DNA of 64,000 nucleotides, taken from assembly GCA_965116195.1 (NCBI GenBank), contig OZ220491.1, positions 336,042-400,041 on the forward strand, given 5' to 3'. Position numbers and translations under genes: made by a program. This DNA comes from Acidimicrobiales bacterium. Its GTDB lineage: Bacteria > Actinomycetota > Acidimicrobiia > Acidimicrobiales > Aldehydirespiratoraceae. Under the pieces are notes generated by a model, which saw only the letters and a program-made list of their open reading frames with translations, ran no database searches and was not told where the DNA came from. How positions within the stretch are numbered: the first letter of the stretch is position 1; each line of letters begins with the position of its first letter. This document shows, piece after piece, positions 1-64,000 of the stretch.

Positions 1-1
1 C

Positions 2-382
2 GAGGACGCAGTTCATGTGTCTGACTTGATGGCTCCTGAGCACCTCGAAGTACACGCCGATGACCTGGAGTGGTGGCACAACCGGCTGCGCAACTACGGC
101 ACGATCTTTCTCGGTTCGCACGCAACGGTTGCCTATAGCGACAAGTCCATCGGTACGAATCACGTGCTCCCGACGCGCGGTGCAGCACGGTACACGAGCG
201 GCTTGTGGGTTGGGAGCTTCTTGAAGACGCCGACTTACCAGATCATCAACGACCCGGACCAGGCAACTCGAATCGCCGAGGCAACCGAGGCGATCAGCAA
301 CGCCGAAGGCATGTTCGGGCATGGTCTCACGGCATCCGTTCGTCTGGAGCGGCAACTCGAGGGATCAACATCGACACCATGA
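2..382 (+). CDS. histidinol dehydrogenase-family protein, C-terminal fragment (5' end outside window)
   Basis: Frame is open from the window edge. The translation APEHLEV...GTNHVLPTRGAARYTSGLWVGSFLK...AEGMFGHGLTASVRLE matches the conserved HisD C-terminal signature (NHVLPT-G-AR-SGL ... EGL-H). Confidence 0.75.
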   Translation, partial: EDAVHVSDLMAPEHLEVHADDLEWWHNRLRNYGTIFLGSHATVAYSDKSIGTNHVLPTRGAARYTSGLWVGSFLKTPTYQIINDPDQATRIAEATEAISNAEGMFGHGLTASVRLERQLEGSTSTP

Positions 383-410
383 CGGCTCGACACCGGAAAG
401 GACCTCAATC

Positions 411-2219
411 ATGAGCCACACCGCAGGACAATTGATCGCCAAAGCACTGAAGGCCTACGGAGTGCCATACGTCACGGGTCTACCGGGGCACGGCAACTGG
501 AGTTTGCTTGACGCGTTCTGTGACGATGACTGCAAGATGCCGTTTGTCCAGGTCTTCCACGAACAGTCGGCCGTTCACATCGCGGACGCCCACTACCGCG
601 TGACGGGTCAGCCCATTGCAGCGACCACCTCTATCGGCCCTGGCTCGACGAACACCGTGATCGGGCTCGCCACTGCCTACGCAGATTCCACGTCGCTGCT
701 GCTGTTGACCGGTTCCACCGCAACCCACATGCGAAATCACGGCGTGATGCAGGAGCTTGACCGGTTCCATTCGCCGGACTTCCCCGCCATCTCGGCAGCC
801 GTGACCAAGCGAAACTTCGAGATGGTGAAGGCCATTGAGGTGCCGTTCTTGATGCACCGGGCCTTCAACGCAATGTTGTCGGGCCGTCGAGGCCCAGTTC
901 ACATCGAGATACCGCTGGATGTCCAGGTTGAGCAGGCTGATGTGGATATCGCCGAGCTCAACCATCGGATTCCGCTCGGTCGCCTCCGTGCTGACGAAGA
1001 CGCGATCAACGCAGCGGTCGAGCTGCTGCTTGATGCCGAGCGCCCGTGCATCGTGGCCGGCGGAGGGGCCGTCATGTCGGACTCCACGCCCGAACTACAG
1101 GCTCTCGCGGAGCGCCTCGGGATCCCCGTCGTGTACACCTGGAACGGCAAGGGAGCATTGTCTGACGACCATCCCCGCAATGCTGGCACGGCAGGATGGC
1201 CTGGCTCGACACCGGGCAACACAGTGGCCGCCAATGCCGATGTCGTGTTGTCTTTGGGCTGCAAGTTCACCGATTGGTCGGCTTCATCGTGGCGAAAGGG
1301 CGCGACCTTCTCCCTCCCGCCCGGGAAGCTCATTCAAGTTGACATTGATGCCAACGAGATCGGCAAGAACTACCCGGCAGAGGTCGGCATCGTGGCGGAC
1401 GTGAAGTCGGCGCTTGCGGACATGCTGGCCGCTGTCTCCAAAGCTGACGAGGAGCGTGCGCTTACCGCCCGATCGGGATACCTGGACGAGATCGTCGGTC
1501 TCAAGTCCAGGTGGGAGGAGACCTTGGCCCCGCGACGGTACCACGACGGGTCGCCCACCACCATGCTCAGAGTTCTCCATGAGCTTCGGCAGGTTCTGCC
1601 CCGTAACGGCATTGTCACCGTCGGATCGGGCCATCCGCAGTCGTCAACCAAGCAGGCATTCCCGGTCTATGAGCCGCGAACACACATCACGTCAGGCAGT
1701 TTCTCGCCGATGGGGTTCGCAGTGCCGGCAGCGATCGGTGCCAAGCTTGCTGTGCCGGACACGCCGGTGGTCTGCATCGTCGGAGACGGAGACTTCATGA
1801 TGACGATGCAGGAACTTGCCATGTGTGTCATGTACGACATTCCTGTCGTCTTCGTGATCTTGAACAACAAGGGATTCATCTCGATTCGCGACGGCCAGGT
1901 AGGCCTCATGACCCGACAGATCGGATCCGAGTTCAACGACACCACCGGAAACGAGTACTCCGTGGAGTTCGCGGAGCTGGCCGGGACCTTCGGGTTTGAG
2001 CAGACCTACAAGGTCTCCTCCCCGGACAAGTTGCGTGACGCGCTACGACGTGCGATCGAGTCGAACGAACCGGCCGTTGTGGAGACAATCATCACCCGCG
2101 ATGCCTCTATCGCTGCTGCCGAGGTCGTCGGATGGTGGGACTTCCCACTTCTACCGACCGCTCCCACCGCGGCACGGGCTGACTACGAACTGGCCCTTGC
2201 CGAAGAACAGCATCTCTAG
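411..2219 (+). CDS. thiamine-diphosphate-dependent enzyme, acetolactate-synthase-large-subunit-like
   Basis: ORF 321..2219. ATG 411 is preferred because it follows GGAAAGGA and avoids overlap with the upstream gene. The N-terminus reads GQLIAKALKAYGVPYVTGLPG, and the ThDP-binding motif reads IVGDGDFMM...VILNNKGF. Confidence 0.85.
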   Translation: MSHTAGQLIAKALKAYGVPYVTGLPGHGNWSLLDAFCDDDCKMPFVQVFHEQSAVHIADAHYRVTGQPIAATTSIGPGSTNTVIGLATAYADSTSLLLLTGSTATHMRNHGVMQELDRFHSPDFPAISAAVTKRNFEMVKAIEVPFLMHRAFNAMLSGRRGPVHIEIPLDVQVEQADVDIAELNHRIPLGRLRADEDAINAAVELLLDAERPCIVAGGGAVMSDSTPELQALAERLGIPVVYTWNGKGALSDDHPRNAGTAGWPGSTPGNTVAANADVVLSLGCKFTDWSASSWRKGATFSLPPGKLIQVDIDANEIGKNYPAEVGIVADVKSALADMLAAVSKADEERALTARSGYLDEIVGLKSRWEETLAPRRYHDGSPTTMLRVLHELRQVLPRNGIVTVGSGHPQSSTKQAFPVYEPRTHITSGSFSPMGFAVPAAIGAKLAVPDTPVVCIVGDGDFMMTMQELAMCVMYDIPVVFVILNNKGFISIRDGQVGLMTRQIGSEFNDTTGNEYSVEFAELAGTFGFEQTYKVSSPDKLRDALRRAIESNEPAVVETIITRDASIAAAEVVGWWDFPLLPTAPTAARADYELALAEEQHL

Positions 2220-2252
2220 GCCGACGACTGAGGACGGGCGAGGCTTGGTGAG

Positions 2253-3302
2253 ATGACCCCTACGAGCAACATGCAACGCCTGGCTGTGGCCTCGCAACCG
2301 TTGACGCGCGGTGCGGTGGCCGGGCTGCTGGTTGGGCAGCGCACCGGCCGTCAGGCTGCTCTGCTCGTGGTGAAGACCGCAGCGCTGGGGTGGGTCACCT
2401 ACCACGTCGTCTCACAATCATTCGTGATCGGCGACCGGTCCCTGCTCGTGCTCTTGAACGGTCTCACCGCGGCCGGCCTGTACTTCTTGATGGCCAGTGG
2501 TTTCACACTGGTTTTCGGGCTGGTACGGGTAACGAACCTTGCACATGGTGGCCTGTATCTTCTCGGAGGCTATGTCGCGTTGTCAACGCAACGGACAACC
2601 GGCAACTGGCTGGCTGCGGTGGGTCTGGGGGCGATGTTCGCTGGTGGTCTGAGCGTTGTCCTCTATCTCCTTCTTCGTCGCCTGCGAGGTGATGGGCTGC
2701 GAGAGACCATGCTGACGCTGGGTGCCGCGATCGTCATGGCAGATCAAGCGCTCGCTCGCTGGGGCGGGATCCCCTCGGACCTTTACCCTCCCTCATTCCT
2801 TCAGGGCTCTCTTGACCTACCGGGCAGCAACCTCCTCTATCCCAAGTTCCGGCTCGCAGTGATGGGCCTCGCACTGCTTGCGGGTCTTGTGATCTGGATT
2901 GTCCTGTTCCGAACCCGACTCGGCATGAGGATTCGTGCCGGGGTTGCCGATCCGGACATGGTGTCGATCCTCGGGATTCGCGTTGAGGTCGTGTTCTGCA
3001 CCGCGTTCGTCCTGGCTGGGATGCTTGCAGGCGTTGCCGGCGCTGCTGGTGGGACGTATCTGTCGCTCGCCCAAGGCGAGGACAACAGAATCCTGTTGGC
3101 ATCGCTGATTGTCGTGATCGCCGGTGGACTCGGCAGCATCAGCGGTGCGGCCATTGCCTCCGTCGTGGTCGGATTGGTCGAGGCGTTCGCGCAGACACAC
3201 CACCCGATCTTCAGCGTCCTGATTACGTTCGGCACGCTGATCGCCATCTTGGCGTTGCGTCCGTACGGACTGATGTGGAGGGCGACGGATGAACGGCAGT
3301 AG
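2253..3302 (+). CDS. branched-chain amino acid ABC transporter permease (LivH-like)
   Basis: Polytopic membrane protein with the LivH-type stretch FTLVFGLVRVTNLAHGGLYLLGGY. It lies in an operon with a second permease, a binding protein and two ATPases. The exact start is uncertain because the N-terminal ~50 aa are atypical. Confidence 0.8.
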   Translation: MTPTSNMQRLAVASQPLTRGAVAGLLVGQRTGRQAALLVVKTAALGWVTYHVVSQSFVIGDRSLLVLLNGLTAAGLYFLMASGFTLVFGLVRVTNLAHGGLYLLGGYVALSTQRTTGNWLAAVGLGAMFAGGLSVVLYLLLRRLRGDGLRETMLTLGAAIVMADQALARWGGIPSDLYPPSFLQGSLDLPGSNLLYPKFRLAVMGLALLAGLVIWIVLFRTRLGMRIRAGVADPDMVSILGIRVEVVFCTAFVLAGMLAGVAGAAGGTYLSLAQGEDNRILLASLIVVIAGGLGSISGAAIASVVVGLVEAFAQTHHPIFSVLITFGTLIAILALRPYGLMWRATDERQ

Positions 3303-4311
3303 CCGGTCGCTCGGTTGGTTGGCGGCACTCCCCGCGACAGGTGCAGCGATCGCAGTAGTACCGGCACTCGTGTCGGACTTCTTCTTGCTGCAGATCGTCG
3401 TCAAGTCGTTGTGGCTGGGGATCGTCGGTGCCAGCCTGGCTTTTCTGGTTGGCCAGGCAGGCTTGATTTCGCTGGCACAAACCGCCGTGTCCGGGACATC
3501 CGGGTACGTGATGGCGATCCTCGTACTTGACCATGGCTGGAGCATCTGGGTCGCGGTTGCACTGGCAGTCGCAGCAGGTCCGGTCGCCGGTCTGGTCGTG
3601 GGCGTTGTCAGTCGCCGGTCCTCGGACCTCTACCTGATGATGCTGACGTTGGCCATCGGTGTGTTCGGTTTCTTCTTCGCTCAGCAATACCAACCCATCA
3701 CCCGGGGCCACACCGGGTTCAACGGCTTCGATGCGCCGACGTTCTTTGGCGTTGATCTCAACGACCGGACACCGCTCTATGTCTTCAGCGCTGTGGCGGC
3801 GGTACTGGTTGTCGTTGGATTTCGGTTTGTGATGACGACGCGCGCCGGCTTGGCCTACAGAGGACTCCGAGACAACCGGAAGCGGCTAAAGGCCCTCGGC
3901 TACAGCACTGAAGCGACCACGGTCTCAGCGTTCACGGTTGCTGGATTCGCTGCAGGTGTCGGCGGGGTCATTTCAGTTTGGTACAACGGCGCGATCTCGC
4001 CGGGGTCTGTTGACATCACCCGCATCATCGAGTTGTTGATCGTGGTGACGATCGGCGGCGCGCTCCGGATCGAGGGAGCGTTCCTCGGAGCGTTCGCGGT
4101 CACATTGCTCCAAAACTATGCGAGCGATTACACAAATCGCGTTGACACGCTTGTGGGCGTTGTCTTCATGATCGTCGTTTTGTTCTCCCAGCACGGTCTC
4201 ATTGGTCTCCTGCTGGGCACCAGGTCTCAAGCGCAACGGGCGCTTGGGTTGATCCGGGACCAACCTCTGGTTCCGGAGGGGTCAGGCGATGGGCACCGGT
4301 CCGTCGCCTGA
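3289..4311 (+). CDS. branched-chain amino acid ABC transporter permease (LivM-like)
   Basis: The start overlaps the upstream permease by 14 nt. It is a polytopic hydrophobic protein in the second-permease position of a Liv-type operon. Confidence 0.8.
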   Translation: MNGSSRSLGWLAALPATGAAIAVVPALVSDFFLLQIVVKSLWLGIVGASLAFLVGQAGLISLAQTAVSGTSGYVMAILVLDHGWSIWVAVALAVAAGPVAGLVVGVVSRRSSDLYLMMLTLAIGVFGFFFAQQYQPITRGHTGFNGFDAPTFFGVDLNDRTPLYVFSAVAAVLVVVGFRFVMTTRAGLAYRGLRDNRKRLKALGYSTEATTVSAFTVAGFAAGVGGVISVWYNGAISPGSVDITRIIELLIVVTIGGALRIEGAFLGAFAVTLLQNYASDYTNRVDTLVGVVFMIVVLFSQHGLIGLLLGTRSQAQRALGLIRDQPLVPEGSGDGHRSVA

Positions 4312-4367
4312 GCAAGCAACTCAACCGCGAGAACATCGTGGTTGTTGACAACAGGAAGGAACCTTTC

Positions 4368-5786
4368 ATGCGAACACCCACATTGAGGTCGCTGTGGCGG
4401 CTTCTTGCCATCGTCGCGGCGCTCGGCCTGATCGCCGCAGCCTGCGGCGATGACGATGACACGGCCAGCGACGACATTCAGTTAGCAACGTCCGTTCCCG
4501 CCGGTGCTGAGGACACCGACGGGAACACCACCGACGAGCCTGCTGACGACACAACCGCCGAAGACGAGGCCCCGGATGACGATGGTGCTATGAATGCTAC
4601 CGAGAGCATCACGATCGGTGCCATCTCAACCCTTGACGGCCCCTTCGCTGCGCTCGGTGACTTCTCGATGCACGGTGTCAAGTTGGCGTTATTGGAGTAC
4701 GGCGGCGTGCTTGACGGAACCGACACGCGCGACGGCGTGTCGGGTGCGACGGTGGCCGGCATCGAGATCAACCTCTTGATTGAAGGGTCCGATGCAACGC
4801 CTGACGTTGCGGTGGAAGCGACCCGGAAGATGGTCGAGCAGGGCGGGGCCGACATCATTGTCGGTCCGCTGTCCGGCGATGAGGGTCTGGCCCTCAAGGA
4901 CTACATCCGGGACATGCCCGAGGTCACGCTCGTCAACGGTACCTCCGCATCGCAGGACCTGACGCTGCGGGACCCGGCACCCAACGTGTTCCGTTTCGGC
5001 GGCGACGGGGCCATGTGGACATTCGGAGTCGGCACCTATGCCTACGAGACACTGGGGTACCGCAACATTGCAGTCATCGCGGAGGACTACTCCTATCCCT
5101 ACGACCAGGTCGGCGCCGTGCTTTCGGAGTTCTGCTCGGCCGGCGGTTCTGTAGCCGAGAGGATCTGGGTGCCGCTCGGGACGCAGGATTATTCGTCGTT
5201 CGTGGCGCAGATTCCAGACGATGTGGATGCGGTCTTTTTTGCCATGGGCGGGACCGACGCGATCAACTTTGTCAAGCAGTACGATGAGTTCACGGGTCAG
5301 GCGATCCCGCTGATCGCAGGTCCGACGGCTGTTGATCAGTCGGTGTTGGACGAGCTTGGTGATCGTGCCGAGGGCCTCGTTTCATCCGGCCCGGTGGTTG
5401 ACGACTCAGGCCTCGCAGCGTTTGATGAGTTCGCCGCGACGTTGGACGAAGTGTTCCCGGGCCAGACCCCGAACACCTTCAATGTCTATTACTACATCGC
5501 GATGAAGTCGGTGCTTCAGGCCCTTGAGGAGGTCGGCGCTGACATCAGCGACGGCAGTGCTGCGTTCCAGGCCGCCCTCGCTGAGCAGGCTTGGGAGACT
5601 CCGATCGGCCCGGTCGTCCTGGACGAGAATCGGCAGGCCGTCGTTGACATGTACCTGCGTCAGGTGCAGGAAGGGGCGCAGGTCACCATCAAGACGCTTC
5701 CCCAGGTCAACGCAACCCTTGGCTTCCCAGCCGAAGACTACATCGCCCAGGGCAGCTTCAGCCGCGACAACCCGGCCTGTAGCTAG
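4368..5786 (+). CDS. ABC transporter substrate-binding lipoprotein (Leu/Ile/Val-binding protein family)
   Basis: ATG 4368 follows AGGAAGGA. A signal peptide with lipobox LIAAACG is followed by an acidic Asp/Thr-rich linker and then a type I periplasmic-binding fold (GPLSGDEGLAL, FFAMGGTDAINFVKQ). Confidence 0.8.
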   Translation: MRTPTLRSLWRLLAIVAALGLIAAACGDDDDTASDDIQLATSVPAGAEDTDGNTTDEPADDTTAEDEAPDDDGAMNATESITIGAISTLDGPFAALGDFSMHGVKLALLEYGGVLDGTDTRDGVSGATVAGIEINLLIEGSDATPDVAVEATRKMVEQGGADIIVGPLSGDEGLALKDYIRDMPEVTLVNGTSASQDLTLRDPAPNVFRFGGDGAMWTFGVGTYAYETLGYRNIAVIAEDYSYPYDQVGAVLSEFCSAGGSVAERIWVPLGTQDYSSFVAQIPDDVDAVFFAMGGTDAINFVKQYDEFTGQAIPLIAGPTAVDQSVLDELGDRAEGLVSSGPVVDDSGLAAFDEFAATLDEVFPGQTPNTFNVYYYIAMKSVLQALEEVGADISDGSAAFQAALAEQAWETPIGPVVLDENRQAVVDMYLRQVQEGAQVTIKTLPQVNATLGFPAEDYIAQGSFSRDNPACS

Positions 5787-5815
5787 TTCCAAGGTGGCAG
5801 TGAGGGCTCCTCGAC

Positions 5816-6622
5816 ATGTTCAAGTCTGACGATGACAGCAAGCACTCGTATCGGCCCTTGTTGGTGGAGAGTGTTTCGCGGTCTTTCGAAGGCCTCCGGG
5901 CCGTCTACAATGTCAGCTTCACGGTTGATGTCGGGGAGCGCCTCGCTGTGCTCGGCCCCAACGGTGCCGGCAAGTCAACTCTGTTCAACCTGATATGCGG
6001 AGATCTTGCTGTTGATGCCGGGACAGTCACTCTGAAGGGAGAGGATGTCACTTCTCTCGCTCTACATCATCGGGTGAGGAGGGGGCTTGCGCGGACCTAC
6101 CAGACATCATCGGTGTTCGACGATCTGACAGTCCGTGAGCACTTGACGCTCGCGAGCCAGGGTCCACGCCGTGGCCGTTTGTCGCTTTTGGGCAGACCAA
6201 GTGGGAGTGAAGCCCGACTCAGACATCTGTCGCAGGCGACCCGTGTCGGGCTAGCCGAACGTCTCAACGACCCGGCTTCAGCTTTGAGCCATGGCGAGTT
6301 GCGACAACTTGAGGTGGGCATGGCCCTCGCCGCTGAGCCGAGTGTGGTTCTGCTTGATGAACCCGCTGCTGGGCTCTCGGCTGACGAACGCAAGCGCTTG
6401 ACGGAGCTGCTGCTCAACCTGGAACCTGACATCTCCGTGGTGCTGGTTGAACATGACATGGATGTCGCTTTGACAGTGGCTGAGCGGGTCCTCGTTCTCA
6501 ATCGGGGTGCGGTGGTCGCAGAGGGCACGCCAGACGAGATCGAAAGCGACCCGCTCGTGCAGGCAATCTATCTGGGTGAACAACACGAGAATCCGCTTGA
6601 GCAACAGGCTTGCTCAGCGTGA
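5816..6622 (+). CDS. ABC transporter ATP-binding protein (LivG-like)
   Basis: Walker A GPNGAGKST, ABC signature LSHGELRQLE, Walker B VVLLDEPAAGL. Confidence 0.85.
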   Translation: MFKSDDDSKHSYRPLLVESVSRSFEGLRAVYNVSFTVDVGERLAVLGPNGAGKSTLFNLICGDLAVDAGTVTLKGEDVTSLALHHRVRRGLARTYQTSSVFDDLTVREHLTLASQGPRRGRLSLLGRPSGSEARLRHLSQATRVGLAERLNDPASALSHGELRQLEVGMALAAEPSVVLLDEPAAGLSADERKRLTELLLNLEPDISVVLVEHDMDVALTVAERVLVLNRGAVVAEGTPDEIESDPLVQAIYLGEQHENPLEQQACSA

Positions 6623-6631
6623 AGGCTCAGT

Positions 6632-7351
6632 GTGAAGGATCATCCCTTGTTTGATGTCGCGGTCACCCATGCCGCCTACGGCACCGCCACCGTCCTCCAC
6701 AACATCTCGTTCTCCATGCACGTGGAGTCCGTGTCGATCGTCGGCAGGAACGGCATGGGCAAGTCGACACTGTGCAGAGTTGTCACCGGCATGCACTCCA
6801 ACGCCGCTGGGTCAATCAGGCTTCACGGCCGAGAACTCCTTGGTCGTCGCCCCACGCAGATCGGGCGATCAGGCATCGGCTACGTACCACAAGGCCGACG
6901 GGTCTTCGCCACACTCACAGTGGACGAACACTTCGCCATGCTGGGGTCACACCAGTCGAAGGGCTGGCCAACTGAACGCCTTTACACGTTGTTCCCGAAG
7001 CTGAAAGAACGGCGCCGACACCTTGGAGGGAACCTGTCGGGCGGAGAACAACAGATGCTTGCGATCGCAAGAGCGATTGCGGTCGGCCCGAAACTGCTGA
7101 TCATGGATGAGCCTTCCGAAGGCCTTGCTCCCGTCGTTGTCAACGATCTCATCAAGGCATGCGGCACGCTCACGGATCAAGAAGAGATCAACCTCATCGT
7201 CGTTGAACAGAACCTCCATGTCGCCACACGCCTGGCTGACCGAATTCTGGTCATGGCTCACGGGGAGATCGTGGCCGACCTCTCCACCGCGGAGTTCCAT
7301 TCGCGACCCGATCTCCAGGAGCGCTACCTCGGCGTCTCCCGATCTGGCTAG
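6632..7351 (+). CDS. ABC transporter ATP-binding protein (LivF-like)
   Basis: GTG start. Walker A GRNGMGKST, signature LSGGEQQML, Walker B LLIMDEPSEGL. Confidence 0.85.
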   Translation: MKDHPLFDVAVTHAAYGTATVLHNISFSMHVESVSIVGRNGMGKSTLCRVVTGMHSNAAGSIRLHGRELLGRRPTQIGRSGIGYVPQGRRVFATLTVDEHFAMLGSHQSKGWPTERLYTLFPKLKERRRHLGGNLSGGEQQMLAIARAIAVGPKLLIMDEPSEGLAPVVVNDLIKACGTLTDQEEINLIVVEQNLHVATRLADRILVMAHGEIVADLSTAEFHSRPDLQERYLGVSRSG

Positions 7352-7581
7352 GCCGGACGTCGCAGGACGTTGGGAGATCTCCGGCGTTGGCCGGACATCT
7401 GGGAAGGGCGGGAATTCCCTGGTGTTGGCTCAGTTCCGGTTCCCGATACCTGCGCCTCGTCGAAATCTGTGCGGCTGCACCCCCTGCACCCCGATGGCGG
7501 CTTTATCGCCTCCACATGAGGGGCACATGTTCAATGGCTTGAGACGCGATTACGACGCGACGGTGCGAGACGGAGGTTCGT

Positions 7582-8535
7582 TCAGCGCAGCAGATCAGCG
7601 ATCCAGGCGTCAAGGCGGTTTTTGTGGGTGTCGGTCATCTTTGTGGGCAAGGCCATGAAGCCGTGAGGTGCGTCCGGGTAGACGGCCAACTCAACCTGAC
7701 ATTCAGATGCCGCCAGACGGGCCGCCATGAACAGCGAGTCATCGAGCAGATGGTCGGCGGTGCCCACCGACAGCAGGCACGGAGGCAGCCCTCGCAAGTC
7801 CCCGAACAGTGGTGACACATCGGGATTGCGACGCTGGTCTGCGTTCAGATGCCCCACGAAGAACTCGGTCATCATCAGTAGTTGACTCGAACTCAACAGG
7901 TCGGGATGTCCGCCGTTGTTGTACACCGACGGTGTGCCCCGCAGGTCATAGCAGCCGAACACCAGGTTGGCTCCCAGCACCGAATTGACGGCGTTGTGAC
8001 GGTCACGCAGTCGCAACATGGTGACCGCAGCCAGATGCGCGCCGGCGGACTCCCCGGCCATGAGCAGGCGGTCGGTGCCCCACTCATCCTGGCCGTGTTC
8101 GAGCATCCACAGTGCCGCAGCCTCGCAGTCGTCGGGAGCGGCGGGGTAGGGGTGTTCGGGTGCCAGTCGGTAGTCCACGGACAGTACTGCCAGGTCGTGG
8201 GTCAGGGCCAGGTGTTCGTTGCTGCTGTCGCTCATGGCTGGGTCACCGGTGCTCCAGCCGCCCCCGTGGATGTGCAACAGCATCGCTTGGGGCGTGTCGG
8301 GCACGAGCAGTCGCACCGGCAGGTCACCCCCCGGGTCCGGGATCACGCTGTTGGTTGCCAGGGTTGAGACGGTTGCCTGGCTTGTCAGGGTCTGTATCGC
8401 TTGGCGGAGTGCCTGGGCTCGCCCCATGTCATCTTCGGGCAGCACTCCGGCCAGGTCCTCCACAGATGGCAGCATTTCCAGCCAGGTTCGTGCCTCGGGG
8501 CGGAGGCACTCCATCTGGTCATCCCATAGTCGCAT
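7582..8535 (-). CDS. alpha/beta hydrolase, hormone-sensitive-lipase-type esterase
   Basis: Oxyanion motif HIHGGGW and nucleophile elbow GESAGAHL. ATG 8535 (MRLWDDQ...) is preferred because it follows AGGAGCAACAG. The longer 401-aa ORF runs through duplicated leader sequence. Confidence 0.8.
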   Translation of the reverse strand: MRLWDDQMECLRPEARTWLEMLPSVEDLAGVLPEDDMGRAQALRQAIQTLTSQATVSTLATNSVIPDPGGDLPVRLLVPDTPQAMLLHIHGGGWSTGDPAMSDSSNEHLALTHDLAVLSVDYRLAPEHPYPAAPDDCEAAALWMLEHGQDEWGTDRLLMAGESAGAHLAAVTMLRLRDRHNAVNSVLGANLVFGCYDLRGTPSVYNNGGHPDLLSSSQLLMMTEFFVGHLNADQRRNPDVSPLFGDLRGLPPCLLSVGTADHLLDDSLFMAARLAASECQVELAVYPDAPHGFMALPTKMTDTHKNRLDAWIADLLR

Positions 8536-8640
8536 CTGTTGCTCCTGTGTGTCACTTTGTGTGGGGTTGACGACAAGCGGCGGCTTGGCGAAGGGCTGGA
8601 AGATGTCGCATCTGTTGCTCCTGTGTATCAATTTGTGTGG
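8529..8640. repeat. 76-bp-period direct duplication of the esterase SD/start region
   Basis: GTCGCATCTGTTGCTCCTGTGT(G/A)TCA(C/A)TTTGTGTGG occurs at 8529-8564 and 8605-8640 with 2 mismatches. Confidence 0.9.
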
Positions 8641-8895
8641 TTTGCCGCCGACCGCGGCGTGTCGGTTGTCCGCGACCGCCACCCAGACAGGTACCAGCCC
8701 TCTTTGACCTGTTGCTGCCGACCGCAGTACCTCTGTTGATCGCGTACCCGCTGCAAGGTGGTCGTGATTGGTTGCGAAGGCTTCCACACACGATCACGCT
8801 GATGGTGGCAATTGGTGAGGGTAAGGCCGGTTCAGTGGCAATGGCGGCAACTTCGGCTACCCTTCATCATCCATCAAGTCCTCTTGATGGGCCAT

Positions 8896-8979
8896 GTCGG
8901 AGTGGCGGAATAGGAAGACGCGCTAGCTTGAGGGGCTAGTGCCCCAAGGGGCGTGGGGGTTCAAGTCCCCCCTCCGACA
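8896..8979 (+). tRNA. tRNA-Leu (anticodon GAG), class II with long variable arm
   Basis: Acceptor stem GTCGGAG/CTCCGAC. Anticodon stem CTAGC/GCTAG with loop TTGAGGG. Variable arm GCCCCAAGGGGC. T-arm GGGGG-TTCAAGT-CCCCC. The sequence closely resembles canonical bacterial tRNA-Leu. CCA is not encoded. Confidence 0.9.
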
Positions 8980-9449
8980 CACTCGTCAGCACGAACGTCA
9001 GATCCCGCAGAGACCTGCCTCCCTCGGATGCTGAACGATTGACAGCAAGTACCTCAGATGGACATCGCTGGACAAGGCCTTGGGTCTTGCTCTGTTGGCG
9101 CTCAACTGACGGAGTCGCCCGACTGTTTGACGGAGGGGTTGGGTTTCGTTGTGAGGGAACGCTAAGTGGAGCCGTGATGACGTTTGAGTTGATAACCGTG
9201 CGTTGTCATATCGGTGATGATCTTTCAGATAAATCTCGCGAATCTGTATGGTAGGACAATGGTCCTCCATACACATGCACGATCAACCCGTCCCGTTGGA
9301 CGATCGGTTGCTGGCGTGAGGTGTCGGCTGGGTCAACCCATGGAGTTCGCCCTTGGGGAAGGTCACGGCTGGGCGACTGCTGCGCGTGCATGGCGTGAAT
9401 TCCGAAGGTCCAGCGTGGAACGGATGTAGCGACAGGAGTCGGGGCCGAA

Positions 9450-10124
9450 GTGTTTCAGGACTACACCATGCGCATCGTTGCTGTCCGCGAGTGGCAGGGT
9501 GCCGCACTTGAGAAGCAACGCTACATGCTGCCCACATCGCCCGGGATCTACGCCTGGATGCTTGATCTTCGTCGGCCGCTTGCTGGACCAGACCAAGATG
9601 GTGATGTCTTGCTTGATCAGATCAATAACTCACTCCGCCCTAGCACCCCTCGCTGCTTCATGGGGAAGGTGCCACCGTACACGGCGGTGTCCCTACACGA
9701 TGACCTGCCACCTCTCACTAATGCAGCGGTTCGTCAAATCAAGGGGATCGCCGCAATGGAGGCCAACGCTGCTGAGTGGGCGTTGTTGTGTCCGACGATG
9801 TTTCAGCGCCCTCTTTACGTCGGCAAGGCGAAGAATCTCCAAAACCGACTGCGCAAACACCTTGCAGGCAAGACAAAGCTCGTATCGCATCTGGAGGCGG
9901 TCGGGCTAACTCTCAACGACTGCGCCATCATACTCGCCGAGGTGCAACCCGCTTCGCCGGACACCTCTGATGATGATGAGGAGGAGGAGGTGCAGGAGTC
10001 CTGGGAAGAGCTTGACGAGGAATCGCTCGCTGGGCTTGACCCGGTGACTCAGGTACTGTTGTCGGCAGCCGAGTCGCTAACGATTCGGATGAGTCGACCG
10101 TTACTCAACGAGAGAATGGATTGA
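9450..10124 (+). CDS. GIY-YIG nuclease-domain protein with large insertion and acidic tail
   Basis: SPGIYAW ... PLYVGKAKNLQNRLRKH ... AESLTIRMSRPLLNE matches the GIY / YxGxAxxLxxRxxxH / ExxxIxxxxPxxN elements. About 85 aa are inserted between the first two elements. An acidic run follows: DTSDDDEEEEVQESWEELDEE. The start could instead be ATG 9468. Confidence 0.6.
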   Translation: MFQDYTMRIVAVREWQGAALEKQRYMLPTSPGIYAWMLDLRRPLAGPDQDGDVLLDQINNSLRPSTPRCFMGKVPPYTAVSLHDDLPPLTNAAVRQIKGIAAMEANAAEWALLCPTMFQRPLYVGKAKNLQNRLRKHLAGKTKLVSHLEAVGLTLNDCAIILAEVQPASPDTSDDDEEEEVQESWEELDEESLAGLDPVTQVLLSAAESLTIRMSRPLLNERMD

Positions 10125-10126
10125 AT

Positions 10127-12196
10127 ATGAGCACACTTGACGTCCTCTCCGCTGCGACTGCTGACTACACATCTGACTACACATACCTCCGAGGAACCTA
10201 CGCGATCGGTCCAGAGAGACTCCCGTACTACGCCCTGACGATGTCAGTGGCAGATGCCGACAAGCACCTCGTCCTCGCTAGAGATGTCGTGTTTGATGTC
10301 ACGCGACCAGCCAAGTTGGAGGAGCTATTTCAACGGGACTTGGATGTTGACCGCGCTCGGACGGAGATACAGACGTATTTGAAGCGTCCGGAAAATCTGA
10401 AGTTCTTCAACTCTCTGACGGTGGTTTTGATGCCGATTGAGGAGGGAGATGCGCCGATTCCAATGGATCGGTATCCGAAGAGCGATCCCGGGGCTCCCGA
10501 CCCTCCGAGTAGCGAGGACCTCAATCGGATTGATGTCGGGCCCATCCAGATAAGGGAGACGAAAGGCGGTGATGTCGGCTTCATACGCTGGAACGTTGCG
10601 CGCATTAGTCCCGTCGTCATTGACGGGCAGCATCGGCTGTTTGCGCTTCGCGAGCTGCTCTCCGATAGGGCGTTCGTCAAGCACCTCAATCCTCATACCA
10701 CACGGATCCCAATCCTCGCTCTCGTGCTTGACGACCGTGTCGGGTACGAACCGCCGGAGGGCGGACCCTCCGGTGTCCTGTCTGCCTGTCGGGTGATCTT
10801 TGTTGACATCAACAAGAACGCAAAGCAGGTCGAAGGAGCGAGGCTGGCACTGCTCAATGATCGTTCGATCTCCGACTGTTCAATGCGGTCGCTACTAACG
10901 GACGAGATCGGAGTTGATTCCTCACCGGCAACCAATCGGTCAGGGAAGATCCCGCTAGCTCTCGTCGACTGGCACTCTGAGGTGACCAAGTTCGATCGGT
11001 CGCTCTACTTGTCGTCGGTTCTCGTGCTACGCGATGTTGTTGAGCAGTCCCTCGAACTAGAGCCACCGGATGCGTATGCTCACAATGAGTGGAGTTCGTA
11101 TCTCAATAGAATCGAGGCTCGTCTGACGCCAGACCCTGTTGACGGCTGGGACAGGCCAGCCGCAGACAAAAGGCTGCGGAACGCCGAGCGCGATGAACTT
11201 CCTTTCCATCTGACGCAGGTTGAGACGCGAGCAGCTGCGATGGGTTATGCCCGAGGGCCGGGATCCTTGGTCGTTAGCCCCCTTCTGCGCGCCGAGCCAT
11301 ACGCTCAGCTGGTTGATGCCTATCGGGAGGTGGGGTTGATTGATGGGAAGTTTGAACTCTGGCTTGGTCACGACCCGGAAGGCAAGAGAGCCTTTGAGCG
11401 TTATTTCGATGGCGAGGTCCCTGATGCAGACCTGGTCGCCCGACGGGTGAAGGATCGCTACCCGCTTGCGTTTCAGGTCGTCTTCCAGAAGGGCATTCTT
11501 GCATCATTGCAGATATTCGAGTCGGAGCGCGAGGAGTCACTTCTGCGGCTAACGGGCAAGGCTCACGGCGGTGAGAAGGCGACGCGGACGGCGTTGGAGG
11601 TGGCCTGGCTTGCGAAGTTCGACGAACGAATTGCCCCATGGTTGGCGGACTACAACTTCTGGCGTGGGTTCGGTGTTCGTCTTGATGGCACCATCGACTT
11701 CACGCAAGCTGCACCATCAGCTGTCGCAGGGTTTGTCGGCCTCAGTCTCATTGCTCCGTTCGCTGGCTGGCGAGCGCCGAGCGAGGCCATCCGGACTCCT
11801 GAACAGCGATTGTTCTCGTCACTGACCAAGGGCAATTCGATTGGTGAGAGCCTGACCATTGCTGACTATGGGGGAGCGAGTCAGAACCTGCAGTTTCAGG
11901 CCTCGTGCTGGCTCCACGAGCAACTGAGCTATGTCCGGCCAGGAGGCATGAGCACACTGTATGGGTATGTCGTTAGGCGCTTGGCTGGGCCCTGGGTGCA
12001 TTCGGTTGAACGATATCTTGATGCGGCCGCGAGGGCTGAAGCGTCCGGTCTGCTGGAGGGCGGTGACCGCTTTCGATATTTCCATGCGGTCGCGAGGGCC
12101 GAAGGCCTAGAGGTCAGCGACAACGACGCGAAGCGCCTGTTGGCGGCGGTGCACGGTGGGAGGAGGCTCGCGGCGATCAAGGCGGCCTTGAAGTGA
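10127..12196 (+). CDS. DGQHR-domain (DndB/ParB-Srx-like) protein, 689 aa
   Basis: Exact DGQHR motif (VVIDGQHRLFALREL) and a downstream FVDINKNAKQV element typical of the DndB-like family. The start (TTG 10121 or ATG 10127) overlaps or abuts the GIY-YIG stop codon. Confidence 0.75.
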   Translation: MSTLDVLSAATADYTSDYTYLRGTYAIGPERLPYYALTMSVADADKHLVLARDVVFDVTRPAKLEELFQRDLDVDRARTEIQTYLKRPENLKFFNSLTVVLMPIEEGDAPIPMDRYPKSDPGAPDPPSSEDLNRIDVGPIQIRETKGGDVGFIRWNVARISPVVIDGQHRLFALRELLSDRAFVKHLNPHTTRIPILALVLDDRVGYEPPEGGPSGVLSACRVIFVDINKNAKQVEGARLALLNDRSISDCSMRSLLTDEIGVDSSPATNRSGKIPLALVDWHSEVTKFDRSLYLSSVLVLRDVVEQSLELEPPDAYAHNEWSSYLNRIEARLTPDPVDGWDRPAADKRLRNAERDELPFHLTQVETRAAAMGYARGPGSLVVSPLLRAEPYAQLVDAYREVGLIDGKFELWLGHDPEGKRAFERYFDGEVPDADLVARRVKDRYPLAFQVVFQKGILASLQIFESEREESLLRLTGKAHGGEKATRTALEVAWLAKFDERIAPWLADYNFWRGFGVRLDGTIDFTQAAPSAVAGFVGLSLIAPFAGWRAPSEAIRTPEQRLFSSLTKGNSIGESLTIADYGGASQNLQFQASCWLHEQLSYVRPGGMSTLYGYVVRRLAGPWVHSVERYLDAAARAEASGLLEGGDRFRYFHAVARAEGLEVSDNDAKRLLAAVHGGRRLAAIKAALK

Positions 12197-12585
12197 TAAG
12201 CACACTGCCGTCAACTGGCTGGTTTTTCCGCCTTTCCAACTCCTCCTGAGTTTAGTATCCAAGCAGACTTGACAGAGACCAGTCCTTGTGTCTGAGGTAG
12301 CTTTCCTTGAGGGACAGGTCCCGTGGCATCCACCGCTGAGAGGCTGAGGAACCGTATCGTTTGTCATGGCCTCAACGGAGAACAAGGTGTGAGGGCTATG
12401 TCTTCAGGAGGCAAGAGGTGCGGCTATCTCGTGCGAGATTACGAGGCGCTTATGGCAGAGCCTCAAAGATCTGAAGAGTCCGGTCTGGCTTGGTGCGCCT
12501 CTAGTGGCCTGTCGTCCGTGAGGGTTGGAGGCTTGCGGCGGTTCCGTCGGTTGCGGCGGCGCGTCCAGTTCGGCGAGGTTGGATT

Positions 12586-13752
12586 GTGACCCCTATCTAT
12601 CTCGACTACAACGCGTCTGCTCCGATTGACCCCCGGGTTGCCGATGTCATGGCTGGTGTCATCGCCAGCGGCGTGGGCAATGCCTCTTCGGCGCACCCGT
12701 TCGGTTCGGCTCAGCGGGCTCGAGTTGGCACCGCTCGTGAGCAAGTCGCAGCGGCAGTCGGCGGGCGGCCCGGAGACGTTGTCTTCACGGCTGGTGCAAC
12801 GGAGGCAAACAACCTCGCTCTCCGAGGACTCGTTGATGCGCTATCATCAGCGCGGAGTCGAGTGTTGATCTCTGCGGTTGAGCATGCATCTGTGCGAGAG
12901 ACGGCGAGATGGCTTGCTGACGGGGGTCACGCAAAGGTTGATTTCATCCCTGTCACACCCGGCGGGTACGTTGACCTTGATGCGCTTGACGATCTTCTGG
13001 CCGATGATGTCTTGGTCGTTTCGGTCATGCTGGCCAACAGTGAGACGGGTGTGATCAATGACATTCGCGCAGTTGCTGAGCGAACTCATTCTCACGGTGC
13101 TCTCGTGCATACTGACGCAACACAAGCCGTCGGAAGGCTTGGCACTGACATGACGGAGATGCAAGCCGATCTGCTGTCGTTGAGCGGTCACAAGATCTGC
13201 GGACCGGGGGGCGTTGGAGCACTCCTTGCGACAGCACGATGCAGACGACTCATGCACCCGATTGTCTACGGTGGCGGACAGGAAAGCGGACTGCGTTCGG
13301 GCTCGCTCAATGTCGCCGGAACAGTGGGCTTTGGGGTGGCTGCAGAACTCGCAGCGAGCGAATGGAGCACCGACCACGCTCGGGTTTCTGCTCTCCGTGA
13401 TGAACTGGTCTCGCTCATCCAAGCTGAACTCGAGTCAGTAGAACAGAATGGAGATGTGAGCCGTCGGCTCCCGAACACAGCGAACCTCATGTTTCGCGGA
13501 GCCGATGCCGAAGCAGTCCTCGTCAACCTCTACCCGGTTGCAGTGTCGGCGGGCAGTGCCTGCAGCTCTGGGGCCCCTGAACCTTCGCCCGTCCTGCAAG
13601 CAATGGGTCTTGACCGTGCCAGCGCCGCTGCGTCGCTCCGGTTCAGTCTGGGCCGTTTCACCACTTCAGAGGAGGTACAGCAGGCAGCCACTCGCACCAT
13701 CGGCGCTGTTAATTTTGTGCGATCCATGAACCAGGACGACTCATGCGACTGA
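12586..13752 (+). CDS. sspA: cysteine desulfurase (class V aminotransferase; DndA/SspA-type)
   Basis: N-terminus PIYLDYNASAPIDPRV, PLP-lysine motif SLSGHKICGPGGVGAL, active-site cysteine loop SAGSACSSG. It is the first gene of an overlapping four-gene block. Confidence 0.8.
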   Translation: MTPIYLDYNASAPIDPRVADVMAGVIASGVGNASSAHPFGSAQRARVGTAREQVAAAVGGRPGDVVFTAGATEANNLALRGLVDALSSARSRVLISAVEHASVRETARWLADGGHAKVDFIPVTPGGYVDLDALDDLLADDVLVVSVMLANSETGVINDIRAVAERTHSHGALVHTDATQAVGRLGTDMTEMQADLLSLSGHKICGPGGVGALLATARCRRLMHPIVYGGGQESGLRSGSLNVAGTVGFGVAAELAASEWSTDHARVSALRDELVSLIQAELESVEQNGDVSRRLPNTANLMFRGADAEAVLVNLYPVAVSAGSACSSGAPEPSPVLQAMGLDRASAAASLRFSLGRFTTSEEVQQAATRTIGAVNFVRSMNQDDSCD

Positions 13753-14828
13753 CCGAAGCTGCGGAGCCGATCTTTGCTCGCCACGAGACCTTCCATCCTC
13801 GTTACGGCTGGTTCCGCAAGGCGTATGCCACTGCCGCAGCAAGCGAGCGCGGGTTTACTGCCGAAGACGCGCCGGTTGCTATTGGTGTCGGAAAAAACAT
13901 GGTGCGCTCAATCAAGTTTTGGGGTCAGGCGGCGAAGGTAATCACCTCCGATCCCGATTCTGCAAACAAACGGGCTCCCGACATGATCCCGACCGCGTTC
14001 GGACAAGCGTTGTTTGGTCCTGACGGGTGGGACCCTTACATGGAAGATCCAGGAACTGTCTGGCTTCTTCACTGGTTGTTGCTCGCACCTCCGTCGTGGC
14101 TGCCCGTGTGGTGGCTCGCATTTAATGAGTTGCATGCTGTTGACTTCAACGAAGACCTCTTGGCCAGCGTCATCACAACTCACATTGAATCTGCCAGTTC
14201 TTGGTCGTTGCCACACCCTGCCACGGTCACCAAAGATCTCTCCGTGCTCTTTCGTACCTACGCTCCGGCCGTCCACACGGCACGGGCCAGCTTTGAAGAC
14301 CTTCTGGACTGTCCGCTACGTGAACTGGGTTTGATCACCCGTTCGGCCGCAACTGGTAATCATCGGTTCGTGTTGGGTCCAAAGCCAACGCTCCCCGAAG
14401 AGATCGTGAACGTTGCTGTTCTGGACTATCTTGCACGCCGCCAACGGAGCGGGCAGACGGTCACACTGGCGCATCTCGCGAACGAGTCGGGCAGTCCTGG
14501 ACGAGCTTTCAGACTCTCCGAGCGCGACATTTATGAAGCATTGTCGCGAGAAGTAGAGAAAAGATCGTCTCTGGACCTTCTAGCACCGACCGGTGCGCAA
14601 CAACTCGCCTGGACCGACCCGCCTGCCCAAATTGCAGTCGAGATTCTCAACGAGTACTACGAGACGCAACCCGCAGAACCGGCGATCGGTCAACAAGGAG
14701 ATGAGCCCGCAGATCGCGATCTCCTGCCTGATCGCTCGCACGCTGTAATGAGACTCCTTGAGGCAAGTAGTCGTCACCACGACAGAAGTCTCCGGCGGTC
14801 GGATCAGCGACAGGAGCTAGGTGTATGA
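13743..14828 (+). CDS. sspB: DUF4007-type protein (SspB position)
   Basis: The N-terminus FARHETFHPRYGWFRKAY...GVGKNMVRSIKFWGQAAKVI is the hallmark of the DUF4007 family, which accompanies PAPS-reductase-like enzymes. It overlaps the upstream stop by 10 nt and the downstream start by ATGA. Confidence 0.7.
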   Translation: MRLTEAAEPIFARHETFHPRYGWFRKAYATAAASERGFTAEDAPVAIGVGKNMVRSIKFWGQAAKVITSDPDSANKRAPDMIPTAFGQALFGPDGWDPYMEDPGTVWLLHWLLLAPPSWLPVWWLAFNELHAVDFNEDLLASVITTHIESASSWSLPHPATVTKDLSVLFRTYAPAVHTARASFEDLLDCPLRELGLITRSAATGNHRFVLGPKPTLPEEIVNVAVLDYLARRQRSGQTVTLAHLANESGSPGRAFRLSERDIYEALSREVEKRSSLDLLAPTGAQQLAWTDPPAQIAVEILNEYYETQPAEPAIGQQGDEPADRDLLPDRSHAVMRLLEASSRHHDRSLRRSDQRQELGV

Positions 14829-17800
14829 CCTACCTTGCTGACCACATCGCAATCTCGCCGCGCTTCTCTCGTTCGGCGAACCTTGAGCGAGACGTAACTG
14901 CTGTCAATCCGCTTGAGGGTTACGTGGTTACGGCTCGCGCCGCAGATGTTGTGGAGCGTCTCGCAGGCCGCGCCGCGTCAACATCAGCGGGTGGGGCCTG
15001 GTCCATCACAGGACCTTACGGCTCTGGCAAGTCTTCGCTCGCGCTGCTGATTGACGGCGCTTTCGATGGGGCAGGCGCTATCCGTGACAAGGCGCTGGAA
15101 CTACTGAGCGTCGCAACTCCCGACTTGGCTTCAACAATCATCACCGCTCACGAGCGGCACGACACGCTTGAACTCGGGTTTTGCCGAGCTGTAGCGACTG
15201 CACACCGAGAACCAATCAGCCATACGGTTCTTCGCGCTCTTCATTCTGCTGTGATGCGCCGTTTCGGGAGGATCCCGCCGGTGTCGATGTTCAAGGCTGC
15301 ACCTGTGCTGGAAGATGCCTTGGCTGCCGCAGCGAGGGATGATCCTCGCCAGAATGGACCGTCCCCAGCAGCACTCCTAGCGGTAGCTCATTGTCTAGTC
15401 GAGTCTGCCCCTTTGTTGATTGTGGTTGACGAGTTTGGCAAGAACTTGGAGGCAATCGGTAATTCAGCAGCCGCCGACCCATACCTGCTTCAACAACTCG
15501 CGGAGGCAGGCCAAGGCGGTGGCGCTCCGATCTTCACGGTGACGCTTCAGCATCTTTCATTTGAGGACTACTTCACTACTGCAGATAGCTCGGAGCAGCG
15601 CGAGTGGGCCAAGGTGCAGGGTCGGTTTGAAGACGTTCCCTATGCTGACTCGCCGACGCAGACTCGAGCGCTTATCGCAACAGTTTTTGATCTCGACGAT
15701 GCGATTCATGCACGGGTTGATCACTGGGCCAAGAGGTTGGCGGCAGCCATGAGGCGTCTAGGCTTCAAAGATCTGGCAACGCCTGAAGCTATGGCAAAGT
15801 GCTTCCCCCTGCATCCCCTAGCCGTTGCCGTGCTTCCCGAACTGTGTAGCCGGTACGGGCAGAACGAGCGCACACTCTTTTCGTTTTTGTCAGGAAGCGA
15901 GACCACCGCTGTACCGGCGCTCCTCGGCGGAAGGAAACTTGGACGGGGTCCGTTACCTGTCGTTGGCTTGGCCGAGGTGTACGACTACTTCATCGCAGGA
16001 GGCGGCATTGCCAGTTCTTCAGGTGTCACTGCGAGTCGCTGGTTGGAGATTGCGACACGTCTGCGTGACACGCATGGACTCTCTGTTGCAGAGTCAGAGA
16101 TCGCGAAGTCAATCGCAGTTCTAAATCTTGTCGGAGCATCCGGGACAATTCGGGCATCAAGCATGGTGCTCAACTTGATATCCAAGCGCTCTGGACCGAT
16201 AGTTGAGAAACTTGAAGAACGAGGGCTGATCACGTATCGCGCCTTTGCTGACGAATACCGGATCTGGCACGGCAGCGATCTTGACATCCGCCATCTCGCC
16301 GAGCGTGCGGAGGCCGGTCTTGAGAAAGTGCCCTTAATCGATGTCTTGGCACGACTTGATACACCTACGCCCGTTATTGCTGCTCGACACTCAGCCCAAT
16401 ACGACACTCTCCGTGTGTTCACCCGCCGTTATGTGACGAGTTCGGAGAGCGTGATGCCGCCTGACCCGTTCTCCGTAGCGGACGGCGAGTTGTTGTTGGT
16501 CGTGGATGCGGACGGTAGTTGTCCGTCTATCGTTGCCAGCGATCTGAGCAAGCCGGTGGTAGCCGCAGTTCCAGCCACGATTGATCAACTGGAAGTCGCG
16601 GCTCGGAACTTGGCCGCATTCCATCAGGTTATAGAGATGCCTGAGGTCGCTAACGATTGGGTGGCCCGCAATGAACTAGGCGAGCAACTCGCCGAGGCCG
16701 AGGCGAGATTTCACGATGCCCTGATGTCAACTTTTGATCCACATCATTGCAAATGGTATCTTCTTACCAAAGATGGGCCGGAACCACTTCCATCGGGTCG
16801 TGGAACGGTGGCTCTCTCCGCAGCAGCGGATGCTGCGTATGGTTCGGTACCACGTATCGGTAACGAGATGATCAATCGTACGGACGTGACATCGCAGGGT
16901 GCAAAGGCGCGTCGTCTGCTGCTCGCAGGGATGATTGAGCGATCTGGTGAAGCAGATCTCGGCTTTGAGGGGTATGGCCCCGAAATGGCTATGTATCGTG
17001 CCGTCCTCCAACGATCCGGCTTGCATCGTCCCAGGGACGTGAACAGTGGTCCCGTCTTTGCTGAACCCAAAGACAAGTCGTGGCTTTCCGCTTGGCGGAC
17101 CCTGATGACAGAATTCACGCGGGCAAAGACTCATCGGGTCAATCTCAATGACATCTATGGGATGCTGATGTCCCCACCCATCGGTATGAAGGCCGCAGTA
17201 GTTCCTGTGTTTGCCACTGCCGGATTACTCGCTTATCACGATGAGATCGCAATCTATGAGCACGGAACGTTCAAAGCGACGCTTGAGGTCGACATGTCGG
17301 AACGGATGGTGAAGAACCCGGGCCATTTTGAGATCAAGCACTATGCAATCGCGGAAGGTGCCCGCCTAGATGTAATTGAAGCGCTTGCAGCGGAACTTGG
17401 AGTCACAAAGCGTTTGCGAAAGCACAGAGTGGGGAACATCCTCGCGATCGTGGGTCATGTCATTGGCGTGGTGCAGCAACTCGACAACTTCTGTCGTGTG
17501 ACCAACAGTTTGTCAGGAGCAGCGCTCGCGGTGAGAGAGGTTTTGACCACCGCTGTTGAACCGGATGAATTGCTTTTTCAAGCGCTTCCTGAAGCGCTCG
17601 GCTTCCCACAGATTCTTGCATCGGAACCGTACCCGCAACGCGCGGATTATGCACGAGCGTTGGTTCAAGTGGTTGAGGAACTTGGTGGACGGACACGTCG
17701 ATTGAAGGAGGAACTCCGCGATCTGGTGTTTGCACATGCCAATGAGTCGAGACGACGAGCTATCAGTGGTCAGGCATCAGTGATTGAGAACGAGATCGTT

Positions 17801-18307
17801 GACCCAGAAATCCGCTCCTTTGTTCTAGCGATGGCGACTGACGCGTTCGAGGACGATCTTGAGTGGGTCAACAACATCGCGACCGTGGTTGCAAAGCGCG
17901 CCGTTGCTGAGTGGTCAGATGACGATCGCGCCAGATTCGAGTTTGAGTTACCGGCCAAGATGTCTGCCTTCAGACGCTTGTTGGCTCTCCATATAGAGCG
18001 TCGGACTGCTGACGGTGAGTCCTTTGATGCCTTGCGCGTCACTTTTACGCGGTCTGATGGCAAGGAGGACTACCTCGTGCTGGCGCTTGATGACCACATA
18101 CGCAATGCAGTTTGTGGCCCTGTAGATGAGGTCGTGCAGCGACTCACGGAGGTGCTGGGCTCTGAAGTCAAAGCCCGAGAGGCTATCCTCGCCACCTTGG
18201 CAGAACACGTGCTACCTGCTGTCATGCCAACCGCTGTCGCCCCTGTCACACCCATCTGCGACAATGAGATCATCAAAATCAGGACAGCAAAGGCGACTCA
18301 TGGTTGA
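14825..18307 (+). CDS. sspC: large P-loop ATPase (SspC position), 1160 aa
   Basis: Walker A ITGPYGSGKSSLALL and Walker B-like LLIVVDEFGKNLE. Its size and its position between DUF4007 and the PP-loop enzyme fit SspC. Confidence 0.65.
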   Translation: MTYLADHIAISPRFSRSANLERDVTAVNPLEGYVVTARAADVVERLAGRAASTSAGGAWSITGPYGSGKSSLALLIDGAFDGAGAIRDKALELLSVATPDLASTIITAHERHDTLELGFCRAVATAHREPISHTVLRALHSAVMRRFGRIPPVSMFKAAPVLEDALAAAARDDPRQNGPSPAALLAVAHCLVESAPLLIVVDEFGKNLEAIGNSAAADPYLLQQLAEAGQGGGAPIFTVTLQHLSFEDYFTTADSSEQREWAKVQGRFEDVPYADSPTQTRALIATVFDLDDAIHARVDHWAKRLAAAMRRLGFKDLATPEAMAKCFPLHPLAVAVLPELCSRYGQNERTLFSFLSGSETTAVPALLGGRKLGRGPLPVVGLAEVYDYFIAGGGIASSSGVTASRWLEIATRLRDTHGLSVAESEIAKSIAVLNLVGASGTIRASSMVLNLISKRSGPIVEKLEERGLITYRAFADEYRIWHGSDLDIRHLAERAEAGLEKVPLIDVLARLDTPTPVIAARHSAQYDTLRVFTRRYVTSSESVMPPDPFSVADGELLLVVDADGSCPSIVASDLSKPVVAAVPATIDQLEVAARNLAAFHQVIEMPEVANDWVARNELGEQLAEAEARFHDALMSTFDPHHCKWYLLTKDGPEPLPSGRGTVALSAAADAAYGSVPRIGNEMINRTDVTSQGAKARRLLLAGMIERSGEADLGFEGYGPEMAMYRAVLQRSGLHRPRDVNSGPVFAEPKDKSWLSAWRTLMTEFTRAKTHRVNLNDIYGMLMSPPIGMKAAVVPVFATAGLLAYHDEIAIYEHGTFKATLEVDMSERMVKNPGHFEIKHYAIAEGARLDVIEALAAELGVTKRLRKHRVGNILAIVGHVIGVVQQLDNFCRVTNSLSGAALAVREVLTTAVEPDELLFQALPEALGFPQILASEPYPQRADYARALVQVVEELGGRTRRLKEELRDLVFAHANESRRRAISGQASVIENEIVDPEIRSFVLAMATDAFEDDLEWVNNIATVVAKRAVAEWSDDDRARFEFELPAKMSAFRRLLALHIERRTADGESFDALRVTFTRSDGKEDYLVLALDDHIRNAVCGPVDEVVQRLTEVLGSEVKAREAILATLAEHVLPAVMPTAVAPVTPICDNEIIKIRTAKATHG

Positions 18308-19142
18308 CACCCGGCACATATGTGGCATCTCGGGCGGGAAGGACTCTTCGGCCTTGGCGGTATACCTGCGAGATCGTGTACCCGAGATGGAGTACTTCTT
18401 CTGCGATACAGGTGCCGAACTCCCCGAGACCTACGAGTACATGACCCGCCTTGAGGTTACTCTGGGCAAGCCCATTGAGCGACTCAACGAACGGCGCGGA
18501 TTCGATCACTGGTTCGAGGTATATCGCGGAGCGCTTCCTTCCCCCCAGATGCGTTGGTGCACCAAGCAGATGAAGATCTATCCGATCGAGGAATGGGTCG
18601 CTGACGACGCGGTTGTGTCATATGTAGCCATCCGCGCTGATGAGGCAAACAGGAAAGGTTACATCTCCACTAAGCCAAATATCAAGTCTGTCTTCCCGTT
18701 CATTGAGGACGGAATCGACCACAGTGGTGTCATGCGGATACTTGATGATGCAGGCATCGGATTGCCGTCCTACTACGACTGGCGAACGCGATCTGGCTGC
18801 TACTTCTGTTTTTACCAACGCAAAGCAGAATGGGTCGGACTCGCAGACAGGCACCCTGACCTGTTTGAGCGAGCGGTTGCCATTGAGCAGAAGGTCCTCC
18901 AAGATGCCGGTGTTGACAGAGATGCAGACTTCAGCGATAGAGCCATGTCGGGCCGACAGTACACGTGGACTGGGAACGAGACCCTCGTCGAGTTGATCAC
19001 ACGCAGGGATGAGATCCTCGAGCGACACGAGGCCGCACTGCAACGTGAGGCACGGCAGAGACCCAACCGACCTCTTGTTGAGGCATTGGCGGGCGTTCTG
19101 GACGACGAGAGCGACGACATCTGTACGGTTTGCGCGCTATAG
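18300..19142 (+). CDS. sspD: PAPS-reductase-like PP-loop ATP pyrophosphatase (DndC/SspD-type)
   Basis: The PP-loop SGGKDS (ICGISGGKDSSALAVY) lies near the N-terminus when ATG 18300 is used. That start overlaps the upstream stop as ATGGTTGA. Conserved Cys residues follow (RSGCYFCF, CTVCAL). Confidence 0.8.
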   Translation: MVDTRHICGISGGKDSSALAVYLRDRVPEMEYFFCDTGAELPETYEYMTRLEVTLGKPIERLNERRGFDHWFEVYRGALPSPQMRWCTKQMKIYPIEEWVADDAVVSYVAIRADEANRKGYISTKPNIKSVFPFIEDGIDHSGVMRILDDAGIGLPSYYDWRTRSGCYFCFYQRKAEWVGLADRHPDLFERAVAIEQKVLQDAGVDRDADFSDRAMSGRQYTWTGNETLVELITRRDEILERHEAALQREARQRPNRPLVEALAGVLDDESDDICTVCAL

Positions 19143-19157
19143 GAGGAGTATTGGACG

Positions 19158-20177
19158 GTGGATGAGGTCGGTGTCGTCATCAAGGGGTCGGTCGCTTTGA
19201 GCGAGAAACTTGTAAGGCATCTGGCTCGGATGGTCGTTTCCGAAGCGGATGACGTCGGGCTTGTGGATCTTGGGGAGATAGTCGCTGGGGTGGCCAGGGA
19301 TGCCCTACCGGTAACGGATGACCTTGTTGACGCACTAAGCCTCACACGCGTTGGCCGCCACTTGGCACTGCGAGACACCAAGCGTGTACGCGCGAAACTG
19401 GCTCTGATGGAGATTGGTCGCCCAGCGACCAAAGAGGAGATAGAGGAGGTCGCAGACCAGAAAGGATTTGCTATCACAAGTGTAGGGACCGCGCTGTCCA
19501 GTATCGATTCGATCGCACGTGCAGACAAGTCCCGCTGGGGACTTATTGAGTGGATTGATGATGTCTATGAGGGCATCTCTGCTGAGATTCAACAGCGAAT
19601 CAATGAGCACAACGGTGCAGTGCCATTGACATTCCTGCTCAAGGATATTTCTGAGCGGTTTGGCGTAAACGAGGGTAGCATTCGGTCATATGTAGCAACA
19701 AGACAGTTCAACGTGGCGGACGGCATGGTAAGCCTCGCTAGCGCGAGCAACTACAACTACCGGCCGGTGGAGGATGTCGCAACCCGTAACAAGCATGGCG
19801 AACTTTGTTGGGATTTTCCGGTCAAGGCTCAGTACTTGAAGGGGATCTCGATTGATGGCTTTCCTCCTGAGCTCGCGCGGGTACTTGGCTGTGGTCCAAA
19901 TGACCGCCGTGAGGTGCGCGTGGCCTCGCCCGATGGATGCGATCCCATAAGCGTCATCTGGAGGTTGTCCTCCGTCAGCGGTGCTGCGCAAATTGGTAAG
20001 GTTCGGGACGCTCTTCAAAGAGCAGGTGCAACTGCTGGTCGCTACGCTCGAATCGTGATTGCCGACGAAGGTTGCGCAGTTCGGTTTGAACTTGTTGAGA
20101 ATGCTCAGCCTTCTACGGAGTTGTTGACCGCGGACGATCTCCTCGCACGAATGAAAAACCGCCGACGGATCAGCTAG
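19158..20177 (+). CDS. hypothetical protein with HARE-HTH-like winged-helix segment
   Basis: GTG start 15 nt after the sspD stop, behind AGGAGG. The segment IGRPATKEEIEEVADQKGFAITSVGTALSSIDSIARADKSRWGLIEW follows the HARE-HTH pattern ending G-W-L-x-W. A second HTH-like stretch reads FLLKDISERFGVNEGSIRSYV. Confidence 0.45.
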   Translation: MDEVGVVIKGSVALSEKLVRHLARMVVSEADDVGLVDLGEIVAGVARDALPVTDDLVDALSLTRVGRHLALRDTKRVRAKLALMEIGRPATKEEIEEVADQKGFAITSVGTALSSIDSIARADKSRWGLIEWIDDVYEGISAEIQQRINEHNGAVPLTFLLKDISERFGVNEGSIRSYVATRQFNVADGMVSLASASNYNYRPVEDVATRNKHGELCWDFPVKAQYLKGISIDGFPPELARVLGCGPNDRREVRVASPDGCDPISVIWRLSSVSGAAQIGKVRDALQRAGATAGRYARIVIADEGCAVRFELVENAQPSTELLTADDLLARMKNRRRIS

Positions 20178-22397
20178 ATGCTTGCCGATGTCTCAACGCT
20201 GCGACGCAGTTTCTACAAGCTTCCGGAGGACCCGTTCGCGCGTGAGATACTCATTCCGTCGTTCCAAGAAGCGATCTCAGTACGCGGTGTGTTCGGATGG
20301 TTCAGCTCAAGTTGGATATCGAGGCTCGCTCCTGGGCTAGCGATGTACCTCCAACATCCCGAGACCCGAACCATTGAGATGACCGTCTCGCCGAAATTGT
20401 TTGAGTCAGAGCGAAAGGTTATAGAGCGGGCTGTCCACCTAACAGATGAGGAATCTGCCCATCGTATTGAGCATGTTTTTACTAATGGACGCGATGATGT
20501 TGATGCGCTCGCTGCTCACGCGCTCGACTGCCTCGGATGGATGCTGGCGACTGGACAACTCCGACTTCGGATCGCTGTACCTGAGCCTGGTTCCAACTTC
20601 CACCCGAAGATGTGGGGCTTTGGTGACGACCGCGATTGTGTAATTGCGAACGGCTCTGGGAATGCAACTGGACGAGGGATCGTTGCTGGTGTTGAGCAAA
20701 TGACTGTCACGGTGAGTTGGGACGATCACGACAACGAGGTCTTCGAACGTGCGGAGGCGGCTTTGGAAGATTGGCTGAATGGGAGGAGCATTGGCATCAA
20801 CCGCATCCTAGAACTTCCCGAGGCCATAGAAGCTCGGATCATTGAGACAGCCCCGGATATCGCACCAACCGAATCCGACTACTTTGACGCGGTTGAAGCG
20901 GACGGCAACCCCGGCTGGGCGGCGGATCCGCACGAGTCGCTTCGCCGTCGTTTCGCAAGTCCCGTGGTAGCTGCTCCGCCGGTTCTGCAGATTCCTTCGT
21001 GGCTCAGATGGCGCGATGGTGACTACGGCTTCCAAGGTGAGGCCGTTGACGCCTGGGAGCAGTCGGAGCCATCCGAGCGCGGCATTCTCGAGATGGCAAC
21101 CGGTGCAGGCAAAACGCTGACGGCACTCGTCTGTGCGACACGCCTCCAGCAAAGGCATCCGGATCGTCCTCTTCTGATGGTGGTGTCGGTACCGTCGCTA
21201 ACGCTCGTGGCTCAATGGCGCACGGAAATCGCGAAATTTGGGCTTCGCGCCGTAGCCCCCTCCCTCGAATCAAGCACCGATGAGGCACTCAGCCGAGCGC
21301 TCCGTCAACTACGGCTTGGTGGAACAGTGGCGCTCGTTGTTACCAACCTGATGCTCTGCGATCCGCGTTTCCAGGCTACCTTGCGACAAGGCGGCGATGC
21401 TGCAACGCTCCTTCTCATAGCGGATGAAGCTCATGGCCTCGGTGCTGACGGCTTTGTCAAGAACAAGCCGAATTTCTTCGAAAAGCGACTGGCGTTGACT
21501 GCTACTCCCATTCGGCAATACGACCCGGACGGTACGGAAGAGATATTCGCCTTCTTCGGAAAACCTGTATACACGTTCGGGCTTGGGCAGGCGATTGGAT
21601 TCTGTCTGACCCCGTATGAGTACTACGTGCATGCTGCGACTCTCGCCACGGACGAGCTTCATGAGTTTGTCGCGTTGACCAAACGTATCGGCGCGGCGAT
21701 CAGACAAGATGACGATGAACGTCGTAATGCGCTCTCGATCCAACGCCGGAGGATCATTGAGACGGCTGAGGCCAAGTACTCGTTGCTCCGCGCTGTACTT
21801 GAGATTCGACAGATTCACAATCTATCTCATGCATTCGTGTATGCCTCAGCCAAGGATCCAGAACAGTACGACCGCATCGCAGCGCTTCTAGACGATCTTG
21901 GGATCAGGTGGGCAGGGATCACTCAGGCAACTTCGTCAAGTACCATTCGACATGCGTTCGAGTCGTTCGCAGACGGAGGCTTCCAGGTTTTGCTTGCCAA
22001 AAAACTCCTAGATGAAGGAGTCGATGTTCCAAGTACCAGGGAGGCGTTCATTGTAGCGTCGTCGTCTGTGGAGCGCGAGTGGATTCAGCGACGTGGCCGA
22101 GTGCTCCGCCAACATCCTGACAAGCCATTCGCGATCATTCACGACTTCCTTGCCCTTCCCCCGGCATCTCATCTAGATGAGGTCTCGTCGGCGCGGTCAA
22201 TCATCGACACAGAACTCAAACGCGCCTACGCCTTCGCGCAGTATGCCAGCAATCCGACTGGACCTAGCGGAGCGTTTGCGAGCATAACCGAGATTCGTGA
22301 GGCGTACTGGCCTTCGGGTTCGACAGTATCAGGCAACTTGCGATACCCTGGGGAGCTATTCGTCGCGCCGGGCACCCCCCGAGGAGTACCATGGTAA
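20178..22397 (+). CDS. PLD/HKD-family nuclease domain fused to SF2 (DEAH) helicase
   Basis: The ATG directly follows the upstream TAG. It has a single HKD-like motif HPKMWGFGDDRDCVIANGSGN. Helicase motifs are I MATGAGKT, II LLIADEAHG, III LTATP and VI QRRGRVLR. Confidence 0.8.
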   Translation: MLADVSTLRRSFYKLPEDPFAREILIPSFQEAISVRGVFGWFSSSWISRLAPGLAMYLQHPETRTIEMTVSPKLFESERKVIERAVHLTDEESAHRIEHVFTNGRDDVDALAAHALDCLGWMLATGQLRLRIAVPEPGSNFHPKMWGFGDDRDCVIANGSGNATGRGIVAGVEQMTVTVSWDDHDNEVFERAEAALEDWLNGRSIGINRILELPEAIEARIIETAPDIAPTESDYFDAVEADGNPGWAADPHESLRRRFASPVVAAPPVLQIPSWLRWRDGDYGFQGEAVDAWEQSEPSERGILEMATGAGKTLTALVCATRLQQRHPDRPLLMVVSVPSLTLVAQWRTEIAKFGLRAVAPSLESSTDEALSRALRQLRLGGTVALVVTNLMLCDPRFQATLRQGGDAATLLLIADEAHGLGADGFVKNKPNFFEKRLALTATPIRQYDPDGTEEIFAFFGKPVYTFGLGQAIGFCLTPYEYYVHAATLATDELHEFVALTKRIGAAIRQDDDERRNALSIQRRRIIETAEAKYSLLRAVLEIRQIHNLSHAFVYASAKDPEQYDRIAALLDDLGIRWAGITQATSSSTIRHAFESFADGGFQVLLAKKLLDEGVDVPSTREAFIVASSSVEREWIQRRGRVLRQHPDKPFAIIHDFLALPPASHLDEVSSARSIIDTELKRAYAFAQYASNPTGPSGAFASITEIREAYWPSGSTVSGNLRYPGELFVAPGTPRGVPW

Positions 22398-22594
22398 GTA
22401 ACTTCGAGAGGATCCTTGAGGAAATCACCAAACATGCCAGCGATGTATCTGAGGACTTTGACGCGGAGACCTTGATCGGATTGTCTATGAAACTCGTTGA
22501 CGAAGAAGACAAGCATAGGACGAAGAAGGTGAACATCAATCAGATCTTTGCGAACTTGATTGAGCAGGCAGCGAACGCAGAGGGGCCGAGATGA
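22391..22594 (+). CDS. small acidic helical protein (67 aa)
   Basis: It is coupled on both sides: ATGGTAA overlaps the helicase stop and ATGA overlaps the next start. It has no recognisable motif, and support comes only from this operon geometry. Confidence 0.45.
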   Translation: MVSNFERILEEITKHASDVSEDFDAETLIGLSMKLVDEEDKHRTKKVNINQIFANLIEQAANAEGPR

Positions 22595-24786
22595 TTCGGT
22601 TCACCCGCATCCAGATCGAGAACTTCGTTTGTTTTGAGAAACTCGTCATAGAGCCTTCTGTGGATCCTGAACGCCCGCTCACGGTCATCCGAGCAGAGAA
22701 CGCCTCGGGGAAGACGACATTTCTACGCGCAGTCCGCTGGGGGATGTACGGAGAGCAAGGGCTTCCGGGTAGCCAGACTAGCTTTGGAGTTCAACCAACC
22801 TTCTGGAAACCCACGACATCCGGTATTGAGACCCGGGTTGTGATTGAGTTTACCTCGGACGGTTCGACTCGCCATGATATAAGTTCCGGAACTGCTGATA
22901 CTCGATACCGACTTGTACGGACGGTGCGCACGATTGCACGCGATCAGGAACCTGGTTACCAGCGGATAAACGAAAACGCTCAACTGATGGTGCGGAGTCC
23001 CAGTGGGGCGTGGGAGGAATATACATATGGTGTGGACCACGTGATTGAGTTGCTTCTCCCCTGGGAGCTACGAGACTTCTTCGTGATGGACGCTGACGAG
23101 GCTTCAGAATACGTCGGAGGCAGCGAGAGCATGACAATCAGTCGAAGCGAAGTTGACGAGAAGACGACCTACGCGATCAACGCTTTACTCGGTATCAGAG
23201 TCTTTCAAGATGCTGCCGGCCGGGTTGCTGAGGCTGAGCGGTTGTTCGGCAAGAAGGCCACCAAAGCCATCGGTGACTCCGACCTCAATGAGATGCAGGC
23301 GAAACTAGACGAGGTCCGATGCCAGATCAGAGAGTTGGAGGACAAGAAAGGGAAGAGTGAGCGTGAACTCGCCGACCTAAAGGACAATCGCGCTCAGCAA
23401 CGTGATAGGCTAGATGAGACACTCAAAGGCGTAGGCGCACTTGAAGAACTCAGGAAGCGACTCGCTCAAAGCGATCGTGACATAAGTCGAACTACCAAGG
23501 ACTATGAGTCCGCCTTGGCATCGCTCGGAGGTGTGCTTGAAGCACCGTCGCTTTTCGCAAAACTGGCGCACTCTCAGATAACGGCCGTCGTCAGTTTTCT
23601 ACAACCAATGCACGACAGCGGACAGATCCCACAACGTCACCTCGGGTTCGTTCGTGGACTACTTGAGTCTGGAAACTGCATTTGCGGTGAGGACCTTGCA
23701 CAACAGGGTCCCCGCCGTAGTCATGTCGAAGATCAACTGGCTGCCTCTGAGTCGGCTGCTGAGCACGCGAACTACCTCGGGCACGTGTTCGAGGTAGGTC
23801 GAGAGCTTTTGCACCTTGCCGACAACGCAGATTGGTCAGACGAAGCAGACCGTGCGGAAGCAAGGCTCGCAGAAACCGAACAGCGATTGTCTGACCTTCG
23901 TACCGAGCGAGAGGACATTGATAAGAAACTAGACTCTATCGATGAGTCGGAAATTTCGTCAATCCACGAGGAGATCAAAGCCCTCGACATTCAGATCGAC
24001 CGAAGCACCGCAGAGAACTCAGAGTATGATAACCGTCTTCCAAGTCTTCAGAGTGAAGCAGATTCTCTCAACAAAAAGATCCACAAACGGCAGGACGGAG
24101 AGAATGCTGCGAAGGGTCACCGCCGAGCCGAAGACCTAGCGGGTGTAATCCATCGTATCTTGACGAACGCCTGTCAGACCATCCGAAACGTCCAAGTCAA
24201 GGAACTCTCCAATGAGATGAACCGGTTGTTCGCAACGATGGTAGATAACGTCACCGAGGATGAAACCGATGTCAGTCAGACTGGAAAGGAAACAATTCGG
24301 ACAATCACGCAAGTAGGAGTACGCCCCACCTCTGGCGACAACTTCGAGATATTCGCCATCAACAATTACGGACGTGACAAGCCGCATATCGAGATCAACG
24401 GGGCTAGTCGTCGGGTGATTGCCTTGGCCTTCGTGCTCGCACTTTGTCACGAGTCAAGGACCCGTGCTCCACTAGTTGCGGACTCCTTACTAAATATGAT
24501 GTCAGGTGCGGTACGTCGCAACACTCTTGCTGCGACGGCCGAAGAGTCCGGTCAACCGATCCTGCTTCTGACTGGTGCCGACCTTGATGCTGAGAGTGAG
24601 GTTGAGACCGTTGCAAGCAAGGGCGGAGCGACATACACGCTTACGGCACAGTGGCACAAAGAGGTCGTGAACCTTACGGACTCGAGGGCAATCTCCCTTG
24701 TCTGCGTATGCGGACCTCGGCAGTACTGCGATGTGTGCGAACGGGTTGGGCAAGCAAACCGGCCTGAATGGTCAAAGCGAAGGTAG
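22591..24786 (+). CDS. DndD/SMC-Rad50-like coiled-coil ABC ATPase
   Basis: N-terminus FTRIQIENFVCFE...AENASGKTTFLRAVRWGMYGE (Walker A). A long charged coiled-coil middle contains a CxC element (GNCICGEDL). The C-terminus has a signature-like NGASRRVIALAFVLAL, a Walker B/D-loop PLVADSLLNMM, QPILLLTGADLD, and a terminal CVCGPRQYCDVC. Confidence 0.75.
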   Translation: MIRFTRIQIENFVCFEKLVIEPSVDPERPLTVIRAENASGKTTFLRAVRWGMYGEQGLPGSQTSFGVQPTFWKPTTSGIETRVVIEFTSDGSTRHDISSGTADTRYRLVRTVRTIARDQEPGYQRINENAQLMVRSPSGAWEEYTYGVDHVIELLLPWELRDFFVMDADEASEYVGGSESMTISRSEVDEKTTYAINALLGIRVFQDAAGRVAEAERLFGKKATKAIGDSDLNEMQAKLDEVRCQIRELEDKKGKSERELADLKDNRAQQRDRLDETLKGVGALEELRKRLAQSDRDISRTTKDYESALASLGGVLEAPSLFAKLAHSQITAVVSFLQPMHDSGQIPQRHLGFVRGLLESGNCICGEDLAQQGPRRSHVEDQLAASESAAEHANYLGHVFEVGRELLHLADNADWSDEADRAEARLAETEQRLSDLRTEREDIDKKLDSIDESEISSIHEEIKALDIQIDRSTAENSEYDNRLPSLQSEADSLNKKIHKRQDGENAAKGHRRAEDLAGVIHRILTNACQTIRNVQVKELSNEMNRLFATMVDNVTEDETDVSQTGKETIRTITQVGVRPTSGDNFEIFAINNYGRDKPHIEINGASRRVIALAFVLALCHESRTRAPLVADSLLNMMSGAVRRNTLAATAEESGQPILLLTGADLDAESEVETVASKGGATYTLTAQWHKEVVNLTDSRAISLVCVCGPRQYCDVCERVGQANRPEWSKRR

Positions 24787-24793
24787 GTATCAA

Positions 24794-25270
24794 ATGTACT
24801 TTTCTCACATTCTTACGAGTAGTCGGTGCTCTCTCTATCTGCCGAAGGATGCACGCGAGGACATCTTTCGACTCGTGTCCGCTCACAGGCAGACCAAGAC
24901 AACGCGTCAGATGGCTCCGTTCCGTCGTCAGGCTGATTTCTGGCTTCTATGTATAGGCGTCGCTCTAGCTGGCGGTTTACCACCCTTGGAGGGTTCACCA
25001 AACCCACCGAAAGGTTGGGGATATAAGTTCAATGACACGCGGGATGTACAACTTCCAACAGAGGTATACAACCTCTTGTCAGTGGTGGCGTTTGAGGCAC
25101 TAAACCACGATCCTGATCGGATCAGCGATCCGGTTCAAATCATCAACGTCGCGAACGGCTTGGCGGGTGCTGCATGCGATCAAGTACTTGAAAAGTTGAC
25201 GAGCAAGGACCTTCGACTGACTCCACTGGACAAGGCGCTAGAACTGGCCCGCTCTACTTACAACTCCTAA
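24794..25270 (+). CDS. hypothetical protein (158 aa), last gene of the ssp-linked operon
   Basis: ATG 24794 follows GAAGGTAGG and lies 8 nt after the upstream stop. There is no catalytic motif. The helix RRQADFWLLCIGVALAGG is reminiscent of small Dnd-locus-associated proteins, but this is unverified. Confidence 0.5.
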   Translation: MYFSHILTSSRCSLYLPKDAREDIFRLVSAHRQTKTTRQMAPFRRQADFWLLCIGVALAGGLPPLEGSPNPPKGWGYKFNDTRDVQLPTEVYNLLSVVAFEALNHDPDRISDPVQIINVANGLAGAACDQVLEKLTSKDLRLTPLDKALELARSTYNS

Positions 25271-25671
25271 GCCTGGATTCGGTCTGGGGGTGGCTTGGCA
25301 TCATCTCGTGTGCTGGTAGTGACGGTCGAGGGAGACTGCTGGAGCATGCACCGCAGAGTTGGCCACGTTAATCTGGCTTGTTTGAAGAAGCACCTCGGGC
25401 TTGATGCGGCAACTTCCGAGCCTTCTTCTATTTCTGTTGAAATGTCTTTGATTACGACAACATCCTCGGATAGTACACCAACCTTCTCAGATAGTTTTGT
25501 TATAGCCTCACCATTAGTCTTGACATCACCGGCTAAACTTTCAAACCGATCTTTCAAGTCATCAAAACGGTTGTTCATATTGTTGGTATGGTCATCGGAT
25601 CGGTTGCTGAACGGTCTCATAAGATTCGCAAAAACAGCCACAAACACAACTAATGGCAGACCAACGCTCAT
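25267..25671 (-). CDS. small membrane-anchored coiled-coil protein (paralog 1)
   Basis: N-terminal TM helix LPLVVFVAVFANL followed by a heptad-like region NRFDDLKDRFESLAGDVKTNGEAITKLSEKVGVLSEDV. It lies in a conspicuously AT-rich patch. Confidence 0.55.
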   Translation of the reverse strand: MSVGLPLVVFVAVFANLMRPFSNRSDDHTNNMNNRFDDLKDRFESLAGDVKTNGEAITKLSEKVGVLSEDVVVIKDISTEIEEGSEVAASSPRCFFKQARLTWPTLRCMLQQSPSTVTTSTRDDAKPPPDRIQA

Positions 25672-25832
25672 CCCTCAGGCGATGGCATCCTCTCCCATAT
25701 TAGATCTCCCTTGCTATTATTGGCTTTCCGCTATTTGCATAGAATATCATATTATACTATAATTGTCGACATGCGGCGTTGTTGAGGATTTTTGTTTGGC
25801 GAGGGGACTGAAGTCAGCCTCAAGTTGAACAG

Positions 25833-26177
25833 TTACGCGGAGGCAGGCTCAGCTTTCTGTTGTGATGGGGTGGTGTTCGGGTCTTTGTCGGGTTGTGCCA
25901 CACCCTGATCTCGCACTTTGATAGGAGCAAGTGGTATATGAGGTATGATCATGTCCACTTTTGTTTCAAGTGCAGTGACACGGTTGGATAGGTTTTGGAT
26001 AGCCGTTCCGTTCTCTTTTACATCGTCACTTACTCTATCTATCTTGTTGTTTGTGCTATCCAAACGTTTATTTATGTCATCTAAACGTTTGGTAAAGCCA
26101 TTCAAGGCGAAGACTAGAATAGCCCCAAACACGACAGCGGATACGCTAATGATGAGGGAGTCTGCTGTGATATCCAT
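25833..26177 (-). CDS. small membrane-anchored coiled-coil protein (paralog 2)
   Basis: TM helix LIISVSAVVFGAILVFAL followed by KRLDDINKRLDSTNNKIDRVSDDVKENGTAIQNLSNRVTALETKV. It aligns by eye with paralog 1 (shared DVK-NG-AI--LS--V). It also lies in the AT-rich patch. Confidence 0.6.
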   Translation of the reverse strand: MDITADSLIISVSAVVFGAILVFALNGFTKRLDDINKRLDSTNNKIDRVSDDVKENGTAIQNLSNRVTALETKVDMIIPHIPLAPIKVRDQGVAQPDKDPNTTPSQQKAEPASA

Positions 26178-26277
26178 GTAGGTCTCCTTTGGTTTTGCGG
26201 GTATTGAGGCTCCCTGCTAGCTGCGTAGCGTGCCACACTATATCAAATGTCGCCGATCCCGAGGTAGTTCACCCGGT

Positions 26278-26493
26278 CTAGCCGGCCAGCCGGTCGAGGA
26301 TTCGCTTGTGACGCTCCATTGACGCGGCTAGTCGCTCCTGAAAGCGGTCGTCTGCTCGGCGTGACTGGATGTGGCTGTCGATTGCGTTTCGGATCGTCGC
26401 AGACACGCTCACGCCGTCTACCTCGGCGCTGAAATCAAGCGCCTCGGCCTGCTCGGTCGGCGGCCTCAAGGTCATTTTTTGACTCTCGGCCAT
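26278..26493 (-). CDS. ribbon-helix-helix (CopG/Arc-type) protein, antitoxin-like
   Basis: 71 aa. An N-terminal beta-strand-like MTLRPPTEQAEAL is followed by two helices (VSVSATIRNAIDSHI...). No adjacent toxin ORF is present. Confidence 0.5.
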   Translation of the reverse strand: MAESQKMTLRPPTEQAEALDFSAEVDGVSVSATIRNAIDSHIQSRRADDRFQERLAASMERHKRILDRLAG

Positions 26494-26584
26494 CGTGTCG
26501 CCCCTGATGCTCGGTTTCCTGCCGTGATATGCTAAGGGTTGGTACGCAGTGGAAGTCGTGGTTGTCTCGTAGCATCATCCCGTT

Positions 26585-27709
26585 GTGTCTGCAGTGATAG
26601 TCGGGACCGGGATTGCGATGCCGCCTGTTGTGGTTGACAATCACGACCTGGCTCGCATCATGGACACCAGCGACGAATGGATCAGATCGCGTACCGGGGT
26701 GGTGAGCAGGCGATTCGTCGAACCGGGCACGGCGGCATCGGATCTGGGCGCGGAGGCGGCGACGGCGGCGATGGGCGATGCCGCTGTCGGGGCCGGAGAC
26801 ATTGACGCGGTGATCTGCGCGACGATGACACCGGACCGTCAGAATCCCGGCATCGCCGGCGCGGTTCAGCACAAGGCCGGTATCGAGAGCGTGGCGACGT
26901 TTGATCTGCGTCAGCAGTGCGCAGGGTTTCTGTTCGGTCTGGACTTGGCCGACATGCTGATCGGCACTGATCGCGCTGACACGGTGCTTGTGGTCGGCGC
27001 GGAGGTGCATGCCGGTTATCTGCCCTGGGGCGACGCCTGGGACATCGTGCTGGGCCGCACCGATCGGGTCGCCACCGACGCTGAGCGTGAGCTGGCGAAC
27101 CGTCATAGGGCTTGGAGTGTGTTGTTCGGCGACGGTGCTGGAGCCGCAGTGGTGCAGCGTCGGTGCCAGCGCCAGCGATGTGACTCCGTCAGTACGGCTA
27201 CCGACAGGCCGCCAGTGGGGATGCTCGCATCGGTGCTGAAGACCGATGGTGCCAAAGACGATCTCATCGAGGTTCCGGGCCTGGGGTCAATGCAGCGTCC
27301 TTATGCGGACGCAGCGCAGATCACCGCAGGCATGCATCATCCCCGGATGAACGGAGGCGGCCTTTACCGGCTTGCGGTCGAGGCGATGCCCGAAGCGGTG
27401 CTGGAGGTGCTGGCACGCACCGGACACGAACTGAGCGATGTCGATATCGTGGTGGCCCACCAAGCCAACGACCGCATCCTGGAAGGCGTGCGGCGACGGC
27501 TGGGCGTTGACGACACGGTGGTGCCGTCCAACATCGGCCACTGGGGTAACACCACTGCGGCGACGCTGCCGATCCTGTATCACGAGCTGCGCGAGGCGGG
27601 CCGGGTGAAGCCCGGTTCGCTGGTGGGTTTCACCTGCTTCGGTGCCGGGGCACACTGGGGAGCAATGCTGTACCGAGAACCGTTTGACCGGGTGGAGGTG
27701 GCTGCGTGA
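26585..27709 (+). CDS. beta-ketoacyl-ACP synthase III (FabH)-like condensing enzyme
   Basis: VVDNHDLARIMDTSDEWIRSRTGV, active-site Cys context QQCAGF, VVAHQAN, GHWGNTTAATLP (Cys-His-Asn triad pattern). Confidence 0.8.
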   Translation: MSAVIVGTGIAMPPVVVDNHDLARIMDTSDEWIRSRTGVVSRRFVEPGTAASDLGAEAATAAMGDAAVGAGDIDAVICATMTPDRQNPGIAGAVQHKAGIESVATFDLRQQCAGFLFGLDLADMLIGTDRADTVLVVGAEVHAGYLPWGDAWDIVLGRTDRVATDAERELANRHRAWSVLFGDGAGAAVVQRRCQRQRCDSVSTATDRPPVGMLASVLKTDGAKDDLIEVPGLGSMQRPYADAAQITAGMHHPRMNGGGLYRLAVEAMPEAVLEVLARTGHELSDVDIVVAHQANDRILEGVRRRLGVDDTVVPSNIGHWGNTTAATLPILYHELREAGRVKPGSLVGFTCFGAGAHWGAMLYREPFDRVEVAA

Positions 27710-27957
27710 TGGTTGTTGAGGCGTGGGGTGTTGTGGGTTGGTTTGGGTACGGGGAACTGTTTGACCGGGTGGAGGTGGCTGCGTGATGGTTGTTGAGGCG
27801 TGGGGTGTTGTGGGTTGGTTTGGGTACGGGGAACTGTTTGACCGGGTGGAGGTGGCTGCGTGACTTCGCTGGCTGTGGCGGCATCAGCACTTTGCGGGCG
27901 ATCTCGTCCTCGCGGCCGGTGGGTGGAGGTGGCTGCGTGACTTCGCTGGCTGTTGCG
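27682..27957. repeat. 77-bp-period tandem array (about 3.6 units) spanning the FabH stop and the DUF1295 start
   Basis: The core CCGGGTGGAGGTGGCTGCGTGA recurs at 27688, 27765 and 27842, and as GGGTGGAGGTGGCTGCGTGA at 27921. Units 1-2 are near-identical. Units 3-4 share GTGACTTCGCTGGCTGT(G/T)GCGG. Confidence 0.95.
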
Positions 27958-28752
27958 GCTGGGGTCGCGGCGGTGCTGATGGTGGGCTGCTGGCTGGTGA
28001 GCCTGCGCCTGAAGGACGCATCGGTGGTGGACCCGCTGTGGCCGATGGTATTCGTCGCCGTGGCGTGGGTCGTGTGGCTCAGCTCAGGCGACTCCGGCGA
28101 TGGCATCGGACGCAAGCTGTTACTGGCTGTGATGGTGACGCTGTGGGGTCTCCGGCTCGGCATCCACCTAGCGCTTCGCAAACGGGGTGAGCCGGAGGAC
28201 TACCGCTATGTGGCGATGCGTGCTCGCTTCCAACCGTTCGAGTTGTGGAGCCTGCTGATCGTTTTCGGATTGCAGGGTGTGCTCGCCACTGTTGTCGCGT
28301 TGCCGCTGATCGCTGTGATGGGTGCCGGTGCCGCTGACAGTTCCGCCGTGTGGTGGCTGGACTGGGTCGGTGCCGCGGTGTGGGCAATCGGGCTGCTGTT
28401 TGAGACGATCGGAGACTTCCAGCTCACACGCTTCCGCGCCGATCCTGCCAACCGGGGCAAGGTGCTTGATCGGGGATTGTGGCGCTACAGCCGCCACCCC
28501 AACTACTTCGGCGACTGCGTGGTCTGGTGGGGTATGTGGCTGGTGGCGGCTGCGGCAGGTGACTGGTGGACGGTGGTCGGGCCACTGCTCATGACGATCC
28601 TGTTGCTGCGGGTTTCGGGTGTGGCGCTGCTTGAGCGAACCATCGGCAAGCGACGCCCCGAATACGCCGAGTACGTGGCGCACACCAGTGCCTTCGTGCC
28701 ACTGCCGCCCCGCCGCTCACGGCCATCGGGCACTGCCGACAGTCGCAGCTGA
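27937..28752 (+). CDS. DUF1295 / steroid 5-alpha-reductase-like membrane protein
   Basis: The GTG 27937 start overlaps the preceding TGA as GTGA. It is polytopic. The C-terminal motif RYSRHPNYFGDCVVWWGMWL is typical of this family. Confidence 0.75.
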   Translation: MTSLAVAAGVAAVLMVGCWLVSLRLKDASVVDPLWPMVFVAVAWVVWLSSGDSGDGIGRKLLLAVMVTLWGLRLGIHLALRKRGEPEDYRYVAMRARFQPFELWSLLIVFGLQGVLATVVALPLIAVMGAGAADSSAVWWLDWVGAAVWAIGLLFETIGDFQLTRFRADPANRGKVLDRGLWRYSRHPNYFGDCVVWWGMWLVAAAAGDWWTVVGPLLMTILLLRVSGVALLERTIGKRRPEYAEYVAHTSAFVPLPPRRSRPSGTADSRS

Positions 28753-28762
28753 TCATCGCGTC

Positions 28763-30694
28763 ATGGGCGATGTCGCGGTTGCGTGGTTTCGGCGCGACCT
28801 GCGGTTGGCAGACAACCCGGCATGGGCTGCGGCAACAAGCCACGCCACTGCTGTTCCGGTCGTGGTGTTTGAACCGCGCCTGCTAGCGGCAGCAGGCGCT
28901 CATCGGCTACGCGCCTATCTGGGCGCGGTGGCTGGTCTTGAGCAGTCACTGGAGAACATCGGCGCGCCACTGCATGTGGTGGTCGGGGATCCTGTCGAAG
29001 TGATCGGGAGCGTGGCGGCTCAGCTGGGCGCTGCGACAGTTTGCGTGAATGCCGACGTGACTCCTTACGCAGCGCGTCGCGACCGTCAGGTGGCCGACAG
29101 GCTTGGCCGCCCCCTGGAAGCGCATTGGGGCACGCTGGTACATCCGCCGGGCACGGTGCTGACCAGCCAGGGCAAGCTGTCGCAGGTGTTCACGCCTTTC
29201 TGGCGTCGCTGGCGGTGCCTGCCCCTGCCTCCCGAAGCCCAAGCTCGGGCGCAGGCCCAGGCCCGGCATGGAACCCTTACGGATGTCAACTTGGCTATGA
29301 CCACACTGCCCCACCGTCAACGGCGACTGCCGGGCGGGCATGGCACCGTCAACGATGTTGACGCAACCATGCCGCTGCGTCCTGAGGCCCAGGCCCCAGT
29401 AGAGGCCCGGCACGGCATTGTCACTGATGTAGATGTGGTTGTGCCGCTGCGTCCTGAGGCCCAGGCCCCAGTAGAGGCCCGGCACGGCACCGTTGCCGAT
29501 GTTGACGCAACCATGCCGCTGCGTTCCGAGGCCCAGGCCCCAGTCGAAGCCCAGCACGGCAGCAGCACTGATGTAGATGTGGTTATGCCGCTGAGTCCTG
29601 AGGCCCAGGTCCCACCGCAAGCCCAGCGCGGCACCGTTACCGATGTTGACGCCACCATGACGCTGCGAGCTGCGCTGGCCGAACTGCGACGTATCGGCAT
29701 TGAGCTACCGTCCGAACCCCCGCCTGCCGGAACACCGGCGTATTCCGAAGCGAGCGCCGCCGACCGACTTGACGGGTGGCTTGAAAGGGTGGATCGCTAC
29801 CACAAGACCCGCGACTCATTCGGTGCTGCGCACACATCGGAACTGAGCGCCGCACTGCATCTGGGCGTGCTGTCGCCCCGGTCGGTCGTGGCCGCGGTCG
29901 GTACTGACACGCCCGGGCGGGAAGCGTTCGTGCGTCAGTTCGCCTGGCGCGACTGGTACGCCCACCTCACTTATCAGCATCCCGACATCGCCGACACAGC
30001 CATCAAGCCGTCCTATGAGAGGATCGCCTGGCGCGGCGGCAAAGGCGCTGACCGCGATTTCGAGGCATGGCGCGAGGGCCGCACCGGTTACCCGATAGTG
30101 GACGCGGCCATGCGCCAACTTGCCGCCACCGGACAGCTTCACAATCGCCTGCGTATGGTCGCTGCCTCGTTCTTGGTCAAGGACCTGCTTGTTGACTGGC
30201 GGCGTGGCGAGCGTTGGTTCCGACGTTTGTTGGTGGACGGCGATGTTGCGCAGAATGCCGGCAACTGGCAATGGGTCGCCGGCACCGGCCCCGACGCTGC
30301 GCCGTATTTCAGGGTCTTCAATCCCGTTACGCAGAGTCGGCGTCATGACCCTGAGGGTGTCCATCTGAGGCGGTGGGTTCCGGAGTTGGCCCGCCTGGAG
30401 GCTGATGCCATTCATGCGCCTTGGGAGGCTTCGTTGTCCCAGCTTGCGGCCGCCGGAGTCAGGCTCGGTGTGGACTACCCGGCACCCATCGTTGATCACG
30501 CGGCGGCGCGCCAACGTGCCCTGGCGGCTTACCGGGCCGCAGTTGAAGGTGGCGCGTCCGGCGGCCAGGATCCGACGGACATGACGCTCTTTGAGGTGGC
30601 GGCTCACCGGGCTGCGGTTGACACCGGTGAGTCGGCGGCCACGACCGACAGTGCCATACTGCCCTTCGTGGAAACAACCGCAGAAGGGAGATGA
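28763..30694 (+). CDS. deoxyribodipyrimidine photolyase/cryptochrome-family protein with 144-aa repeat insertion
   Basis: N-terminus VAWFRRDLRLADNPAW. FAD-domain motifs TSELSAALHLGVLSPR, GYPIVDAAMRQL...HNRLRMVAASFL, GNWQWVAGTG, FRVFNP. ATG 28763 is preferred over the 28619 extension, which would overlap DUF1295. Confidence 0.85.
   Translation: MGDVAVAWFRRDLRLADNPAWAAATSHATAVPVVVFEPRLLAAAGAHRLRAYLGAVAGLEQSLENIGAPLHVVVGDPVEVIGSVAAQLGAATVCVNADVTPYAARRDRQVADRLGRPLEAHWGTLVHPPGTVLTSQGKLSQVFTPFWRRWRCLPLPPEAQARAQAQARHGTLTDVNLAMTTLPHRQRRLPGGHGTVNDVDATMPLRPEAQAPVEARHGIVTDVDVVVPLRPEAQAPVEARHGTVADVDATMPLRSEAQAPVEAQHGSSTDVDVVMPLSPEAQVPPQAQRGTVTDVDATMTLRAALAELRRIGIELPSEPPPAGTPAYSEASAADRLDGWLERVDRYHKTRDSFGAAHTSELSAALHLGVLSPRSVVAAVGTDTPGREAFVRQFAWRDWYAHLTYQHPDIADTAIKPSYERIAWRGGKGADRDFEAWREGRTGYPIVDAAMRQLAATGQLHNRLRMVAASFLVKDLLVDWRRGERWFRRLLVDGDVAQNAGNWQWVAGTGPDAAPYFRVFNPVTQSRRHDPEGVHLRRWVPELARLEADAIHAPWEASLSQLAAAGVRLGVDYPAPIVDHAAARQRALAAYRAAVEGGASGGQDPTDMTLFEVAAHRAAVDTGESAATTDSAILPFVETTAEGR
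29227..29658 (+). repeat. six tandem 72-bp (24-aa) in-frame repeats inside the photolyase gene
   Basis: Units start at 29227, 29299, 29371, 29443, 29515 and 29587. The peptide consensus is PLRPEAQAPVEARHGTVTDVDATM. The inner units are about 85-95% identical by eye and the outer units are more diverged. Confidence 0.95.
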
Positions 30695-30945
30695 CGCAGT
30701 TGCGCAAAGTGCTGGTGTACTTGATGCTCCTCAGTGGGCGGTTCGACGGGCTAGCCCGACATTTTCAGGTTGCGCAAGGTGCTGGGCGTACTTGATGTTG
30801 TTGCTGGGTCAAACAACCGCGGAAGGGAAGTGAAGTAGTGCGCAAGGTGCTGGGCGTACTTGATGCTGCTGGGTCAAACAACCGCGGAAGGGAAGTGAAG
30901 TAGTGCGCAAAGTGCTGGCGTACTCGATGCTGCTGCTGGTCGGGT
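30672..30945 (+). repeat. four tandem copies (65-70 bp period) of the antiporter SD + start-codon region
   Basis: (G/T)TGCGCAA(A/G)GTGCTGG recurs at 30700, 30770, 30838 and 30903. AAACAACCGC(A/G)GAAGGGA(A/G) precedes copies 1, 3 and 4. The first copy of that element includes the photolyase stop codon. Confidence 0.9.
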
Positions 30946-32264
30946 TGGTGCTGTCGCAGTTCCTGCCGCAGCTGACCGGTGACCTGCACGACTCGACGGC
31001 AACGACAATCCGTGTGCTGACCATGACCGGCCTGGCGTTCATCATGATCCATGTCGGCTTCGAGTTCCACATCGACAAGAGCAATCTTCGCCAGTACGGG
31101 TGGGACTACTTCGTGGCGTTCACCGCTGCGTCTTTCCCGTGGGTTTTCGTCACCGGGTACTTCGTGTTCGTGATGCTGCCGTCGGATTTGTGGGGCAGCG
31201 CGGACGCTTGGAAAGAGACGCTGTTGGCGGGCAGGTTTGCGGCACCGACCTCGGCCGGGGTCTTGTTCAGCATGCTCGCCGCAGCGGGCCTCGGTGCCAC
31301 TTGGCTGTTTCGCAAAGCGCGGATTCTTGCGATCTTCGACGACCTTGACACCGTGCTGTTGATGATTCCGTTGCAGATTTTGCTGGTCGGTCTAGCATGG
31401 CAACTCGGAGGCGTGGTGGTGCTCATGGCCGTGCTGCTCGTGGTTGCGTACGTGTTTCTGCACCGGGTGACGCTGCCGGTTACCTGGGGCTGGGTCGTGT
31501 TCTACGCCGCTGCGATAGTGGGCATCAGCGAGATGCTGTACGCGCTGACGAAGGTGATTGACCCGTCCGTTCCGATCCACATCGAAGTCCTACTGCCCGC
31601 TTTCGTGCTCGGCTGCGTTGCCAGGCCCCGGTCAGCCGCCGCGCCGGGTGTCGCGTCGGGCACCGCCGAGGCAGTCGAGGCTGATCTGCATGCGGTGCTG
31701 GAACGGCCGAAAGAGCAGCGTGCGGCAGCCTCGGTTGCGGCGGTGTTCATGCTGCTGGTCGGGTTGAGCCTGCCGCAGATTTTCGAGGGCTCCGACGCGC
31801 AGCATCCCGAACCGACCGAGGCGTCGCTGCACGCAGCCGCGCCGGCTGGTTCGGTGGATGATCCGACCGTGCATGGTGGGCAGTACGAGGGTCGCTATGT
31901 CGCCACCGTGACTGCCAGTCAGCCCCAGATGGCCTGGAGCGAGATCGCTTGGCATGTTTTGGTACTGTCGTTGCTGAGCAATCTGGGAAAGATGTTTCCG
32001 GCGTTGTGCTACCGCCGCCTAGCCCACTGGCGGGAGCGGCTGGCTGTGGCCATCGGCATGTGGCCCAGGGGCGAAGTCGGTGCCGGTGTGCTGGTACTCA
32101 GCCTCAGCTATGGCATCCGTGGGCCGATTGTCACCGTGGCGATGTTGTCGTTGGCGCTCAACCTTTCGCTGACCGGTGTGTTCATCTTCTTCGTCAAGAA
32201 ACTCATCGCCCCCGTAACCCAGCCGGTTCAGCAGGAATCGGTTGCCCTCAAGCAGCCCGCGTAG
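30903..32264 (+). CDS. cation:proton antiporter-family membrane protein
   Basis: GTG start. It is a polytopic protein. AAPTSAGVLFSMLAAAGLG...ILAIFDDLDTVLLMIPLQ resembles the CPA-family PT-D / ES-xND segments. Confidence 0.6.
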   Translation: MRKVLAYSMLLLVGLVLSQFLPQLTGDLHDSTATTIRVLTMTGLAFIMIHVGFEFHIDKSNLRQYGWDYFVAFTAASFPWVFVTGYFVFVMLPSDLWGSADAWKETLLAGRFAAPTSAGVLFSMLAAAGLGATWLFRKARILAIFDDLDTVLLMIPLQILLVGLAWQLGGVVVLMAVLLVVAYVFLHRVTLPVTWGWVVFYAAAIVGISEMLYALTKVIDPSVPIHIEVLLPAFVLGCVARPRSAAAPGVASGTAEAVEADLHAVLERPKEQRAAASVAAVFMLLVGLSLPQIFEGSDAQHPEPTEASLHAAAPAGSVDDPTVHGGQYEGRYVATVTASQPQMAWSEIAWHVLVLSLLSNLGKMFPALCYRRLAHWRERLAVAIGMWPRGEVGAGVLVLSLSYGIRGPIVTVAMLSLALNLSLTGVFIFFVKKLIAPVTQPVQQESVALKQPA

Positions 32265-32356
32265 TACTGCTTCGCATCAAGCGCCCGCATCAGGCTCTTA
32301 TATCCGGCGACAGTCCTCGGGCAAAGCGGTCAACACATAGTTCGCTTACGCAGCGA

Positions 32357-33352
32357 TCAACGGTTGCTTCGCGAAGTGGCGGTTGGCTTTGGGAGGTTGA
32401 CGAGTTCGTAGCTGAGGTTGACGAGTTGGCGGGCTGTGCGCATGTCGCGGGCATCGGGGTTGGGGGTTTCCATGGGCCAGCCGCCGTTCTTGGTGCCTTC
32501 GTCGCGGTAGAGGACGCTGCTTTGGCTGAAATAGGCACCGGAGTGTTGCGGGGCATCGTCGGAGATGAGGCAGTGCAGGCTGGTCTGGGCGGATTCTTCG
32601 TTGCTGTCGGACATGAACCTCGTCAACGGGCGCATCACCTTCATCGCCACCCTCATGAGGCCCTTGGCACCGGAGCCGAAGTTGGAGCGGGCCCAGCCAG
32701 GGTGGACCGAGAAGACCGAAAAGTGGGTGCCCTTGACTCGTTCGGCGAGTTCTTTGGCGTAGAGGACCGTGGCGACCTTGGCTTCGGCATAAGCACCGAA
32801 GTTGCTGAATTTGCGGGTCTTGTAATTGATGTCGTCAAAGTTGATGGCGGGGCGCTTTTTCGGGCTGCCGGCATGCACCACCGACGACAGGATCACCATG
32901 CGGGAATCGGGTGTGGCCTGCAAGGTGTCGAGGAGCAGTTCGGTGAGCAGGAAGTGGCCGAAATAGCTGACACCGATGGTGGTTTCGAGGCCGTCTTCGG
33001 TGTGTTCGACGGTGCCCGACATGTTGACGAACCCGGCGTTGCAGGCAAGGCCGTGGAGTTCGCTGTGGCTGGCGAGGAACTCGCTCACGAAGCTGCGCAC
33101 CGAGGCGAGGCTGGCGAGGTCGAGGTGCATGACCTCCTGGCTGCCGACGAGTCCGGTGCCGGTGAACTCGGCGGCAGCTTTCTCGCCGGCATCAACGCGG
33201 CGACATGCCATGACGACATGGCCGCCCTGTCGGACCAACTGGCGTGCAGTTTCGAGGCCGACGCCTGAATTGGCACCGGTCACGATGTATGTTTTTCCCG
33301 ACAGGTCTTTCGAGCGGGTGGTGTCGTCGATTGCGTGTTTGATACGTGCCAT
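32357..33352 (-). CDS. short-chain dehydrogenase/reductase (retinol-dehydrogenase/WWOX-like)
   Basis: Rossmann motif TGANSGVGLETARQL, NAG motif, catalytic YAEAK (YxxxK). Confidence 0.85.
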   Translation of the reverse strand: MARIKHAIDDTTRSKDLSGKTYIVTGANSGVGLETARQLVRQGGHVVMACRRVDAGEKAAAEFTGTGLVGSQEVMHLDLASLASVRSFVSEFLASHSELHGLACNAGFVNMSGTVEHTEDGLETTIGVSYFGHFLLTELLLDTLQATPDSRMVILSSVVHAGSPKKRPAINFDDINYKTRKFSNFGAYAEAKVATVLYAKELAERVKGTHFSVFSVHPGWARSNFGSGAKGLMRVAMKVMRPLTRFMSDSNEESAQTSLHCLISDDAPQHSGAYFSQSSVLYRDEGTKNGGWPMETPNPDARDMRTARQLVNLSYELVNLPKPTATSRSNR

Positions 33353-33373
33353 TGCGGTTCCTTTTAGAAGGGG

Positions 33374-34255
33374 TCAGGCTGTTTTGAACTGCTCCAGGAG
33401 TCGTTTGGGGTGCATGCCTCGGACGAAGCCCATGAACGGGGGATGGATGCTGTAGCCGAGGAGTCGTTGAATGTGTTCCGAGGAGCGGGCGACGCGCTCT
33501 TGAGACGCTGAGAGCGAGAAGTTTTCCTGGGGGCGGCACCAGGGTCGGCAGTACTGGGCGGTGACGCACATGCGAGATCGGTCGGTGTGGTTCGCTCCGC
33601 CACCGTGCCAGGTGGTGCCGAGCAGAAAGAGCATTGACCCCGCCGGCATGACTGCCGGAATCGCCTTGGATTGTTCGTCTTCGGTGGGGAAGTGGTCGTC
33701 CCATCGGTGTGAGCCGGGGATGATGACGGTGGCACCGTTGTGTGGGGTGAAGTCGTCAATGGCGAAGATCGTTGCTGCGCCGAGCGCGGGCCGTGGGCGT
33801 GGCCAGGCGTAGAAAACGTCGTCAACGTGCAAGCCCTGTGCCTTCTCGCCGGGGGCTATGTCAATGACTTGTAGTTGCGAGAGCAGGTAGTTCGGCTCGA
33901 ACAACTCGTCCAGCAAGCCGAGAGCGAGGGGGTGCTCCACGACGGGGTCAAGGACATCGGTGTCGTTGAGCGGTGAGTAGAGTCGGCGGGTCTTGTACCC
34001 CTCGAAGGCGTTGCGTCCGCCGCTGTGTACGAAGAGAGGGTCAACCGTTGCGCGTATGTCAGCAACGGTGTCGTCTGCAAGGACATTTTCGACGATGGTG
34101 TAGCCGTGCTGTTCAAGGTCGGCGAGGCATCGCTGTTTCAGGGTGTTGTCGATACCGGGCTGCGATCCGGCGGTTGACGGGTACTTTATGGCGTGATCAG
34201 CAGTCAAGTACGCGTCGGAGGCCTGTGCAGCGAGATCGGCTCGGGTCATTGTCAT
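33374..34255 (-). CDS. phytanoyl-CoA dioxygenase (PhyH)-family Fe(II)/2-oxoglutarate oxygenase
   Basis: LHVDD (HxD), GATVIIPGSHRW, TTWHGGGAN. Confidence 0.75.
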   Translation of the reverse strand: MTMTRADLAAQASDAYLTADHAIKYPSTAGSQPGIDNTLKQRCLADLEQHGYTIVENVLADDTVADIRATVDPLFVHSGGRNAFEGYKTRRLYSPLNDTDVLDPVVEHPLALGLLDELFEPNYLLSQLQVIDIAPGEKAQGLHVDDVFYAWPRPRPALGAATIFAIDDFTPHNGATVIIPGSHRWDDHFPTEDEQSKAIPAVMPAGSMLFLLGTTWHGGGANHTDRSRMCVTAQYCRPWCRPQENFSLSASQERVARSSEHIQRLLGYSIHPPFMGFVRGMHPKRLLEQFKTA

Positions 34256-34466
34256 CTTTGCTCCTCTCGTGCCGGTTTGGAAACATCCGATTCATCTGCT
34301 CCGACCCCGATTTTATGGAACTGGCAGCGTCGCAGGACTTGGAGTAGCTTGTTACCTTTGATGCGGCCGTTGCTCCGCGCTACTCGCAGAATCATCTCTG
34401 CGCCGCCGGGCGGACAAGGTGTACCCAAAGCCAACGTCAGGCAACCGCAAGCCTACGATTGAGGCC

Positions 34467-34916
34467 ATGCCCCACTTGACTGCCAGTGCCGCGCTCGTTT
34501 CCATTGGCTATCAAGAACGCAACATCGGCGAATTCGTTGAGCTTCTTGTCGATAACAGTGTTGAGATACTCGTTGATGTCCGGCTCAACGCGATCTCCCG
34601 CAAACGCGGCTTCTCCAAGGCAGCACTGTCTGATGCCCTGGAACAAGCGGGCATCACCTACCGCCACGAACGCCAACTGGGCAACCCGAAGGACAACCGA
34701 GAACCCTTCCGCCAAGGCCTTGCCTCAGCCCGCGACAGGTATCTGGCTCATCTCTCCAACGGAGCATCCGACATCTGCGACGAGATCGTGTCTCTCGCCA
34801 GCACGACCCGAGTTGCCCTGCTCTGCTACGAGCGAGATCACGCCGATTGTCACCGCTCTTGCATCATCGAAACCGCCCAAGCCCAAAACCCAAACCTGAA
34901 CATCATCAAGATCTGA
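34467..34916 (+). CDS. DUF488-family protein
   Basis: VSIGYQERNIGEFVELL...ILVDVRLNAISRKRGFSK...YRHERQLGNP...ALLCYERDHADCHR matches the DUF488 pattern. ATG 34467 follows GAGG. Confidence 0.75.
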   Translation: MPHLTASAALVSIGYQERNIGEFVELLVDNSVEILVDVRLNAISRKRGFSKAALSDALEQAGITYRHERQLGNPKDNREPFRQGLASARDRYLAHLSNGASDICDEIVSLASTTRVALLCYERDHADCHRSCIIETAQAQNPNLNIIKI

Positions 34917-34922
34917 CCAACC

Positions 34923-35747
34923 GTGCCTGCTGAACAAGAACTCCGGGTCATGATCCTCGTCAAGGCCGCGCCGGTTCTGACATCGCAACTCCAAGAATCG
35001 ATGTGTGTCGCTGCCATGACCCTTGACGACAGCCCACGCTGGATCCGACTCCACCCAGTGCCATTCCGTGATCTGAACGATGCCAGCAAATTTCGCAAGT
35101 ACCAAGAGGTCACGGTCGCCGCGATCCGCCCACAATCGGATCGTCGGCCCGAATCATGGTCACCACTGGAGGGCTCAATCCAACTCGGTGACACCATTGG
35201 TACCGATCACGACTGGTCAACCAGACGCGAGCGAGTTGCCAAACTTGGTGAGCGCACAACCTGCGATCTTTTCAAAGCCAACCAGTTCGGATCGGGACCC
35301 AACACCCCATCTCTTGCTGTTGTCCGTGCAGCTGCGCCGCCGGAGCTACTCATCACCGAACGCGATGCCGCGCAACTCGACGAGTGGCGGAAGCGGGCCG
35401 ATGCGATCGCCGCACAACAATCGCTTTTCGACGACCTCAATGTCACAAAGGCACCCTTCGAGATCATTCCATGGCGCTTCCGGTACAAGTACCGGTGCCT
35501 CGCCCCGAACTGCAGCGGACACTGCCAGACCATCATTGACTGGGAAGTCGTCACTCTTTACCGCAAGGTCCACGACAGGCCAAATTGGCAGGACCTCATG
35601 CGCCAGAAGTTCGTCAAAGAACTCTGGGCACCCGAACGTGACACGACTCTGTTTGTCGGCAACATGGAACAAAGACCGTCGAGTTTCTTGGTCCTCGGCG
35701 TGTTCTGGCCGCCGCAAAGTGGTATGCAGCGGTCGCTGTTTGGCTAG
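34923..35747 (+). CDS. hypothetical Cys-containing protein (about 265-274 aa), coupled to DUF488
   Basis: It starts 6 nt after the DUF488 stop (GTG 34923 or ATG 34950). A conserved-looking block reads FEIIPWRFRYKYRCLAPNCSGHCQTIIDWE. No family was recognised. Confidence 0.5.
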   Translation: MPAEQELRVMILVKAAPVLTSQLQESMCVAAMTLDDSPRWIRLHPVPFRDLNDASKFRKYQEVTVAAIRPQSDRRPESWSPLEGSIQLGDTIGTDHDWSTRRERVAKLGERTTCDLFKANQFGSGPNTPSLAVVRAAAPPELLITERDAAQLDEWRKRADAIAAQQSLFDDLNVTKAPFEIIPWRFRYKYRCLAPNCSGHCQTIIDWEVVTLYRKVHDRPNWQDLMRQKFVKELWAPERDTTLFVGNMEQRPSSFLVLGVFWPPQSGMQRSLFG

Positions 35748-36242
35748 TGTCTGTGCCGTTGCCCTCGGCGTGGTGACAACTGGTTCAAATTGACGGTCAA
35801 ACTAAATTCGACCTAAATTCGACGGTTTGGAACCTCCACACATCAATTGAGTGTACCCTTACCAGTAACTCCCCGGTGTCGCCAATGCTCCTCGTGGCAT
35901 GCGCCCGGGGTATTGCCTTTCCGGTACATCCGCCTTGCTTTGTGCTCCGGTCACGATTGAGTTCTCAGCACAGGGATGTTCCTTCTCCTACCGGTTTGCT
36001 GGGGCGTGCCGCGTCGGGGTCGTTTCATGTACTTGCGAGATCCAGCGCCGTGTGGAACTCGCTGTGATCCGCGTCAGCCTTGAACTCGCTACTAAAGGAC
36101 TTACGCGACCGGCCCGGCCCCAACACCGGCCCGCACGCTGCTTTGCCGATCACATTTCTCATGCATCACTGACATGACTACCTCCTAAATGAGGTGACCG
36201 GCCAACGGGGGAGGCACCGGTCGTTGCGTGATGGGGTGGGTT

Positions 36243-36800
36243 TCACAGCAGTGTTTGTAGAGCGGTGCGGATTGTTGATGCAGCGGCTGGAAAGTGGCGT
36301 GCCATGGCGAGGATTTCTGATGGTTGGCTGCCGCGCATGGTGAGCCAGCGTTTCAGTGCGTTGGTGGCTTGTTCGGTTCCGTAGAGATGGCGGAGTCGGT
36401 AGGCATCAATGATGGTTCGTGTGGCGGAGTAGATCCCGATGGTGAGTTGTTCGGTGACATCTCGTTTCGTTCTTCCGATGTGAAATGTGTCGTCGTTGAA
36501 TCTGTGCCAGGTGACCGGGGCTTGGGTGCGGGGAGCGCGCCGTGACCGTGGCAGAGCGACATTGATGGAGTGCGGTATGTCATCGGTGAGTTCATGACAG
36601 GCCAGCGCGGATGTCAGGCAGAGCGTGGCGTCCGGGGCTCGGATGGCGATCTCGACGAGATCCAGATCAGTGTGCAGGTCGGGTCGGGTGTAGATGCCCC
36701 TGGCGACTTGCTGGATGTCGCCGCGATCGCGTGCGGCGTAGAGCGCGCGGTCTGACCATCCGGCCCGGCGGGCATCGGCATGGGTGAAACTGTTGCGAGA
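36243..36800 (-). pseudogene. type IV toxin-antitoxin AbiEi-family antitoxin, N-terminally disrupted
   Basis: My own translation of a frame absent from the ORF track reads FTHADARRAGWSDRALYAARDRGDIQQVARGIYTRPDL...APDATLCLTSALACHELTDDIPHSINVALPRSRR...GIYSATRTIIDAYRL. This is the AbiEi pattern. The frame opens just after a TGA and has no start codon. A plausible ATG (MASAAPPLDLATV) lies in another frame, implying a frameshift near 36790. Confidence 0.6.
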
Positions 36801-36939
36801 TCAAGCGGCGGGGCTGCCGAGGCCATGTATGGAAGTGTAGCCAGCCAAGGCCATGGTGGATACACCTTCACGCAAGCGTCGCCTCGGCGTGGAGACGGCC
36901 CTGTTCACATTGATGGTTGAACTCCACAGAGCGACTGGG

Positions 36940-38853
36940 TCAGCCGGTGGCGCAGAGACCTTGGAGAGGGCAGATGTGGCATTTGGGGTTCCGCGGGGTG
37001 CAGGTGCTTGCTGCTAGCTCCAGGACACCGGCCATTGTCAACCGTGACTCATCAAAGGCGACATCGGCATTGGAGGAGGCACCAAGTAGTCGTGTAACGG
37101 CGAGGCGGCCCTGACTTTGGGATCGCCGACCGTTGAGATTGAGTCCGAAGACCCGGGACGCGACCCGCAGACTCCCCTGGTTGACTACCACGGGTGTCGG
37201 CCCGGCGGCCATGCCAACCAGTGAAGCTACTTCGGCGGTACGAGCTCCTATATGAGGCGCTCTCCGGAGACCTTCACATGATCCGAGTGCATCGGGATTG
37301 GCTGTGTACCAGTACGCGGCAGTGAGGATTTGATCAACCCTTTGCGCCCGTCCGACCTCGCTCGCGACATCACGGAGACGGCCCGCCTGCTTGATTGAGC
37401 GCAGTGGTGTGTCAAGATCCTTGATGGACGGCCATGCGGCCTCAATCACGTCACACGATGCCCGGTTGAGCAGGAGTTGACCCTGAAGTGCTGACCATGT
37501 GGTCGGTGCGTCGAGCCATGGAAGCGTGAGGGGTTCACGCCCCTCAAACCAGAGGGTGATTCTCTCAGCGAGGTCGTGGGTTGACCGCTTGGCCGGGGCT
37601 TTTGAAGCAAGAGCCTGTCGGATTGACCTGGCAACACGTTCGGCCAACATCGGCGGGACGGCGTTGCCGATCTGACGAAGTGCAGCCGAGGGCGGGCCGG
37701 CGAACCGTACCCGGTCGGGGAAGGTCTGGAGCCGAGCAGCTTCTCTAATCGTGAGAGTGCGGGGCTGGTCGGGGTGGATATACCAGTAGCCGTCACGGGC
37801 GATGTGCGCCGTGATGCTCCGGCTCGGGCCGTCCCAGTCGAGGCGCTTGTACTTGTCGTCGAAGATGTCGTCCCGATAGCGCTTCAGCGATTCATCAAGG
37901 TCGGAGTAGCGCGTTGAAGAATCCATGGAGTCAAAGATGATGCGGTCGTCGTCACGCACTGGCCGTGTGATGTGGTCGTGAACCCGCCGTGCGTTGACAC
38001 CCCGCATTCCTGTGCGAACTCTCCTGACAAAGGCCGTGGGTTTGGTGGGGCCTCTGTAACACAGGAAGCCGTCGGCCCCTTCCGCCGGACGCCAGCCACC
38101 CTCCACAGGTGGCAGGTCACCGATGGCATCCCGCACCGAGACGGCTTGACTGATCGGTTGCGGCCAGTCGAAGTGAGTCCTGCCAGCCAGGGCGACAAGG
38201 AAGAACCGCTGCCGCAACTGCGGTACGCCGTGGTCCCGGGCATGCAGCAACGTGGTATGGACGGCGTAGGAATCCTCCTCCAACTCGGCTATGAGCTTTC
38301 GGACGATGCTGGTGTCGGCGGCGATCGCCATGTCAGGGACGTTCTCAAGCATGACCGCAGGTGGCCGAACCCGCCGGACTATCTGGAGAAATGCCTGCCA
38401 TAGGTCGCTTCGTTCATCTTGCGCCGAGCGGAGGCCGGCTTGAACGAGACTCCGTATCTTTGACGTACCGGCTTTGGAGAATGGCTGACAGGGTGTGCCA
38501 CCGGCTACGACCTCGGGTTTCAGTTTGGCGATCAACTCGGCTACCTCATACACCGAGGTTGGATCGCTGAGGTCTCGGCAGAGTGTCAGTCCGGGATGAA
38601 GTCCGCTGTAGGTCTGAAGGGCCACCGGATCGTTGTCAACGCCGAGCACCACGTCGTATCCGGCGTCGGTGAGGCCGATGCTGAGACCGCCCGCTCCGCA
38701 GAAGAGATCCACCGCCAGTGGTCGGCTTGTGGATCTGGTGGCCGCCCAGTCCACGAGTTCTTCGGCTGTGTCAACAGTGTCTGGATGACGGGCAATCGTC
38801 ACGGACGGGCCGCGCACGACGCGCACGCCGCAGGTCTGGGAAGAGCCCGTCAT
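36940..38853 (-). CDS. DNA (cytosine-5)-methyltransferase fused to an EndoIII/MutY-like HhH [4Fe-4S] domain
   Basis: C5-MTase motifs: I DLFCGAGG, IV GGTPCQPFS, VI MLENVP, VIII QRRFFLV, IX REAARLQTFPD, X GNAVPP. The C-terminal ~200 aa carry an HhH element LRRAPHIGARTAEVASLV and a terminal C-x6-C-x2-C-x5-C cluster (CTPRNPKCHICPLQGLC). Confidence 0.85.
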   Translation of the reverse strand: MTGSSQTCGVRVVRGPSVTIARHPDTVDTAEELVDWAATRSTSRPLAVDLFCGAGGLSIGLTDAGYDVVLGVDNDPVALQTYSGLHPGLTLCRDLSDPTSVYEVAELIAKLKPEVVAGGTPCQPFSKAGTSKIRSLVQAGLRSAQDERSDLWQAFLQIVRRVRPPAVMLENVPDMAIAADTSIVRKLIAELEEDSYAVHTTLLHARDHGVPQLRQRFFLVALAGRTHFDWPQPISQAVSVRDAIGDLPPVEGGWRPAEGADGFLCYRGPTKPTAFVRRVRTGMRGVNARRVHDHITRPVRDDDRIIFDSMDSSTRYSDLDESLKRYRDDIFDDKYKRLDWDGPSRSITAHIARDGYWYIHPDQPRTLTIREAARLQTFPDRVRFAGPPSAALRQIGNAVPPMLAERVARSIRQALASKAPAKRSTHDLAERITLWFEGREPLTLPWLDAPTTWSALQGQLLLNRASCDVIEAAWPSIKDLDTPLRSIKQAGRLRDVASEVGRAQRVDQILTAAYWYTANPDALGSCEGLRRAPHIGARTAEVASLVGMAAGPTPVVVNQGSLRVASRVFGLNLNGRRSQSQGRLAVTRLLGASSNADVAFDESRLTMAGVLELAASTCTPRNPKCHICPLQGLCATG

Positions 38854-38977
38854 ATTGAGAGGATCCCCTCATTTGAGGCCCGACTCCCGATACCGGTTAC
38901 GAATCTGAGTGGAGGCAGAGTTTGATTATGGCAAGATAGAGATCCCGTCACTGAAGTGAAGAGCGCGAGGCTGGGCC

Positions 38978-39745
38978 GTGATTGATGGAGAGATCCTTCC
39001 GGGTGACCGCAGCGGTGGTGCCACCACAAGTCAGACCGTAGTGATTCCCGCCTTGATCACGCTACTGGACGCTGTTGAGCAACACGCTGACACGGAGGCG
39101 TACGAGCGAGTCGTCCTTGAAGAGAACTTGCTTGGAAAGGGCACAGTTGCGGCGCGGAAGCGCACTTTCCGGTACCTCCGCGAACTCTACCTGCTTCGGC
39201 CAGACTCGATTCTGTTCCGTGCTCTGCGCGACCTATGGACCGATGACAGTACAGGACGGTCACTTCTTGCAGGACTGTGCGCGCTTGCGCGTGACCCGGT
39301 CTTTAGAGCCAGCGCACGGCCGATTCTTACGGCAAGCTCCGGCGACCAGATGGTCAGCTCCGAGTTCGCCGACGCAGTCGAGAAGGAGTTTCCGACTATC
39401 TACAGCGAACTGACGCTGGCAAAGATAGGACGCAACACGTTCTCGTCCTGGGAGCAGACCGGCCACCTCAAAGCCATTGCCAGGACCGAGAAGGTACGGC
39501 GTCGACCAACCTGCACACCGGCGACGGTGGCCTATGCACTCATGCTGGGGTACCTTGAAGGCGTGAGAGGTGAGGCCCTGTGTGAGACGTTATGGGCGAA
39601 GGTACTTGATTTGTCACGGCAGCGCTTGTTTGACCTTGCGGCTGTTGCTTCGCAGCGGTCCCTCATTGACTTCAGGTACAGCGGCGGAATCACCGACTTC
39701 GGCTTCTCCGATCTTCTCCGTCCGATGGAGGGTCAACTGCTATGA
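38978..39745 (+). CDS. brxA: BREX protein BrxA (DUF1819-type)
   Basis: It is the first gene of a six-gene co-directional cluster. EENLLGKGTVAARKRTFRYLRELYLL...LCALARDPVFR fits the BrxA pattern. GTG start. Confidence 0.7.
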   Translation: MIDGEILPGDRSGGATTSQTVVIPALITLLDAVEQHADTEAYERVVLEENLLGKGTVAARKRTFRYLRELYLLRPDSILFRALRDLWTDDSTGRSLLAGLCALARDPVFRASARPILTASSGDQMVSSEFADAVEKEFPTIYSELTLAKIGRNTFSSWEQTGHLKAIARTEKVRRRPTCTPATVAYALMLGYLEGVRGEALCETLWAKVLDLSRQRLFDLAAVASQRSLIDFRYSGGITDFGFSDLLRPMEGQLL

Positions 39746-40296
39746 GCCTCGTCAATGGTTTGATAGAGAGCTATCAGCGATTCCTTAAGCTCCCTTGGCC
39801 TTCGGGTCTTGCGCCGGCGCAGCGCATCTGGATGGCTGTGTACGAGCCTGAGGATGAACGCAGGCTGAGACTCCACATGCCCGAGTTTGAGACCGCTACC
39901 AAGAAGGCCGGCTATGAGTGGGCACTCGTTGACATCACTAACGAGTTTGAGCTATGGATGGCCTGTCATGAATACCGGGATGCCTACTTTGCCAACCCTA
40001 GGCTCATGCAACCGGAGTTGGTCGGCTTTTTGGATCGACTCGTTGATAACGTGAGACAGCAAGTTACGGCGAAAACCACTGAGCGTACGATCATCGGCCT
40101 TCTGGGGGCTGCGAGTCTTTACGGCCTCGGTACGCATGTTAAAGTCTCAGCACTAATTGAGCGTGTCCAAGAATCTGTCCAAGGCCGCCTGCTCGTGTTT
40201 TTCCCCGGCGAGGCGCAAGGCAACAGCTACCGACTGCTTGGTGCCCGTGACGGTTGGAACTATCTCGCAACTCGCATCACTGCACAGAAAGGCTGA
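39742..40296 (+). CDS. brxB: BREX protein BrxB (DUF1788-type)
   Basis: ATGA overlap with brxA. RIWMAVYEPEDERRLRLHMPEFETATKKAGYEWALVDITNEFELWM and the C-terminal LVFFPGE fit DUF1788. Confidence 0.75.
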   Translation: MSLVNGLIESYQRFLKLPWPSGLAPAQRIWMAVYEPEDERRLRLHMPEFETATKKAGYEWALVDITNEFELWMACHEYRDAYFANPRLMQPELVGFLDRLVDNVRQQVTAKTTERTIIGLLGAASLYGLGTHVKVSALIERVQESVQGRLLVFFPGEAQGNSYRLLGARDGWNYLATRITAQKG

Positions 40297-40302
40297 CTTT
40301 AC

Positions 40303-43300
40303 GTGACCATGCAGAACCGTGAGGTGTTCGCTATTGATCCAACTAAACGCAATATCCCGAACCTCGGAGTGGCCAAGGTTCTCAACCCTAATAGCGAGGG
40401 TGCTTGGGCGACCCTGGAATGGGAATTGAGCAGTTTTGTCTGCGAAGGTGAGTACGAACGAGGCCTTGAGCGCATCCTTGATCAGTTTCTAAGCCATCTG
40501 AGTCGGGGCGAACAACCCGCGGTCTGGGTGAGTGGGTTTTTTGGCAGCGGCAAGTCGCACCTGATGCGGGTACTGGAGTACCTGTGGCGTGACTACAAGT
40601 TCTCCTCTGGAGCATCGGCCCGCGGCATGGCGACACTAACGCCGGACATTGATCGGCATCTTGTCGAACTCTCTAATGAAGGAAAGCGGCAGGGCGGACT
40701 GTGGTCGGCGGCTGGCACCCTCGGCTCCGGTGCTGATGGCTCGGTGAGGCTCGCATTCCTTGAGATCATCTTTGACGCAGCCGGGCTGCCCCGGCAGTAC
40801 GCCCAGGCGCGACTGGCCATTTACCTCAAGAATGAAGGTCTCTACGAACAAGTGCGAGCCTCAGTCGAGAAACAGGGACGGAATCTGGAGCACGAACTGA
40901 GGAACCTCTACGTGTCGCCCGTTCTAGCACAATCGCTCATTGATGCAGGTACCGCGTTTGGCGTAACCGCCTCCGAGGTGAGCACTGCGCTGCAGAGCCA
41001 GTATCCGATGCTCAACGACATTAGCAACGATGAAATGCTCAACACCTTCGAAGATGTCCTTAAGTTGGAGAGTACCGCCGACGGCAAGTTGCCGCTAGCG
41101 CTCGTCGTGCTTGACGAAATGCAGCAGTACATCAATGACGAGAACGCAAGGGCCGAGCATGTCCAACACCTTGTTGAGGGGTGCAGTTCCCGATTTGGCA
41201 GTCAAGTCGTTGTTGTAGCGACCGGACAGGCAGCTCTCACCGCCAATCCTACTTTGCAGAAGCTGATTGACCGCTTCTCGGTCACGGTCGCCTTGTCAGA
41301 CACGGACGTGGAAACCGTAGTGCGGAAGGTGGTCCTCTGCAAGAAACCTGATGCCACAGATACGATCAAAGACGCTCTCGACAAGGTCAGCGGCGAGATT
41401 GACCGACAGTTGGGAGGAACGCGACTAGAGGCACAAGCGGACGACAAAACGACACTTGTGTCTGACTATCCACTGTTGCCGACTCGAAGGCGATTCTGGG
41501 AACGAGCGCTGCGAGCGATTGACAAGGCTGGCAAGTCCGGTGTGTTGCGCACGCAACTCAAGATCGTTCACGACGCTGCACGAAGCGTTGCCGACAAGCC
41601 ACTCGGCAACGTCATTGGCGGTGACTTCATCTTCCATTCGGAGTGCGCCAGCATGCTTCAGAGCGGAGTTCTCCTAAAAGAAATTGATGAGCGTATACGC
41701 GGCTTGGAAGATGGTTTGCCAGATGGCAAGCTGAAGTCCCGGGCATCCGCCCTGATCTTCCTCATCTCACAGCTCCCCCATGACGCTGTCGGCGACACCG
41801 GAGTTCGGGCAACATCGCACTTTATCGCTGATCTCCTCGTTGAGGACCTCGCATCTGACGGCGTGCAGCTTCGGAAGGAAGTGCCTCGGATACTAGATGA
41901 TCTCGTGCAGCAAGGCCTCGTCATGAAACTTGGTGACGAATTCCGGCTGCAGACCGAAGAAGGAGCAGAATGGACGAGAGAGTATAACCGCCAAAGAGCA
42001 TCTATCCGTGACGACGCTGCACGTGTGGCACAGCTCAGGAACGAATGGTTGTCCAACATCGTTGACGAGAGGCTCTCGGGCATCAAGCTTGTCCAAGGCG
42101 ACAGCAAGACCCCCAGGAAGTTCAGACGATACTGGGACGACGATGAACCCGACCAAGATGAAACAGCCATACCGCTATGGATCCGTAACGAGTGGAACGT
42201 GACCGAGGCGCAGGCCAAGAAGAGTTTCTTGGAGGCAGGTATCGATAGTCCGACTGTGTTCGTCCTTCTACCGAAGGTCAATGCGGGTGCGATCCGTGAT
42301 ACTCTCGCCGGGTATGCGGCTGGATTGGACACCGTCGGTCAGCGGCCCGAGCCGCGGACTGACGAAGGTCGTCAGGCAAAGCGCGCAATGGAAGCACGAG
42401 TGGCGGACGAAGAACGCCATCTGAATGAGCTTATTGGTGAGGTCATTGATCAGGCTCGCGTGTTCCAGGGTGGGGGCAACGAACTCACGACATCCTCGCT
42501 TCGTATGGGCGTTGAGATGGCAGGAAAACATGCACTGAGTCGGCAGTTCCCCAAGTTCGCAATCGCGGATCACGCCAACTGGGGCAAGGTCAAGGACAAG
42601 GCTCGCGATGGAGCACCTGACGCGCTCACGTGGGTGGACTGGGAGGGCGAAGTGCCGTCGAACCCCGTCTGCCAAGAAGTCTTGAGACGGATTTCAGCAG
42701 ATGGGACGAAGGGTGGCGAAATTCGTGACTTGGAAGCCGCTCCTTACGGGTGGCCTAAGGACGCGATTGATGGTGCGCTGCTTGTGTTGTTCGCCAACGG
42801 CAACATTCGAGCTCAGCGTGGCGGCCAATTCGTTCAGAGCGCAAAAGAGCTACCGACACCGCAGATCGGAAAAACGACCTTCTACAAGGAGGACGAACCG
42901 CCATCCGCGCTCGAACGAATGGCCGTGAGGGGCGTACTTACTGAGGCGAACATCTCCTATACATCGGGTCAAGAGGACTTAGCCATCAGCGATCTTCTGA
43001 AGAGCCTTATTGCTCTGTCTGAATGCGCTGGAGGATCAGCCCCTTTACCGCAACCGCCAGACACTACCTACGTCAAAAATCTGTCGACTCTCGCAGGTAA
43101 CAAGTTATTTCGCGCCGTGGCCCAAGGGGCGGAACAACTCCGCCAAGACATCAGATGCTGGACTTCTGCAAAAGGTGAACGATGCCAACGTGAGGTGCTG
43201 TGGTCGAAACTTGACCGACTGCTTGATCACGCCTCATCTTTGAGCGCCGCGTGTGATATCCGCGTCCAGCGTGATGCCATCTTCGATAATCGCCTGCTTC

Positions 43301-43770
43301 TAGGAAGTCCTGATCCAGTAACTCCCCTCATCAAGCAAGTCAGTCTCCTCCTCAGAACGGCATTCAAGGGAGCCCTTGCGCAGCTCAGATCCGACTGCGA
43401 TTCTGCGATTGCCTCGTTGCACGCCACTGACGAATGGGATCAACTCAGTGACGAACAAAGAGAAGTGGTGCTCGCCGATGCTGGTCTCATACTGCCCACC
43501 GAACCAGATGTCTCTGACGTTGACGAACTCCTTGAAGCATTGAACGCACAACCATTGGAGGTAATCAGTGACAGGATCCAGGCGCTTCCGACGAAGGGGG
43601 TTGAGGCCCGCAAGCAGATCGCCAAGATCATTGATCCCGAGCCGAAGATCGCAAGAGTCGCACCTCCTACGGCCACGTTGAAATCTGAGTCCGACGTCGA
43701 TAACTATCTTGTTGAGCTACGGACGACATTGATGGAGCATATTAGTGCCGGTGAGACGGTGATCACGTGA
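40303..43770 (+). CDS. brxC: BREX ATPase BrxC/PglY, 1155 aa
   Basis: Walker A VSGFFGSGKSHLMRVL and Walker B ALVVLDEMQQY. Size and position are typical of BrxC. Confidence 0.85.
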   Translation: MTMQNREVFAIDPTKRNIPNLGVAKVLNPNSEGAWATLEWELSSFVCEGEYERGLERILDQFLSHLSRGEQPAVWVSGFFGSGKSHLMRVLEYLWRDYKFSSGASARGMATLTPDIDRHLVELSNEGKRQGGLWSAAGTLGSGADGSVRLAFLEIIFDAAGLPRQYAQARLAIYLKNEGLYEQVRASVEKQGRNLEHELRNLYVSPVLAQSLIDAGTAFGVTASEVSTALQSQYPMLNDISNDEMLNTFEDVLKLESTADGKLPLALVVLDEMQQYINDENARAEHVQHLVEGCSSRFGSQVVVVATGQAALTANPTLQKLIDRFSVTVALSDTDVETVVRKVVLCKKPDATDTIKDALDKVSGEIDRQLGGTRLEAQADDKTTLVSDYPLLPTRRRFWERALRAIDKAGKSGVLRTQLKIVHDAARSVADKPLGNVIGGDFIFHSECASMLQSGVLLKEIDERIRGLEDGLPDGKLKSRASALIFLISQLPHDAVGDTGVRATSHFIADLLVEDLASDGVQLRKEVPRILDDLVQQGLVMKLGDEFRLQTEEGAEWTREYNRQRASIRDDAARVAQLRNEWLSNIVDERLSGIKLVQGDSKTPRKFRRYWDDDEPDQDETAIPLWIRNEWNVTEAQAKKSFLEAGIDSPTVFVLLPKVNAGAIRDTLAGYAAGLDTVGQRPEPRTDEGRQAKRAMEARVADEERHLNELIGEVIDQARVFQGGGNELTTSSLRMGVEMAGKHALSRQFPKFAIADHANWGKVKDKARDGAPDALTWVDWEGEVPSNPVCQEVLRRISADGTKGGEIRDLEAAPYGWPKDAIDGALLVLFANGNIRAQRGGQFVQSAKELPTPQIGKTTFYKEDEPPSALERMAVRGVLTEANISYTSGQEDLAISDLLKSLIALSECAGGSAPLPQPPDTTYVKNLSTLAGNKLFRAVAQGAEQLRQDIRCWTSAKGERCQREVLWSKLDRLLDHASSLSAACDIRVQRDAIFDNRLLLGSPDPVTPLIKQVSLLLRTAFKGALAQLRSDCDSAIASLHATDEWDQLSDEQREVVLADAGLILPTEPDVSDVDELLEALNAQPLEVISDRIQALPTKGVEARKQIAKIIDPEPKIARVAPPTATLKSESDVDNYLVELRTTLMEHISAGETVIT

Positions 43771-43783
43771 TCGGCGCGACCTG

Positions 43784-46700
43784 ATGGGCGTTTTGGTGCC
43801 GGAGTTGCGGCGCGAGTTGGAGGAGGCCTGTGTGCGTGGTCGGCGAGCGTCTGAGGGTGCCTGTCGGGCTGCGTTGGGCTCGTTGGGTGTGTTGGCGGAA
43901 CGTCCGCCGGGACATCTAGATGATGGGAAACGAGCGCTCCGGCGGGGTTTACGAGCCAAGGCCAGGCAACTTGGGGATATGAGTGGTTCGGTCGAGTTGC
44001 TGGTAGGGGAGTGCGCGTATGCGCAGTGGCATAGGTTGTTGTTTTCGCGGTTCCTTGCCGAGAACGGTTTGCTGATCCATCCGGACTATGAGGTGCCCGT
44101 GACGCTGGCTGAGTGCGACGAACTAGCTCCCGAGTTAGGAGAACCGGATGGATGGAGTGTGGCTACTCGCTTCGCCGCAGAAATCTTGCCTGGTATATTC
44201 AGGTTGGATGATCCGTGCGTGAAGCTCCGGTTGGCCCCCGAGGGTCGTTTGGAGTTGGAGCGTATCGTCGGTTGTCTCTCGGAGGGGGTGTTCGTCGCTG
44301 ACGATTCGCTGGGGTGGGTTTACCAGTTCTGGCAGCGGGACAAAAAGGACCAGGTAAACGCTTCGGAACGCAAGATTGGTGGAGCAGATCTCGGGCCGGT
44401 GACCCAGCTGTTCACTGAGGACTACATGGTCCGGTTTCTTTTGGAGAACTCGCTCGGGGCTTGGTGGGCGGTCCGCCACCCGGAGAGCCAACTGCTCAAG
44501 AAATGGAAGTACCTACGTTTCGATGACGATGGTCGGCCAACCGCTGGAGGATTCGAGAAGTGGCCGGACCATGTTGCCGAACTGACGGTGATGGATCCGT
44601 GTTGCGGGTCGGGTCACTTCTTGGTCCAAGCCTTCGCAATGTTGTGGCAGATGCGATCTGAAGAGGAGGCTCTGAGTCCGGTGGCAGCGCAGGATGCAGT
44701 ACTACGCGACAATTTGTATGGGTTGGAACTGGATCCTCGCTGTGTGCAGATCGCGATGTTTGCCATCTGCGCGCAGGCCTGGAAGTCGGGTGGCGGGTGG
44801 CGTGAACTCCCGGTGCCGCACATTGCGTGCTCGGGTCTCTCAGTAAAAGCGTCTGTGGACGAGTGGGTGCAGCTTGCAAAGGGTGATGAGCGGCTTAAGG
44901 ACGCTCTAGTGCGGCTTCACATCCTTTTCCGGGAAGCGGACACGCTCGGCAGCCTGATTGATCCCAAGCGAGTGGTGGGGATCGCCGATCCGACAGGACA
45001 GCAGTCATCATTCCAAGACGTCAACTGGGACGAGATCGTGCCGCTAGTTACTGAAGCGCTCAGTCGTGAGGTGGATGACCCCACAACGGCTGTGCTCGGT
45101 GCAAACGCAACCGGCCTCGCTAGAGCTGCTGACTACCTCTCGCGTCGATACAACCTCATCATGACTAACCCGCCCTTTCTCGGTCGGGCGAAGCAGCGAG
45201 ATGACTTGAAGCAGCACTTGTCGATGTTCCATTCTTTGGCCCAAGGTGACCTTGCTACAACTATTCAGGCAAGATGGAGTGCATGTGGCGATGTTTACGC
45301 ATTGGTATTGCCTCAGAATTGGCTCACAGATACTAGTTATCGTTCGCTACGAAAGGAAACGTTGACCAAACGCCATCTCGCGATGATTGCTTGGCTCGGT
45401 CCCGAGGCTTTTCGATCGATGTCAGGTCCGTTTGTCCAGCCAGTGTTAATGGTTGAGGGTCAGTCGAACGGACCTCGTCAGCACATTAGCCTATTGGATG
45501 TTAGCGCGTCTAGTGGTGCTGACGCTAAGGCGATGGCCTTGCGGACGGCCGAGTTCCGGCGCGTGCAACAGTCCGCACAACTTGATAATCCCGACCATAG
45601 AATCCTGTTCCTGCCGATCGGTTCATCTAATGCAGCCTTGTTGGACGCATTTGCGAATGCTTGGCAAGGAATAGCTTCCAGCGATAAGCCGCGATTTGAT
45701 CGTGTCTTTTGGGAGATGCCTTGTCTACTGGAGGGCTGGAGATATCAACAAAGCACAGTTAGCACAACTGCAGTCTATGGTGGTCGTGGGGCAGTCCTAT
45801 TTTGGGAGAATGGTTCTGGGCAGATGACCGAGGTCTGCCAACCCGGCGCACCCTTCAGGGGCAAGGAGGCGTGGGGTCGATCAGGGGTTGTCATATCGCA
45901 GATGGGAAATTTGCCTGCAACGATCTATACGGGTGAGTGCTTTGACAACAACGCTGCGGTGCTGACGCTGAGCGACGAGGAACTGCTTCCAGCGCTGTGG
46001 GCTTTTGTGACTTCAGACGAGTATTGCGTCCTCGTGCGACGTATCGACCGCATAACGAAAGTGACTAACTCGACGTTGACAAAGGTGCCGTTTGATGTGG
46101 AGCGGTGGCGCGAAGTGGCGGAGGAAAAGTACCCGGATGGGTTGCCGAAGCCGTGGTCAGATGATCCGACGCAGTGGTTGTTCGGGGGGCGACCGGAGGA
46201 GGCGACTGAGTCGTTGCAGGTCGCTGTGGGGCGGTTGCTAGGTTATCGGTGGCCCGGGCAATCCGAGGCCGATGATCTCGACGAGTTAGCAGATGAAGAC
46301 GGGATCGTCTGTTTGTCGTCGGTGTTGGGCGAACCAGCGGCTGACGATCGGCTTCGGGAGGTGTTAGCTTGGGCGTTCAGTGGGTGTTCGCCGGCGAAGA
46401 CGAGGGAGTTGTTGGTGGCAGCGGGTTCGAAGAAAAAGGACCTCAAGTTGTGGCTGCGGGACGACTTCTTCAAGGCGCACTGCAAGATATTCGGGAATCG
46501 GCCGTTCATTTGGCATGTCTGGGACGGCCGAAGGGATGGCTTCGCTGCGCTGATAAATTACCATCGGCTCAATCGGGCCACACTTGAGAGGCTGGCCTTC
46601 ACTTATCTGGGTGATTGGATGGAGCGACAGTCTGCCGGTATCCGTGATGAGGTGGAGGGTGCGGACGAACGGCTGGCGGCGGCGCAGAACCTGCAGGGGC

Positions 46701-46972
46701 GGCTTAAGCTGATCCTGGAGGGGGAGCCTCCCTTTGATATCTATGTGAGGTGGAAGTCACTTGCGGAGCAGCCTATGGGATGGGAACCGAATCTCAACGA
46801 TGGAGTACGACTGAACGTGCGACCGTTCGTTGAGGCGGGTGTGTTGCGGTCAAAATTCAATGTCAAATGGGGCAAGGACAAAGGCAAGAACCCCGATGGT
46901 AGTGAGCGACACAACGATCATCACTTCACCTTGGCCGACAAGGAAACTGCACGCAACAGAACCCAACCATGA
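43784..46972 (+). CDS. pglX: BREX N6-adenine DNA methyltransferase PglX
   Basis: SAM motif VMDPCCGSGHFLV and catalytic NLIMTNPPFLG (NPPF). 1062 aa. Confidence 0.85.
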   Translation: MGVLVPELRRELEEACVRGRRASEGACRAALGSLGVLAERPPGHLDDGKRALRRGLRAKARQLGDMSGSVELLVGECAYAQWHRLLFSRFLAENGLLIHPDYEVPVTLAECDELAPELGEPDGWSVATRFAAEILPGIFRLDDPCVKLRLAPEGRLELERIVGCLSEGVFVADDSLGWVYQFWQRDKKDQVNASERKIGGADLGPVTQLFTEDYMVRFLLENSLGAWWAVRHPESQLLKKWKYLRFDDDGRPTAGGFEKWPDHVAELTVMDPCCGSGHFLVQAFAMLWQMRSEEEALSPVAAQDAVLRDNLYGLELDPRCVQIAMFAICAQAWKSGGGWRELPVPHIACSGLSVKASVDEWVQLAKGDERLKDALVRLHILFREADTLGSLIDPKRVVGIADPTGQQSSFQDVNWDEIVPLVTEALSREVDDPTTAVLGANATGLARAADYLSRRYNLIMTNPPFLGRAKQRDDLKQHLSMFHSLAQGDLATTIQARWSACGDVYALVLPQNWLTDTSYRSLRKETLTKRHLAMIAWLGPEAFRSMSGPFVQPVLMVEGQSNGPRQHISLLDVSASSGADAKAMALRTAEFRRVQQSAQLDNPDHRILFLPIGSSNAALLDAFANAWQGIASSDKPRFDRVFWEMPCLLEGWRYQQSTVSTTAVYGGRGAVLFWENGSGQMTEVCQPGAPFRGKEAWGRSGVVISQMGNLPATIYTGECFDNNAAVLTLSDEELLPALWAFVTSDEYCVLVRRIDRITKVTNSTLTKVPFDVERWREVAEEKYPDGLPKPWSDDPTQWLFGGRPEEATESLQVAVGRLLGYRWPGQSEADDLDELADEDGIVCLSSVLGEPAADDRLREVLAWAFSGCSPAKTRELLVAAGSKKKDLKLWLRDDFFKAHCKIFGNRPFIWHVWDGRRDGFAALINYHRLNRATLERLAFTYLGDWMERQSAGIRDEVEGADERLAAAQNLQGRLKLILEGEPPFDIYVRWKSLAEQPMGWEPNLNDGVRLNVRPFVEAGVLRSKFNVKWGKDKGKNPDGSERHNDHHFTLADKETARNRTQP

Positions 46973-49284
46973 GCGAGTTGATGCGGGACCGTATAGTTCA
47001 AATCCTAAGAGCTGCTGAAACGTATGACCCGAACACGAAATGTGCTCCGATTGCACTGCTGTGGCCAGACGGTGAGCGTCAGTGGCAGTCGCTTGTTCCC
47101 TGTCTCCGTAGGCATTTGCGGGTCGTGAGTCTTGGGCCTTTTGATGTTGAGCCGTGGCAGGGACCCGCCTACTGGCTTCGCTGTGTGATCGCAGAGACCG
47201 TGAAACTTCACGGGTTACCTCTTGGGACACCGGTCGTCTATCTGCCAGGGGTATCCCGAAACTCTCTATGCACCATTGATGCGGTAGATGATCCACTGGC
47301 ACCCTTGCGTGCGATCCAGCATCTATGCCAGTGGATCAGCCATCCCAACGGCAAGGACTGGACCGTCAGAGCGATGCTCTCCAACAAGGAGTGCGGACTC
47401 GGCCTCAGAGTCGCGCGCAACCCAGAAACGGCTGAAGCGCTAGTGGCTAGCCTTCCGAAACTTGCGGCGCAGCGCTGGGATCGGCTTGAAGAGAAGTACG
47501 TTGATGTTGACTTCCTCAACAGTCTGCTGAACCCGGACCCGGTCCGGTCCATGTTGGATTGGCTTGACGAGCCAACCGAAATGCGGGCATCGCTTTCTGA
47601 TGAGGAGTGGACTGCGTTTGTGCAACAGTGCAGGAATGACTTTGGGTTTGACCCGGCCACGCAGGGAGAGATTGAAGGCGCTCGCCAACTCGGGTTCCGC
47701 GAAGGCCGTTGGGACGATGTTTGGCACCGGTTCAGAGAGAACCCCACTGGTTTCCCGGGAATTCCGGATCGGTTGCGCCAAGCCCAACCGAGCGAATTGC
47801 TGCCCCAGAGTCCAGGCTCTTGGCCCGTCCTTGCATCGGAAGAAGAGGAGCAGCTTTGCAAGGCCTTGAAACGCCTCGTGGAAGAGACGCCTGAGGAGGC
47901 TCGCGCTCGACTCCTGGAACTTGAGAACGGACACGGCGTGCGCCGCAGTTACGTCTGGGCGGACCTTGGCAGGACACCTCTTGCGCTTGCCCTTGAGTAT
48001 CTAGCAGAACTGGCGCGCCTGACATCAGCGGGAGCCGTTGGTACGACGGTGGAATCAATTGCTGAGTGGTACGCATCAGCGGGCTGGAGGGCAGACTGGG
48101 CAGTGCTGGCTGCACTGGGTGAGGTGGACCGCCAAGATGACATTGCAGCAGTCGTGGCTGCGGTCGCAGCCGTCTACAAACCGTGGGCCGACGCATCCGC
48201 ACGATCACTTCAGTCAGCTGTTGGCCCTATGACGAATTCTGCAACGTACATTGCATCATCGCCCCCTGTGCTGGAAAGCGGCGATGTTGTGGTTTTCGTT
48301 GATGGCTTGCGGCTTGACATCGCAAATCGTCTGAAAGATCAATTATCCAGTTCCGGACTTGAAGCCGACCTTTCGACCGAACTCGCCGCGCTTCCAACCG
48401 TCACTCAGACCTCCAAGCCAGCACTTATTCCGGTTGACCAGAGTGTCTTGGCGGCAGGGCCTGACCTTGACGCGAGACGCGCACCGGATGGCCCCGCTGC
48501 GCGAGTCCGCATACTGCGTGGTCTGATGACTGCTGCTGGCGTTCAGGTGCTCGGTGACACCGATGTCGGCGATCCCACCGGTGTGGCATGGACGGAGACT
48601 GGCCAGATTGACGAACGAGGGCACGATCTCGGCCTCCGACTCGCACACGAAGTCGACGACGAAGTGAAGCGCATCGCCACACGCATTAGTGAACTGTTGA
48701 GTGCCGGCTGGAAACGAGTCACTGTCGTAACGGATCACGGCTGGCAACTTGTGCCGGGAGGTCTTCCGAAGAACGAAGATCTCCCGCTCGCCGTCACCGA
48801 AACGAGAAAGGGGCGGTGCGCCAGGATTAAAGAAGGTGCCGATACTGTGGTGCCGACGGTGCCTTGGCACTGGGATCCTGAAGTGAGAATTGCGGTAGCA
48901 CCTGGCATCTCCTGCTTTGAAGCCAACAGGACTTACGAGCACGGCGGTGTCAGTCCTCAGGAGTGCGTCGTGCCTCGCCTCAGGGTCAAGCGGGGAGCCG
49001 CAGAGACCGCAGGCGCGGCGATAACAAGCTTGAAGTGGCGAGGGCTTGCTCTTGTCATTGAATGCTCCGAGTTGCCTAATGGGGCCACGATTGACCTTCG
49101 ATCCTCAGCGGGCGACATAGCATCAAGCATCGCCGCCCGAGCGCGCTTGACCAGTGACGAAGGAAAGGTGATCCTGCTCGTCGGTGATGAGGATCTTGAA
49201 GGACAGCGGGCCCACCTTGTTCTTGTCGGAGCGGACGGGTCCTTACTTCTCCAGCGTGAAACAATGGTGGGACAGAACCGATGA
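46969..49284 (+). CDS. pglZ: BREX alkaline-phosphatase-superfamily protein PglZ
   Basis: ATGA overlap with pglX. PglZ-domain elements are VVFVDGLRLDIANRL, PTVTQTSKPALI, VTDHGW and YEHGGVSPQECVVP. Confidence 0.85.
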   Translation: MSELMRDRIVQILRAAETYDPNTKCAPIALLWPDGERQWQSLVPCLRRHLRVVSLGPFDVEPWQGPAYWLRCVIAETVKLHGLPLGTPVVYLPGVSRNSLCTIDAVDDPLAPLRAIQHLCQWISHPNGKDWTVRAMLSNKECGLGLRVARNPETAEALVASLPKLAAQRWDRLEEKYVDVDFLNSLLNPDPVRSMLDWLDEPTEMRASLSDEEWTAFVQQCRNDFGFDPATQGEIEGARQLGFREGRWDDVWHRFRENPTGFPGIPDRLRQAQPSELLPQSPGSWPVLASEEEEQLCKALKRLVEETPEEARARLLELENGHGVRRSYVWADLGRTPLALALEYLAELARLTSAGAVGTTVESIAEWYASAGWRADWAVLAALGEVDRQDDIAAVVAAVAAVYKPWADASARSLQSAVGPMTNSATYIASSPPVLESGDVVVFVDGLRLDIANRLKDQLSSSGLEADLSTELAALPTVTQTSKPALIPVDQSVLAAGPDLDARRAPDGPAARVRILRGLMTAAGVQVLGDTDVGDPTGVAWTETGQIDERGHDLGLRLAHEVDDEVKRIATRISELLSAGWKRVTVVTDHGWQLVPGGLPKNEDLPLAVTETRKGRCARIKEGADTVVPTVPWHWDPEVRIAVAPGISCFEANRTYEHGGVSPQECVVPRLRVKRGAAETAGAAITSLKWRGLALVIECSELPNGATIDLRSSAGDIASSIAARARLTSDEGKVILLVGDEDLEGQRAHLVLVGADGSLLLQRETMVGQNR

Positions 49285-51740
49285 CCGGACTAGACATGCT
49301 GGACAACCTCGCCGCCGAAGTCTTTGATGGTTACCTGGTCAAGAAAGACCTCGCACAACAATTTCGTGGCCAATATCCCGTCCCAACTTATGTCGGCGAG
49401 TTCATGCTTGGACGTTACTGTGCCACCACCGACCCCGACGGCATCGCAGCCGGCCTTGAGATGGTTCAGCAGTCCATGCAAGACCGAACCGTCCGAGCCG
49501 GTGAAGAGGAACTGTTCAAACACCGCGCCCGCAACAAGGGTCGAGTTAAGATCATTGACCTTCTCAGAGCTCGACTTGATCCGAAGAGTGACGCTTACAA
49601 GGCCGAACTTCCCAGCCTCCAGCTCAATGACATCCATATTTCGCCCGAACTAGTGGATGAACACCAGCGCATGCTCACCGGCGGCTTCTACGCCGAAGTC
49701 AAATTAGAGTACATCGCCGCCCTTGCCAGTGAGCAGGGCGGCCAACCCTTTCGTGTCGAAGCGATCCGACCGATACAAATGTCTACTCGAAATGCTCTCG
49801 GGACCTTCATCAAAGGCCGATCTGAGTTCACGCTTGACCAATGGCGGCAACTTCTCCTCCGGAGCGTCGGATTTGAGCCGTCGCGCCTCGGCTCCCGCCA
49901 ACAGGACATCCTGATCGCTCGGATGGTGCCCTTTGTCGTTCGCAACTACAATGCCGTTGAACTCGGCCCGCGCGGCACCGGCAAGTCCCATCTGTACCAG
50001 CAGGTCTCGCCCTATGCACATCTTGTCTCTGGTGGCAAAGCCACGATCGCAAGCATGTTCGTCAACATGAACACGGGGCGACGCGGCCTCGTAGCTCAGT
50101 ACGACGTGATTTGTTTCGACGAGGTTTCTGGTGTTTCCTTTGACCAGAAGGAAGGTGTCAATATCCTCAAGGGCTACATGGAGTCTGGCGAGTTCAGCCG
50201 AGGCCGTGAATCGATTCGTGCTGAAGGCGGCATCGTCATGGTGGGCAACTTCGACATTGACGTTGAAACTCAGCTGCGGGGCGGCCACCTCATGTCTCCA
50301 CTGCCCAAAGAGATGCGCAACGACACCGCTCTCATGGACCGCATCCACTCGTACCTGCCTGGCTGGGACGTGCCCAAACTCGACCCCTCGTACTTCACTA
50401 AGCACTTTGGGTTCGTGAGCGACTACTTGGCTGAGGTGTGGAGCCAACTACGAGGAGCCACGCGACTTGATGCAATCCAAGGGCGTCTCAACTGGGGCAG
50501 CCAGCTCAGCGGGCGCGACCGCAAGGCAGTCAACAACACCATTGATGGGTTACTCAGGCTCTTGTACCCGAACCCCGAGATGGAAGTCCCTGACCACTTC
50601 CTCAGTTGGGCAGCCACGCTCTCACTGGAGACGCGACGGCGTGTGAAGGAGGCGCAAGCCTTCATCGGAGCTAAGGAGTTCGGTAAGACCGATCTCTCGT
50701 TCAGCATCGGCGATGGACCCGAGGTGATTGTCTACTGCGAAGAGACCAGGAGGTATCGAATGCAGATGCAGAGTGAAGCGCAGGACCGTGCAGGTACCAG
50801 GGGCACCACCGACAGCGAGTTGCTGCCAGCCCCAGACGCTGATGATGTCTCGTTGTGCATACCGTCTCGGGACTACACCGTTGGTGACACTATTGGTGGG
50901 CGTTTCGAGGTCAAGGCGATCCTAGGAGCAGGCGGTTACTCCAAGGTTTATCGAGTTCACGATGTTGTCGAGAGCGAAGAACGGGCTCTCAAGCTCTTTG
51001 ACAGCGCAGCCGGATACGACGCAGTTCGGCGGGAGATCGGAGCTTTGCGCAAGGTCAAGCACCCCAATGTCGTCGAAGTCATCTGGGCTGACCGCACCGA
51101 GTTCAACGAGTGGTACCTCATCATGGAGTTCGTTGACGGTGAACTTCTTTCTGACTACACCACAGGGAAGAAACTCCGGGATCGCGAAGTCGTTGATATC
51201 GGCCTTGACCTACTCGATGCTCTTGTGGCGATCCATCCCGACACCGAACGACTTGATGCACTTGATCAAAAGAAAAACCAAGGCGAGATCAGCGCCGATG
51301 AGTTCAATGAATTGGTGTCATCCAGCGATAACGCACTCGTGCACCGCGACATCAAGCCCCAGAACATCGTGCTTACCCGATCGGGTGCGAAGTTACTTGA
51401 CTTTAACATCTCGTCACGAGTCGGCGACCCCGTACGCACTGTCTCGGGAACGCCGCCCTATCGGTCACCCGACGCAGACTTAACCCGATGGGATGTCTCC
51501 ACGGATCTCTTTGCCGTGGGTGTGACGCTATACGAACTCCTCTGTGACGGCGAGCACCCATACCCACAAGCGCGTCCCATGCCGGATTTCCAACCTCGCG
51601 ATCCTCGACGGTTCCGAAGGGACCTAAGCGAAGACATGGCCGAGTTCCTCCTGCGTGCATGCGCTCCCAATCGAGCCACTCGCTTCCAAACATCAGCCGA
51701 GATGAAGGCGGCTCTTGAAAAAACCCGTACCACGCTGTGA
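49281..51740 (+). CDS. brxL: BrxL-like AAA+ ATPase fused to a Hanks-type Ser/Thr protein kinase domain (no Lon protease domain)
   Basis: ATGA overlap with pglZ. Residues 1-~488 match BrxL throughout (FDGYLVKKDL, PTYVGEFMLGRYCAT, IRPIQMS, ELGPRGTGKSHLY, DVICFDEVSG, MDRIHSYLPGWDVPK, FVSDYLAEV, LSGRDRKAVNNTIDGLLRLLYP). Residues ~541-815 carry kinase subdomains LGAGGYSKVY, ALKLF, EIGALRKVKHPNVV, HRDIKPQNIVL, DFNIS, GTPPYRSPD, DLFAVGVTLYELL. Confidence 0.85.
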   Translation: MTGLDMLDNLAAEVFDGYLVKKDLAQQFRGQYPVPTYVGEFMLGRYCATTDPDGIAAGLEMVQQSMQDRTVRAGEEELFKHRARNKGRVKIIDLLRARLDPKSDAYKAELPSLQLNDIHISPELVDEHQRMLTGGFYAEVKLEYIAALASEQGGQPFRVEAIRPIQMSTRNALGTFIKGRSEFTLDQWRQLLLRSVGFEPSRLGSRQQDILIARMVPFVVRNYNAVELGPRGTGKSHLYQQVSPYAHLVSGGKATIASMFVNMNTGRRGLVAQYDVICFDEVSGVSFDQKEGVNILKGYMESGEFSRGRESIRAEGGIVMVGNFDIDVETQLRGGHLMSPLPKEMRNDTALMDRIHSYLPGWDVPKLDPSYFTKHFGFVSDYLAEVWSQLRGATRLDAIQGRLNWGSQLSGRDRKAVNNTIDGLLRLLYPNPEMEVPDHFLSWAATLSLETRRRVKEAQAFIGAKEFGKTDLSFSIGDGPEVIVYCEETRRYRMQMQSEAQDRAGTRGTTDSELLPAPDADDVSLCIPSRDYTVGDTIGGRFEVKAILGAGGYSKVYRVHDVVESEERALKLFDSAAGYDAVRREIGALRKVKHPNVVEVIWADRTEFNEWYLIMEFVDGELLSDYTTGKKLRDREVVDIGLDLLDALVAIHPDTERLDALDQKKNQGEISADEFNELVSSSDNALVHRDIKPQNIVLTRSGAKLLDFNISSRVGDPVRTVSGTPPYRSPDADLTRWDVSTDLFAVGVTLYELLCDGEHPYPQARPMPDFQPRDPRRFRRDLSEDMAEFLLRACAPNRATRFQTSAEMKAALEKTRTTL

Positions 51741-51968
51741 CAGCAGGACGACGGCTCAATGGTCGTCGTGGCGCAGGCCCGAACAAGCAAGCGGGCATTC
51801 GCGGTGTGGTCGTCGTGCGGTGGAGCCGAATGGGGTTGTGGTTGGAACTGGACGACATCGCTGGTAGCATCGAATCACATCAGTGTCATTCGCAGCAGTT
51901 GAGTTGGCTGCTGCGGTGGCTGTCACACCCATCCTGCACAGTTAGGTGACGCAGAAAGTAGGAACCCC

Positions 51969-53012
51969 ATGAATCCCGAAACAGCCTTCAAACAGTTTGA
52001 GCCGATCGTTAACGCGGATCCGGAGTTGTTGAAGGCTGCGCGGCTGCGGCGAGATGCTTTCGTGGGCGCGTTCGCACGAGAGCAGGTTGTTGTTGAGGCC
52101 CGCGCGATTGGTTCGTTGGAACGCAAGACACAGAAGTCGCCCGTGAACGATGTTGACATTTTGGTGGTGTACGACAGCCGGGCTCATTCCGATTGGGGGT
52201 TCGAAGCGATTGACTGGACGAGCGCCGAGGCGATCAAGAAAACCGCGCAAAGGGTTCGGGACCTCTTGGGCAAGGATGGGTCGGAGTTGAAGTTGTTGAA
52301 CCCCGATGGTGGTTCAGACTTGTACGTGCGACAGGCCCGTCCCAAGCGCCACTCAGTGAAGTGTTTCCTCGACAAGGCCGGTGAAGAGGATGCATTCACG
52401 GTTGATGTTGTTCCGGCGGTTAGCCACCCAGATCAGGGCGTCTGGATTCCGGAGATCAACTTCAACGAAGACGATGTGGGAACATGGATACGCAGTGACC
52501 CGGAGCATCTGATCACGTGTGCCAAGCAGTTCCAGGAGGAGTGGAACTTGTGGGTCCCGGTTGTCCGGGCGTTGAAGTACTGGAACAGTGAGCGTGGCGC
52601 GGGGATGTCCTCACTCTATGTGGAGATCATGGCTCATACGGCTTTGCCTCGCAACGACTCGCGATCTGGGGGGATCGCAAGATTCTTCCAGGCTGGGGAG
52701 TACCAGGTGTCGGCCGAGTTGAGCGATCCGGCCGGTCTGTGTGGGGCGATCCAGCCAGACCTTGACGTTGAGAATGCCCGAAAATGCCTCGCCGAAGCAG
52801 CCGAACTCGCGTGTAAGGCAGTTAAGGCGGAGGCCGATGGTCGAGTGGACGACGCTGTGTGCGCGTGGCGCTCAATTTTCGGCAGAGAGTTCCCGTTGCC
52901 ACCAAGAGGATGTAACGGATCCGCGTCAGCAGCTCCGGTGTTGGTTGGTGTTGCCATGCAGTCGGACCGGAATCCAACACCGCGGCGGGTGAAGGACAGT
53001 CCGCAGGGATGA
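51969..53012 (+). CDS. CBASS cGAS/DncV-like nucleotidyltransferase (CD-NTase, SMODS-type)
   Basis: Pol-beta NTase core GSLERKTQKSPVNDVDILVV plus a third acidic residue in FTVDVVPA. It also has WIRSDPEHL and VVRALKYWN elements, and a disordered tail ending ...RRVKDSPQG. Confidence 0.75.
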   Translation: MNPETAFKQFEPIVNADPELLKAARLRRDAFVGAFAREQVVVEARAIGSLERKTQKSPVNDVDILVVYDSRAHSDWGFEAIDWTSAEAIKKTAQRVRDLLGKDGSELKLLNPDGGSDLYVRQARPKRHSVKCFLDKAGEEDAFTVDVVPAVSHPDQGVWIPEINFNEDDVGTWIRSDPEHLITCAKQFQEEWNLWVPVVRALKYWNSERGAGMSSLYVEIMAHTALPRNDSRSGGIARFFQAGEYQVSAELSDPAGLCGAIQPDLDVENARKCLAEAAELACKAVKAEADGRVDDAVCAWRSIFGREFPLPPRGCNGSASAAPVLVGVAMQSDRNPTPRRVKDSPQG

Positions 53013-53524
53013 CCATGGAGCCCCGAACGTGGGACGAAGTGTTGCCCAACCGTCTAGTCTGGGAACTTGCGCAGATGAAACGGGTCGCTCCTGAACTCTC
53101 ATGGAGCGACTCGGACAAGGAGTGGTCGGGGCTGGCACCGGTGTGGCCATTTGATCGGCCTCGTCCCCCGAAGCTCTGCGCATTTCTCAATGGGGATCGT
53201 TTCAAGCTAAAAATCGTTCCATCGCCTGCGCATCCTGCGGTGCCGCCCAAGATCTGGCCGGTAGAGCCCCGCACAGAGTTCGTGCATCGCTCCGACACGG
53301 CCTGGCATACCATCGGTGATGGGTCATTGTGTGTAGTGCGGGAGTACTACACATGGACCGGCGTTGAAGCATGTGCAGCGCTGGTGCCTACTGCCGCCGG
53401 CTGGTTCTTGGAATTCTTGTTGAGGACCGCAGGTGTCATCAATGCGATGACTGCGCATGGCATTGAGACCTCCGCCGAACTGGACGACCTGTTCGTTCCG
53501 TCCAATCGTAGGTCGTATGGGTGA
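53009..53524 (+). CDS. cap2: E2 (UBC)-like domain protein, Cap2 N-terminal part
   Basis: ATGA overlap with the CD-NTase. HPAVPPKIWP...HRSDTAWHTIGDGSLCV resembles the E2 HPN...C catalytic-cysteine region. Confidence 0.55.
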   Translation: MTMEPRTWDEVLPNRLVWELAQMKRVAPELSWSDSDKEWSGLAPVWPFDRPRPPKLCAFLNGDRFKLKIVPSPAHPAVPPKIWPVEPRTEFVHRSDTAWHTIGDGSLCVVREYYTWTGVEACAALVPTAAGWFLEFLLRTAGVINAMTAHGIETSAELDDLFVPSNRRSYG

Positions 53525-53874
53525 ATAGCCAAGTGTGTTTGGTGACCGCGGCCAGCGTCCTCAAAGACCTCAGTTGCGCTAACGCAGGTTGGGGTTGGCT
53601 GGACCTGAAGGTGTCGCCGGCTGAGGGACTGGCAGCTATTGAGGCGTACATCTACGGACGCTCCTCGAATCACAGGCGAATCGGGGGTCGCACTCGTGAT
53701 CTTCCTATGATGCATCGTCTGCGACAAGCCGAATTCGTTTCGAAGGCAGCTGTTTGGTATCGCGCGAAACCTGAGGTGGAATTGGTGGAATTGCATCAAT
53801 TTATGGCGCGGCGGCCAAGTCCAGGTCTCCCGGTGAGTTTGCTTTCGAGAGCTAGTCAACCAAGGATGGGTTGA
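53521..53874 (+). CDS. hypothetical ORF in the position of the Cap2 linker region (possibly a frameshifted segment)
   Basis: The GTG start overlaps the E2 stop as GTGA. It is a 117-codon open frame. It sits in a different frame from the E2 and E1 ORFs, which share one frame with each other. Confidence 0.35.
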   Translation: MNSQVCLVTAASVLKDLSCANAGWGWLDLKVSPAEGLAAIEAYIYGRSSNHRRIGGRTRDLPMMHRLRQAEFVSKAAVWYRAKPEVELVELHQFMARRPSPGLPVSLLSRASQPRMG

Positions 53875-53941
53875 ACCGCCCAGTGATGGAGTCTTTTTTG
53901 TCCTGATAGAGGATCGGTCTATCGAACCAACCCAGTGGACC

Positions 53942-54832
53942 GTGTGGGATCTGTCCGACGGCACTGCAGTCCCGATATGGATGGTCATCTACGACAAGGA
54001 GCAAATTCCCGCTTCCGTGTACGAAGGCCACTGGCCTCTAGGTGAGGTAAACGCCGCAACGGTAGCTGTGGTTGGAGTTGGCTCAATCGGCTCTGCAGCT
54101 GCGCTGGGGTTGGTGGACTACGAGATCGGCAACCTCGTCTTGATTGACTTCGATCGCTTGCAGCCTCACAATATCGCCCGACACCGTTGCGGACCAGAGC
54201 ATATCGGCCGGTTCAAGGTGGATGCCGTCGCTGATCTCATCCGAACTCGGTCAGATGTGAGCTTAAGTCCATTGCGATATAGCGTCATTGATCACGCCGA
54301 TCTGATCAGGCCCGTTCTTGACAGTGTTGACGTCGTCGTCTGCTGTGTAGATGGGGTTGCTGCTCGCCAGGCAACCTCTCACCTGTGTTCAACATCGGCG
54401 ACCAGCGCGATCTTTGCGTGTGTGCTTGAAAACGGCGCACTGGGAGAAATCGTTCGTGACCCGGCGCGAAGCGATGTTGGCTGTCTGCGATGCCACCGCA
54501 TGGAACTCGAAGCGTCCGGATGTATGGATCCGGAGCCGACGCTTGACTTGGAATACGGAACGGGAACGACGCATCGACCGATGACAGCCATTGGGGGTGA
54601 TTTGGTGCTTATGGGCCAGTTGGCAGCTAAGGCTGCCGTCACCACCATTCTTGAGCGGCGGGGCTACCGAGATCAGCGACTGGCAAACGATCACCTTGTG
54701 ATTGGCCTGCGACCTGACGAGCAGTGGGAAGCCCCGTTTGATCAGACCCGTGTTCTCAATGTCGGAGCAGCACCTCTCCCGCCACCCAACCCCGAGTGTC
54801 CGTTATGTTGTGGCGACCGCGTCTACGCATGA
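53942..54832 (+). CDS. cap2: E1 (ThiF/MoeB)-like adenylation domain protein, Cap2 C-terminal part
   Basis: Rossmann loop VAVVGVGSIGSAAALGL, LIDFDRLQPHNIARH, Cys pairs CLRCH and CPLCC. The frame is open upstream to 53837 without a start codon, and GTG 53942 is the first candidate start. Confidence 0.65.
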   Translation: MWDLSDGTAVPIWMVIYDKEQIPASVYEGHWPLGEVNAATVAVVGVGSIGSAAALGLVDYEIGNLVLIDFDRLQPHNIARHRCGPEHIGRFKVDAVADLIRTRSDVSLSPLRYSVIDHADLIRPVLDSVDVVVCCVDGVAARQATSHLCSTSATSAIFACVLENGALGEIVRDPARSDVGCLRCHRMELEASGCMDPEPTLDLEYGTGTTHRPMTAIGGDLVLMGQLAAKAAVTTILERRGYRDQRLANDHLVIGLRPDEQWEAPFDQTRVLNVGAAPLPPPNPECPLCCGDRVYA

Positions 54833-55050
54833 CCAATGACATTCGTAGTGCTATCCGACTGTCGCGTCATAACGCACCGGCGGTGCTGAGACAAGTGGTG
54901 CGTTGTCGGGTTTACCTCGGCACCGGGCGTGAGCTAATAGTGACCGATGCGATTCGACCTGCTGCAGTGTGCTTTGAGAGTTACGACGGTTCGGGTCGCT
55001 GCTTGGGAGTTCACTGTCCGACGCGTCATCGGCCGATAGTTGCGCTATAA
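54829..55050 (+). CDS. 73-aa ORF in the position where Cap3 (JAB) is expected
   Basis: ATGA overlap with the E1 stop. It is too short for an MPN/JAB domain, and no ExnHxHx(7)Sx(2)D metal site is visible. Confidence 0.3.
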   Translation: MTNDIRSAIRLSRHNAPAVLRQVVRCRVYLGTGRELIVTDAIRPAAVCFESYDGSGRCLGVHCPTRHRPIVAL

Positions 55051-55077
55051 GGGGTTCAGGAGAGGAAACTGGAGGCT

Positions 55078-56589
55078 ATGCAAGATTTCAGAACTGCATC
55101 GCAGGCGGCTCTCGCCCGCGCCGCTGCACCGGTTGATGTTGTGAGTTTGTCGGCACGGGCTTCGGCAATTCGCGGAGATGACTATCAGCATACAATTGGC
55201 TGGTATTGGGCGTGCAAGATGCTTTGTAACCCCGACATAGTGTCAGTCTCAATTGAGGATGCCTCGGGAGGAGCATTCGATGATGTCGTTATTCGTCGTC
55301 TGACGGGGCCGGACACGTACATCCAGGTCAAGAGTTCGACCTCAGGCGATAAGGTTGGTGATATCAACTGGCTAACGACACCGGCTACTGCACGCGGGAG
55401 AAGTCCGTTGCAGCACTTTTTCGCTACCTTCCTACAACTTTCGGAAGGCAACATTGAGTTCAGACTCGAAATGTGGACCAACCGCAGATACGACGATCGC
55501 AGCGGACTGTTTGGCAAGTTCTTCGACAACAAGAGCGAGAAGGTCCGAACTGATGCGCTGCTTTCGAAGTCAAACGGGTCGAAGGCTGGCAAGGAGAGGA
55601 AAGCGCTGGCTATGCACTTGGGTGTCGAGGTAGCACAACTGGCTGCGTTCCTCGACAAGGTTTGTTGGAAAACGACCGGAGGGGAAGATGCGTGGCGACA
55701 GCACGCGCGTCCGCTGATGGAACTCGCTGGTCTTCGTTCGGATGAGCAGGCAATTAACTCTGGAGTTTCGTTGGTGCGTTCGTGGGTCACTGACGGAAAA
55801 GGTCCCCAGTCGACCGATGATGTGCGCGCCGCAGTAGCTGAACGGGATCTGCTTGCGGTGAGCGGAACGCTGGTCTTGGTGGTGAATGGCATTGATCGCG
55901 AGCCAACACCGATGGTGCCGACGGTCGTGCTTGACTTTGTTGATCTCTACGAAGGTGAAGGTTCCTTCACGAGAAAACTGTTCCTTGACAGGAGCGAGTG
56001 GGACACAACCGTGAGGCCGGCCCTTGACGACGCTGTTCGGGCGTTGAAGGGCTACGGGGTGCGCCATGTCCATGTAGGCGGGTCAATGCGACACCCTATG
56101 TGGTTCATGGTGGGGCGGTCGCTTCCGGAGGTGAAGAAGTGGACTCTGTCGGTTGAGCAGGTTGGGACTACGTGGCGTACCGACGAGGAGTTGCAGGTGG
56201 TTCGTGCCAGGACCCTGACTGACGTGGAGTTGGGCGCGGCCCCCGGAGTCGCGGTCGGTCTTGGCCTGACCAGTGACCCGAGCGAAAATGTTGAGCGTTT
56301 CCTTCGAATGGGGGATCTTGACGTGGGTCGGTTGCTGGTGTACGGGCCAGGTGGCGAGCCTTCACGAGTTTCTGTTCCGTCGGGAGCGTGGGCGATGACG
56401 TGGGCGCGGTCAGTGAGAGATCAGGTTCGCGCAATCGTGCCAGATGCGCAACATGTGCATGTGTTCATGCAGTGCCCCGCTGGGGTTGCGTTAATGCTGG
56501 GCCATCAGTGGAACCTGATGCCTGATACAACCATGTATGAGTTTGTGGGAAACAACTACCATCCAACGGTGACAGTACCAGGCGTGTGA
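55078..56589 (+). CDS. cap4: CBASS effector Cap4: PD-(D/E)xK nuclease (DUF4297-type) + SAVED sensor domain
   Basis: ATG behind GGAGG. The N-terminus reads GDDYQHTIGWYWACKML...SIEDASGGAFDDVVI...YIQVKSS (D...E/D-x-K nuclease). The C-terminal ~300 aa have SAVED-like features (HVHVGGSMRHPMWFMVGRSL; HVHVFMQCPAGVALMLGHQWN). Confidence 0.75.
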   Translation: MQDFRTASQAALARAAAPVDVVSLSARASAIRGDDYQHTIGWYWACKMLCNPDIVSVSIEDASGGAFDDVVIRRLTGPDTYIQVKSSTSGDKVGDINWLTTPATARGRSPLQHFFATFLQLSEGNIEFRLEMWTNRRYDDRSGLFGKFFDNKSEKVRTDALLSKSNGSKAGKERKALAMHLGVEVAQLAAFLDKVCWKTTGGEDAWRQHARPLMELAGLRSDEQAINSGVSLVRSWVTDGKGPQSTDDVRAAVAERDLLAVSGTLVLVVNGIDREPTPMVPTVVLDFVDLYEGEGSFTRKLFLDRSEWDTTVRPALDDAVRALKGYGVRHVHVGGSMRHPMWFMVGRSLPEVKKWTLSVEQVGTTWRTDEELQVVRARTLTDVELGAAPGVAVGLGLTSDPSENVERFLRMGDLDVGRLLVYGPGGEPSRVSVPSGAWAMTWARSVRDQVRAIVPDAQHVHVFMQCPAGVALMLGHQWNLMPDTTMYEFVGNNYHPTVTVPGV

Positions 56590-56900
56590 TCTTTTGCCGC
56601 GTCACCGGCCCTTTGCGACCTCTGTGGGTAGGTTCCACCGAACCCGAGTTCGAAAAGAGGTCGCACGGATGACATGCACGCAGCGATGATGTCAAAAGCG
56701 TCGAACGGGTACTTGCGTTCTGCACCGGAGTCCCGAGTCTTCTGAGTCTCGACCTTTGCGTCACCGTCCTTGTAAGTCTCGCGCAGAGTGTTCTTGCACT
56801 CAATTGTGGAGCCTCAATCAACACCTACAACCCAAATCCCACGTTTATGCGAAGGTCCAAAGGAATATGGCGGCGAACTAGATTTCTTGGCTGAACACGG

Positions 56901-58418
56901 TTACGGCTCTTGAGGCTCGGGGTTTAGAGCGCGGATCAATTGGTAGCCTTGGGATTCTGGGTGGGGGCCTTCTGACTTCTTCCATGAGGTGATGACCCTG
57001 TGGTTGAGGTCGGATGTCAGTGAAGCGTCGAGACACTCGGGGTCGGAGTCGGCTAGGTCATCGAAGTCGTTGTCGATACCATCACTACACGAAGCCGGTG
57101 AGTGCAACGACTCTGGTAGGGGATCATCTTGGGCCCACCGGTCCGGTACGCTGTCCCACAGGCTGTCAAAGTACCTGTCAAACTGCGAAGCATGGCCCAC
57201 CGAGTCAATGAGTAGTGTGTTTTCGTCGTTCGTGTAGTTTCCGGCACTTGTCCAGTTCATTGAACCCACCACTAGACGCTTACCGTCCGATGACGCGGCT
57301 TTCATATGCATCTTGCCTCCCCAATCCTCGACCTTTACCGGCACCCCAACCCTTCTGAGTACCTCGTGCTTGCTGTATGCGTTGCGTGCAGAAGTCGCAT
57401 CTACCAATACACGCACATCAACACCACGCTGATAAGCTGCGATTATCTCGGCAGTGATCCACTTGTCAGTCAAGAAGAAGGCAGCAATATTCAATTTGTG
57501 TTTCGTCGCAGCCACAAAGGGCCGTACCGCATATCGCATAGGCTGGTTCTGCGGAGAAAACCACAACTCAACCGGAATGTTGTCCACATCAAAAGCTTGA
57601 CCTGTATCACGTTCCGGGCCTTTCATGGTATGAAGTCGTCCACTCCATATTTGATCGAACTCGCTCCGGTACGCCCTCGCGACATCCAGATCATCGATTA
57701 CCACAACAGCGTTGGCATTGTAGCCACCAGTGCCCGTGTTTGATATGTTGGAGGAGCCGGTCCATACCCAACGGTCGTCTATGATCACGAATTTGTTGTG
57801 CATAATGCGATTGGACGCAAAGTCCTCTTGCGCCGCTGAACTGACGGCAAGCCAATGATCTCCCAAATCATAGGCAGCGCATTGCAACGGACCGAGAGTT
57901 CCGTCGGGCCTTTCGCAGCCACTGCGTGACACCGGTTCGCCCTCAGTTGCCATGAGTTCAAGCTCGCTGTCAAGGTCGTCCCGGACGCACCCAAGTGTCT
58001 CAACCCACGCATCTGTGGATGAATAGATGCTGGTTCCGTCAGCTTGTCTGTCCACGACACCACACACGCTCACGCCACGGGCCTGTGCAGCAGTCAAGGC
58101 TGCCAAGATGTCCGACTGATCACGCATGCCATAGATCGCAAATCTGATGGAGTGCTTCGCGCCTGCGATCAGTTCCACTAACCGCGTGCATGGTTCAACC
58201 GTGCATCTGTCGTGAGGCTTGGAGGCCTGTACGGGATCAACCAGGTAAAGTTCTACCGCACCGGTGGCTTGCACAGGATCATCCGAGTGATCTTCTCCCG
58301 CTGTACTGCTTGTGACGGTGGGCGTGTTTGTGATTGCGGGGTTGCCATCACAAGCCATCAGAAGCAATCCCATGACGCACGCTGCAGAGCCAACGCGTGT
58401 CCTCGCCCCCATGCGCAT
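56901..58418 (-). CDS. secreted phospholipase-D-superfamily lipoprotein (two HKD motifs)
   Basis: Lipobox LLLMACDG. HKD motif 1 is HNKFVIIDDRWVWTGSSNISN and HKD motif 2 is HMKAASSDGKRLVVGSMNWTSAGN. The C-terminus has a Cys/Asp-rich CSDGIDNDFDDLADSDPEC. Confidence 0.8.
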   Translation of the reverse strand: MRMGARTRVGSAACVMGLLLMACDGNPAITNTPTVTSSTAGEDHSDDPVQATGAVELYLVDPVQASKPHDRCTVEPCTRLVELIAGAKHSIRFAIYGMRDQSDILAALTAAQARGVSVCGVVDRQADGTSIYSSTDAWVETLGCVRDDLDSELELMATEGEPVSRSGCERPDGTLGPLQCAAYDLGDHWLAVSSAAQEDFASNRIMHNKFVIIDDRWVWTGSSNISNTGTGGYNANAVVVIDDLDVARAYRSEFDQIWSGRLHTMKGPERDTGQAFDVDNIPVELWFSPQNQPMRYAVRPFVAATKHKLNIAAFFLTDKWITAEIIAAYQRGVDVRVLVDATSARNAYSKHEVLRRVGVPVKVEDWGGKMHMKAASSDGKRLVVGSMNWTSAGNYTNDENTLLIDSVGHASQFDRYFDSLWDSVPDRWAQDDPLPESLHSPASCSDGIDNDFDDLADSDPECLDASLTSDLNHRVITSWKKSEGPHPESQGYQLIRALNPEPQEP

Positions 58419-58725
58419 AGTAGTTCAGACCTCAGACCTTGCCCATACTTGCCCTCTTATCCTAACACGATGGACCGACACGCTTGGTTCATTGCATTGG
58501 AGGTGTGTCCCCTCCGGCGGACGTGACGGGTCTCGCTTCTTGGTGTTGGCCATGCTCTTGGCGTGTTGGTGCTGGTCCTGCTCTGGTCGGCGGCGTGGCG
58601 TGGTCCTGAAGGAACCATTTGCATGGTGAGTGAAGACCAGTTGCATGGTGAGTCAGGGGCCGCTAGTCTTGCGGACAGTGAAACTACCGGTTTCACCTAG
58701 CGAAACTTCAACTTGGAGGGTAGAA

Positions 58726-60201
58726 GTGACCAAAATCCGATTCAGATATCTGTTCCTGCTGTTGGCGGCGTTCGCGTTGATCGCCGCTGGCTGTGGGTCC
58801 GACGATGACGACGACACCGCAGAACCGGCAGCAGCCACGGAGTCGACCGACGACATGGGTGGTGATGACACCGGTGGCAGCGATGCCAGCGGTGACGACA
58901 CCGGCGACGACATGGGTGCTGATGACACTGGTGGCAGTGACACCGGCGGCGACGACATGGCTGGCGAGACCGGCGGCACCAGCGACGACATGGGCGCGAT
59001 GCAGTTCGAGGGCGAGGACATCGTCGTCAGCTACATGCAGTCCGGTACCTACGATGCCGCGGCGAACGATCTTGCCGACTCGTTCACCGATGCAACAGGT
59101 GCTGAGGTTGACATTGTTGCCCAGCCCTTTGAACTGTTGACGCAGTCATATGTGACCGATCTGGCCACGGGCACGGGCCAGTTCGACTTCATCTCTGCGT
59201 CGTCGTGGATTGCAGATCAGTTCCCGCAGTTGCTTCCCCTGGAGGGACTGTACGACCCGGACGACTTCCCGGGGTTCATTCCGGAGTTGCTCCAGCCTGG
59301 CCGTGCGGCCTATGACGGTGACAACCTGGTCGGGATTCCCTATGCGGTTGACGCGTACGGCGTGTTCTACCGCACGGACCTGTTCGAGGCTGCCGGGGTG
59401 AGTGCGGACTGGACGACTTGGGACGAGTTCTATGAGACTCTTGACGTGCTGGCACCCACTCTGGATGATGATGTGAGTCCGTTGGTGTTTGCCTACGGCG
59501 CATCTGAACAGATACCGGCGATCTGGGTGGCGGCCTATGACGGCTATTTCATTGACGAGAACGACCGCTTCGCTGTTGACCCGGGGCCTGCGGCTGATGC
59601 GCTTGAGTACGTGCTGCGTGGTCTGGAATACTCACCTGACGGTGCCACGGCGCTGAGCATTGACGAAGCAAATGCCATCTTCAATGAAGGCAAGGCTGCG
59701 GTGCTGATCGGCTGGCCCAGTTTCAACCGGCCTGCCGCCAACAACTCTGAGGTGACTGGCGGAAACTGGGCATTGGGTTCACTGCCCGGCCCGGGGTTCC
59801 CGTGGCTGAGCCTGTGGCAGGGCTCCATCGCCAAGACATCGGACGTTCCGGAAGCCACATATGAATGGATCAAGGCCTATATCAACCCCGAACGGTCAAC
59901 GGAGAACATGGCCGAGTACGGCATGGGCTCCCCATTCCTGAGCACCTACTCTGACCCCGAACTGTTGGAGGCGAACGCTCATGACTACCCGATCCAGGCC
60001 GAGAACCTGGCCAAGGCGCTGAACGTGTCGTGGAACTTCCCGGCCTTTGAGGTTGCCTTCCGTGCGCTGGGTGAAATGGTTGTCGGTAATCTCACGCCCG
60101 AAGAGACAGTGCAGGCTTGGCACGATGGCTGGGCCGCCATTGATCCGCCACCGGCCACCTTGGCTGAGGCAGAAGTGCTCGGTTTCAAACAAGGAAGCTG
60201 A
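58726..60201 (+). CDS. carbohydrate ABC transporter substrate-binding lipoprotein
   Basis: GTG 58726 behind GGAGGG. Lipobox LIAAGCG is followed by a long Asp/Gly/Thr low-complexity linker and then a family-1 solute-binding fold (IPYAVDAYGVFYRTDLFE). Confidence 0.75.
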   Translation: MTKIRFRYLFLLLAAFALIAAGCGSDDDDDTAEPAAATESTDDMGGDDTGGSDASGDDTGDDMGADDTGGSDTGGDDMAGETGGTSDDMGAMQFEGEDIVVSYMQSGTYDAAANDLADSFTDATGAEVDIVAQPFELLTQSYVTDLATGTGQFDFISASSWIADQFPQLLPLEGLYDPDDFPGFIPELLQPGRAAYDGDNLVGIPYAVDAYGVFYRTDLFEAAGVSADWTTWDEFYETLDVLAPTLDDDVSPLVFAYGASEQIPAIWVAAYDGYFIDENDRFAVDPGPAADALEYVLRGLEYSPDGATALSIDEANAIFNEGKAAVLIGWPSFNRPAANNSEVTGGNWALGSLPGPGFPWLSLWQGSIAKTSDVPEATYEWIKAYINPERSTENMAEYGMGSPFLSTYSDPELLEANAHDYPIQAENLAKALNVSWNFPAFEVAFRALGEMVVGNLTPEETVQAWHDGWAAIDPPPATLAEAEVLGFKQGS

Positions 60202-60243
60202 CTCTCGCCGTGGGGCTTCATTTCCTGACCCACGGCACAAGGC

Positions 60244-60999
60244 ATGTCTGACACAGAAGCGATCATCGTGACCGGGGCTGGTCGGGGGATCGGTGCCGCC
60301 ATTGCAGCGCATCTCTCGACTGCCACGTCATCGCACATCATTGGCTGGGATCGAACCGGGGTCAGCGGCGCAGTGTCGCTGACCCCGGTGGCCGACAACG
60401 GCTACACAATGATGGAAGTCGATGTGTCACAGCGCATGGCCGTCGAGACGGCCGTAGCTGAGATCGCGGAGTCAATGAGAATTCGCGGTCTGGTCAACAA
60501 CGCCGCAGTGTCGCTGGGCCTGTCCACCGAACAGACAACAGATGAGGTCTGGGAGCAGACCCTTGCCGTGAACCTGACGGGTGCTTTCGTCACCACGCGG
60601 GCTGTTGCTCAACACATGATTGCCCGAGGTGGCGGCAGGATCGTGAATATCTCGTCGGTGAACGCGCAGAGAGCGCAGGCGGGAACAGCCGCATATGTGG
60701 CTTCCAAGGGCGGCATCGCGGCGCTGACCAGGGCCACCGCGGTTGACCTGGCCCGCTACGGCATTCTCGTCAATTCCGTCGCACCTGGACCGATCGACTC
60801 CGAGGGGTTCCGCAACTTCTATCCGGACGAAGACGCGGTTGCCGCAGCATGCGTGGGCGTGCCCCTGGGTCGTCCGGGTAGACCCGAAGAGATCGCCGGC
60901 GTGGTGGAGTTCTTGATGTCCGACGCTGCGAGTTACATCACAGGCACAACCATCGTCGTCGATGGCGGCCTGCTTGCCTACAACCGTCTCGCCGACTGA
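60244..60999 (+). CDS. short-chain dehydrogenase/reductase
   Basis: TGAGRGIGAAIA, NNAAV, catalytic YVASKGG (YxxxK). Confidence 0.85.
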   Translation: MSDTEAIIVTGAGRGIGAAIAAHLSTATSSHIIGWDRTGVSGAVSLTPVADNGYTMMEVDVSQRMAVETAVAEIAESMRIRGLVNNAAVSLGLSTEQTTDEVWEQTLAVNLTGAFVTTRAVAQHMIARGGGRIVNISSVNAQRAQAGTAAYVASKGGIAALTRATAVDLARYGILVNSVAPGPIDSEGFRNFYPDEDAVAAACVGVPLGRPGRPEEIAGVVEFLMSDAASYITGTTIVVDGGLLAYNRLAD

Positions 61000-61150
61000 G
61001 ATTGGGTGCCGCCGAGTGAGGTGGGGTTCAGCGACTGATATTGGGAGTGCCTGTGGCGGGTGCAGCGACCGTGATCGTGGTTGCAGCGACTGATTTCGGG
61101 AGTGTCGTGGTGGGCTGTAGTGGCTGTGTTGGAAGGAAGCGACTGAGGTT
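60990..61150. repeat. degenerate repeats of the SDR 3' terminus
   Basis: CGACTGA(G/T)(A/T/G)T(T)(G/C)GG... recurs at 60993, 61032, 61087 and 61140 with irregular 39-55 bp spacing. The first copy contains the SDR stop codon. Confidence 0.7.
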
Positions 61151-61202
61151 GGTGCAGACAATGCAGACGGTGCAGGCACTGAGGCAAGGAAGAGGATGAG
61201 GG

Positions 61203-61958
61203 ATGCACTTGCAACTCGCGGATGACCTGTTCATTGTTGGTGGCGGCGTGTGGAATGGCTTTGGTCTGTCAACGGCGGCTGATTGCCATGTTTACGCCTA
61301 CCGATCCGGTGACGAGATCATGCTCGTTGACTGTGGGATGGACCACGACGGCGGGCTTGACGCCATATGGGCGAACATGCATGAGGCAGGTCTGGACCCG
61401 CAGCGCATTTCGACTGTGGCAATCACGCACTATCACATTGACCACTGTGGCGGGATTGGCCGACTGTTGTCACGTGTGGACGCTCAGGTGTTGGCAAGCG
61501 AGGAGACTCTGACTGCCATCCGTTGTGGTGACACGCAAGCCAATGCCTTTGATCACGCCCAACGTGAAGGCCTCTATCCCAGCGAATACATCTTTGCTGC
61601 CGTCCCTGATCTCGCAGTCGGGCCGTCGGCTGAGCCGGTTCCGGTCGGGCGGGGGCTGGTCGCGCCGATCGCAACACCGGGGCATTGCGCGGGCCATCTG
61701 GCGTTCACTGCCGACGGTTCGCTTGGCCGGTATCTGTTTTCCGGCGACTGCTTGTTCCACGGTGGCCGGATCTCGCTGCTCAATACTGCGGACTGCAGTC
61801 TCGGCGAATACCGCGAGACGATCGCGCGCCTCGCAGCGTTGGAGTTTGACGCACTGCTTCCCGGTCATGGGGCGGTGGCGATGTCAGGCGGTGCTGATCA
61901 CGCAGCGGCCGCGGCATCGGCTTTTGACCGGTTGATCATCCCTCCGAGCGTCACATGA
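61203..61958 (+). CDS. MBL-fold metallo-hydrolase
   Basis: HxHxDH motif ITHYHIDHCGG, with later His residues in TPGHCAGH and LPGHG. Confidence 0.8.
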   Translation: MHLQLADDLFIVGGGVWNGFGLSTAADCHVYAYRSGDEIMLVDCGMDHDGGLDAIWANMHEAGLDPQRISTVAITHYHIDHCGGIGRLLSRVDAQVLASEETLTAIRCGDTQANAFDHAQREGLYPSEYIFAAVPDLAVGPSAEPVPVGRGLVAPIATPGHCAGHLAFTADGSLGRYLFSGDCLFHGGRISLLNTADCSLGEYRETIARLAALEFDALLPGHGAVAMSGGADHAAAAASAFDRLIIPPSVT

Positions 61959-62042
61959 CCCACGCGGGCGTGGCAGTGCTCTACGCTGCCTGTGGGAGGA
62001 TCAGTCCAAGGTCACATGACCCACGCGGGTATGGCAGTGCTC
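61950..62042. repeat. 61-bp-period duplication of the MBL gene terminus
   Basis: GTCACATGACCCACGCGGG(CG/TA)TGGCAGTGCTC occurs at 61950-61981 and 62011-62042. The first copy contains the TGA stop. Confidence 0.9.
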
Positions 62043-62116
62043 GTGTCTCAAAGGCTCTGAGGTCAAGCATCTAGCATGGGCCGACAGATGTAATCAATGC
62101 GACTGAAGGGGAACCG

Positions 62117-62884
62117 TTGAAGCAGGGGCCGGACTACACGATCCAGAGCGTTGTTCGGGTGTGTGATCTTCTTGATGCCTTGCAGTCCGAGGAGGACGGA
62201 CTTGGGTTCCCCGAGTTGGTTGCCAGGGTTGGCATGCCAAAGAGTTCTGCATTTCGTTACCTTTCAACCCTGGAGGCGCGGGGCTATGCGGAACAGAACC
62301 CCGTCAGTGGTCGATTTCAGATTGGCAAGAGCCTCTTGATGTCGGGCCCTTCAAGGGTGTCGCATCTGGTCAACGCGGCCCGACCAGCAATGATGGCGGT
62401 GCGGTCGGCAACCAACGAGACCGTCAACCTGGGTGTGCTCTCCGGGCGTCAGGTGTTCTATGCACTTGTCATCGAGAGCGAACTTGAGCGGCGTGTTGCT
62501 CCCCAACCCGGCCAACTGTCACCGCTCCACAGCACCGCACTCGGCAAGGCCTTGGCGAGCAGACTTGATCTCGACAAGGCAAAGGCACTGCTCGTCCAGC
62601 CGCTCGCTGCGATCACCAAATGGACAACTGTTGACGTGGACGAGTGGGCTGCTGCTGTTGAGCAGACCCGTAGCGATGGTTATGCCGTTGATGATCGTGA
62701 GAACGAGCCTGGTGTGCGCTGCGTTGCAGTGCCGGTCCCGACGTCCTATGGCCCGGCTGCGCTGAGTATCAGCGGACCCGTTGACCGTGTCACGATGGAG
62801 CTGATCCCGGAGTTCGTCAAGCATCTGAGGGCCTGTGCCGAGGTGGTCGGCGCTGACCTGCCCGGCGGCGAAGTGCCCGGCTGA
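62117..62884 (+). CDS. IclR-family transcriptional regulator
   Basis: N-terminal wHTH (SVVRVCDLLDAL...LGFPELVARVGMPKSSAFRYLSTLEARGY) and a C-terminal effector domain (GVRCVAVPV). TTG start. Confidence 0.8.
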   Translation: MKQGPDYTIQSVVRVCDLLDALQSEEDGLGFPELVARVGMPKSSAFRYLSTLEARGYAEQNPVSGRFQIGKSLLMSGPSRVSHLVNAARPAMMAVRSATNETVNLGVLSGRQVFYALVIESELERRVAPQPGQLSPLHSTALGKALASRLDLDKAKALLVQPLAAITKWTTVDVDEWAAAVEQTRSDGYAVDDRENEPGVRCVAVPVPTSYGPAALSISGPVDRVTMELIPEFVKHLRACAEVVGADLPGGEVPG

Positions 62885-63105
62885 TTGTGTTAGCCAACTC
62901 GAAGATGGTCCCTTGGCGTTTGAAGTTGACGGGGCGAGGCCTTTGTTGCCGAAGTAGCCGGAGTGATTGACATTACCCTCCACACAAATGTCGTAGGGTG
63001 CGCTGGTGCGGACGAGGTTGGGGCAGCGCAGCAGGTTCCCTCACACACATGGCGTGGGGTGCTCCATGCCGCGGCGCGCTGTTGGTACCGAGGCAGCCGG
63101 AGTGG

Positions 63106-63135
63106 TTGACATTACCTCACACTGCCCACTAACTT
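63106..63135 (+). promoter_or_regulatory. candidate sigma-70-type promoter giving a leaderless permease mRNA
   Basis: TTGACA (63106-63111), an 18-nt spacer, then TAACTT (63130-63135). The ATG at 63143 lies 7 nt after the -10 element. The -35 box is part of a ~28-nt element that is also present at 62956-62985. Confidence 0.35.
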
Positions 63136-63142
63136 CAACAAA

Positions 63143-64000
63143 ATGAAACCATTGGTTTCATCTGTCGAAACGCCTGGGCGACGGCGACACCGTCGCTATG
63201 TCAGCTCGCAGATCAGCCTGTGGCTGTTGTTGCTGCCGGTTGCGCTGGTGGTGGTGGCCCAACTTGCCTTGTTGATCTGGACCGCGTTCTTGTCCTCCCA
63301 GGACTGGGTACTGACCCAGACCCAGCAGTCCAAGGGCTGGATAGGAGGCCAGAACTTCTCCGAGGTCTGGAATGACCCGGTGTTCTGGCGCTCGGCAAGA
63401 AACACGGCCGTCATCACCGGCGTATCGGTGCCGATCCAGTTGGTATTGGGGATCACCCTTGCCTACGCGACTCTGGAAGTGACGGCGGAACGCTGGATCC
63501 GGACGGCACTGTTGGCACCGATGATCATCGCTCCGGTGGCGGTGGGGATTGTGTGGCGGCTAATGCTCAACGTCCAAGCCGGCCCCATCAACTCTTTCAT
63601 ACTGGATCCGATCGGGATTGACGGGCCGGTCTGGTTGGGTGAGCCTCGCTGGGCGGTGATCTCGGTGATCATTGTTGAGGTCTGGGAGTGGACACCATTT
63701 GTGCTGCTGCTGGCGGCGGCTGGTCTCACTGCCATCCCCGAAGAGTTGCGTGAAGCGGCTCGGGTTGACGGTGCCTCGGCGTGGCAACGAATTCGCCACG
63801 TTGAACTGCCCGTGCTGAGGCCGATTATTCTCATCATCGTGTTGTTTCGTACGCTCGAGTCGTTGATGAGCCTTGACGTGATCATCTCGCTGACCCGTGG
63901 CGGCCCGGGTTTTTCAACTTTCACGTTGCCCTATTACATCTATTCTCTAGGTCTGCGCACCTTTGATCTGGGGCGGGCATCAGCCGCTTCACTGATGTTC
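63143..64000 (+). CDS. carbohydrate ABC transporter permease (MalF/UgpA-like), 3' end outside window
   Basis: My own translation; the ORF track omits it because no stop codon falls in the window. It reads MKPLVSSVETPGRRRHRRY...LWLLLLPVALVV... and contains the EAA loop PEELREAARVDGASAWQRIRHVELPVLRP. Confidence 0.8.
   Translation, partial: MKPLVSSVETPGRRRHRRYVSSQISLWLLLLPVALVVVAQLALLIWTAFLSSQDWVLTQTQQSKGWIGGQNFSEVWNDPVFWRSARNTAVITGVSVPIQLVLGITLAYATLEVTAERWIRTALLAPMIIAPVAVGIVWRLMLNVQAGPINSFILDPIGIDGPVWLGEPRWAVISVIIVEVWEWTPFVLLLAAAGLTAIPEELREAARVDGASAWQRIRHVELPVLRPIILIIVLFRTLESLMSLDVIISLTRGGPGFSTFTLPYYIYSLGLRTFDLGRASAASLMF

Follow-up and report, generated by a model that had tools for sequence, protein, structure and literature searches.

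The window, by which we mean the whole stretch of 64,000 nucleotides analysed here, holds a DNA phosphorothioation (PT) island with ssp genes and no dnd genes; PT systems are a sulfur-based defence against phages. A tRNA-Leu(GAG) gene marks its left edge, and beyond this lie housekeeping genes (ABC transporter, esterase). Between the tRNA and sspA are two genes, ORF1 and ORF2, predicted to encode a GIY-YIG nuclease and a large DGQHR protein. The features of the island, all on the + strand, are as follows.

8896..8980, +, tRNA-Leu(GAG) (ARAGORN), immediately upstream of the pair
9450..10124, +, ORF1, GIY-YIG/URI-type endonuclease gene (start GTG 9450, stop TGA 10122-10124)
10127..12196, +, ORF2, large DGQHR (DndB-branch ParB/Srx) protein gene (689 aa from ATG 10127)
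12586..13752, +, sspA, cysteine desulfurase (PADLOC SspA 413 bits)
13743..14828, +, sspB, DUF4007 (PADLOC SspB 329 bits; Pfam DUF4007 267 bits)
14825..18307, +, sspC, ATPase (PADLOC SspC 980 bits)
18300..19142, +, sspD, PAPS-reductase-like (PADLOC SspD 366 bits)
19158..20177, +, 5'-truncated copy of a 695-980 aa protein (61% identity to residues 367-695 of the homologue in the related locus L001)
20178..22397, +, PbeA-like HKD nuclease and SF2 helicase, dnd_restrict_1 (PADLOC PbeA 515 bits; TIGR04095 326 bits)
22591..24786, +, PbeC-like CxC ABC/SMC ATPase (PADLOC PbeC 140 bits; CxC motif GNCICGE)
24698..25270, +, 190-aa ORF in the PbeD position (conserved in the related loci L001 and L002 only)

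ORF1 and ORF2 abut, as originally predicted, with a gap of 2 nt between the ORF1 stop and the ORF2 ATG. The ORF1 product has 224 aa if translation starts at GTG 9450 and 218 aa from ATG 9468, the start chosen by the gene caller; the GTG is supported because the MFQDYT leader that it adds is conserved in homologues. For ORF2 the alternative start is TTG 10121, and ATG 10127 is consistent with the N-termini of homologues. Since both have homologues across phyla, we regard them as real genes rather than chance ORFs. Neither protein matches any family of PADLOC-DB v2 at E <= 0.01; their neighbours match SspA-D, PbeA and PbeC strongly. Further downstream, full-length relatives of the truncated protein carry a Sigma70_r4 HTH (Pfam), the HKD motif (FHPKMWGFGD...GSGNAT) is readable in the PbeA-like sequence, and the 190-aa ORF gave no Pfam, NCBIfam or PADLOC match and no similarity to dnd_assoc_4.

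Sequence and predicted structure of the two proteins

The elements of the nuclease gene, with residues numbered from GTG 9450, are listed below.

9543..9560, +, 'GIY' strand PGIYAW with the predicted catalytic Tyr34 (9549-9551), an invariant Tyr; aligns with UvrC PGVYIF
9564..9815, +, family-wide insert, ~84 aa, separating the GIY strand from the YIG strand (contains helices and a beta-hairpin)
9813..9860, +, 'YIG' strand and helix LYVGKAKNLQNRLRKH with Tyr123, Gly125, Arg133 and His137; aligns with UvrC PIYIGKAKRLSNRLRSYL
9948..10037, +, acidic, probably disordered internal loop (~residues 167-196 of 224; pLDDT 48-67)
10071..10073, +, predicted catalytic Glu208 in the AESLTIR helix

The stretch YVGKAKNLQNRLRKH, read from the sequence, carries Tyr123, Arg133 and His137. 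In the 218-aa numbering Tyr34 is Y28, the four residues of the YIG segment are Y117, G119, R127 and H131, and Glu208 is E202; Y28 and E202 are invariant in both alignments A4 and A5. These six are the sole invariant columns among 28 diverse partners (15–65% identity), and the same holds in A5. The original prediction had left it to a proper alignment whether the GIY-YIG catalytic residues are present; none is missing. With Pfam GIY-YIG (PF01541) the window protein scores 21.6 bits, just short of the gathering score (22.6), in an alignment limited to the YIG-Arg segment, while 25 of the 28 family members match at E <= 0.1 (best 2.9e-5). In the PDB the family profile matches the UvrC N-terminal domain best (E 1.1e-4; 1ycz and related structures), and the alignment includes both motifs; Eco29kI and endonuclease II match weakly.

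The core of the GIY-YIG fold is beta-beta-alpha-beta-alpha, with the GIY and YIG strands ~10–11 residues apart. In the model the order is beta 26-32, beta 117-121, alpha 124-132, beta 152-158 and alpha 192-209, the first strand covering the 'GIY' motif, the last helix holding E202 and an 84-aa insert separating the first two strands. This modelled order is compatible with the GIY-YIG fold, for which an inter-strand insert of 84–88 aa is unusual; UvrC has ~10 residues at this point of the profile alignment. The insert is not, however, a peculiarity of the present nuclease, as had been supposed, since the whole family has one of ~85–88 aa: it was found in 71 of 71 partners (84–88 aa), and that of the window protein is modelled at pLDDT 72–90. 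Nor is there an acidic tail; the acidic residues form a loop inside the protein, modelled at low confidence and placed ahead of the catalytic-Glu helix. The length of this loop differs by clade: the Poribacteria clade lacks it and Streptomyces has a far longer version. The C-terminal Asn conserved in the GIY-YIG superfamily is kept in the actinobacterial clade of the window protein (PLLNxxMD) and replaced by F/V-x-R-x-G in other clades. Judged by its conserved residues, the protein is likely to be an active nuclease.

The DGQHR protein falls into two halves.

10175..10915, +, N-terminal DGQHR/DndB-homologous alpha/beta domain (residues ~17-263)
10331..10336, 10622..10636 and 10799..10813, +, QR motif, DGQHR pentapeptide and FxxxN motif within this domain
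11018..12193, +, family-specific C-terminal half, all-alpha (residues ~298-689; modelled as ~20 high-pLDDT helices)

We found 193 homologues of 600–730 aa, and the family occurs in at least 116 species-representative genomes. Q69, R70, D166-R170, F225 and N229 are invariant across 115 sequences. The motifs that they form, QR, DGQHR and FxxxN, define the DGQHR domain and take their meaning as an NTP pocket from PMC4619093; DndB-like ParB folds bind ATP and GTP (PMC12704722). In the C-terminal half Y392, K442 and a VVFQK motif (F453, Q454) are conserved, and this half has no match in the PDB by sequence or fold. The AF2 model of the 689-aa protein is of high confidence (pLDDT 91.4, pTM 0.91). 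Foldseek searches of the PDB gave no relative of this model, and no match at E <= 0.001 for that of the nuclease, so the fold of either protein rests on motifs and secondary structure.

The resemblance to DndB is confined to the N-terminal domain. By hhalign, residues 20–263 align with residues 10–188 of canonical DndB (probability 98%, E 3e-13), the homologous region amounting to ~250 aa only, and no homology was detected between the C-terminal half and the DndB C-terminus. The estimate of about twice the size of DndB holds, canonical DndB in related loci being 350–360 aa long and TIGR03233 having 355 positions; the window protein also has a ~50-aa insert in its ParB domain. It scores 24.9 bits on Pfam DndB (PF14072; cut-off 29.1) and 40.8 bits on the DGQHR model TIGR03187 (cut-off 58.85; relatives 25–53 bits), in each case over the first half of the model only. 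On TIGR03233 it has no match, its relative P0012 reaches 16.8 bits and large DGQHR proteins as a group score 0–17 bits, against a cut-off of 328 and 492 bits for a DndB control. Nor is it, like DndB, the one DGQHR gene heading dndBCDE: the window lacks dnd genes, and canonical DndB occurs alongside the pair in L029, L036, L054, L060, L065, L071 and L084. Because only ~250 N-terminal residues are shared, the cut-offs are failed and canonical DndB co-occurs, the large DGQHR protein is not DndB. Databases label its Streptomyces relatives 'DndB', a name that on this sequence evidence is wrong. Membership of the DUF262/SspE family was also considered and rejected: a search with PF03235 (DUF262/GmrSD_N) gave no match to the window protein at E <= 0.01, and the pentapeptide of this protein reads DGQHR, not DGQQR. 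An SspE-like control from L023 scores 110 bits on DUF262.

Conservation and genomic context of the pair

We compared 80 related loci from at least eight phyla, of which 77 could be assessed for adjacency. In 71 of the 77 (71 of all 80; three of the remaining nine are cut by contig ends) the nuclease gene immediately precedes the DGQHR gene in the same orientation, and the gap from the nuclease stop to the DGQHR start is mostly 0–25 nt. Pairwise distances of the two proteins are strongly correlated (r = 0.95, Mantel p = 0.001, n = 65). Among the best 150 relatives none is a fusion of the two; they are always separate genes. These data support a functional unit that is inherited and diverges together, and its predicted catalytic and NTP-pocket motifs are kept across deep divergence. 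In the single window the genes merely abut and both products fall below curated family cut-offs, so that a chance neighbourhood of a DndB-like repressor and an unrelated nuclease, the fallback of the original prediction, might be entertained. The adjacency across at least eight phyla and the co-divergence refute it, and stand-alone members of the nuclease family (544 clusters at 50% identity) keep their full-length architecture; we regard chance as very improbable.

PT-modification genes lie within 10 kb of the pair in 69 of the 80 loci, 36 of Ssp type and 33 of Dnd type, so the pair does not occur mostly away from PT genes; as far as computation could test them, none of the three outcomes that would have refuted the original prediction was observed. 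About seven loci carry it without PT genes within 10 kb, for example in Streptomyces mutabilis. Linkage to Dnd-type and Pbe-like systems is as frequent as that to Ssp and had not been foreseen. Position upstream of ssp, as originally described, holds in the window (390-nt spacer) but is atypical: the usual order is sspBCD, nuclease, DGQHR, the slot of sspE. The pair begins at most 70 nt after the sspD stop in 20 of 33 scored loci, namely those in which the partner gene and an sspD on the same strand were scored (in L005 sspD is on the opposite strand). In Paraburkholderia canonical DndB belongs to the same operon (GIY-DGQHR-dndBCDE), in Verrucomicrobia the gene order is PbeA-GIY-DGQHR-PbeC-PbeD, with the pair enclosed by the Pbe genes, and in ~17 loci the pair is directly followed by a helicase-only PbeA homologue (SF2 helicase without HKD nuclease). 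Loci of Rivularia and Anabaena encode the large DGQHR protein but lack the GIY partner. In L021 an HNH_2 gene overlaps the DGQHR start and L020 has an additional pair of HNH and DndB-like genes; by sequence, the pairing of a nuclease with a ParB-like protein recurs. The tree of the pair splits cleanly into Dnd-linked and Ssp-linked clades.

Such a layout could reflect a role in modification itself. The DGQHR protein would then tune or assist PT installation like DndB or DpdB, and the GIY-YIG protein would make or process nicks for sulfur insertion, or take away surplus PT. DpdB offers a precedent: DNA modification by DpdA reportedly depends on its ATPase activity. The pair is mostly co-oriented with and abutting sspD, or ahead of dndBCDE, its phylogeny tracks the type of modification system, and its N-terminal domain is homologous to that of DndB, a regulator that acts as an ATP-modulated repressor of dnd transcription (PMC4507180). 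However, characterised SspABCD systems modify DNA without such a pair (PMC8092258), and where canonical DndB stands beside the pair, as in several operons, the regulator role is already filled. A repressor would not need a catalytically intact nuclease under selection, and the pair also occurs within restriction operons of Pbe-like type, beside helicase-only PbeA homologues, and in the loci that lack nearby PT genes. We consider a role in modification unlikely.

The pair might instead serve backup suicide (abortive infection), the GIY-YIG DNase being an indiscriminate toxin that is restrained by the DGQHR NTP switch and freed when the PT system is inhibited or the nucleotide pool disturbed. 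A backup suicide role has been proposed for URI/GIY-YIG DNases bordering Dnd loci, together with a nucleotide-targeting role for ParB-type DndB (PMC10853773). Consistent with this, the pair is at the island edge both in L001 and in the window, shares loci with other restriction modules and can do without adjacent PT genes. In most Ssp loci, however, it is operonic with sspD rather than peripheral, and PT genes in 69 of 80 loci with a clean split between Ssp and Dnd clades suggest PT specificity, not a generic toxin. This makes abortive infection quite improbable.

A possible PT-coupled effector and its relation to known systems

The reading that we favour, as an evenly balanced proposition, is a dedicated two-protein nuclease module forming an accessory restriction or effector arm of PT systems. 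The N-terminal ParB/Srx-type DGQHR domain would act as an NTP-dependent switch on DNA and the all-alpha half would contact DNA or a partner. The DGQHR protein would read the PT status of DNA and license the UvrC-like GIY-YIG endonuclease, probably a nickase, to cut invading DNA, with translocation supplied by the HKD-less PbeA-like SF2 helicase where this follows the pair. Under this scheme the two proteins would associate physically, the DGQHR protein would hydrolyse NTP, and the pair would sense PT and act against phage, cleavage being either of PT-free DNA or PT-dependent. Restriction-side company, namely the helicase-only PbeA homologues and the Pbe-type operon of Verrucomicrobia, argues for such an effector. 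Several observations argue against it: other nucleases are already present (PbeA with HKD in the window, an SspE-like gene in L023), matches to DUF262/SspE and PADLOC are absent, the GIY-YIG Pfam score is sub-threshold with an 88-aa insert, the Rivularia and Anabaena loci are GIY-less and ~7 loci have the pair without PT genes. A partner matched to the modification machinery and not to its product would also account for the Dnd versus Ssp split of the tree.

About 84% of sspBCD clusters are without a known restriction partner (PMC8092258), and many dnd clusters are without dndFGH; such PT systems are 'orphan'. We found no description of the GIY-DGQHR pair in the literature or in PADLOC, Pfam and NCBIfam models; it is a conserved, uncurated candidate partner that links Ssp, Dnd and Pbe-like modules. 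Somewhat more tentatively than the effector role, we suggest that the dyad represents an unrecognised, widespread class of PT-coupled effectors and the restriction partner of a share of orphan sspBCD/dndBCDE clusters. If so, the class would combine a DndB-branch switch, a new helical domain and a nickase of UvrC-like GIY-YIG type, in some cases joined by a PbeA-type helicase that lacks a nuclease, and would concern orphan clusters of Actinomycetota, Poribacteria, Planctomycetota, Acidobacteriota, Verrucomicrobiota and Cyanobacteria. It would join a ParB/Srx nucleotide switch to the GIY-YIG fold, a nuclease fold previously unreported in such a role, and to a ~390-aa all-alpha domain without structural relative in the PDB.

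Like the putative effector, DndB is associated with PT loci, but the large DGQHR protein differs from it in having an obligatory nuclease partner. DndI and DndFGH/SspFGH are accessory modules that read PT marks and spare self DNA (PMC11662687, PMC8092258); their domain composition differs, and no sequence relationship to the pair was detected. PbeA/dnd_restrict_1 of PbeABCD (CxC-ABC systems) is likewise a restriction-type module tied to PT. The pair itself lacks a helicase, but PbeA-type helicases often lie after or beside it, and in ~17 Ssp-type and ~15 cyanobacterial loci these lack the HKD domain; here the nuclease acting in trans may be the GIY-YIG protein. The URI/GIY-YIG DNases at the borders of Dnd neighbourhoods (PMC10853773, Aravind lab) share with our nuclease the superfamily and the kind of neighbourhood; the fixed dyad with a large DGQHR protein, and its occurrence in Ssp loci, are not part of that account.

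Among the closest known systems is SspE, which, like DndI, is a PT-sensing NTPase-nuclease (PMC12065111, PMC11662687). In SspE and the type IV enzymes GmrSD/BrxU a ParB-like NTPase (DUF262) and an HNH nuclease (DUF1524) are fused; QR, DGQxR and FxxxN motifs are common to DGQHR and DUF262 domains, and GmrS and GmrD also occur as separate polypeptides (PMC4619093). SspE and the pair share a ParB/Srx-superfamily NTP-binding module, a nuclease and a position directly after sspD. The pair may work in a similar way, as originally suggested, but it is no strict substitute for SspE, since it adjoins the SspE-like gene in L023, and by profile comparison it is distinct from both DndB and SspE. Its nuclease is of GIY-YIG type on a separate polypeptide rather than DUF1524 HNH, its ~390-aa C-terminal domain is unique, and it accompanies Dnd-type systems too.

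The pair and its surroundings in the window

The two abutting ORFs of the original prediction lie on the + strand, with 2 nt between the TGA of ORF1 (10122-10124) and the ATG of ORF2.

8896-8980: tRNA-Leu(GAG), just upstream of the pair
9450 (GTG; alternative ATG 9468)-10124, + strand: ORF1, predicted GIY-YIG nuclease (GIY)
10127 (ATG; alternative TTG 10121)-12196, + strand: ORF2, large DGQHR protein, 689 aa

ORF1 contains, in this order, PGIYAW, 88 residues, LYVGKAKNLQNRLRKH, an acidic stretch and AESLTIRMSRPLLN; the motif in ORF2 reads VVIDGQHRL. As had been noted, the pair is located upstream of the ssp operon, preceding sspA across a 390-nt spacer. sspA, sspB, sspC and sspD (each a strong PADLOC match) are followed by a truncated ORF, a PbeA-like HKD-helicase, a CxC-type PbeC-like ATPase and a 190-aa ORF. 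From this gene content, the locus combines an Ssp modification module, a Pbe-like module and the pair. The order, with the pair 5' of sspA, is unlike that of the closest relative (L001), where the pair comes after the Pbe-like genes. A promoter and terminator scan of 8900-12700 gave no informative signal.

To the left of the tRNA gene are housekeeping genes (ABC transporter, esterase), and the phosphorothioation (PT) island resembles a genomic island next to a tRNA gene. Close to its right end, at 24-26 kb, GC content drops to 0.51; a search for a direct repeat of the tRNA-Leu 3' end delimiting the island (att-like) found none. The truncated ORF between sspD and the PbeA-like gene (19158-20177, 339 aa) is a 5'-truncated copy of a 695-980 aa protein; its match, at 61% identity, is confined to residues 367-695, the C-terminal half. 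In L001, L002 and L011 the full form of that protein bears a Sigma70_r4 HTH.

Elsewhere in the window, a BREX-like cluster (40303-51740) encodes a BrxC-like ATPase (weak matches), a PglX-type methyltransferase, PglZ and a BrxL Lon-like protein whose C-terminus is a Ser/Thr protein kinase domain (Pkinase, 101 bits), an unusual fusion. A C-5 cytosine DNA methylase (36940-38853, - strand) has, at its C-terminus, a match to the endonuclease III 4Fe-4S binding motif. A 77-nt tandem repeat (3-4 copies, 27670-27960) lies just 5' of ORF 27790-28752 and extends into it, and 72-nt tandem repeats (∼ 6 copies, 24-aa repeats, 29260-29691) separate the two Pfam domains encoded by a photolyase ORF (28619-30694).

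The nuclease and the large DGQHR protein

The window nuclease scores 21.6 bits against Pfam GIY-YIG (gathering score 22.6), aligning over the YIG-Arg segment only. Since the protein alone is borderline, its identity was decided by family-level evidence. We collected 71 nuclease partners from related loci and aligned 28 diverse members (15-65% identity), of which 25 match Pfam GIY-YIG. The sole invariant columns are Tyr28, Tyr117, Gly119, Arg127, His131 and Glu202 in 218-aa numbering (Tyr34, Tyr123, Gly125, Arg133, His137 and Glu208 from GTG 9450), exactly the GIY-YIG catalytic set. Among solved structures, the alignment profile best matches the GIY-YIG domain at the UvrC N-terminus (E 1.1e-4), and the match aligns both motifs. 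The family thus settles the prediction that the window protein is a GIY-YIG nuclease with all catalytic residues kept, and the residues on which the original prediction depended are present in a proper alignment.

In the AF2 model (pLDDT 81.6) the strands and helices follow the order of the GIY-YIG fold. The signature strands are separated by a structured insert of 84 aa, and the acidic loop ahead of the Glu helix is modelled with low confidence. Foldseek returned no match to the model in the PDB at E ≤ 0.001; the fold is a putative one, assigned from motifs and predicted element order rather than from an independent fold-level match. The insert had been taken for an oddity of the window gene; at about 84-88 aa it is common to the whole family, and the supposed acidic tail is an internal loop of varying length. 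When the profile was scored against 1.84 billion cluster representatives, the family comprised 544 clusters at E ≤ 1e-10. The best 150 of these are all stand-alone proteins (125-318 aa), and no single-polypeptide fusion of nuclease and DGQHR protein was found among them.

The DGQHR protein has 193 homologues, nearly all 600-730 aa, in Actinomycetota, Poribacteria, Planctomycetota, Verrucomicrobiota, Cyanobacteria, Acidobacteriota, Myxococcota and Proteobacteria; the nearest are from Candidatus Poriferisodalis (Acidimicrobiia), and Streptomyces members are named 'DndB' at NCBI. The DGQHR domain is defined by QR, DGQHR and FxxxN motifs (PMC4619093). Q69-R70, D166-G-Q-H-R170, F225 and N229 are among the residues invariant in 115 sequences. 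The AF2 model is confident (pLDDT 91.4, pTM 0.91) and has an alpha/beta domain at the N-terminus. The C-terminal half, ∼ 390 aa, is all-alpha, and in it Y392, K442 and a VVFQK motif are conserved. Neither the family profile against PDB sequences nor Foldseek with the model against the PDB (E ≤ 0.001) gave a match.

A profile-profile comparison with canonical DndB (taken from related loci; control, 492 bits on TIGR03233) aligned residues 20-263 of the large protein with DndB 10-188 only (98% probability, E 3e-13); beyond these segments the two are unrelated. The label 'oversized DndB-like' is accurate. The window protein and its relatives score under the cut-offs of TIGR03233, TIGR03187 and PF14072. 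We reject an identification as DndB, given the score below the TIGR03233 cut-off and homology confined to residues 20-263; the comparative data rule out that the protein is simply DndB. Neither it nor its relatives match DUF262, leaving SspE membership unsupported. PADLOC models matched neither protein of the pair, and PLSDB plasmids gave weak N-terminal matches to cyanobacterial DndB only, with no full-length relative.

Coupling of the two genes and link to PT modification

Scanning a single genome for each GTDB species yielded 116 loci, of which 80 were fetched with 10-kb flanks. Iterated HMMs place the nuclease gene immediately 5' of the DGQHR gene, on the same strand, in 71 of the 80; contig ends truncate three of the other nine. 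A second DGQHR protein (526-532 aa) takes the nuclease's place in four loci from Rivularia or Anabaena, and in L021 (Fimbriiglobus) an HNH_2 gene (8582-9463) overlaps the DGQHR start and there is no GIY. Pairwise distances of the two proteins correlate closely (r = 0.95, Mantel p = 0.001). The genes are real, coupled and co-evolving, and their motifs are conserved. These comparative data refute chance adjacency, and with it the fallback that the nuclease is unrelated. L021 hints, weakly, at non-homologous displacement of the nuclease: it is a single locus without sspD, and the same HNH family is found elsewhere in related loci.

An extra pair, an HNH endonuclease followed by a 399-aa DndB-like protein, occurs in L020 (15072-17101, Akkermansiaceae). 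Nostocales have a third DGQHR kind (526-543 aa; TIGR03187 199 bits, e.g. L070 7563-9179; also L031, L035, L044, L062, L067, L072, L074-L080), directly 5' of GIY or, in loci that lack GIY, of the large DGQHR gene.

Of the 80 loci, 69 have PT-modification genes no more than 10 kb away (Ssp-type 36, Dnd-type 33), so the pair does not occur mostly without them; four of the remaining 11 are short contigs. Four layouts recur. The first is ssp(A)BCD, GIY, DGQHR, in which the pair starts ≤ 70 nt from the sspD stop in 20 of the 33 loci with same-strand sspD and a scored partner (L005, with sspD on the opposite strand, falls outside these). In Cyanobacteria, dndC, dndD and dndE are divergent from an operon of (DGQHR-532), GIY and DGQHR-large, which is convergent with a nuclease-less helicase, a CxC ATPase and dnd_assoc_4. 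Verrucomicrobia have PbeA, GIY, DGQHR, PbeC, PbeD or GIY, DGQHR, PbeA, PbeC, and Paraburkholderia GIY, DGQHR, dndB, dndC, dndD, dndE. In the tree of the pair, Dnd-linked clades are separate from Ssp-linked clades. This split by modification type, like the homology to DndB, would fit a DndB-like or DpdB-like role on the modification side. Such a role is still a candidate, but it is weakened by the conserved nuclease and by true DndB co-occurring with the pair (canonical DndB in at least seven loci).

In ∼ 17 loci the pair is directly followed by an SF2 helicase homologous to the helicase part of PbeA, without the HKD domain. This suggests that GIY-YIG may supply the nuclease for helicase-only PbeA homologues. 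The swap is not strict, however: full-length PbeA accompanies GIY in verrucomicrobial loci and in the window, and Rivularia loci have a helicase-only gene but no GIY. An SspE-like gene was found in 2/80 loci (in L023, after the pair), against a background frequency of only ∼ 7% (PMC8092258), so this count says nothing about mutual exclusion of the pair and SspE.

In Streptomyces mutabilis (L081-L083) ssp and dnd genes are absent within 10 kb of the pair, which lies on the border of a variable island. There it is accompanied by an N6-methyltransferase and by a conserved unknown protein of 495 aa, and the left flank of the island differs among genomes. L039 and L012 contain pAgo-like Piwi proteins. 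In several loci from Poribacteria and Actinomycetota the pair adjoins a GHKL-type ATPase (HATPase_c_3; 580-820 aa):

L013, 11812-14259: GHKL-type ATPase
L016, 11983-14439: GHKL-type ATPase
L009, 12001-13794, - strand: GHKL-type ATPase
L004, L008, L036: GHKL-type ATPase also present

A nuclease effector tied to PT status as the favoured reading

Three lines of evidence favour the pair as a nuclease effector tied to PT status: the nuclease active site and the ParB-type nucleotide pocket are strictly conserved over deep divergence, the pair takes an sspE-like position, and it is embedded among restriction-type genes (PbeA-like helicases, CxC ATPases). We infer complex formation, NTPase activity, PT sensing, a target and anti-phage activity for this effector. 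A backup suicide effector also stays among the candidate readings; Aravind and co-workers (PMC10853773) suggested this role as a general one for URI DNases found at Dnd borders.

We found no description of the dyad in the literature searched, and none of the models in Pfam, NCBIfam or PADLOC is dedicated to either protein; earlier work comes closest in a general note on URI DNases near Dnd loci (PMC10853773). What is new in the pair is its branch of ParB, its nuclease fold, the division over two polypeptides, the C-terminal domain and the occurrence in Ssp, Dnd and Pbe contexts alike. A ParB-superfamily NTP switch and a nuclease attached to PT modification are of an already known kind, and the pair is analogous in logic to SspE / GmrSD (ParB-like NTPase and HNH; PMC12065111) and to DndI (PMC11662687).

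Follow-up and report, generated by a model that had tools for sequence, protein, structure and literature searches.

The five genes that follow sspABCD in the window, by which we mean the whole 64,000-nucleotide stretch of Acidimicrobiales DNA analyzed here, include in four of their number PbeABCD, an anti-virus module that has already been described, and the locus is a new pairing of known parts and not a new system. What is new is the partner writer, which is Ssp instead of Dnd, and an accessory gene (gene 1); in our literature search, neither the Ssp-Pbe pairing nor this accessory gene was described in any of the papers found. The run at 12586-25270 is probably one operon for phosphorothioate (PT)-based self/non-self defense built from known modules, with PbeABCD as the restriction-type partner. 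An initial sequence-only reading had held that the domain set matches no known PT-associated system, which is contradicted by PADLOC matches to PbeA and PbeC and by the sizes and order of PbeB and PbeD; what that reading had named as the alternative to novelty, namely ordinary PbeABCD orthologues, is what was found for four of the five genes.

Gene organization of the Ssp-Pbe run

The SspABCD writer set is complete, with four PADLOC matches to contiguous, overlapping genes, and it is continued by five co-directional frames on the + strand at 19158-25270, as had been reported.

12586-13752, + strand: sspA, cysteine desulfurase (PADLOC SspA, E 2.9e-124; Pfam Aminotran_5, E 7e-68)
13743-14828, + strand: sspB, DUF4007 protein (PADLOC SspB, E 7.6e-99; Pfam DUF4007, E 3e-79)
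14825-18307, + strand: sspC, BrxC-like ATPase, 1160 aa (PADLOC SspC, E 3.4e-295, full length)
18300-19142, + strand: sspD, PAPS-reductase-like, 280 aa (PADLOC SspD, E 8.7e-110; Pfam PAPS_reduct)
19158-20177, + strand: gene 1, multi-winged-helix putative DNA-binding accessory protein, 339 aa (homologue family, AF2 model, context)
20178-22397, + strand: gene 2, pbeA, single-HKD (PLD) nuclease domain plus XPB/Rad25-like SF2 helicase, 739 aa (PADLOC, motifs)
22391-22594, + strand: gene 3, pbeB-type small acidic protein, 67 aa, pI 4.7 (position, size, overlaps)
22591-24786, + strand: gene 4, pbeC, CxC ABC ATPase, 731 aa (PADLOC PbeC, Pfam AAA_23, CxC motif)
24794-25270, + strand: gene 5, putative pbeD-type protein, 158 aa (position, size, predicted tandem ribbon-helix-helix-like structure)

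Read from the sequence, the ATG that starts sspD lies at 18300, giving an 8-nt overlap with sspC, and the junctions from sspD to gene 5 are 15, 0, -7, -4, and 7 nt, which agrees with the earlier values except for the last, previously given as 8 nt. From sspA to pbeD all nine junctions are 15 nt or less, making 12586-25270 one long run, and a scan of the operon for internal terminators found none that was convincing. The succession of five frames is not due to chance, because homologues of all five genes keep the same order and the same tiny junctions in 52 of 80 related loci. The proposal that the module is welded to sspABCD and is of the restriction type that accompanies PT writers is upheld.

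Genes 2 and 4 as PbeA and PbeC

On sequence grounds, gene 2 is assigned as PbeA and gene 4 as PbeC. Gene 2 matches PADLOC PbeA (PDLC02707) across residues 13-692 of 739 with an E value of 7.3e-155, and its helicase part matches TIGR04095, the 'DNA phosphorothioation system restriction enzyme' model, with an E value of 2.9e-97 and 326.5 bits, a score under the 600-bit cutoff. Pfam assigns ResIII and Helicase_C, the closest PDB relatives are XPB helicases, and the motifs named in the initial reading are all present: the HKD residues H142 and K144, then GSGN, Walker A GAGKT at 309, and DEAH at 416. For gene 4 the leading PADLOC match is PbeC (E 3.5e-41), followed by DndD (E 3.7e-19), and the best 25 of its 72 PADLOC matches are all PbeC or DndD. 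Its initial description as a DndD-like ATPase is borne out by the Walker A ENASGKTT and by an AAA_23/DndD-like architecture. The CxC zinc-hook motif is present as CIC at 363-365 and is kept as CVC in the related locus L002, and there is a further C-terminal cluster, CVC...CxxC, at 705-716. PbeC has been placed as a DndD-sister CxC ABC ATPase and not as an SMC protein (PMC10853773).

Genes 3 and 5 as PbeB- and PbeD-type proteins

Genes 3 and 5 have the sizes and order of PbeB and PbeD: the window PbeA-D proteins are 739, 67, 731, and 158 aa, and in Haloterrigena jeotgali PbeB is 66 aa and PbeD 152 aa (PMC6459918). The assignment also draws on the overlaps, and for PbeD on remote homology. Gene 3 shares 7 nt with pbeA and 4 nt with pbeC, and the 7-nt overlap of pbeA with pbeB is conserved in 36 of 43 loci; against PADLOC, Pfam, and NCBIfam profiles gene 3 gave no match, and hence no sequence link to archaeal PbeB.

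The gene 5 family always lies directly after pbeC, and the secondary structure in the AF2 model consists of two beta-alpha-alpha repeats, a prediction in keeping with the published reassignment of PbeD as a tandem ribbon-helix-helix cognate of DndE (PMC10853773). The family profile aligns with the 148-aa protein that follows pbeC on plasmid CP099618.1 at 99.95%, and remotely, with 92% probability and an E value of 6.6e-7, with a member of TIGR04062, 'DNA phosphorothioation-associated protein 4.' Neither Pfam DndE nor PADLOC gave a match for 44 and 71 family members, and comparison of the gene 5 model with the PDB gave no significant fold match. The 158-aa protein had been described as having no recognizable motif, which is too pessimistic given the repeated beta-alpha-alpha unit, the position and size of PbeD, and the remote TIGR04062 homology.

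Comparison with known and annotated loci

The DndCDEA-PbeABCD system of H. jeotgali A29 (Xiong et al. 2019, PMC6459918) has the same four-gene order with near-identical sizes, a PbeA with HKD and SF2 helicase parts, a PbeC that is an AAA_23 ABC ATPase with CxC, and a cassette placed directly downstream of the PT-writer genes in one transcription unit. The window differs in four respects: SspABCD, with a BrxC-like SspC and a DUF4007 SspB and lacking both DndD and DndE, takes the place of DndCDEA as the writer; gene 1 separates the writer from pbeA; the host is bacterial, with Acidimicrobiales MAGs as closest relatives, and not a haloarchaeon; and PbeB and PbeD have diverged so far that profiles do not match them directly. 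The SspABCD-SspE and SspABCD-SspFGH systems (Xiong 2020; Wang 2021, PMC8092258) have the same writer, with the restriction partner likewise beside sspD, whereas the partner in the window is PbeABCD, with nothing SspE-like among the ten proteins scanned and nothing SspFGH-like among the five that follow sspD.

Two plasmid islands are also similar. Plasmid pTHAF33_d of Ruegeria sp. THAF33 (NZ_CP045388.1), annotated and uncharacterized, carries, in this order, a writer, a sigma-like HTH protein, pbeA, a small gene, pbeC, pbeD, and a DGQHR gene. The frame of its 'sigma factor-like HTH DNA-binding protein' shares its final base with the start of pbeA, and this protein and gene 1 are remote homologues (hhalign 95.5%, E 1.4e-8). 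The Ruegeria writer is dndCDE plus a cysteine desulfurase, whereas that of the window is SspABCD, and the Ruegeria accessory protein is 1026 aa long with alpha-CTD-like and sigma region-4 parts, both of which the window copy lacks. Plasmid CP099618.1 of Sphingomonadaceae bacterium OTU29MARTA1 encodes a desulfurase, a DUF4007 protein, SspC, SspD, PbeA, a 74-aa protein, PbeC, and the 148-aa protein in overlapping or near-abutting frames with generic annotation only; it has no gene 1, and its proteins are only 27-45% identical to those of the window.

The Ssp-Pbe pairing recurs: sspBCD-gene 1-pbeABCD is found in 26 loci, and sspABCD-pbeABCD operons without gene 1 are found on the cultured Sphingomonadaceae plasmid and on one metagenomic contig.

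The accessory protein encoded by gene 1

Gene 1 starts with GTG and has a GGAGGAG Shine-Dalgarno sequence, and its product matched nothing in Pfam, PADLOC, or NCBIfam. The AF2 model (pLDDT 84) predicts tandem winged helices and a C-terminal beta domain, and Foldseek retrieves generic tandem winged helices (SelB, Dcc1, UFL1). An earlier HARE-HTH-like label is not confirmed beyond these generic winged helices: HARE-HTH is absent from the Pfam matches of the window protein and from the 25 most frequent of 45 Pfam families matched by 68 homologues at E<=0.1. The 83 homologues are mostly 500-590 aa long and form an uncharacterized family.

The 80 related loci are all in MAGs, many with sponge-symbiont names, and gene 1 lies in them between sulfur-modification and effector modules, with no recognized writer nearby in 6 loci. 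It abuts pbeA in 52 loci, and the family tree splits first by effector module and next by writer module. Three observations tie gene 1 to the effector side: the median gap to pbeA of 2 nt (54 loci), this branching of the tree, and the remote homologue immediately before pbeA in the Dnd-linked Ruegeria island. From its fold class and gene context, the protein encoded by this frame abutting pbeA is most likely an extra DNA-binding subunit or a regulator that would help to target or license the effector.

It is possible, though we consider it the less probable reading, that gene 1 encodes a transcriptional controller resembling a C-protein and not a working subunit, which would bind DNA of its own operon and so set the timing or level at which the pbe (or GIY-YIG/DndB/SNF2) effector is expressed relative to the writer. 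Consistent with this, an N-terminal Sigma70_r4 helix-turn-helix occurs in 60 of 68 homologues, sigma region 3 in 17 of the 68, and an RNA polymerase alpha-CTD-like helix-hairpin-helix in some full-length members, and gene 1 is always found immediately before the effector genes, with abutting frames, which is where a C-protein gene classically lies. Nonetheless, the members of this family, at 500-590 aa and with multiple winged helices plus a beta domain, greatly exceed known controller proteins in size, their invariant residues sit in the core and not in the sigma-like part, and the gap from gene 1 to pbeA leaves little room for an operator. The window copy, moreover, has lost exactly the sigma-like part, whereas its core is intact and well predicted and its ribosome-binding site is strong. 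Almost all relatives have an N-terminus with alpha-CTD-like and sigma region-4 parts; the window copy lacks it and could therefore itself be partly disabled.

Proposed mechanism and possible dependence on PT

By homology, SspABCD would write PT marks on host DNA, and Ssp-type PT would serve as the self mark for the Pbe module. An ATP-driven pair that scans DNA would consist of PbeC, the CxC ABC ATPase with its zinc hook, and PbeD, putatively a small DNA binder of the DndE type, and PbeA, with its HKD nuclease and XPB-like helicase, would be the translocating effector that blocks replication of, or cuts, unmarked DNA; the small acidic PbeB would be a regulator or inhibitor. Characterized Ssp systems produce single-stranded PT, whereas Pbe has been shown to act with double-stranded, Dnd-type PT. 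In haloarchaea, DndCDEA-PbeABCD gives PT-dependent protection against virus and all four pbe genes are needed; viral DNA was not seen to be cut there, even though PbeA has an HKD domain (PMC6459918). Surveys place most PbeAC pairs away from dndCD, and the role of Pbe as a PT-dependent restriction module has been questioned (PMC6459918, PMC10853773).

A self-contained Pbe system, with gene 1, that shares only an island and a transcript with sspABCD and senses infection instead of missing PT is in our view unlikely here. One proposed route is that PbeB, as an inhibitor, is lost or modified, which would leave PbeA to cut DNA, including that of the host, in abortive infection. Rakesh et al., who proposed such a system, note that CxC/Pbe genes often occur without Dnd genes (PMC10853773), and in the survey of Xiong et al. 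just 42% of PbeAC pairs lay 10 kb or less from dndCD (PMC6459918); in our set, gene 1-pbeABCD has no recognized writer nearby in the 6 loci and a different upstream module in 20, and Pbe genes are paired with methyltransferases on a haloarchaeal plasmid and an Aurantiacibacter plasmid. Against these cases, the frames of sspD, gene 1 where present, and pbeA overlap or abut in the window and in the 26 MAG loci, pbeA overlaps sspD by 4 nt on the plasmid of a cultured isolate, a sulfur-handling or methylating module adjoins almost every Pbe locus, and the sole experimental system showed PT dependence (PMC6459918).

Other readings of the module

The sequence-only reading had also entertained a categorically new PT-dependent system that would work in the manner of Lamassu/DdmABC, its PLD-helicase being licensed by an SMC-type sensor. 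The order of nuclease-helicase, tiny protein, and coiled-coil ATPase does superficially resemble Lamassu, but this reading is very improbable and is refuted by PADLOC, which matches PbeA and PbeC over their full length and gives no Lamassu model in the complete list of 20 hits for gene 2 or in the best 25 of 72 for gene 4. Also against it are the CxC zinc hook and the coiled coil, some 400 residues long, which are typical of DndD/CxC proteins and not of SMC proteins (PMC10853773), and the same gene sizes and order in published pbeABCD (PMC6459918).

The established restriction partners fit no better. For DndFGH, there is no DndF, DndG, or DndH model among the PADLOC matches listed (for gene 4, the best 25 of 72), on the assumption that PADLOC covers them. 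SspE is a DUF262 (GmrSD_N) plus DUF1524 nuclease protein encoded next to sspBCD, and among the ten proteins scanned there was no PADLOC SspE or Pfam GmrSD match and no DUF262-DUF1524 protein. SspFGH is set apart by its published description as three genes, SspF having Walker A and SspH an FtsK/SpoIIIE-like C-terminus (PMC8092258); no FtsK/HerA-type domain was found by Pfam in the five proteins, and gene number and sizes differ.

Genes upstream of the writer

Three features precede sspA.

8896-8980, + strand: tRNA-Leu(GAG) (ARAGORN), directly upstream of the defense island
9450-10124, + strand: GIY-YIG-like nuclease, 224 aa (weak Pfam GIY-YIG match, E 2.6e-4, under the curated cutoff)
10121-12196, + strand: DGQHR/DndB-like protein of the ParB superfamily, 691 aa (TIGR03187, E 2e-10, and Pfam DndB, E 1e-5, both under curated cutoffs)

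The tRNA-Leu(GAG) is only suggested as a possible integration site or left boundary of the island, because no matching direct repeat was found when one was sought at the right end. The 691-aa protein contains a VIDGQHR motif in its translation, in addition to the weak matches to DGQHR and DndB models, and its gene overlaps that of the GIY-YIG-like nuclease by 4 nt. A DGQHR gene is present in both the Ruegeria and window islands, downstream in the former and upstream in the latter. In the related loci L005 and L007, GIY-YIG homologues (58-65% identity) paired with a DGQHR gene lie downstream of pbeD.

An sspABCD operon that continues into pbeABCD

From 9450 to 25270 the window carries an unbroken series of forward-strand genes, within which PADLOC assigns four consecutive genes to SspA through SspD, in agreement with Pfam matches to Aminotran_5, DUF4007 and PAPS_reduct, and five further ORFs (genes 1 to 5) follow directly behind sspD. 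SspABCD-type enzymes install phosphorothioate (PT) marks.

12586-13752, +, SspA (PADLOC E 2.9e-124)
13743-14828, +, SspB (PADLOC E 7.6e-99)
14825-18307, +, SspC (PADLOC E 3.4e-295)
18300-19142, +, SspD (PADLOC E 8.7e-110)
19158-20177, +, gene 1, accessory protein
20178-22397, +, gene 2, pbeA
22391-22594, +, gene 3, pbeB-type
22591-24786, +, gene 4, pbeC
24794-25270, +, gene 5, pbeD-type

The five ORFs lie where a sequence-only reading had placed them, with junctions of 15, 0, -7 and -4 nt as that reading described and a last junction of 7 nt where it had counted 8, and gene 1 starts at a GTG codon with the ribosome-binding site GGAGGAG ahead of it. The motifs it named are also present, the 739-aa protein having H142-x-K144 followed by GSGN, GAGKT at 309 and DEAH at 416, and the 731-aa protein having a Walker A motif near its N-terminus; with ORF positions, junctions and motifs found, the observation itself is confirmed. 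The accompanying contention that the domain set is unlike any known PT-linked system does not hold, since four of the five genes are PbeABCD, as judged from PADLOC matches to PbeA and PbeC and from gene sizes and order. In Haloterrigena jeotgali, the subject of the founding pbeABCD paper, a helicase-type PbeA, a 66-aa PbeB, an AAA_23-type PbeC and a 152-aa PbeD are all encoded on one transcript directly behind the PT-writer genes (PMC6459918), and the gene order in the window is identical, with products of 739, 67, 731 and 158 aa. The locus is real, and it represents a variant form of an established system rather than a new system; what is new here is the use of Ssp as the writer partner, the conserved accessory gene 1 and the modular distribution of that gene.

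The Pbe proteins

The 739-aa protein is a full-length match for PbeA in PADLOC (E 7.3e-155, residues 13-692), its helicase half matches TIGR04095, 'DNA phosphorothioation system restriction enzyme', at an E of 2.9e-97 that falls under the model cutoff, and its closest solved structures are the XPB/Rad25 helicases. The 731-aa protein is matched first by the PbeC models of PADLOC (best E 3.5e-41) and second by the DndD models (E 3.7e-19), and it contains CIC at residues 363-365, a 'CxC' zinc hook of the kind that defines the DndD-sister ABC ATPases (PMC10853773). In the re-annotation of Rakesh, Aravind and Krishnan, PbeA is an HKD nuclease joined to an SF2 helicase, PbeC a CxC ABC ATPase, PbeB a small, fast-evolving protein and PbeD a cognate of DndE (PMC10853773). 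We regard the identity of the operon parts as Ssp and Pbe genes as very probable, and a Lamassu-like reading of the module, which had also been proposed from sequence, is rejected as highly improbable. The extreme C-terminus of PbeC has a second cysteine cluster (CVC...C-x-x-C, residues 705-716, window 24700-24740), kept as CDC...CSIC in the homologue from a related locus (L002), and from its sequence this cluster may be an additional zinc-binding element beside the mid-coil hook.

Acidic in composition (pI 4.7), the 67-aa protein matched no profile in PADLOC, Pfam or NCBIfam, as is expected because the PbeB family is described as rapidly evolving; 36 of 43 related loci share the 7-nt overlap of its ORF with pbeA. 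Relatives of the 158-aa protein are always encoded by the gene after pbeC. Neither Pfam DndE nor PADLOC models matched gene 5 itself or any of its 44 close and 71 distant relatives, and the silence of PADLOC on the distant set suggests that it may contain no PbeD model. The sole route linking gene 5 to a named family was hhalign, in which the family profile aligned with a member of TIGR04062, 'DNA phosphorothioation-associated protein 4' (92% probability, E 6.6e-7), that sits near pbeA and pbeC on a Pseudanabaena plasmid, and the same profile aligned at 99.95% with the post-pbeC protein of a Sphingomonadaceae plasmid. Profile searches returned hundreds of unnamed proteins of 150-170 aa, with no named haloarchaeal PbeD among the matches. 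An AlphaFold model (pLDDT 74) places strand-helix-helix twice in succession, as expected for a DndE-like tandem ribbon-helix-helix protein, and had no significant match among PDB folds. We accept gene 5 as PbeD by position, size and remote homology, and regard its DndE-like fold as a prediction.

Gene 1 is a predicted DNA-binding protein

Direct scans of gene 1 against Pfam, PADLOC and NCBIfam gave no match, and no HARE-HTH profile, the label first attached to this protein, was matched. A large protein collection holds 83 homologues, most of them 500-590 aa long with about 200 aa extra at the N-terminus, a part in which, among the 68 homologues scanned, Sigma70_r4 is found in 60, Sigma70_r3 in 17 and an RNA polymerase alpha-CTD-like motif in a few. 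The window copy starts exactly at the conserved core and is therefore a naturally shortened form; similarly short ORFs are present in three other loci. Compared with its closest relatives (window 19143-19160 against L003:8830-10000), about 1.1 kb comprising the alpha-CTD-like and sigma region-4 N-terminus is missing here, and the shortened gene has gained a strong Shine-Dalgarno sequence and a GTG start 15 nt past sspD. When the gene 1 profile was compared with PDB sequences, sigma region 4 alone was matched, the segment missing from the window copy.

The structural model of the core (pLDDT 84) has tandem winged helices (residues ~1-195), then a domain rich in beta structure (~215-315), and closes at the C-terminus with a basic helix. 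Foldseek found no PDB fold scoring E<=0.001, with weak likeness to multi-winged-helix proteins such as SelB, Dcc1 and UFL1 (E 1e-3 to 5e-2) and, for the beta domain, to plant B3 DNA-binding domains (E 0.03-0.17; LEC2, TM 0.55, E 0.17), the latter being a lead only. Gene 1 is best described as a predicted multi-domain DNA-binding protein, and it may correspond to the 'MTaX1' protein named without detail by Rakesh et al. A proposal that it is a paralogue of the triple winged-helix module of SspB was rejected, with an hhalign probability of 0.8%.

Gene 1 loci in other genomes

A one-genome-per-species scan gave 80 gene 1 loci, including two already fetched by exact protein look-up, and all 80 are in metagenome-assembled genomes (MAGs). 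The names of many point to sponge symbionts (Poriferisodalis, Poriferisocius, Spongiisociaceae, Poriferihabitaceae), and bins with generic names presumably derive in many cases from sponge microbiome projects as well. The hosts cover at least eight phyla or classes, among them Acidimicrobiia, Gamma- and Alphaproteobacteria, Acidobacteriota, Chloroflexota, Latescibacteria, Gemmatimonadetes and Spirochaetia, and this breadth together with the sponge names suggests habitat-bound horizontal spread of the family; the nearest relatives, 64% identical in gene 1 and about 80% in PbeA, come from Acidimicrobiales MAGs. Classes were assigned by tblastn with the window proteins and the proteins of two representative loci as queries.

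Class A, 26 loci: sspABCD - gene 1 - pbeABCD, as in the window
Class B, 20 loci: another upstream module - gene 1 - pbeABCD
Class P, 6 loci: gene 1 - pbeABCD, without a recognised writer
Class C, 18 loci: sspABCD - gene 1 - GIY-YIG nuclease - DndB-like protein - SNF2 helicase
Class D, 10 loci: gene 1 alone, at contig ends or near decayed genes

In class B a conserved set replaces sspBCD (L032:1132-9005; also L001, L033, L040, L062, L064, L066-L068 and others), consisting of a 485-aa protein weakly similar to SspD/BrxP (PAPS-reductase), a cysteine desulfurase, PDC-M33A-like (667 aa) and PDC-M33B-like (288 aa) proteins, a DUF6339 protein and a 497-aa protein, and this set may be a third kind of sulfur, perhaps PT, modification module. 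The class C trio (L058:11173-14692; also L047, L050, L051, L057, L059, L063, L071-L076, L078, L079 and L082) encodes a GIY-YIG protein of 157 aa, a DndB/DGQHR protein of 489 aa (Pfam DndB E 2e-29) and an SNF2 protein of 487 aa; we regard it as a candidate for another effector module linked to Ssp, one that may be a split analogue of SspE. The distance from the gene 1 stop to the pbeA start has a median of 2 nt over 54 loci, and in a neighbour-joining tree of the gene 1 core, class C splits from the rest and class A next from class B. The conserved junctions and the tree therefore indicate that gene 1 is a stable part of the cassette that at the deepest level tracks the effector module.

Pbe loci outside the gene 1 MAGs

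On CP099618.1, a plasmid of a cultured Sphingomonadaceae isolate, genes for a cysteine desulfurase, a DUF4007 protein, SspC, SspD, PbeA, a 74-aa protein, PbeC and a 148-aa protein form one run without gene 1, in which pbeA overlaps sspD by 4 nt. One metagenomic contig has the same sspABCD-pbeABCD arrangement, and on another pbeABCD adjoins an SspE-like GmrSD protein and a DUF4007 gene. The Ruegeria plasmid pTHAF33_d carries, in this order, dndC, dndD, dndE, a cysteine desulfurase, an unnamed opposite-strand gene, the gene for a 'sigma factor-like helix-turn-helix DNA-binding protein' of 1026 aa, pbeABCD and a gene encoding a DGQHR protein. The sigma-like gene terminates on the first base of pbeA; its product contains alpha-CTD-like and sigma region-4 parts, and its hhalign alignment to the gene 1 family (95.5%, E 1.4e-8) spans 334 columns that include the winged-helix part of the window protein. 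Finally, pbeABCD is found on an Aurantiacibacter plasmid together with genes for a methyltransferase and for a shorter sigma-like protein, which matches the gene 1 family in sigma region 4 only. The Ssp-Pbe pairing and the accessory gene thus both occur outside the gene 1 MAGs, and a sigma-like/winged-helix accessory protein recurs near Pbe with three different modification partners. We found no paper on an sspABCD-pbeABCD operon or on the accessory gene within an incomplete coverage of the literature.

Possible mode of action

The DndCDEA-PbeABCD system confers ~10^4-fold antiviral protection in a haloarchaeon, and does so only for a PT-modified host facing an unmodified virus; every one of the four pbe genes is needed, and viral DNA replication is blocked with no visible degradation (PMC6459918). 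By analogy, the operon in the window would act in the same manner, an Ssp-type PT marking the DNA as self: dimers of PbeC linked via the CxC hook and carrying PbeD would scan DNA driven by ATP, PbeA would be a translocating HKD effector, PbeB would restrain PbeA, and gene 1 would add DNA recognition or couple modification state to the effector. This overall picture of an Ssp-PT self mark with a PbeABCD effector seems to us reasonably likely, and the individual subunit roles are held with much less confidence than the identity of the parts.

For gene 1 itself, the main alternative, a role as a C-protein-like transcriptional controller, is possible, if somewhat unlikely. The action of PbeABCD has been shown only with a Dnd writer in one haloarchaeon (PMC6459918), its true PT dependence is disputed, and Rakesh et al. 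argue that the module acts PT-independently or abortively (PMC10853773), which we consider rather improbable; the recurrent abutment of pbeABCD reading frames with those of an unrelated Ssp writer in dozens of genomes is independent genetic evidence that Pbe is a generic partner of PT marks. Rather improbable, too, is a reading in which the gene 1 family is a dedicated reader or adaptor that senses the sulfur-modification state of DNA and licenses the effector module that follows. Gene 1 sits between two writer modules (SspABCD or the cysteine-desulfurase/PAPS-reductase-like/PDC-M33-like set) and two effector modules (PbeABCD or GIY-YIG, DndB-like and SNF2), and its phylogeny follows the writer/effector combinations. 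Were this the case, gene 1 would serve PT-based immunity as a modular coupling factor, and Pbe modules would be able to read single-stranded Ssp-type PT.

The locus extends a known family and does not overturn current views, and it should be of moderate interest to the field of PT-based immunity: a bacterial Ssp-Pbe version should be testable in standard hosts, the conserved accessory gene may explain targeting or control of the effector, and the related loci hint at a possible third kind of sulfur-modification module.

The island around the operon

A tRNA-Leu(GAG) gene (8896-8980) lies directly before the defence island, and GC content drops from ~0.60-0.62 to 0.51-0.56 over 16-26 kb and climbs to 0.62-0.66 past 26 kb. 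The GC dip and the tRNA at the island edge suggest that the region was acquired horizontally; a search of the right border for an attachment-site copy of the tRNA-Leu 3' end found none. Downstream of pbeD, an AT-rich stretch (25270-26280) carries the only strong promoter-like sites of the region and two small ORFs.

25267-25671, -, 134-aa ORF
25833-26177, -, 114-aa ORF, weak DUF948-like coiled coil

Upstream of sspA (9450-12196) lie two genes with a 4-nt overlap, one GIY-YIG-like (224 aa) and the other DGQHR/DndB-like (691 aa). The Ruegeria island likewise encodes a DGQHR protein past pbeD, and in two related loci (L005 and L007) the orthologous pair (58-67% identity) is positioned downstream of pbeD, so the two genes travel together inside the island.

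Follow-up and report, generated by a model that had tools for sequence, protein, structure and literature searches.

The 64-kb stretch of DNA analysed here (the window) carries a collinear brxA-brxB-brxC-pglX-pglZ-brxL operon, whose sixth and last gene encodes a BrxL protein fused to a protein kinase (Table 1). This gene has an ATG start within a 4-nt overlap with the pglZ stop, and its 819 codons are uninterrupted. The operon can be assigned to type 1 BREX, because BrxA and BrxB are present and both PglZ (type B) and PglX are of the BREX-1 type. Judged from the models matched, it is purely type 1 in every gene other than the kinase part of brxL. Of eight ORFs scanned, within the operon and next to it, none matched a PglW, BrxD or BrxHI model. 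The immediate neighbours of the fusion gene are BREX and CBASS genes, and MAD7 and MAD8 are absent from them.

Table 1. Positions in the window of the BREX operon genes and of the segments of the fusion protein.
Feature	Position	Strand	Basis
brxA	38978..39745	+	PADLOC BrxA PDLC02450, E 7e-72
brxB	39742..40296	+	PADLOC BrxB PDLC02469, E 1.5e-62
brxC (P-loop ATPase)	40303..43770	+	PADLOC BrxC, 1288 bits; NCBIfam BREX_BrxC, 706 bits (cut-off 400)
pglX (N6-adenine methyltransferase, BREX-1 type)	43784..46972	+	PADLOC PglX, 1275 bits; NCBIfam BREX-1 model 312 bits vs BREX-2 model 29
pglZ (BREX-1 type B)	46969..49284	+	NCBIfam NF033450, 780 bits (cut-off 400); 4-nt overlap with pglX and with brxL
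brxL-kinase fusion gene, 819 aa	49281..51740	+	single ORF; Pfam BrxL_N + BrxL_ATPase + Pkinase
BrxL N-terminal DNA-binding region, residues 13-144	49317..49712	+	Pfam PF20442 (BrxL_N), E 1e-42; aligns to PDB 8EMC
BrxL MCM-like AAA+ ATPase, residues 157-472	49749..50696	+	Pfam PF13337 (BrxL_ATPase), E 6e-118; aligns to 8EMC
Linker, residues 489-535 (~45 residues)	50745..50885	+	starts at end of BrxL homology
Hanks-type Ser/Thr kinase domain, residues ~536-819	50886..51737	+	Pfam Pkinase, E 6.5e-29; AF2; Foldseek
Family-specific insertion, residues ~653-684, between alphaE ("AIHPD") and HRD loop	51237..51332	+	AF2; split Pfam match
Catalytic loop HRDIKPQN (688-695) through Mg-binding DFN (707-709)	51342..51407	+	invariant in all aligned homologues

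The N-terminal part of the fusion protein looks indeed like a regular BrxL. Its residues 7-475 align with residues 9-471 of Acinetobacter BrxL (PDB 8EMC, 403 bits), and the Walker A (GPRGTGKS, 229-236) and Walker B (DVICFDE, 275-281) motifs are invariant in 32 sequences. The whole protein passes the cut-off of the short-form BrxL model TIGR02688 (425 bits vs 329) and stays below that of TIGR02653 (486 bits vs 628). As in canonical type 1 BrxL (Acinetobacter, 8EMC/8EMH; TIGR02653), a DNA-binding N-terminus precedes an MCM-like AAA+ core with both Walker motifs, and the gene is the last of the operon; unlike canonical BrxL, the protein has a kinase at the place of the ring-dimerising Lon-like domain. 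These homologies identify the protein as the BrxL subunit, encoded in a type 1 BREX operon that is complete. The collinearity of residues 1 to ~488 with BrxL, described in a first-pass annotation of the same DNA, is thus borne out by both Pfam BrxL models and by the 8EMC alignment.

The nearest kinase-less BrxLs, of ~680 residues, are 57-66% identical to the fusion protein over residues 4-488 and carry Lon_C right after position 488. Since the similarity to these Lon_C-bearing relatives is lost exactly at this residue, the alignments indicate that the Lon-like C-terminal domain is replaced by a complete Hanks-type kinase module, as the first-pass annotation had proposed. The domain annotation that it called for agrees: Pkinase is present, and no Pfam match to Lon_C at E ≤ 0.01 was obtained in the 819-aa protein. 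No Pfam match to a NERD domain was obtained in this protein either. The canonical Lon-like domain lies at the equator of the BrxL double ring, where it joins two hexamers tail to tail; without it, tail-to-tail ring dimerisation should be lost. Canonical BrxL assembles in an ATP- and DNA-dependent manner with its C-terminal domain at the ring-ring interface (PMC10164562), and the Lon-like domain is itself catalytically dead, with a structural function (PMC10164562, PMC12839542).

The linker that follows the BrxL part had been estimated at ~50 residues; it is present, a little shorter and partly conserved. It is the least conserved segment of the fusion protein in the homologue alignment, and residues 488-513 are predicted to be disordered by AF2. 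A motif within it, L515-P-x-P518-D-x-x-(D/E)-V, is conserved, with invariant P516 and P518. The same LPxPDxx(D/E)V motif precedes the kinase in non-BrxL fusions too, which indicates that it travels with the kinase module.

The Pfam Pkinase match (101.6 bits, cut-off 31.7) is interrupted by an insertion ahead of the HRD loop and so falls into two stretches. This insertion, which had been placed there by eye at ~25-30 residues, is real: its ~30 residues are modelled by AF2 as a helix-loop-helix (helices 655-666 and 672-683, pLDDT ~80-89), and it is common, in the alignment, to MAD6-type second kinases and other fusions of the kinase module. The kinase domain as a whole is modelled with a PknB-like fold (pLDDT 82.7). 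Its best Foldseek match is Mycobacterium tuberculosis PknB (5u94, E 8e-20, TM 0.85, 27% identity), which is also the best solved-structure match by phmmer (87 bits). The full-length AF2 model, computed from a shallow alignment of 42 sequences that are 76-86% identical, has a pLDDT of 54 and is too poor for domain packing. The fold and the Ser/Thr-type HRDxKxxN loop are shared with the PknB/Stk1-type Hanks kinases; unlike these, the window kinase is devoid of transmembrane or PASTA parts, contains the extra helical insertion, and has DFN for DFG and PPD for APE.

The key kinase residues listed at first sight (glycine loop, ALK, HRDIKPQN, DFN and TPPY) were all recovered, and are invariant or near-invariant across 24-32 homologues. 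This holds for G549-A-G-G-Y-S, K571 of ALK and E585 of alphaC, as well as for H688-R-D-I-K-P-Q-N695, D707-F-N709 and G723-T-P-P-Y727...P730-D731. D742 and R801 are invariant among the aligned homologues, and the activation loop has an invariant T720 and an almost invariant S722. Column identity is at least 0.9 in the kinase part, equal to that of the ATPase part. The replacements of the DFG Gly by Asn and of the APE Glu by Asp are unusual substitutions, with retention of the metal-binding Asp. The catalytic set proper (beta3 Lys, alphaC Glu, HRD Asp, loop Lys and Asn, DFN Asp) is invariant down to 44% identity. Pseudokinases typically lose some catalytic residues. The kinase is apparently active, as predicted from its sequence, and a degenerate pseudokinase, the case that had been named as fatal to the initial proposal, is unlikely because all catalytic residues are intact and invariant. 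An aminoglycoside or small-molecule kinase was also considered and rejected: the APH match is weak (34 bits), and the HRDxKxxN loop and GT P+1 loop indicate protein substrates.

The best NCBIfam kinase match is to MAD6 (NF047741; 176 bits, E 1e-51), below the cut-off of 460 and restricted to model positions 472-608. The full model comprises NERD, kinase 1 and the N-lobe of kinase 2. Proteins that do pass this cut-off (508-563 bits) contain a second kinase which is 44-49% identical to the module, and one of them is encoded in an MTase-HsdS-MAD6-MAD7 operon. The module is also 47-68% identical to the same module on other partners, namely P-loop ATPases, a receiver domain and a second kinase, some of them within defence islands. 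The PglW model (NF033442) matches over the kinase only (model positions 506-767), with 81 bits for a cut-off of 990. MAD6 and PglW share a NERD-pseudokinase-kinase architecture. The clade was delimited here by a working definition with four features: a helix-loop-helix between alphaE and HRD, DFN, GTPPYxxPD, and an identity above 40% to the second kinases of MAD6. The window kinase has all four (identities 44-68%), its insertion having been compared with those of MAD6-type second kinases and of other fusions of the module. On this definition, the kinase belongs to the NERD-pseudokinase-kinase defence clade together with PglW, and is nearest to MAD6 of MADS. The alignments further delineate the module as an LPxPDxxEV leader and a PknB-like fold with DFN and the 30-residue insertion, mobile between proteins.

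The differences from both relatives lie outside this module. MAD6, which has the same alphaE-HRD helical insertion, DFN and GTPPYxxPD, consists of NERD, pseudokinase, kinase and a long C-terminal region, and its partners are MAD7, MAD8 and a type I-like MTase/S pair, whereas the window module is carried by BrxL, within a BREX operon. The mad6 gene is needed for defence in the methylation-based MADS (Maestri et al., bioRxiv 10.1101/2023.03.30.534895). PglW of type 2 BREX/Pgl is likewise a Ser/Thr kinase acting in methylation-based defence with PglX and PglZ, and it is in the second-kinase region that its model matches the window kinase; unlike PglW, the window protein is devoid of the NERD domain, the pseudokinase and the PglW C-terminal half, and unlike type 2 BREX, its operon includes BrxA, BrxB and BrxL. 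Direct descent from PglW was rejected, the PglW model score being far below that of MAD6. In a tblastn search of plasmids with the module, all matches were generic kinases of 30-32% identity and none was a PglW. The initial description as a type 1/type 2 hybrid has therefore to be narrowed: the kinase does come from the clade that contains PglW, but all other genes are of type 1 and PglW itself is a distant match.

Such fusions are far from isolated. At least 120 protein clusters (at 90% identity; NCBI, JGI, ENA, Logan and isolate genomes) share the ~820-aa length and an identical Pfam architecture, and ~35 species-level genomes, mostly of Actinomycetota, carry the BrxL-kinase fusion. The closest relatives are found in Microthrixaceae and Acidimicrobiales; isolate carriers include Mycobacterium triplex DSM 44626, M. 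kyorinense, Micromonospora and Sphaerisporangium. The brxA-to-brxL operon is collinear at every related locus with enough flank. Two further BrxL-kinase lineages, P0123 and P0183, also lie within type 1 BREX operons, the P0183 kinase differing by its canonical DFG/APE type. From these homologues, BrxL-kinase is a large conserved family, widespread in Actinomycetota. No dedicated downstream partner gene appears to be conserved: a PP2C phosphatase gene, the only one to recur, follows the fusion gene directly at 4 of 23 related loci, and there is none in the window.

A 2026 NAR survey of BREX distinguishes three BrxL C-termini, which are an inactive LonP, an HKD-DNase or none (PMC12839542). A kinase on BrxL is mentioned neither in its text nor in its supplements, and no paper pairing bacterial BrxL with "kinase domain" was found in the searchable literature. 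The novelty claimed for the BrxL-kinase fusion holds to this extent, as no description of it was found in that literature; its supposed rarity or uniqueness was overstated, given the size of the family and the LonP-to-HKD exchange already known. BrxL-HKD, with a C-terminal HKD endoDNase, occurs in 1030 of the 2913 BrxL-bearing type 1 taxa (PMC12839542). It follows the same principle: the N-terminal region and ATPase are those of BrxL, and an enzymatic module, a presumed extra effector, takes the place of the Lon-like tail. The module is a nuclease in that case and a protein kinase here, with phosphorylation rather than DNA cleavage as the implied output.

The best explanation, to which we give a probability of about one half, is that of a type 1 BREX BrxL using a kinase module as output in place of the Lon-like or HKD tail, and activated by ring assembly. 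As elsewhere in type 1 BREX, PglX would methylate the BREX sites of the host. When incoming DNA is unmethylated, the BREX complex would license the BrxL part to form an ATP-dependent hexameric ring around it. This ring would gather six kinase domains at its C-terminal face, which could lead to their mutual trans-autophosphorylation on the activation loop (T720, S722). Targets of the active kinase might then be proteins of the phage or of the host, or else its BREX partners (PglZ or PglX, for example), and their phosphorylation would block phage replication. In some lineages, the adjacent PP2C phosphatase may reset or restrain the kinase. Some type 1 systems, such as that of Salmonella, do not need BrxL for restriction, according to work cited in PMC12839542, so the C-terminal module need not be the main effector.

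A less probable reading, yet one to be taken seriously, gives the kinase a regulatory role and not an effector one: it would phosphorylate PglX, PglZ, BrxC or BrxL and toggle methylation or restriction, with PglZ or PP2C as the opposing phosphatase. The membership of the MAD6/PglW clade speaks for it, as do the translational coupling of pglZ and brxL-kinase through their 4-nt overlap and the PP2C neighbours at the few loci mentioned. In Streptomyces Pgl, the methyltransferase is believed to be under the control of PglW, through phosphorylation, and the absent kinase has been seen as the reason why the target of PglZ is obscure in type 1 BREX (PMC9009780). However, most type 1 BREX systems operate kinase-free, recent work cited in PMC12839542 gives PglZ a metal-dependent nuclease activity and not that of a protein phosphatase, and the occurrence of the module on unrelated sensor NTPases is what one would expect of an effector that can be interchanged.

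It seems unlikely that the kinase merely stands in for the Lon-like domain as a structural or nucleotide-sensing part, used for oligomerisation or docking with phosphotransfer irrelevant. The domain replaced is itself inactive and structural, and the DFN and PPD substitutions could be read in the same sense, but the deep invariance of the catalytic residues argues against this, and partner PP2C phosphatases imply real phosphorylation. An artefactual origin through misassembly, or through a frameshift joining brxL to a neighbouring kinase gene, had been put forward as a refuting case; its probability is close to nil. Frameshifted copies do occur at related MAG loci (L023, L024, L029, L052, L056 and L067), but the window ORF is clean, the same junction and length recur in independent clusters from all the sources searched and in isolate genomes, and linker length and motif are conserved. 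Beyond an output by phosphorylation activated by ring assembly, one may tentatively go further and see BrxL-kinase as a distinct type 1 BREX sub-type, with protein phosphorylation switched on by the ring on unmethylated DNA, and the portable module as a shared effector of BREX-1, BREX-2/Pgl (PglW) and MADS (MAD6); this broader proposal is possible rather than probable.

The C-terminus of BrxL now appears as an exchangeable output slot for three modules, the dead Lon domain, the HKD nuclease and the kinase. The fusion contradicts the published statement that there is no kinase in type 1 BREX systems, and one mobile kinase module ties together three methylation-based defences, BREX-1, Pgl/BREX-2 and MADS. 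The kinase also offers a convenient experimental handle, through phosphoproteomics and kinase-dead mutants. If phosphorylation is indeed the output, the phospho-substrates would provide a tractable read-out for the step at which BREX stops phage, and the "missing kinase" opposite PglZ would be supplied. The presence of the family in Mycobacterium and other Actinomycetota adds to its relevance, phage defence in these bacteria being of practical interest.

The brxL-kinase gene is a single unbroken ORF with an ATG start, which encodes 819 aa and overlaps the stop of the preceding pglZ by 4 nt. The architecture that the first-pass annotation had read from this ORF, a BrxL with a kinase in place of its Lon domain, is borne out. 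Pfam recognizes BrxL_N, BrxL_ATPase and Pkinase in the window protein, with no match for Lon_C, and all the motifs then named are found. The top PADLOC BrxL model, 680 positions long, is matched only through position 487; in NCBIfam, the protein stays below the cut-off of the long BrxL model, TIGR02653 (486 against 628 bits), and passes that of the short one, TIGR02688 (425 against 329 bits). In an alignment with the solved structure of Acinetobacter BrxL (PDB 8EMC; 403 bits), its residues 7-475 pair with residues 9-471 of that structure, and the Walker motifs A (GPRGTGKS) and B (DVICFDE) fall inside the aligned part. The nearest kinase-less BrxLs, of ~680 aa and from many phyla, are 57-66% identical across residues 4-488; their similarity ends exactly at residue 488, where they carry Lon_C instead. 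The kinase has thus cleanly taken the place of the usual C-terminus.

The same Pfam set was retrieved by protein search in at least 120 clusters formed at 90% identity, from NCBI, JGI, ENA and Logan assemblies, all of ~820 aa and 76-86% identical to the window protein. In a scan of species-level genomes, ~35 had a full-length fusion, the carriers being Acidimicrobiia, Mycobacterium triplex DSM 44626, M. kyorinense, Gordonia, Micromonospora, Sphaerisporangium, Jatrophihabitans, Solirubrobacterales, Egibacteraceae and one Longimicrobiaceae. The fusion is therefore not rare, and a misassembly or frameshift joining two genes is rejected by the single ORF and by this recurrence. In the MAG loci L023, L024, L029, L052, L056 and L067 the frame is broken despite a full-length match, which probably reflects assembly errors or decay into pseudogenes.

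The brxA-brxB-brxC-pglX-pglZ-brxL order is collinear in every fusion locus with sufficient flank, and in the window it forms a complete type 1 BREX operon. Its PglZ matches the "BREX-1 type B" equivalog of NCBIfam with 780 bits (cut-off 400), and its PglX scores 312 bits on the BREX-1 model versus 29 bits on the BREX-2 model. The type 1/type 2 hybrid proposed initially is consequently not a true hybrid.

This operon lies within a defence island of ~45 kb. SspABCD, PbeA and PbeC-like genes (12.6-24.8 kb) make up a phosphorothioation defence cluster (12586-24786), across which GC falls to 0.51-0.56, and a CBASS system (51969-56589) directly follows the BREX operon. At its C-terminus the Dcm-type methyltransferase matches the Fe-S motif of endonuclease III and a region resembling MutY, so that it is a possible methylase-glycosylase fusion.

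Coordinates of the island genes, fusion domains and related loci (window positions unless a residue or locus is given)
Feature	Position	Strand	Remark
Weakly DndB-like ORF	10121-12196
SspA	12586-13752
SspB/DUF4007	13743-14828
SspC	14825-18307
SspD	18126-19142
ORF in Ssp cluster	19158-20177		no assigned identity
PbeA helicase	20178-22397
PbeC-like ATPase	22591-24786
DNA photolyase/cryptochrome	28619-30694		ordinary; between two defence clusters
C5-cytosine DNA methyltransferase (Dcm type)	36940-38853	-	divergent, just upstream of brxA
brxA	38978-39745		very strong PADLOC/NCBIfam match
brxB	39742-40296		very strong PADLOC/NCBIfam match
brxC	40303-43770		very strong PADLOC/NCBIfam match
pglX	43784-46972		very strong PADLOC/NCBIfam match
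pglZ	46969-49284		very strong PADLOC/NCBIfam match
brxL-kinase	49281-51740	+
BrxL_N	residues 13-144		Pfam, E 1e-42
BrxL_ATPase	residues 157-472		Pfam, E 6e-118
Pkinase			Pfam, E 6.5e-29; split in two stretches
CBASS oligonucleotide cyclase	51969-53012
Two small CBASS-region ORFs	53009-53524, 53521-53874		unannotated
CBASS ThiF/E1-like protein	53942-54832
CBASS SAVED-PDDEXK nuclease effector	55078-56589
PLD/HKD-family protein	56901-58418	-	two PLDc_2 stretches, weak DrmC-like matches; island edge
PP2C-type phosphatases	L004 12468-13256; L021 12487-13302; L003 5566-6297; L006 13638-14333
P0123	L082 10001-12370		BrxL-kinase
P0183	L081 10001-12295		BrxL-kinase
P0143	L086 8001-10598		module, non-BrxL partner
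P0135	L085 10001-11821		module, non-BrxL partner

Column conservation in the kinase (~0.9) is level with that of the ATPase and is lowest in the linker (0.58). Over 24-32 fusion proteins and an 18-sequence alignment down to 44% identity, the invariant residues include the Gly loop G549xGG, beta3 K571 and alphaC E585, the catalytic H688-R-D-x-K-P-x-N695 and Mg-binding D707-F-N709 motifs, as well as T720, G723-T-P-P-Y, D742 and R801. Departures from the canon (the Gly of DFG replaced by Asn, the Glu of APE by Asp) are themselves conserved. The AF2 model of the kinase domain alone (pLDDT 82.7, pTM 0.81) is a normal bilobal kinase; the insertion 653-684, which separates alphaE from the catalytic loop, is modelled as a helix-loop-helix. 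By both structure and sequence, the best PDB neighbours of the domain are M. tuberculosis PknB and S. aureus Stk1. A degenerate pseudokinase, which had been raised as a possible objection, is thus unlikely.

An exhaustive representative search showed that the kinase module, from about residue 509, also occurs outside BrxL. It is 60-68% identical in short proteins and in fusions to an Sll1717-type P-loop ATPase or a receiver domain, 47-52% in the second half of ~600-aa tandem-kinase proteins, and 44-49% in the second kinase of NERD-kinase-kinase proteins (1228-1363 aa). The latter score 508-563 bits on the NCBIfam equivalog of MAD6, the MADS kinase (cut-off 460), and only 148-230 bits on the PglW model (cut-off 990); one lies in an N6-MTase/HsdS/MAD6/MAD7/1800-aa operon, which is a MADS system. 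MAD6 is likewise the best kinase-family match of the window protein (176 bits, E 1e-51; 125 bits for PknB, 81 bits for PglW). The insertion, DFN and GTPPYxxPD are common to all these non-BrxL relatives, the LPxPDxxEV leader only to the closer ones. In a rough neighbour-joining tree rooted on MAD6 and computed without support values, the small non-BrxL fusions nest within the BrxL-kinase clade, and the groupings from the kinase and BrxL halves are broadly congruent. This fits one old fusion, after which the operon was transferred between Actinomycetota and the module was now and then donated. Module and leader are joined to non-BrxL partners (Sll1717-type P-loop ATPase, receiver domain, second kinase) in P0143, P0145, P0135, P0133 and P0134, some of which have short N-termini with no Pfam match; P0135 has GmrSD, HEPN and AAA_15/21 genes as neighbours.

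What the kinase does may be approached from canonical BrxL, whose N-terminal and ATPase domains assemble into hexamers that depend on ATP and DNA, with the C-terminal domains meeting at the double-ring equator (PMC10164562). A kinase in this position would be clustered, six domains together, upon ring assembly, so that proximity-driven trans-autophosphorylation would be the simplest model; the activated kinase would then phosphorylate phage, host or BREX targets. We infer such an effector role with a probability of about 0.5. A regulatory kinase, like the role proposed for PglW (PMC9009780), is a less probable alternative, and a purely structural role looks improbable. When the downstream ORFs of 23 fusion loci were clustered, the only recurrent family was a PP2C phosphatase, encoded directly behind brxL-kinase in 4 of the 23; although this gene is absent from the window, such a partner lends modest support to real phospho-signalling.

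Two further, more distant BrxL-kinase lineages were encountered, each as the last gene of a type 1 brxB-brxC-pglX-pglZ operon. P0123 (789 aa, 48% identical) has a kinase without the insertion but with DFN. The kinase of P0183 (764 aa, 32% identical) is of the canonical DFG/APE kind, suggesting an independent acquisition. Kinases would therefore have been taken up by BrxL more than once.

A 2026 NAR survey of BREX diversity (PMC12839542) distinguishes three states of the BrxL C-terminus, an inactive LonP, an HKD-DNase (in 1030 of 2913 taxa) and, in type 4, no such domain, with no mention of a kinase in text or supplements. The BrxL structure paper (PMC10164562) and other BrxL papers, including PMC9009780, mention kinases only with regard to PglW, and no paper pairing a bacterial BrxL with a "kinase domain" was found in the searchable literature; the initial statement that the fusion had not been described stands within these limits. 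In the databases, the proteins go by automatic names alone ("TIGR02653 family", "BrxL", "non-specific serine/threonine protein kinase"). That the BrxL tail can be exchanged as a module had been known before, and the system is otherwise a standard one; to this the BrxL-kinase fusion, whose function we infer, adds a real, widespread architecture, undescribed in the searchable literature.
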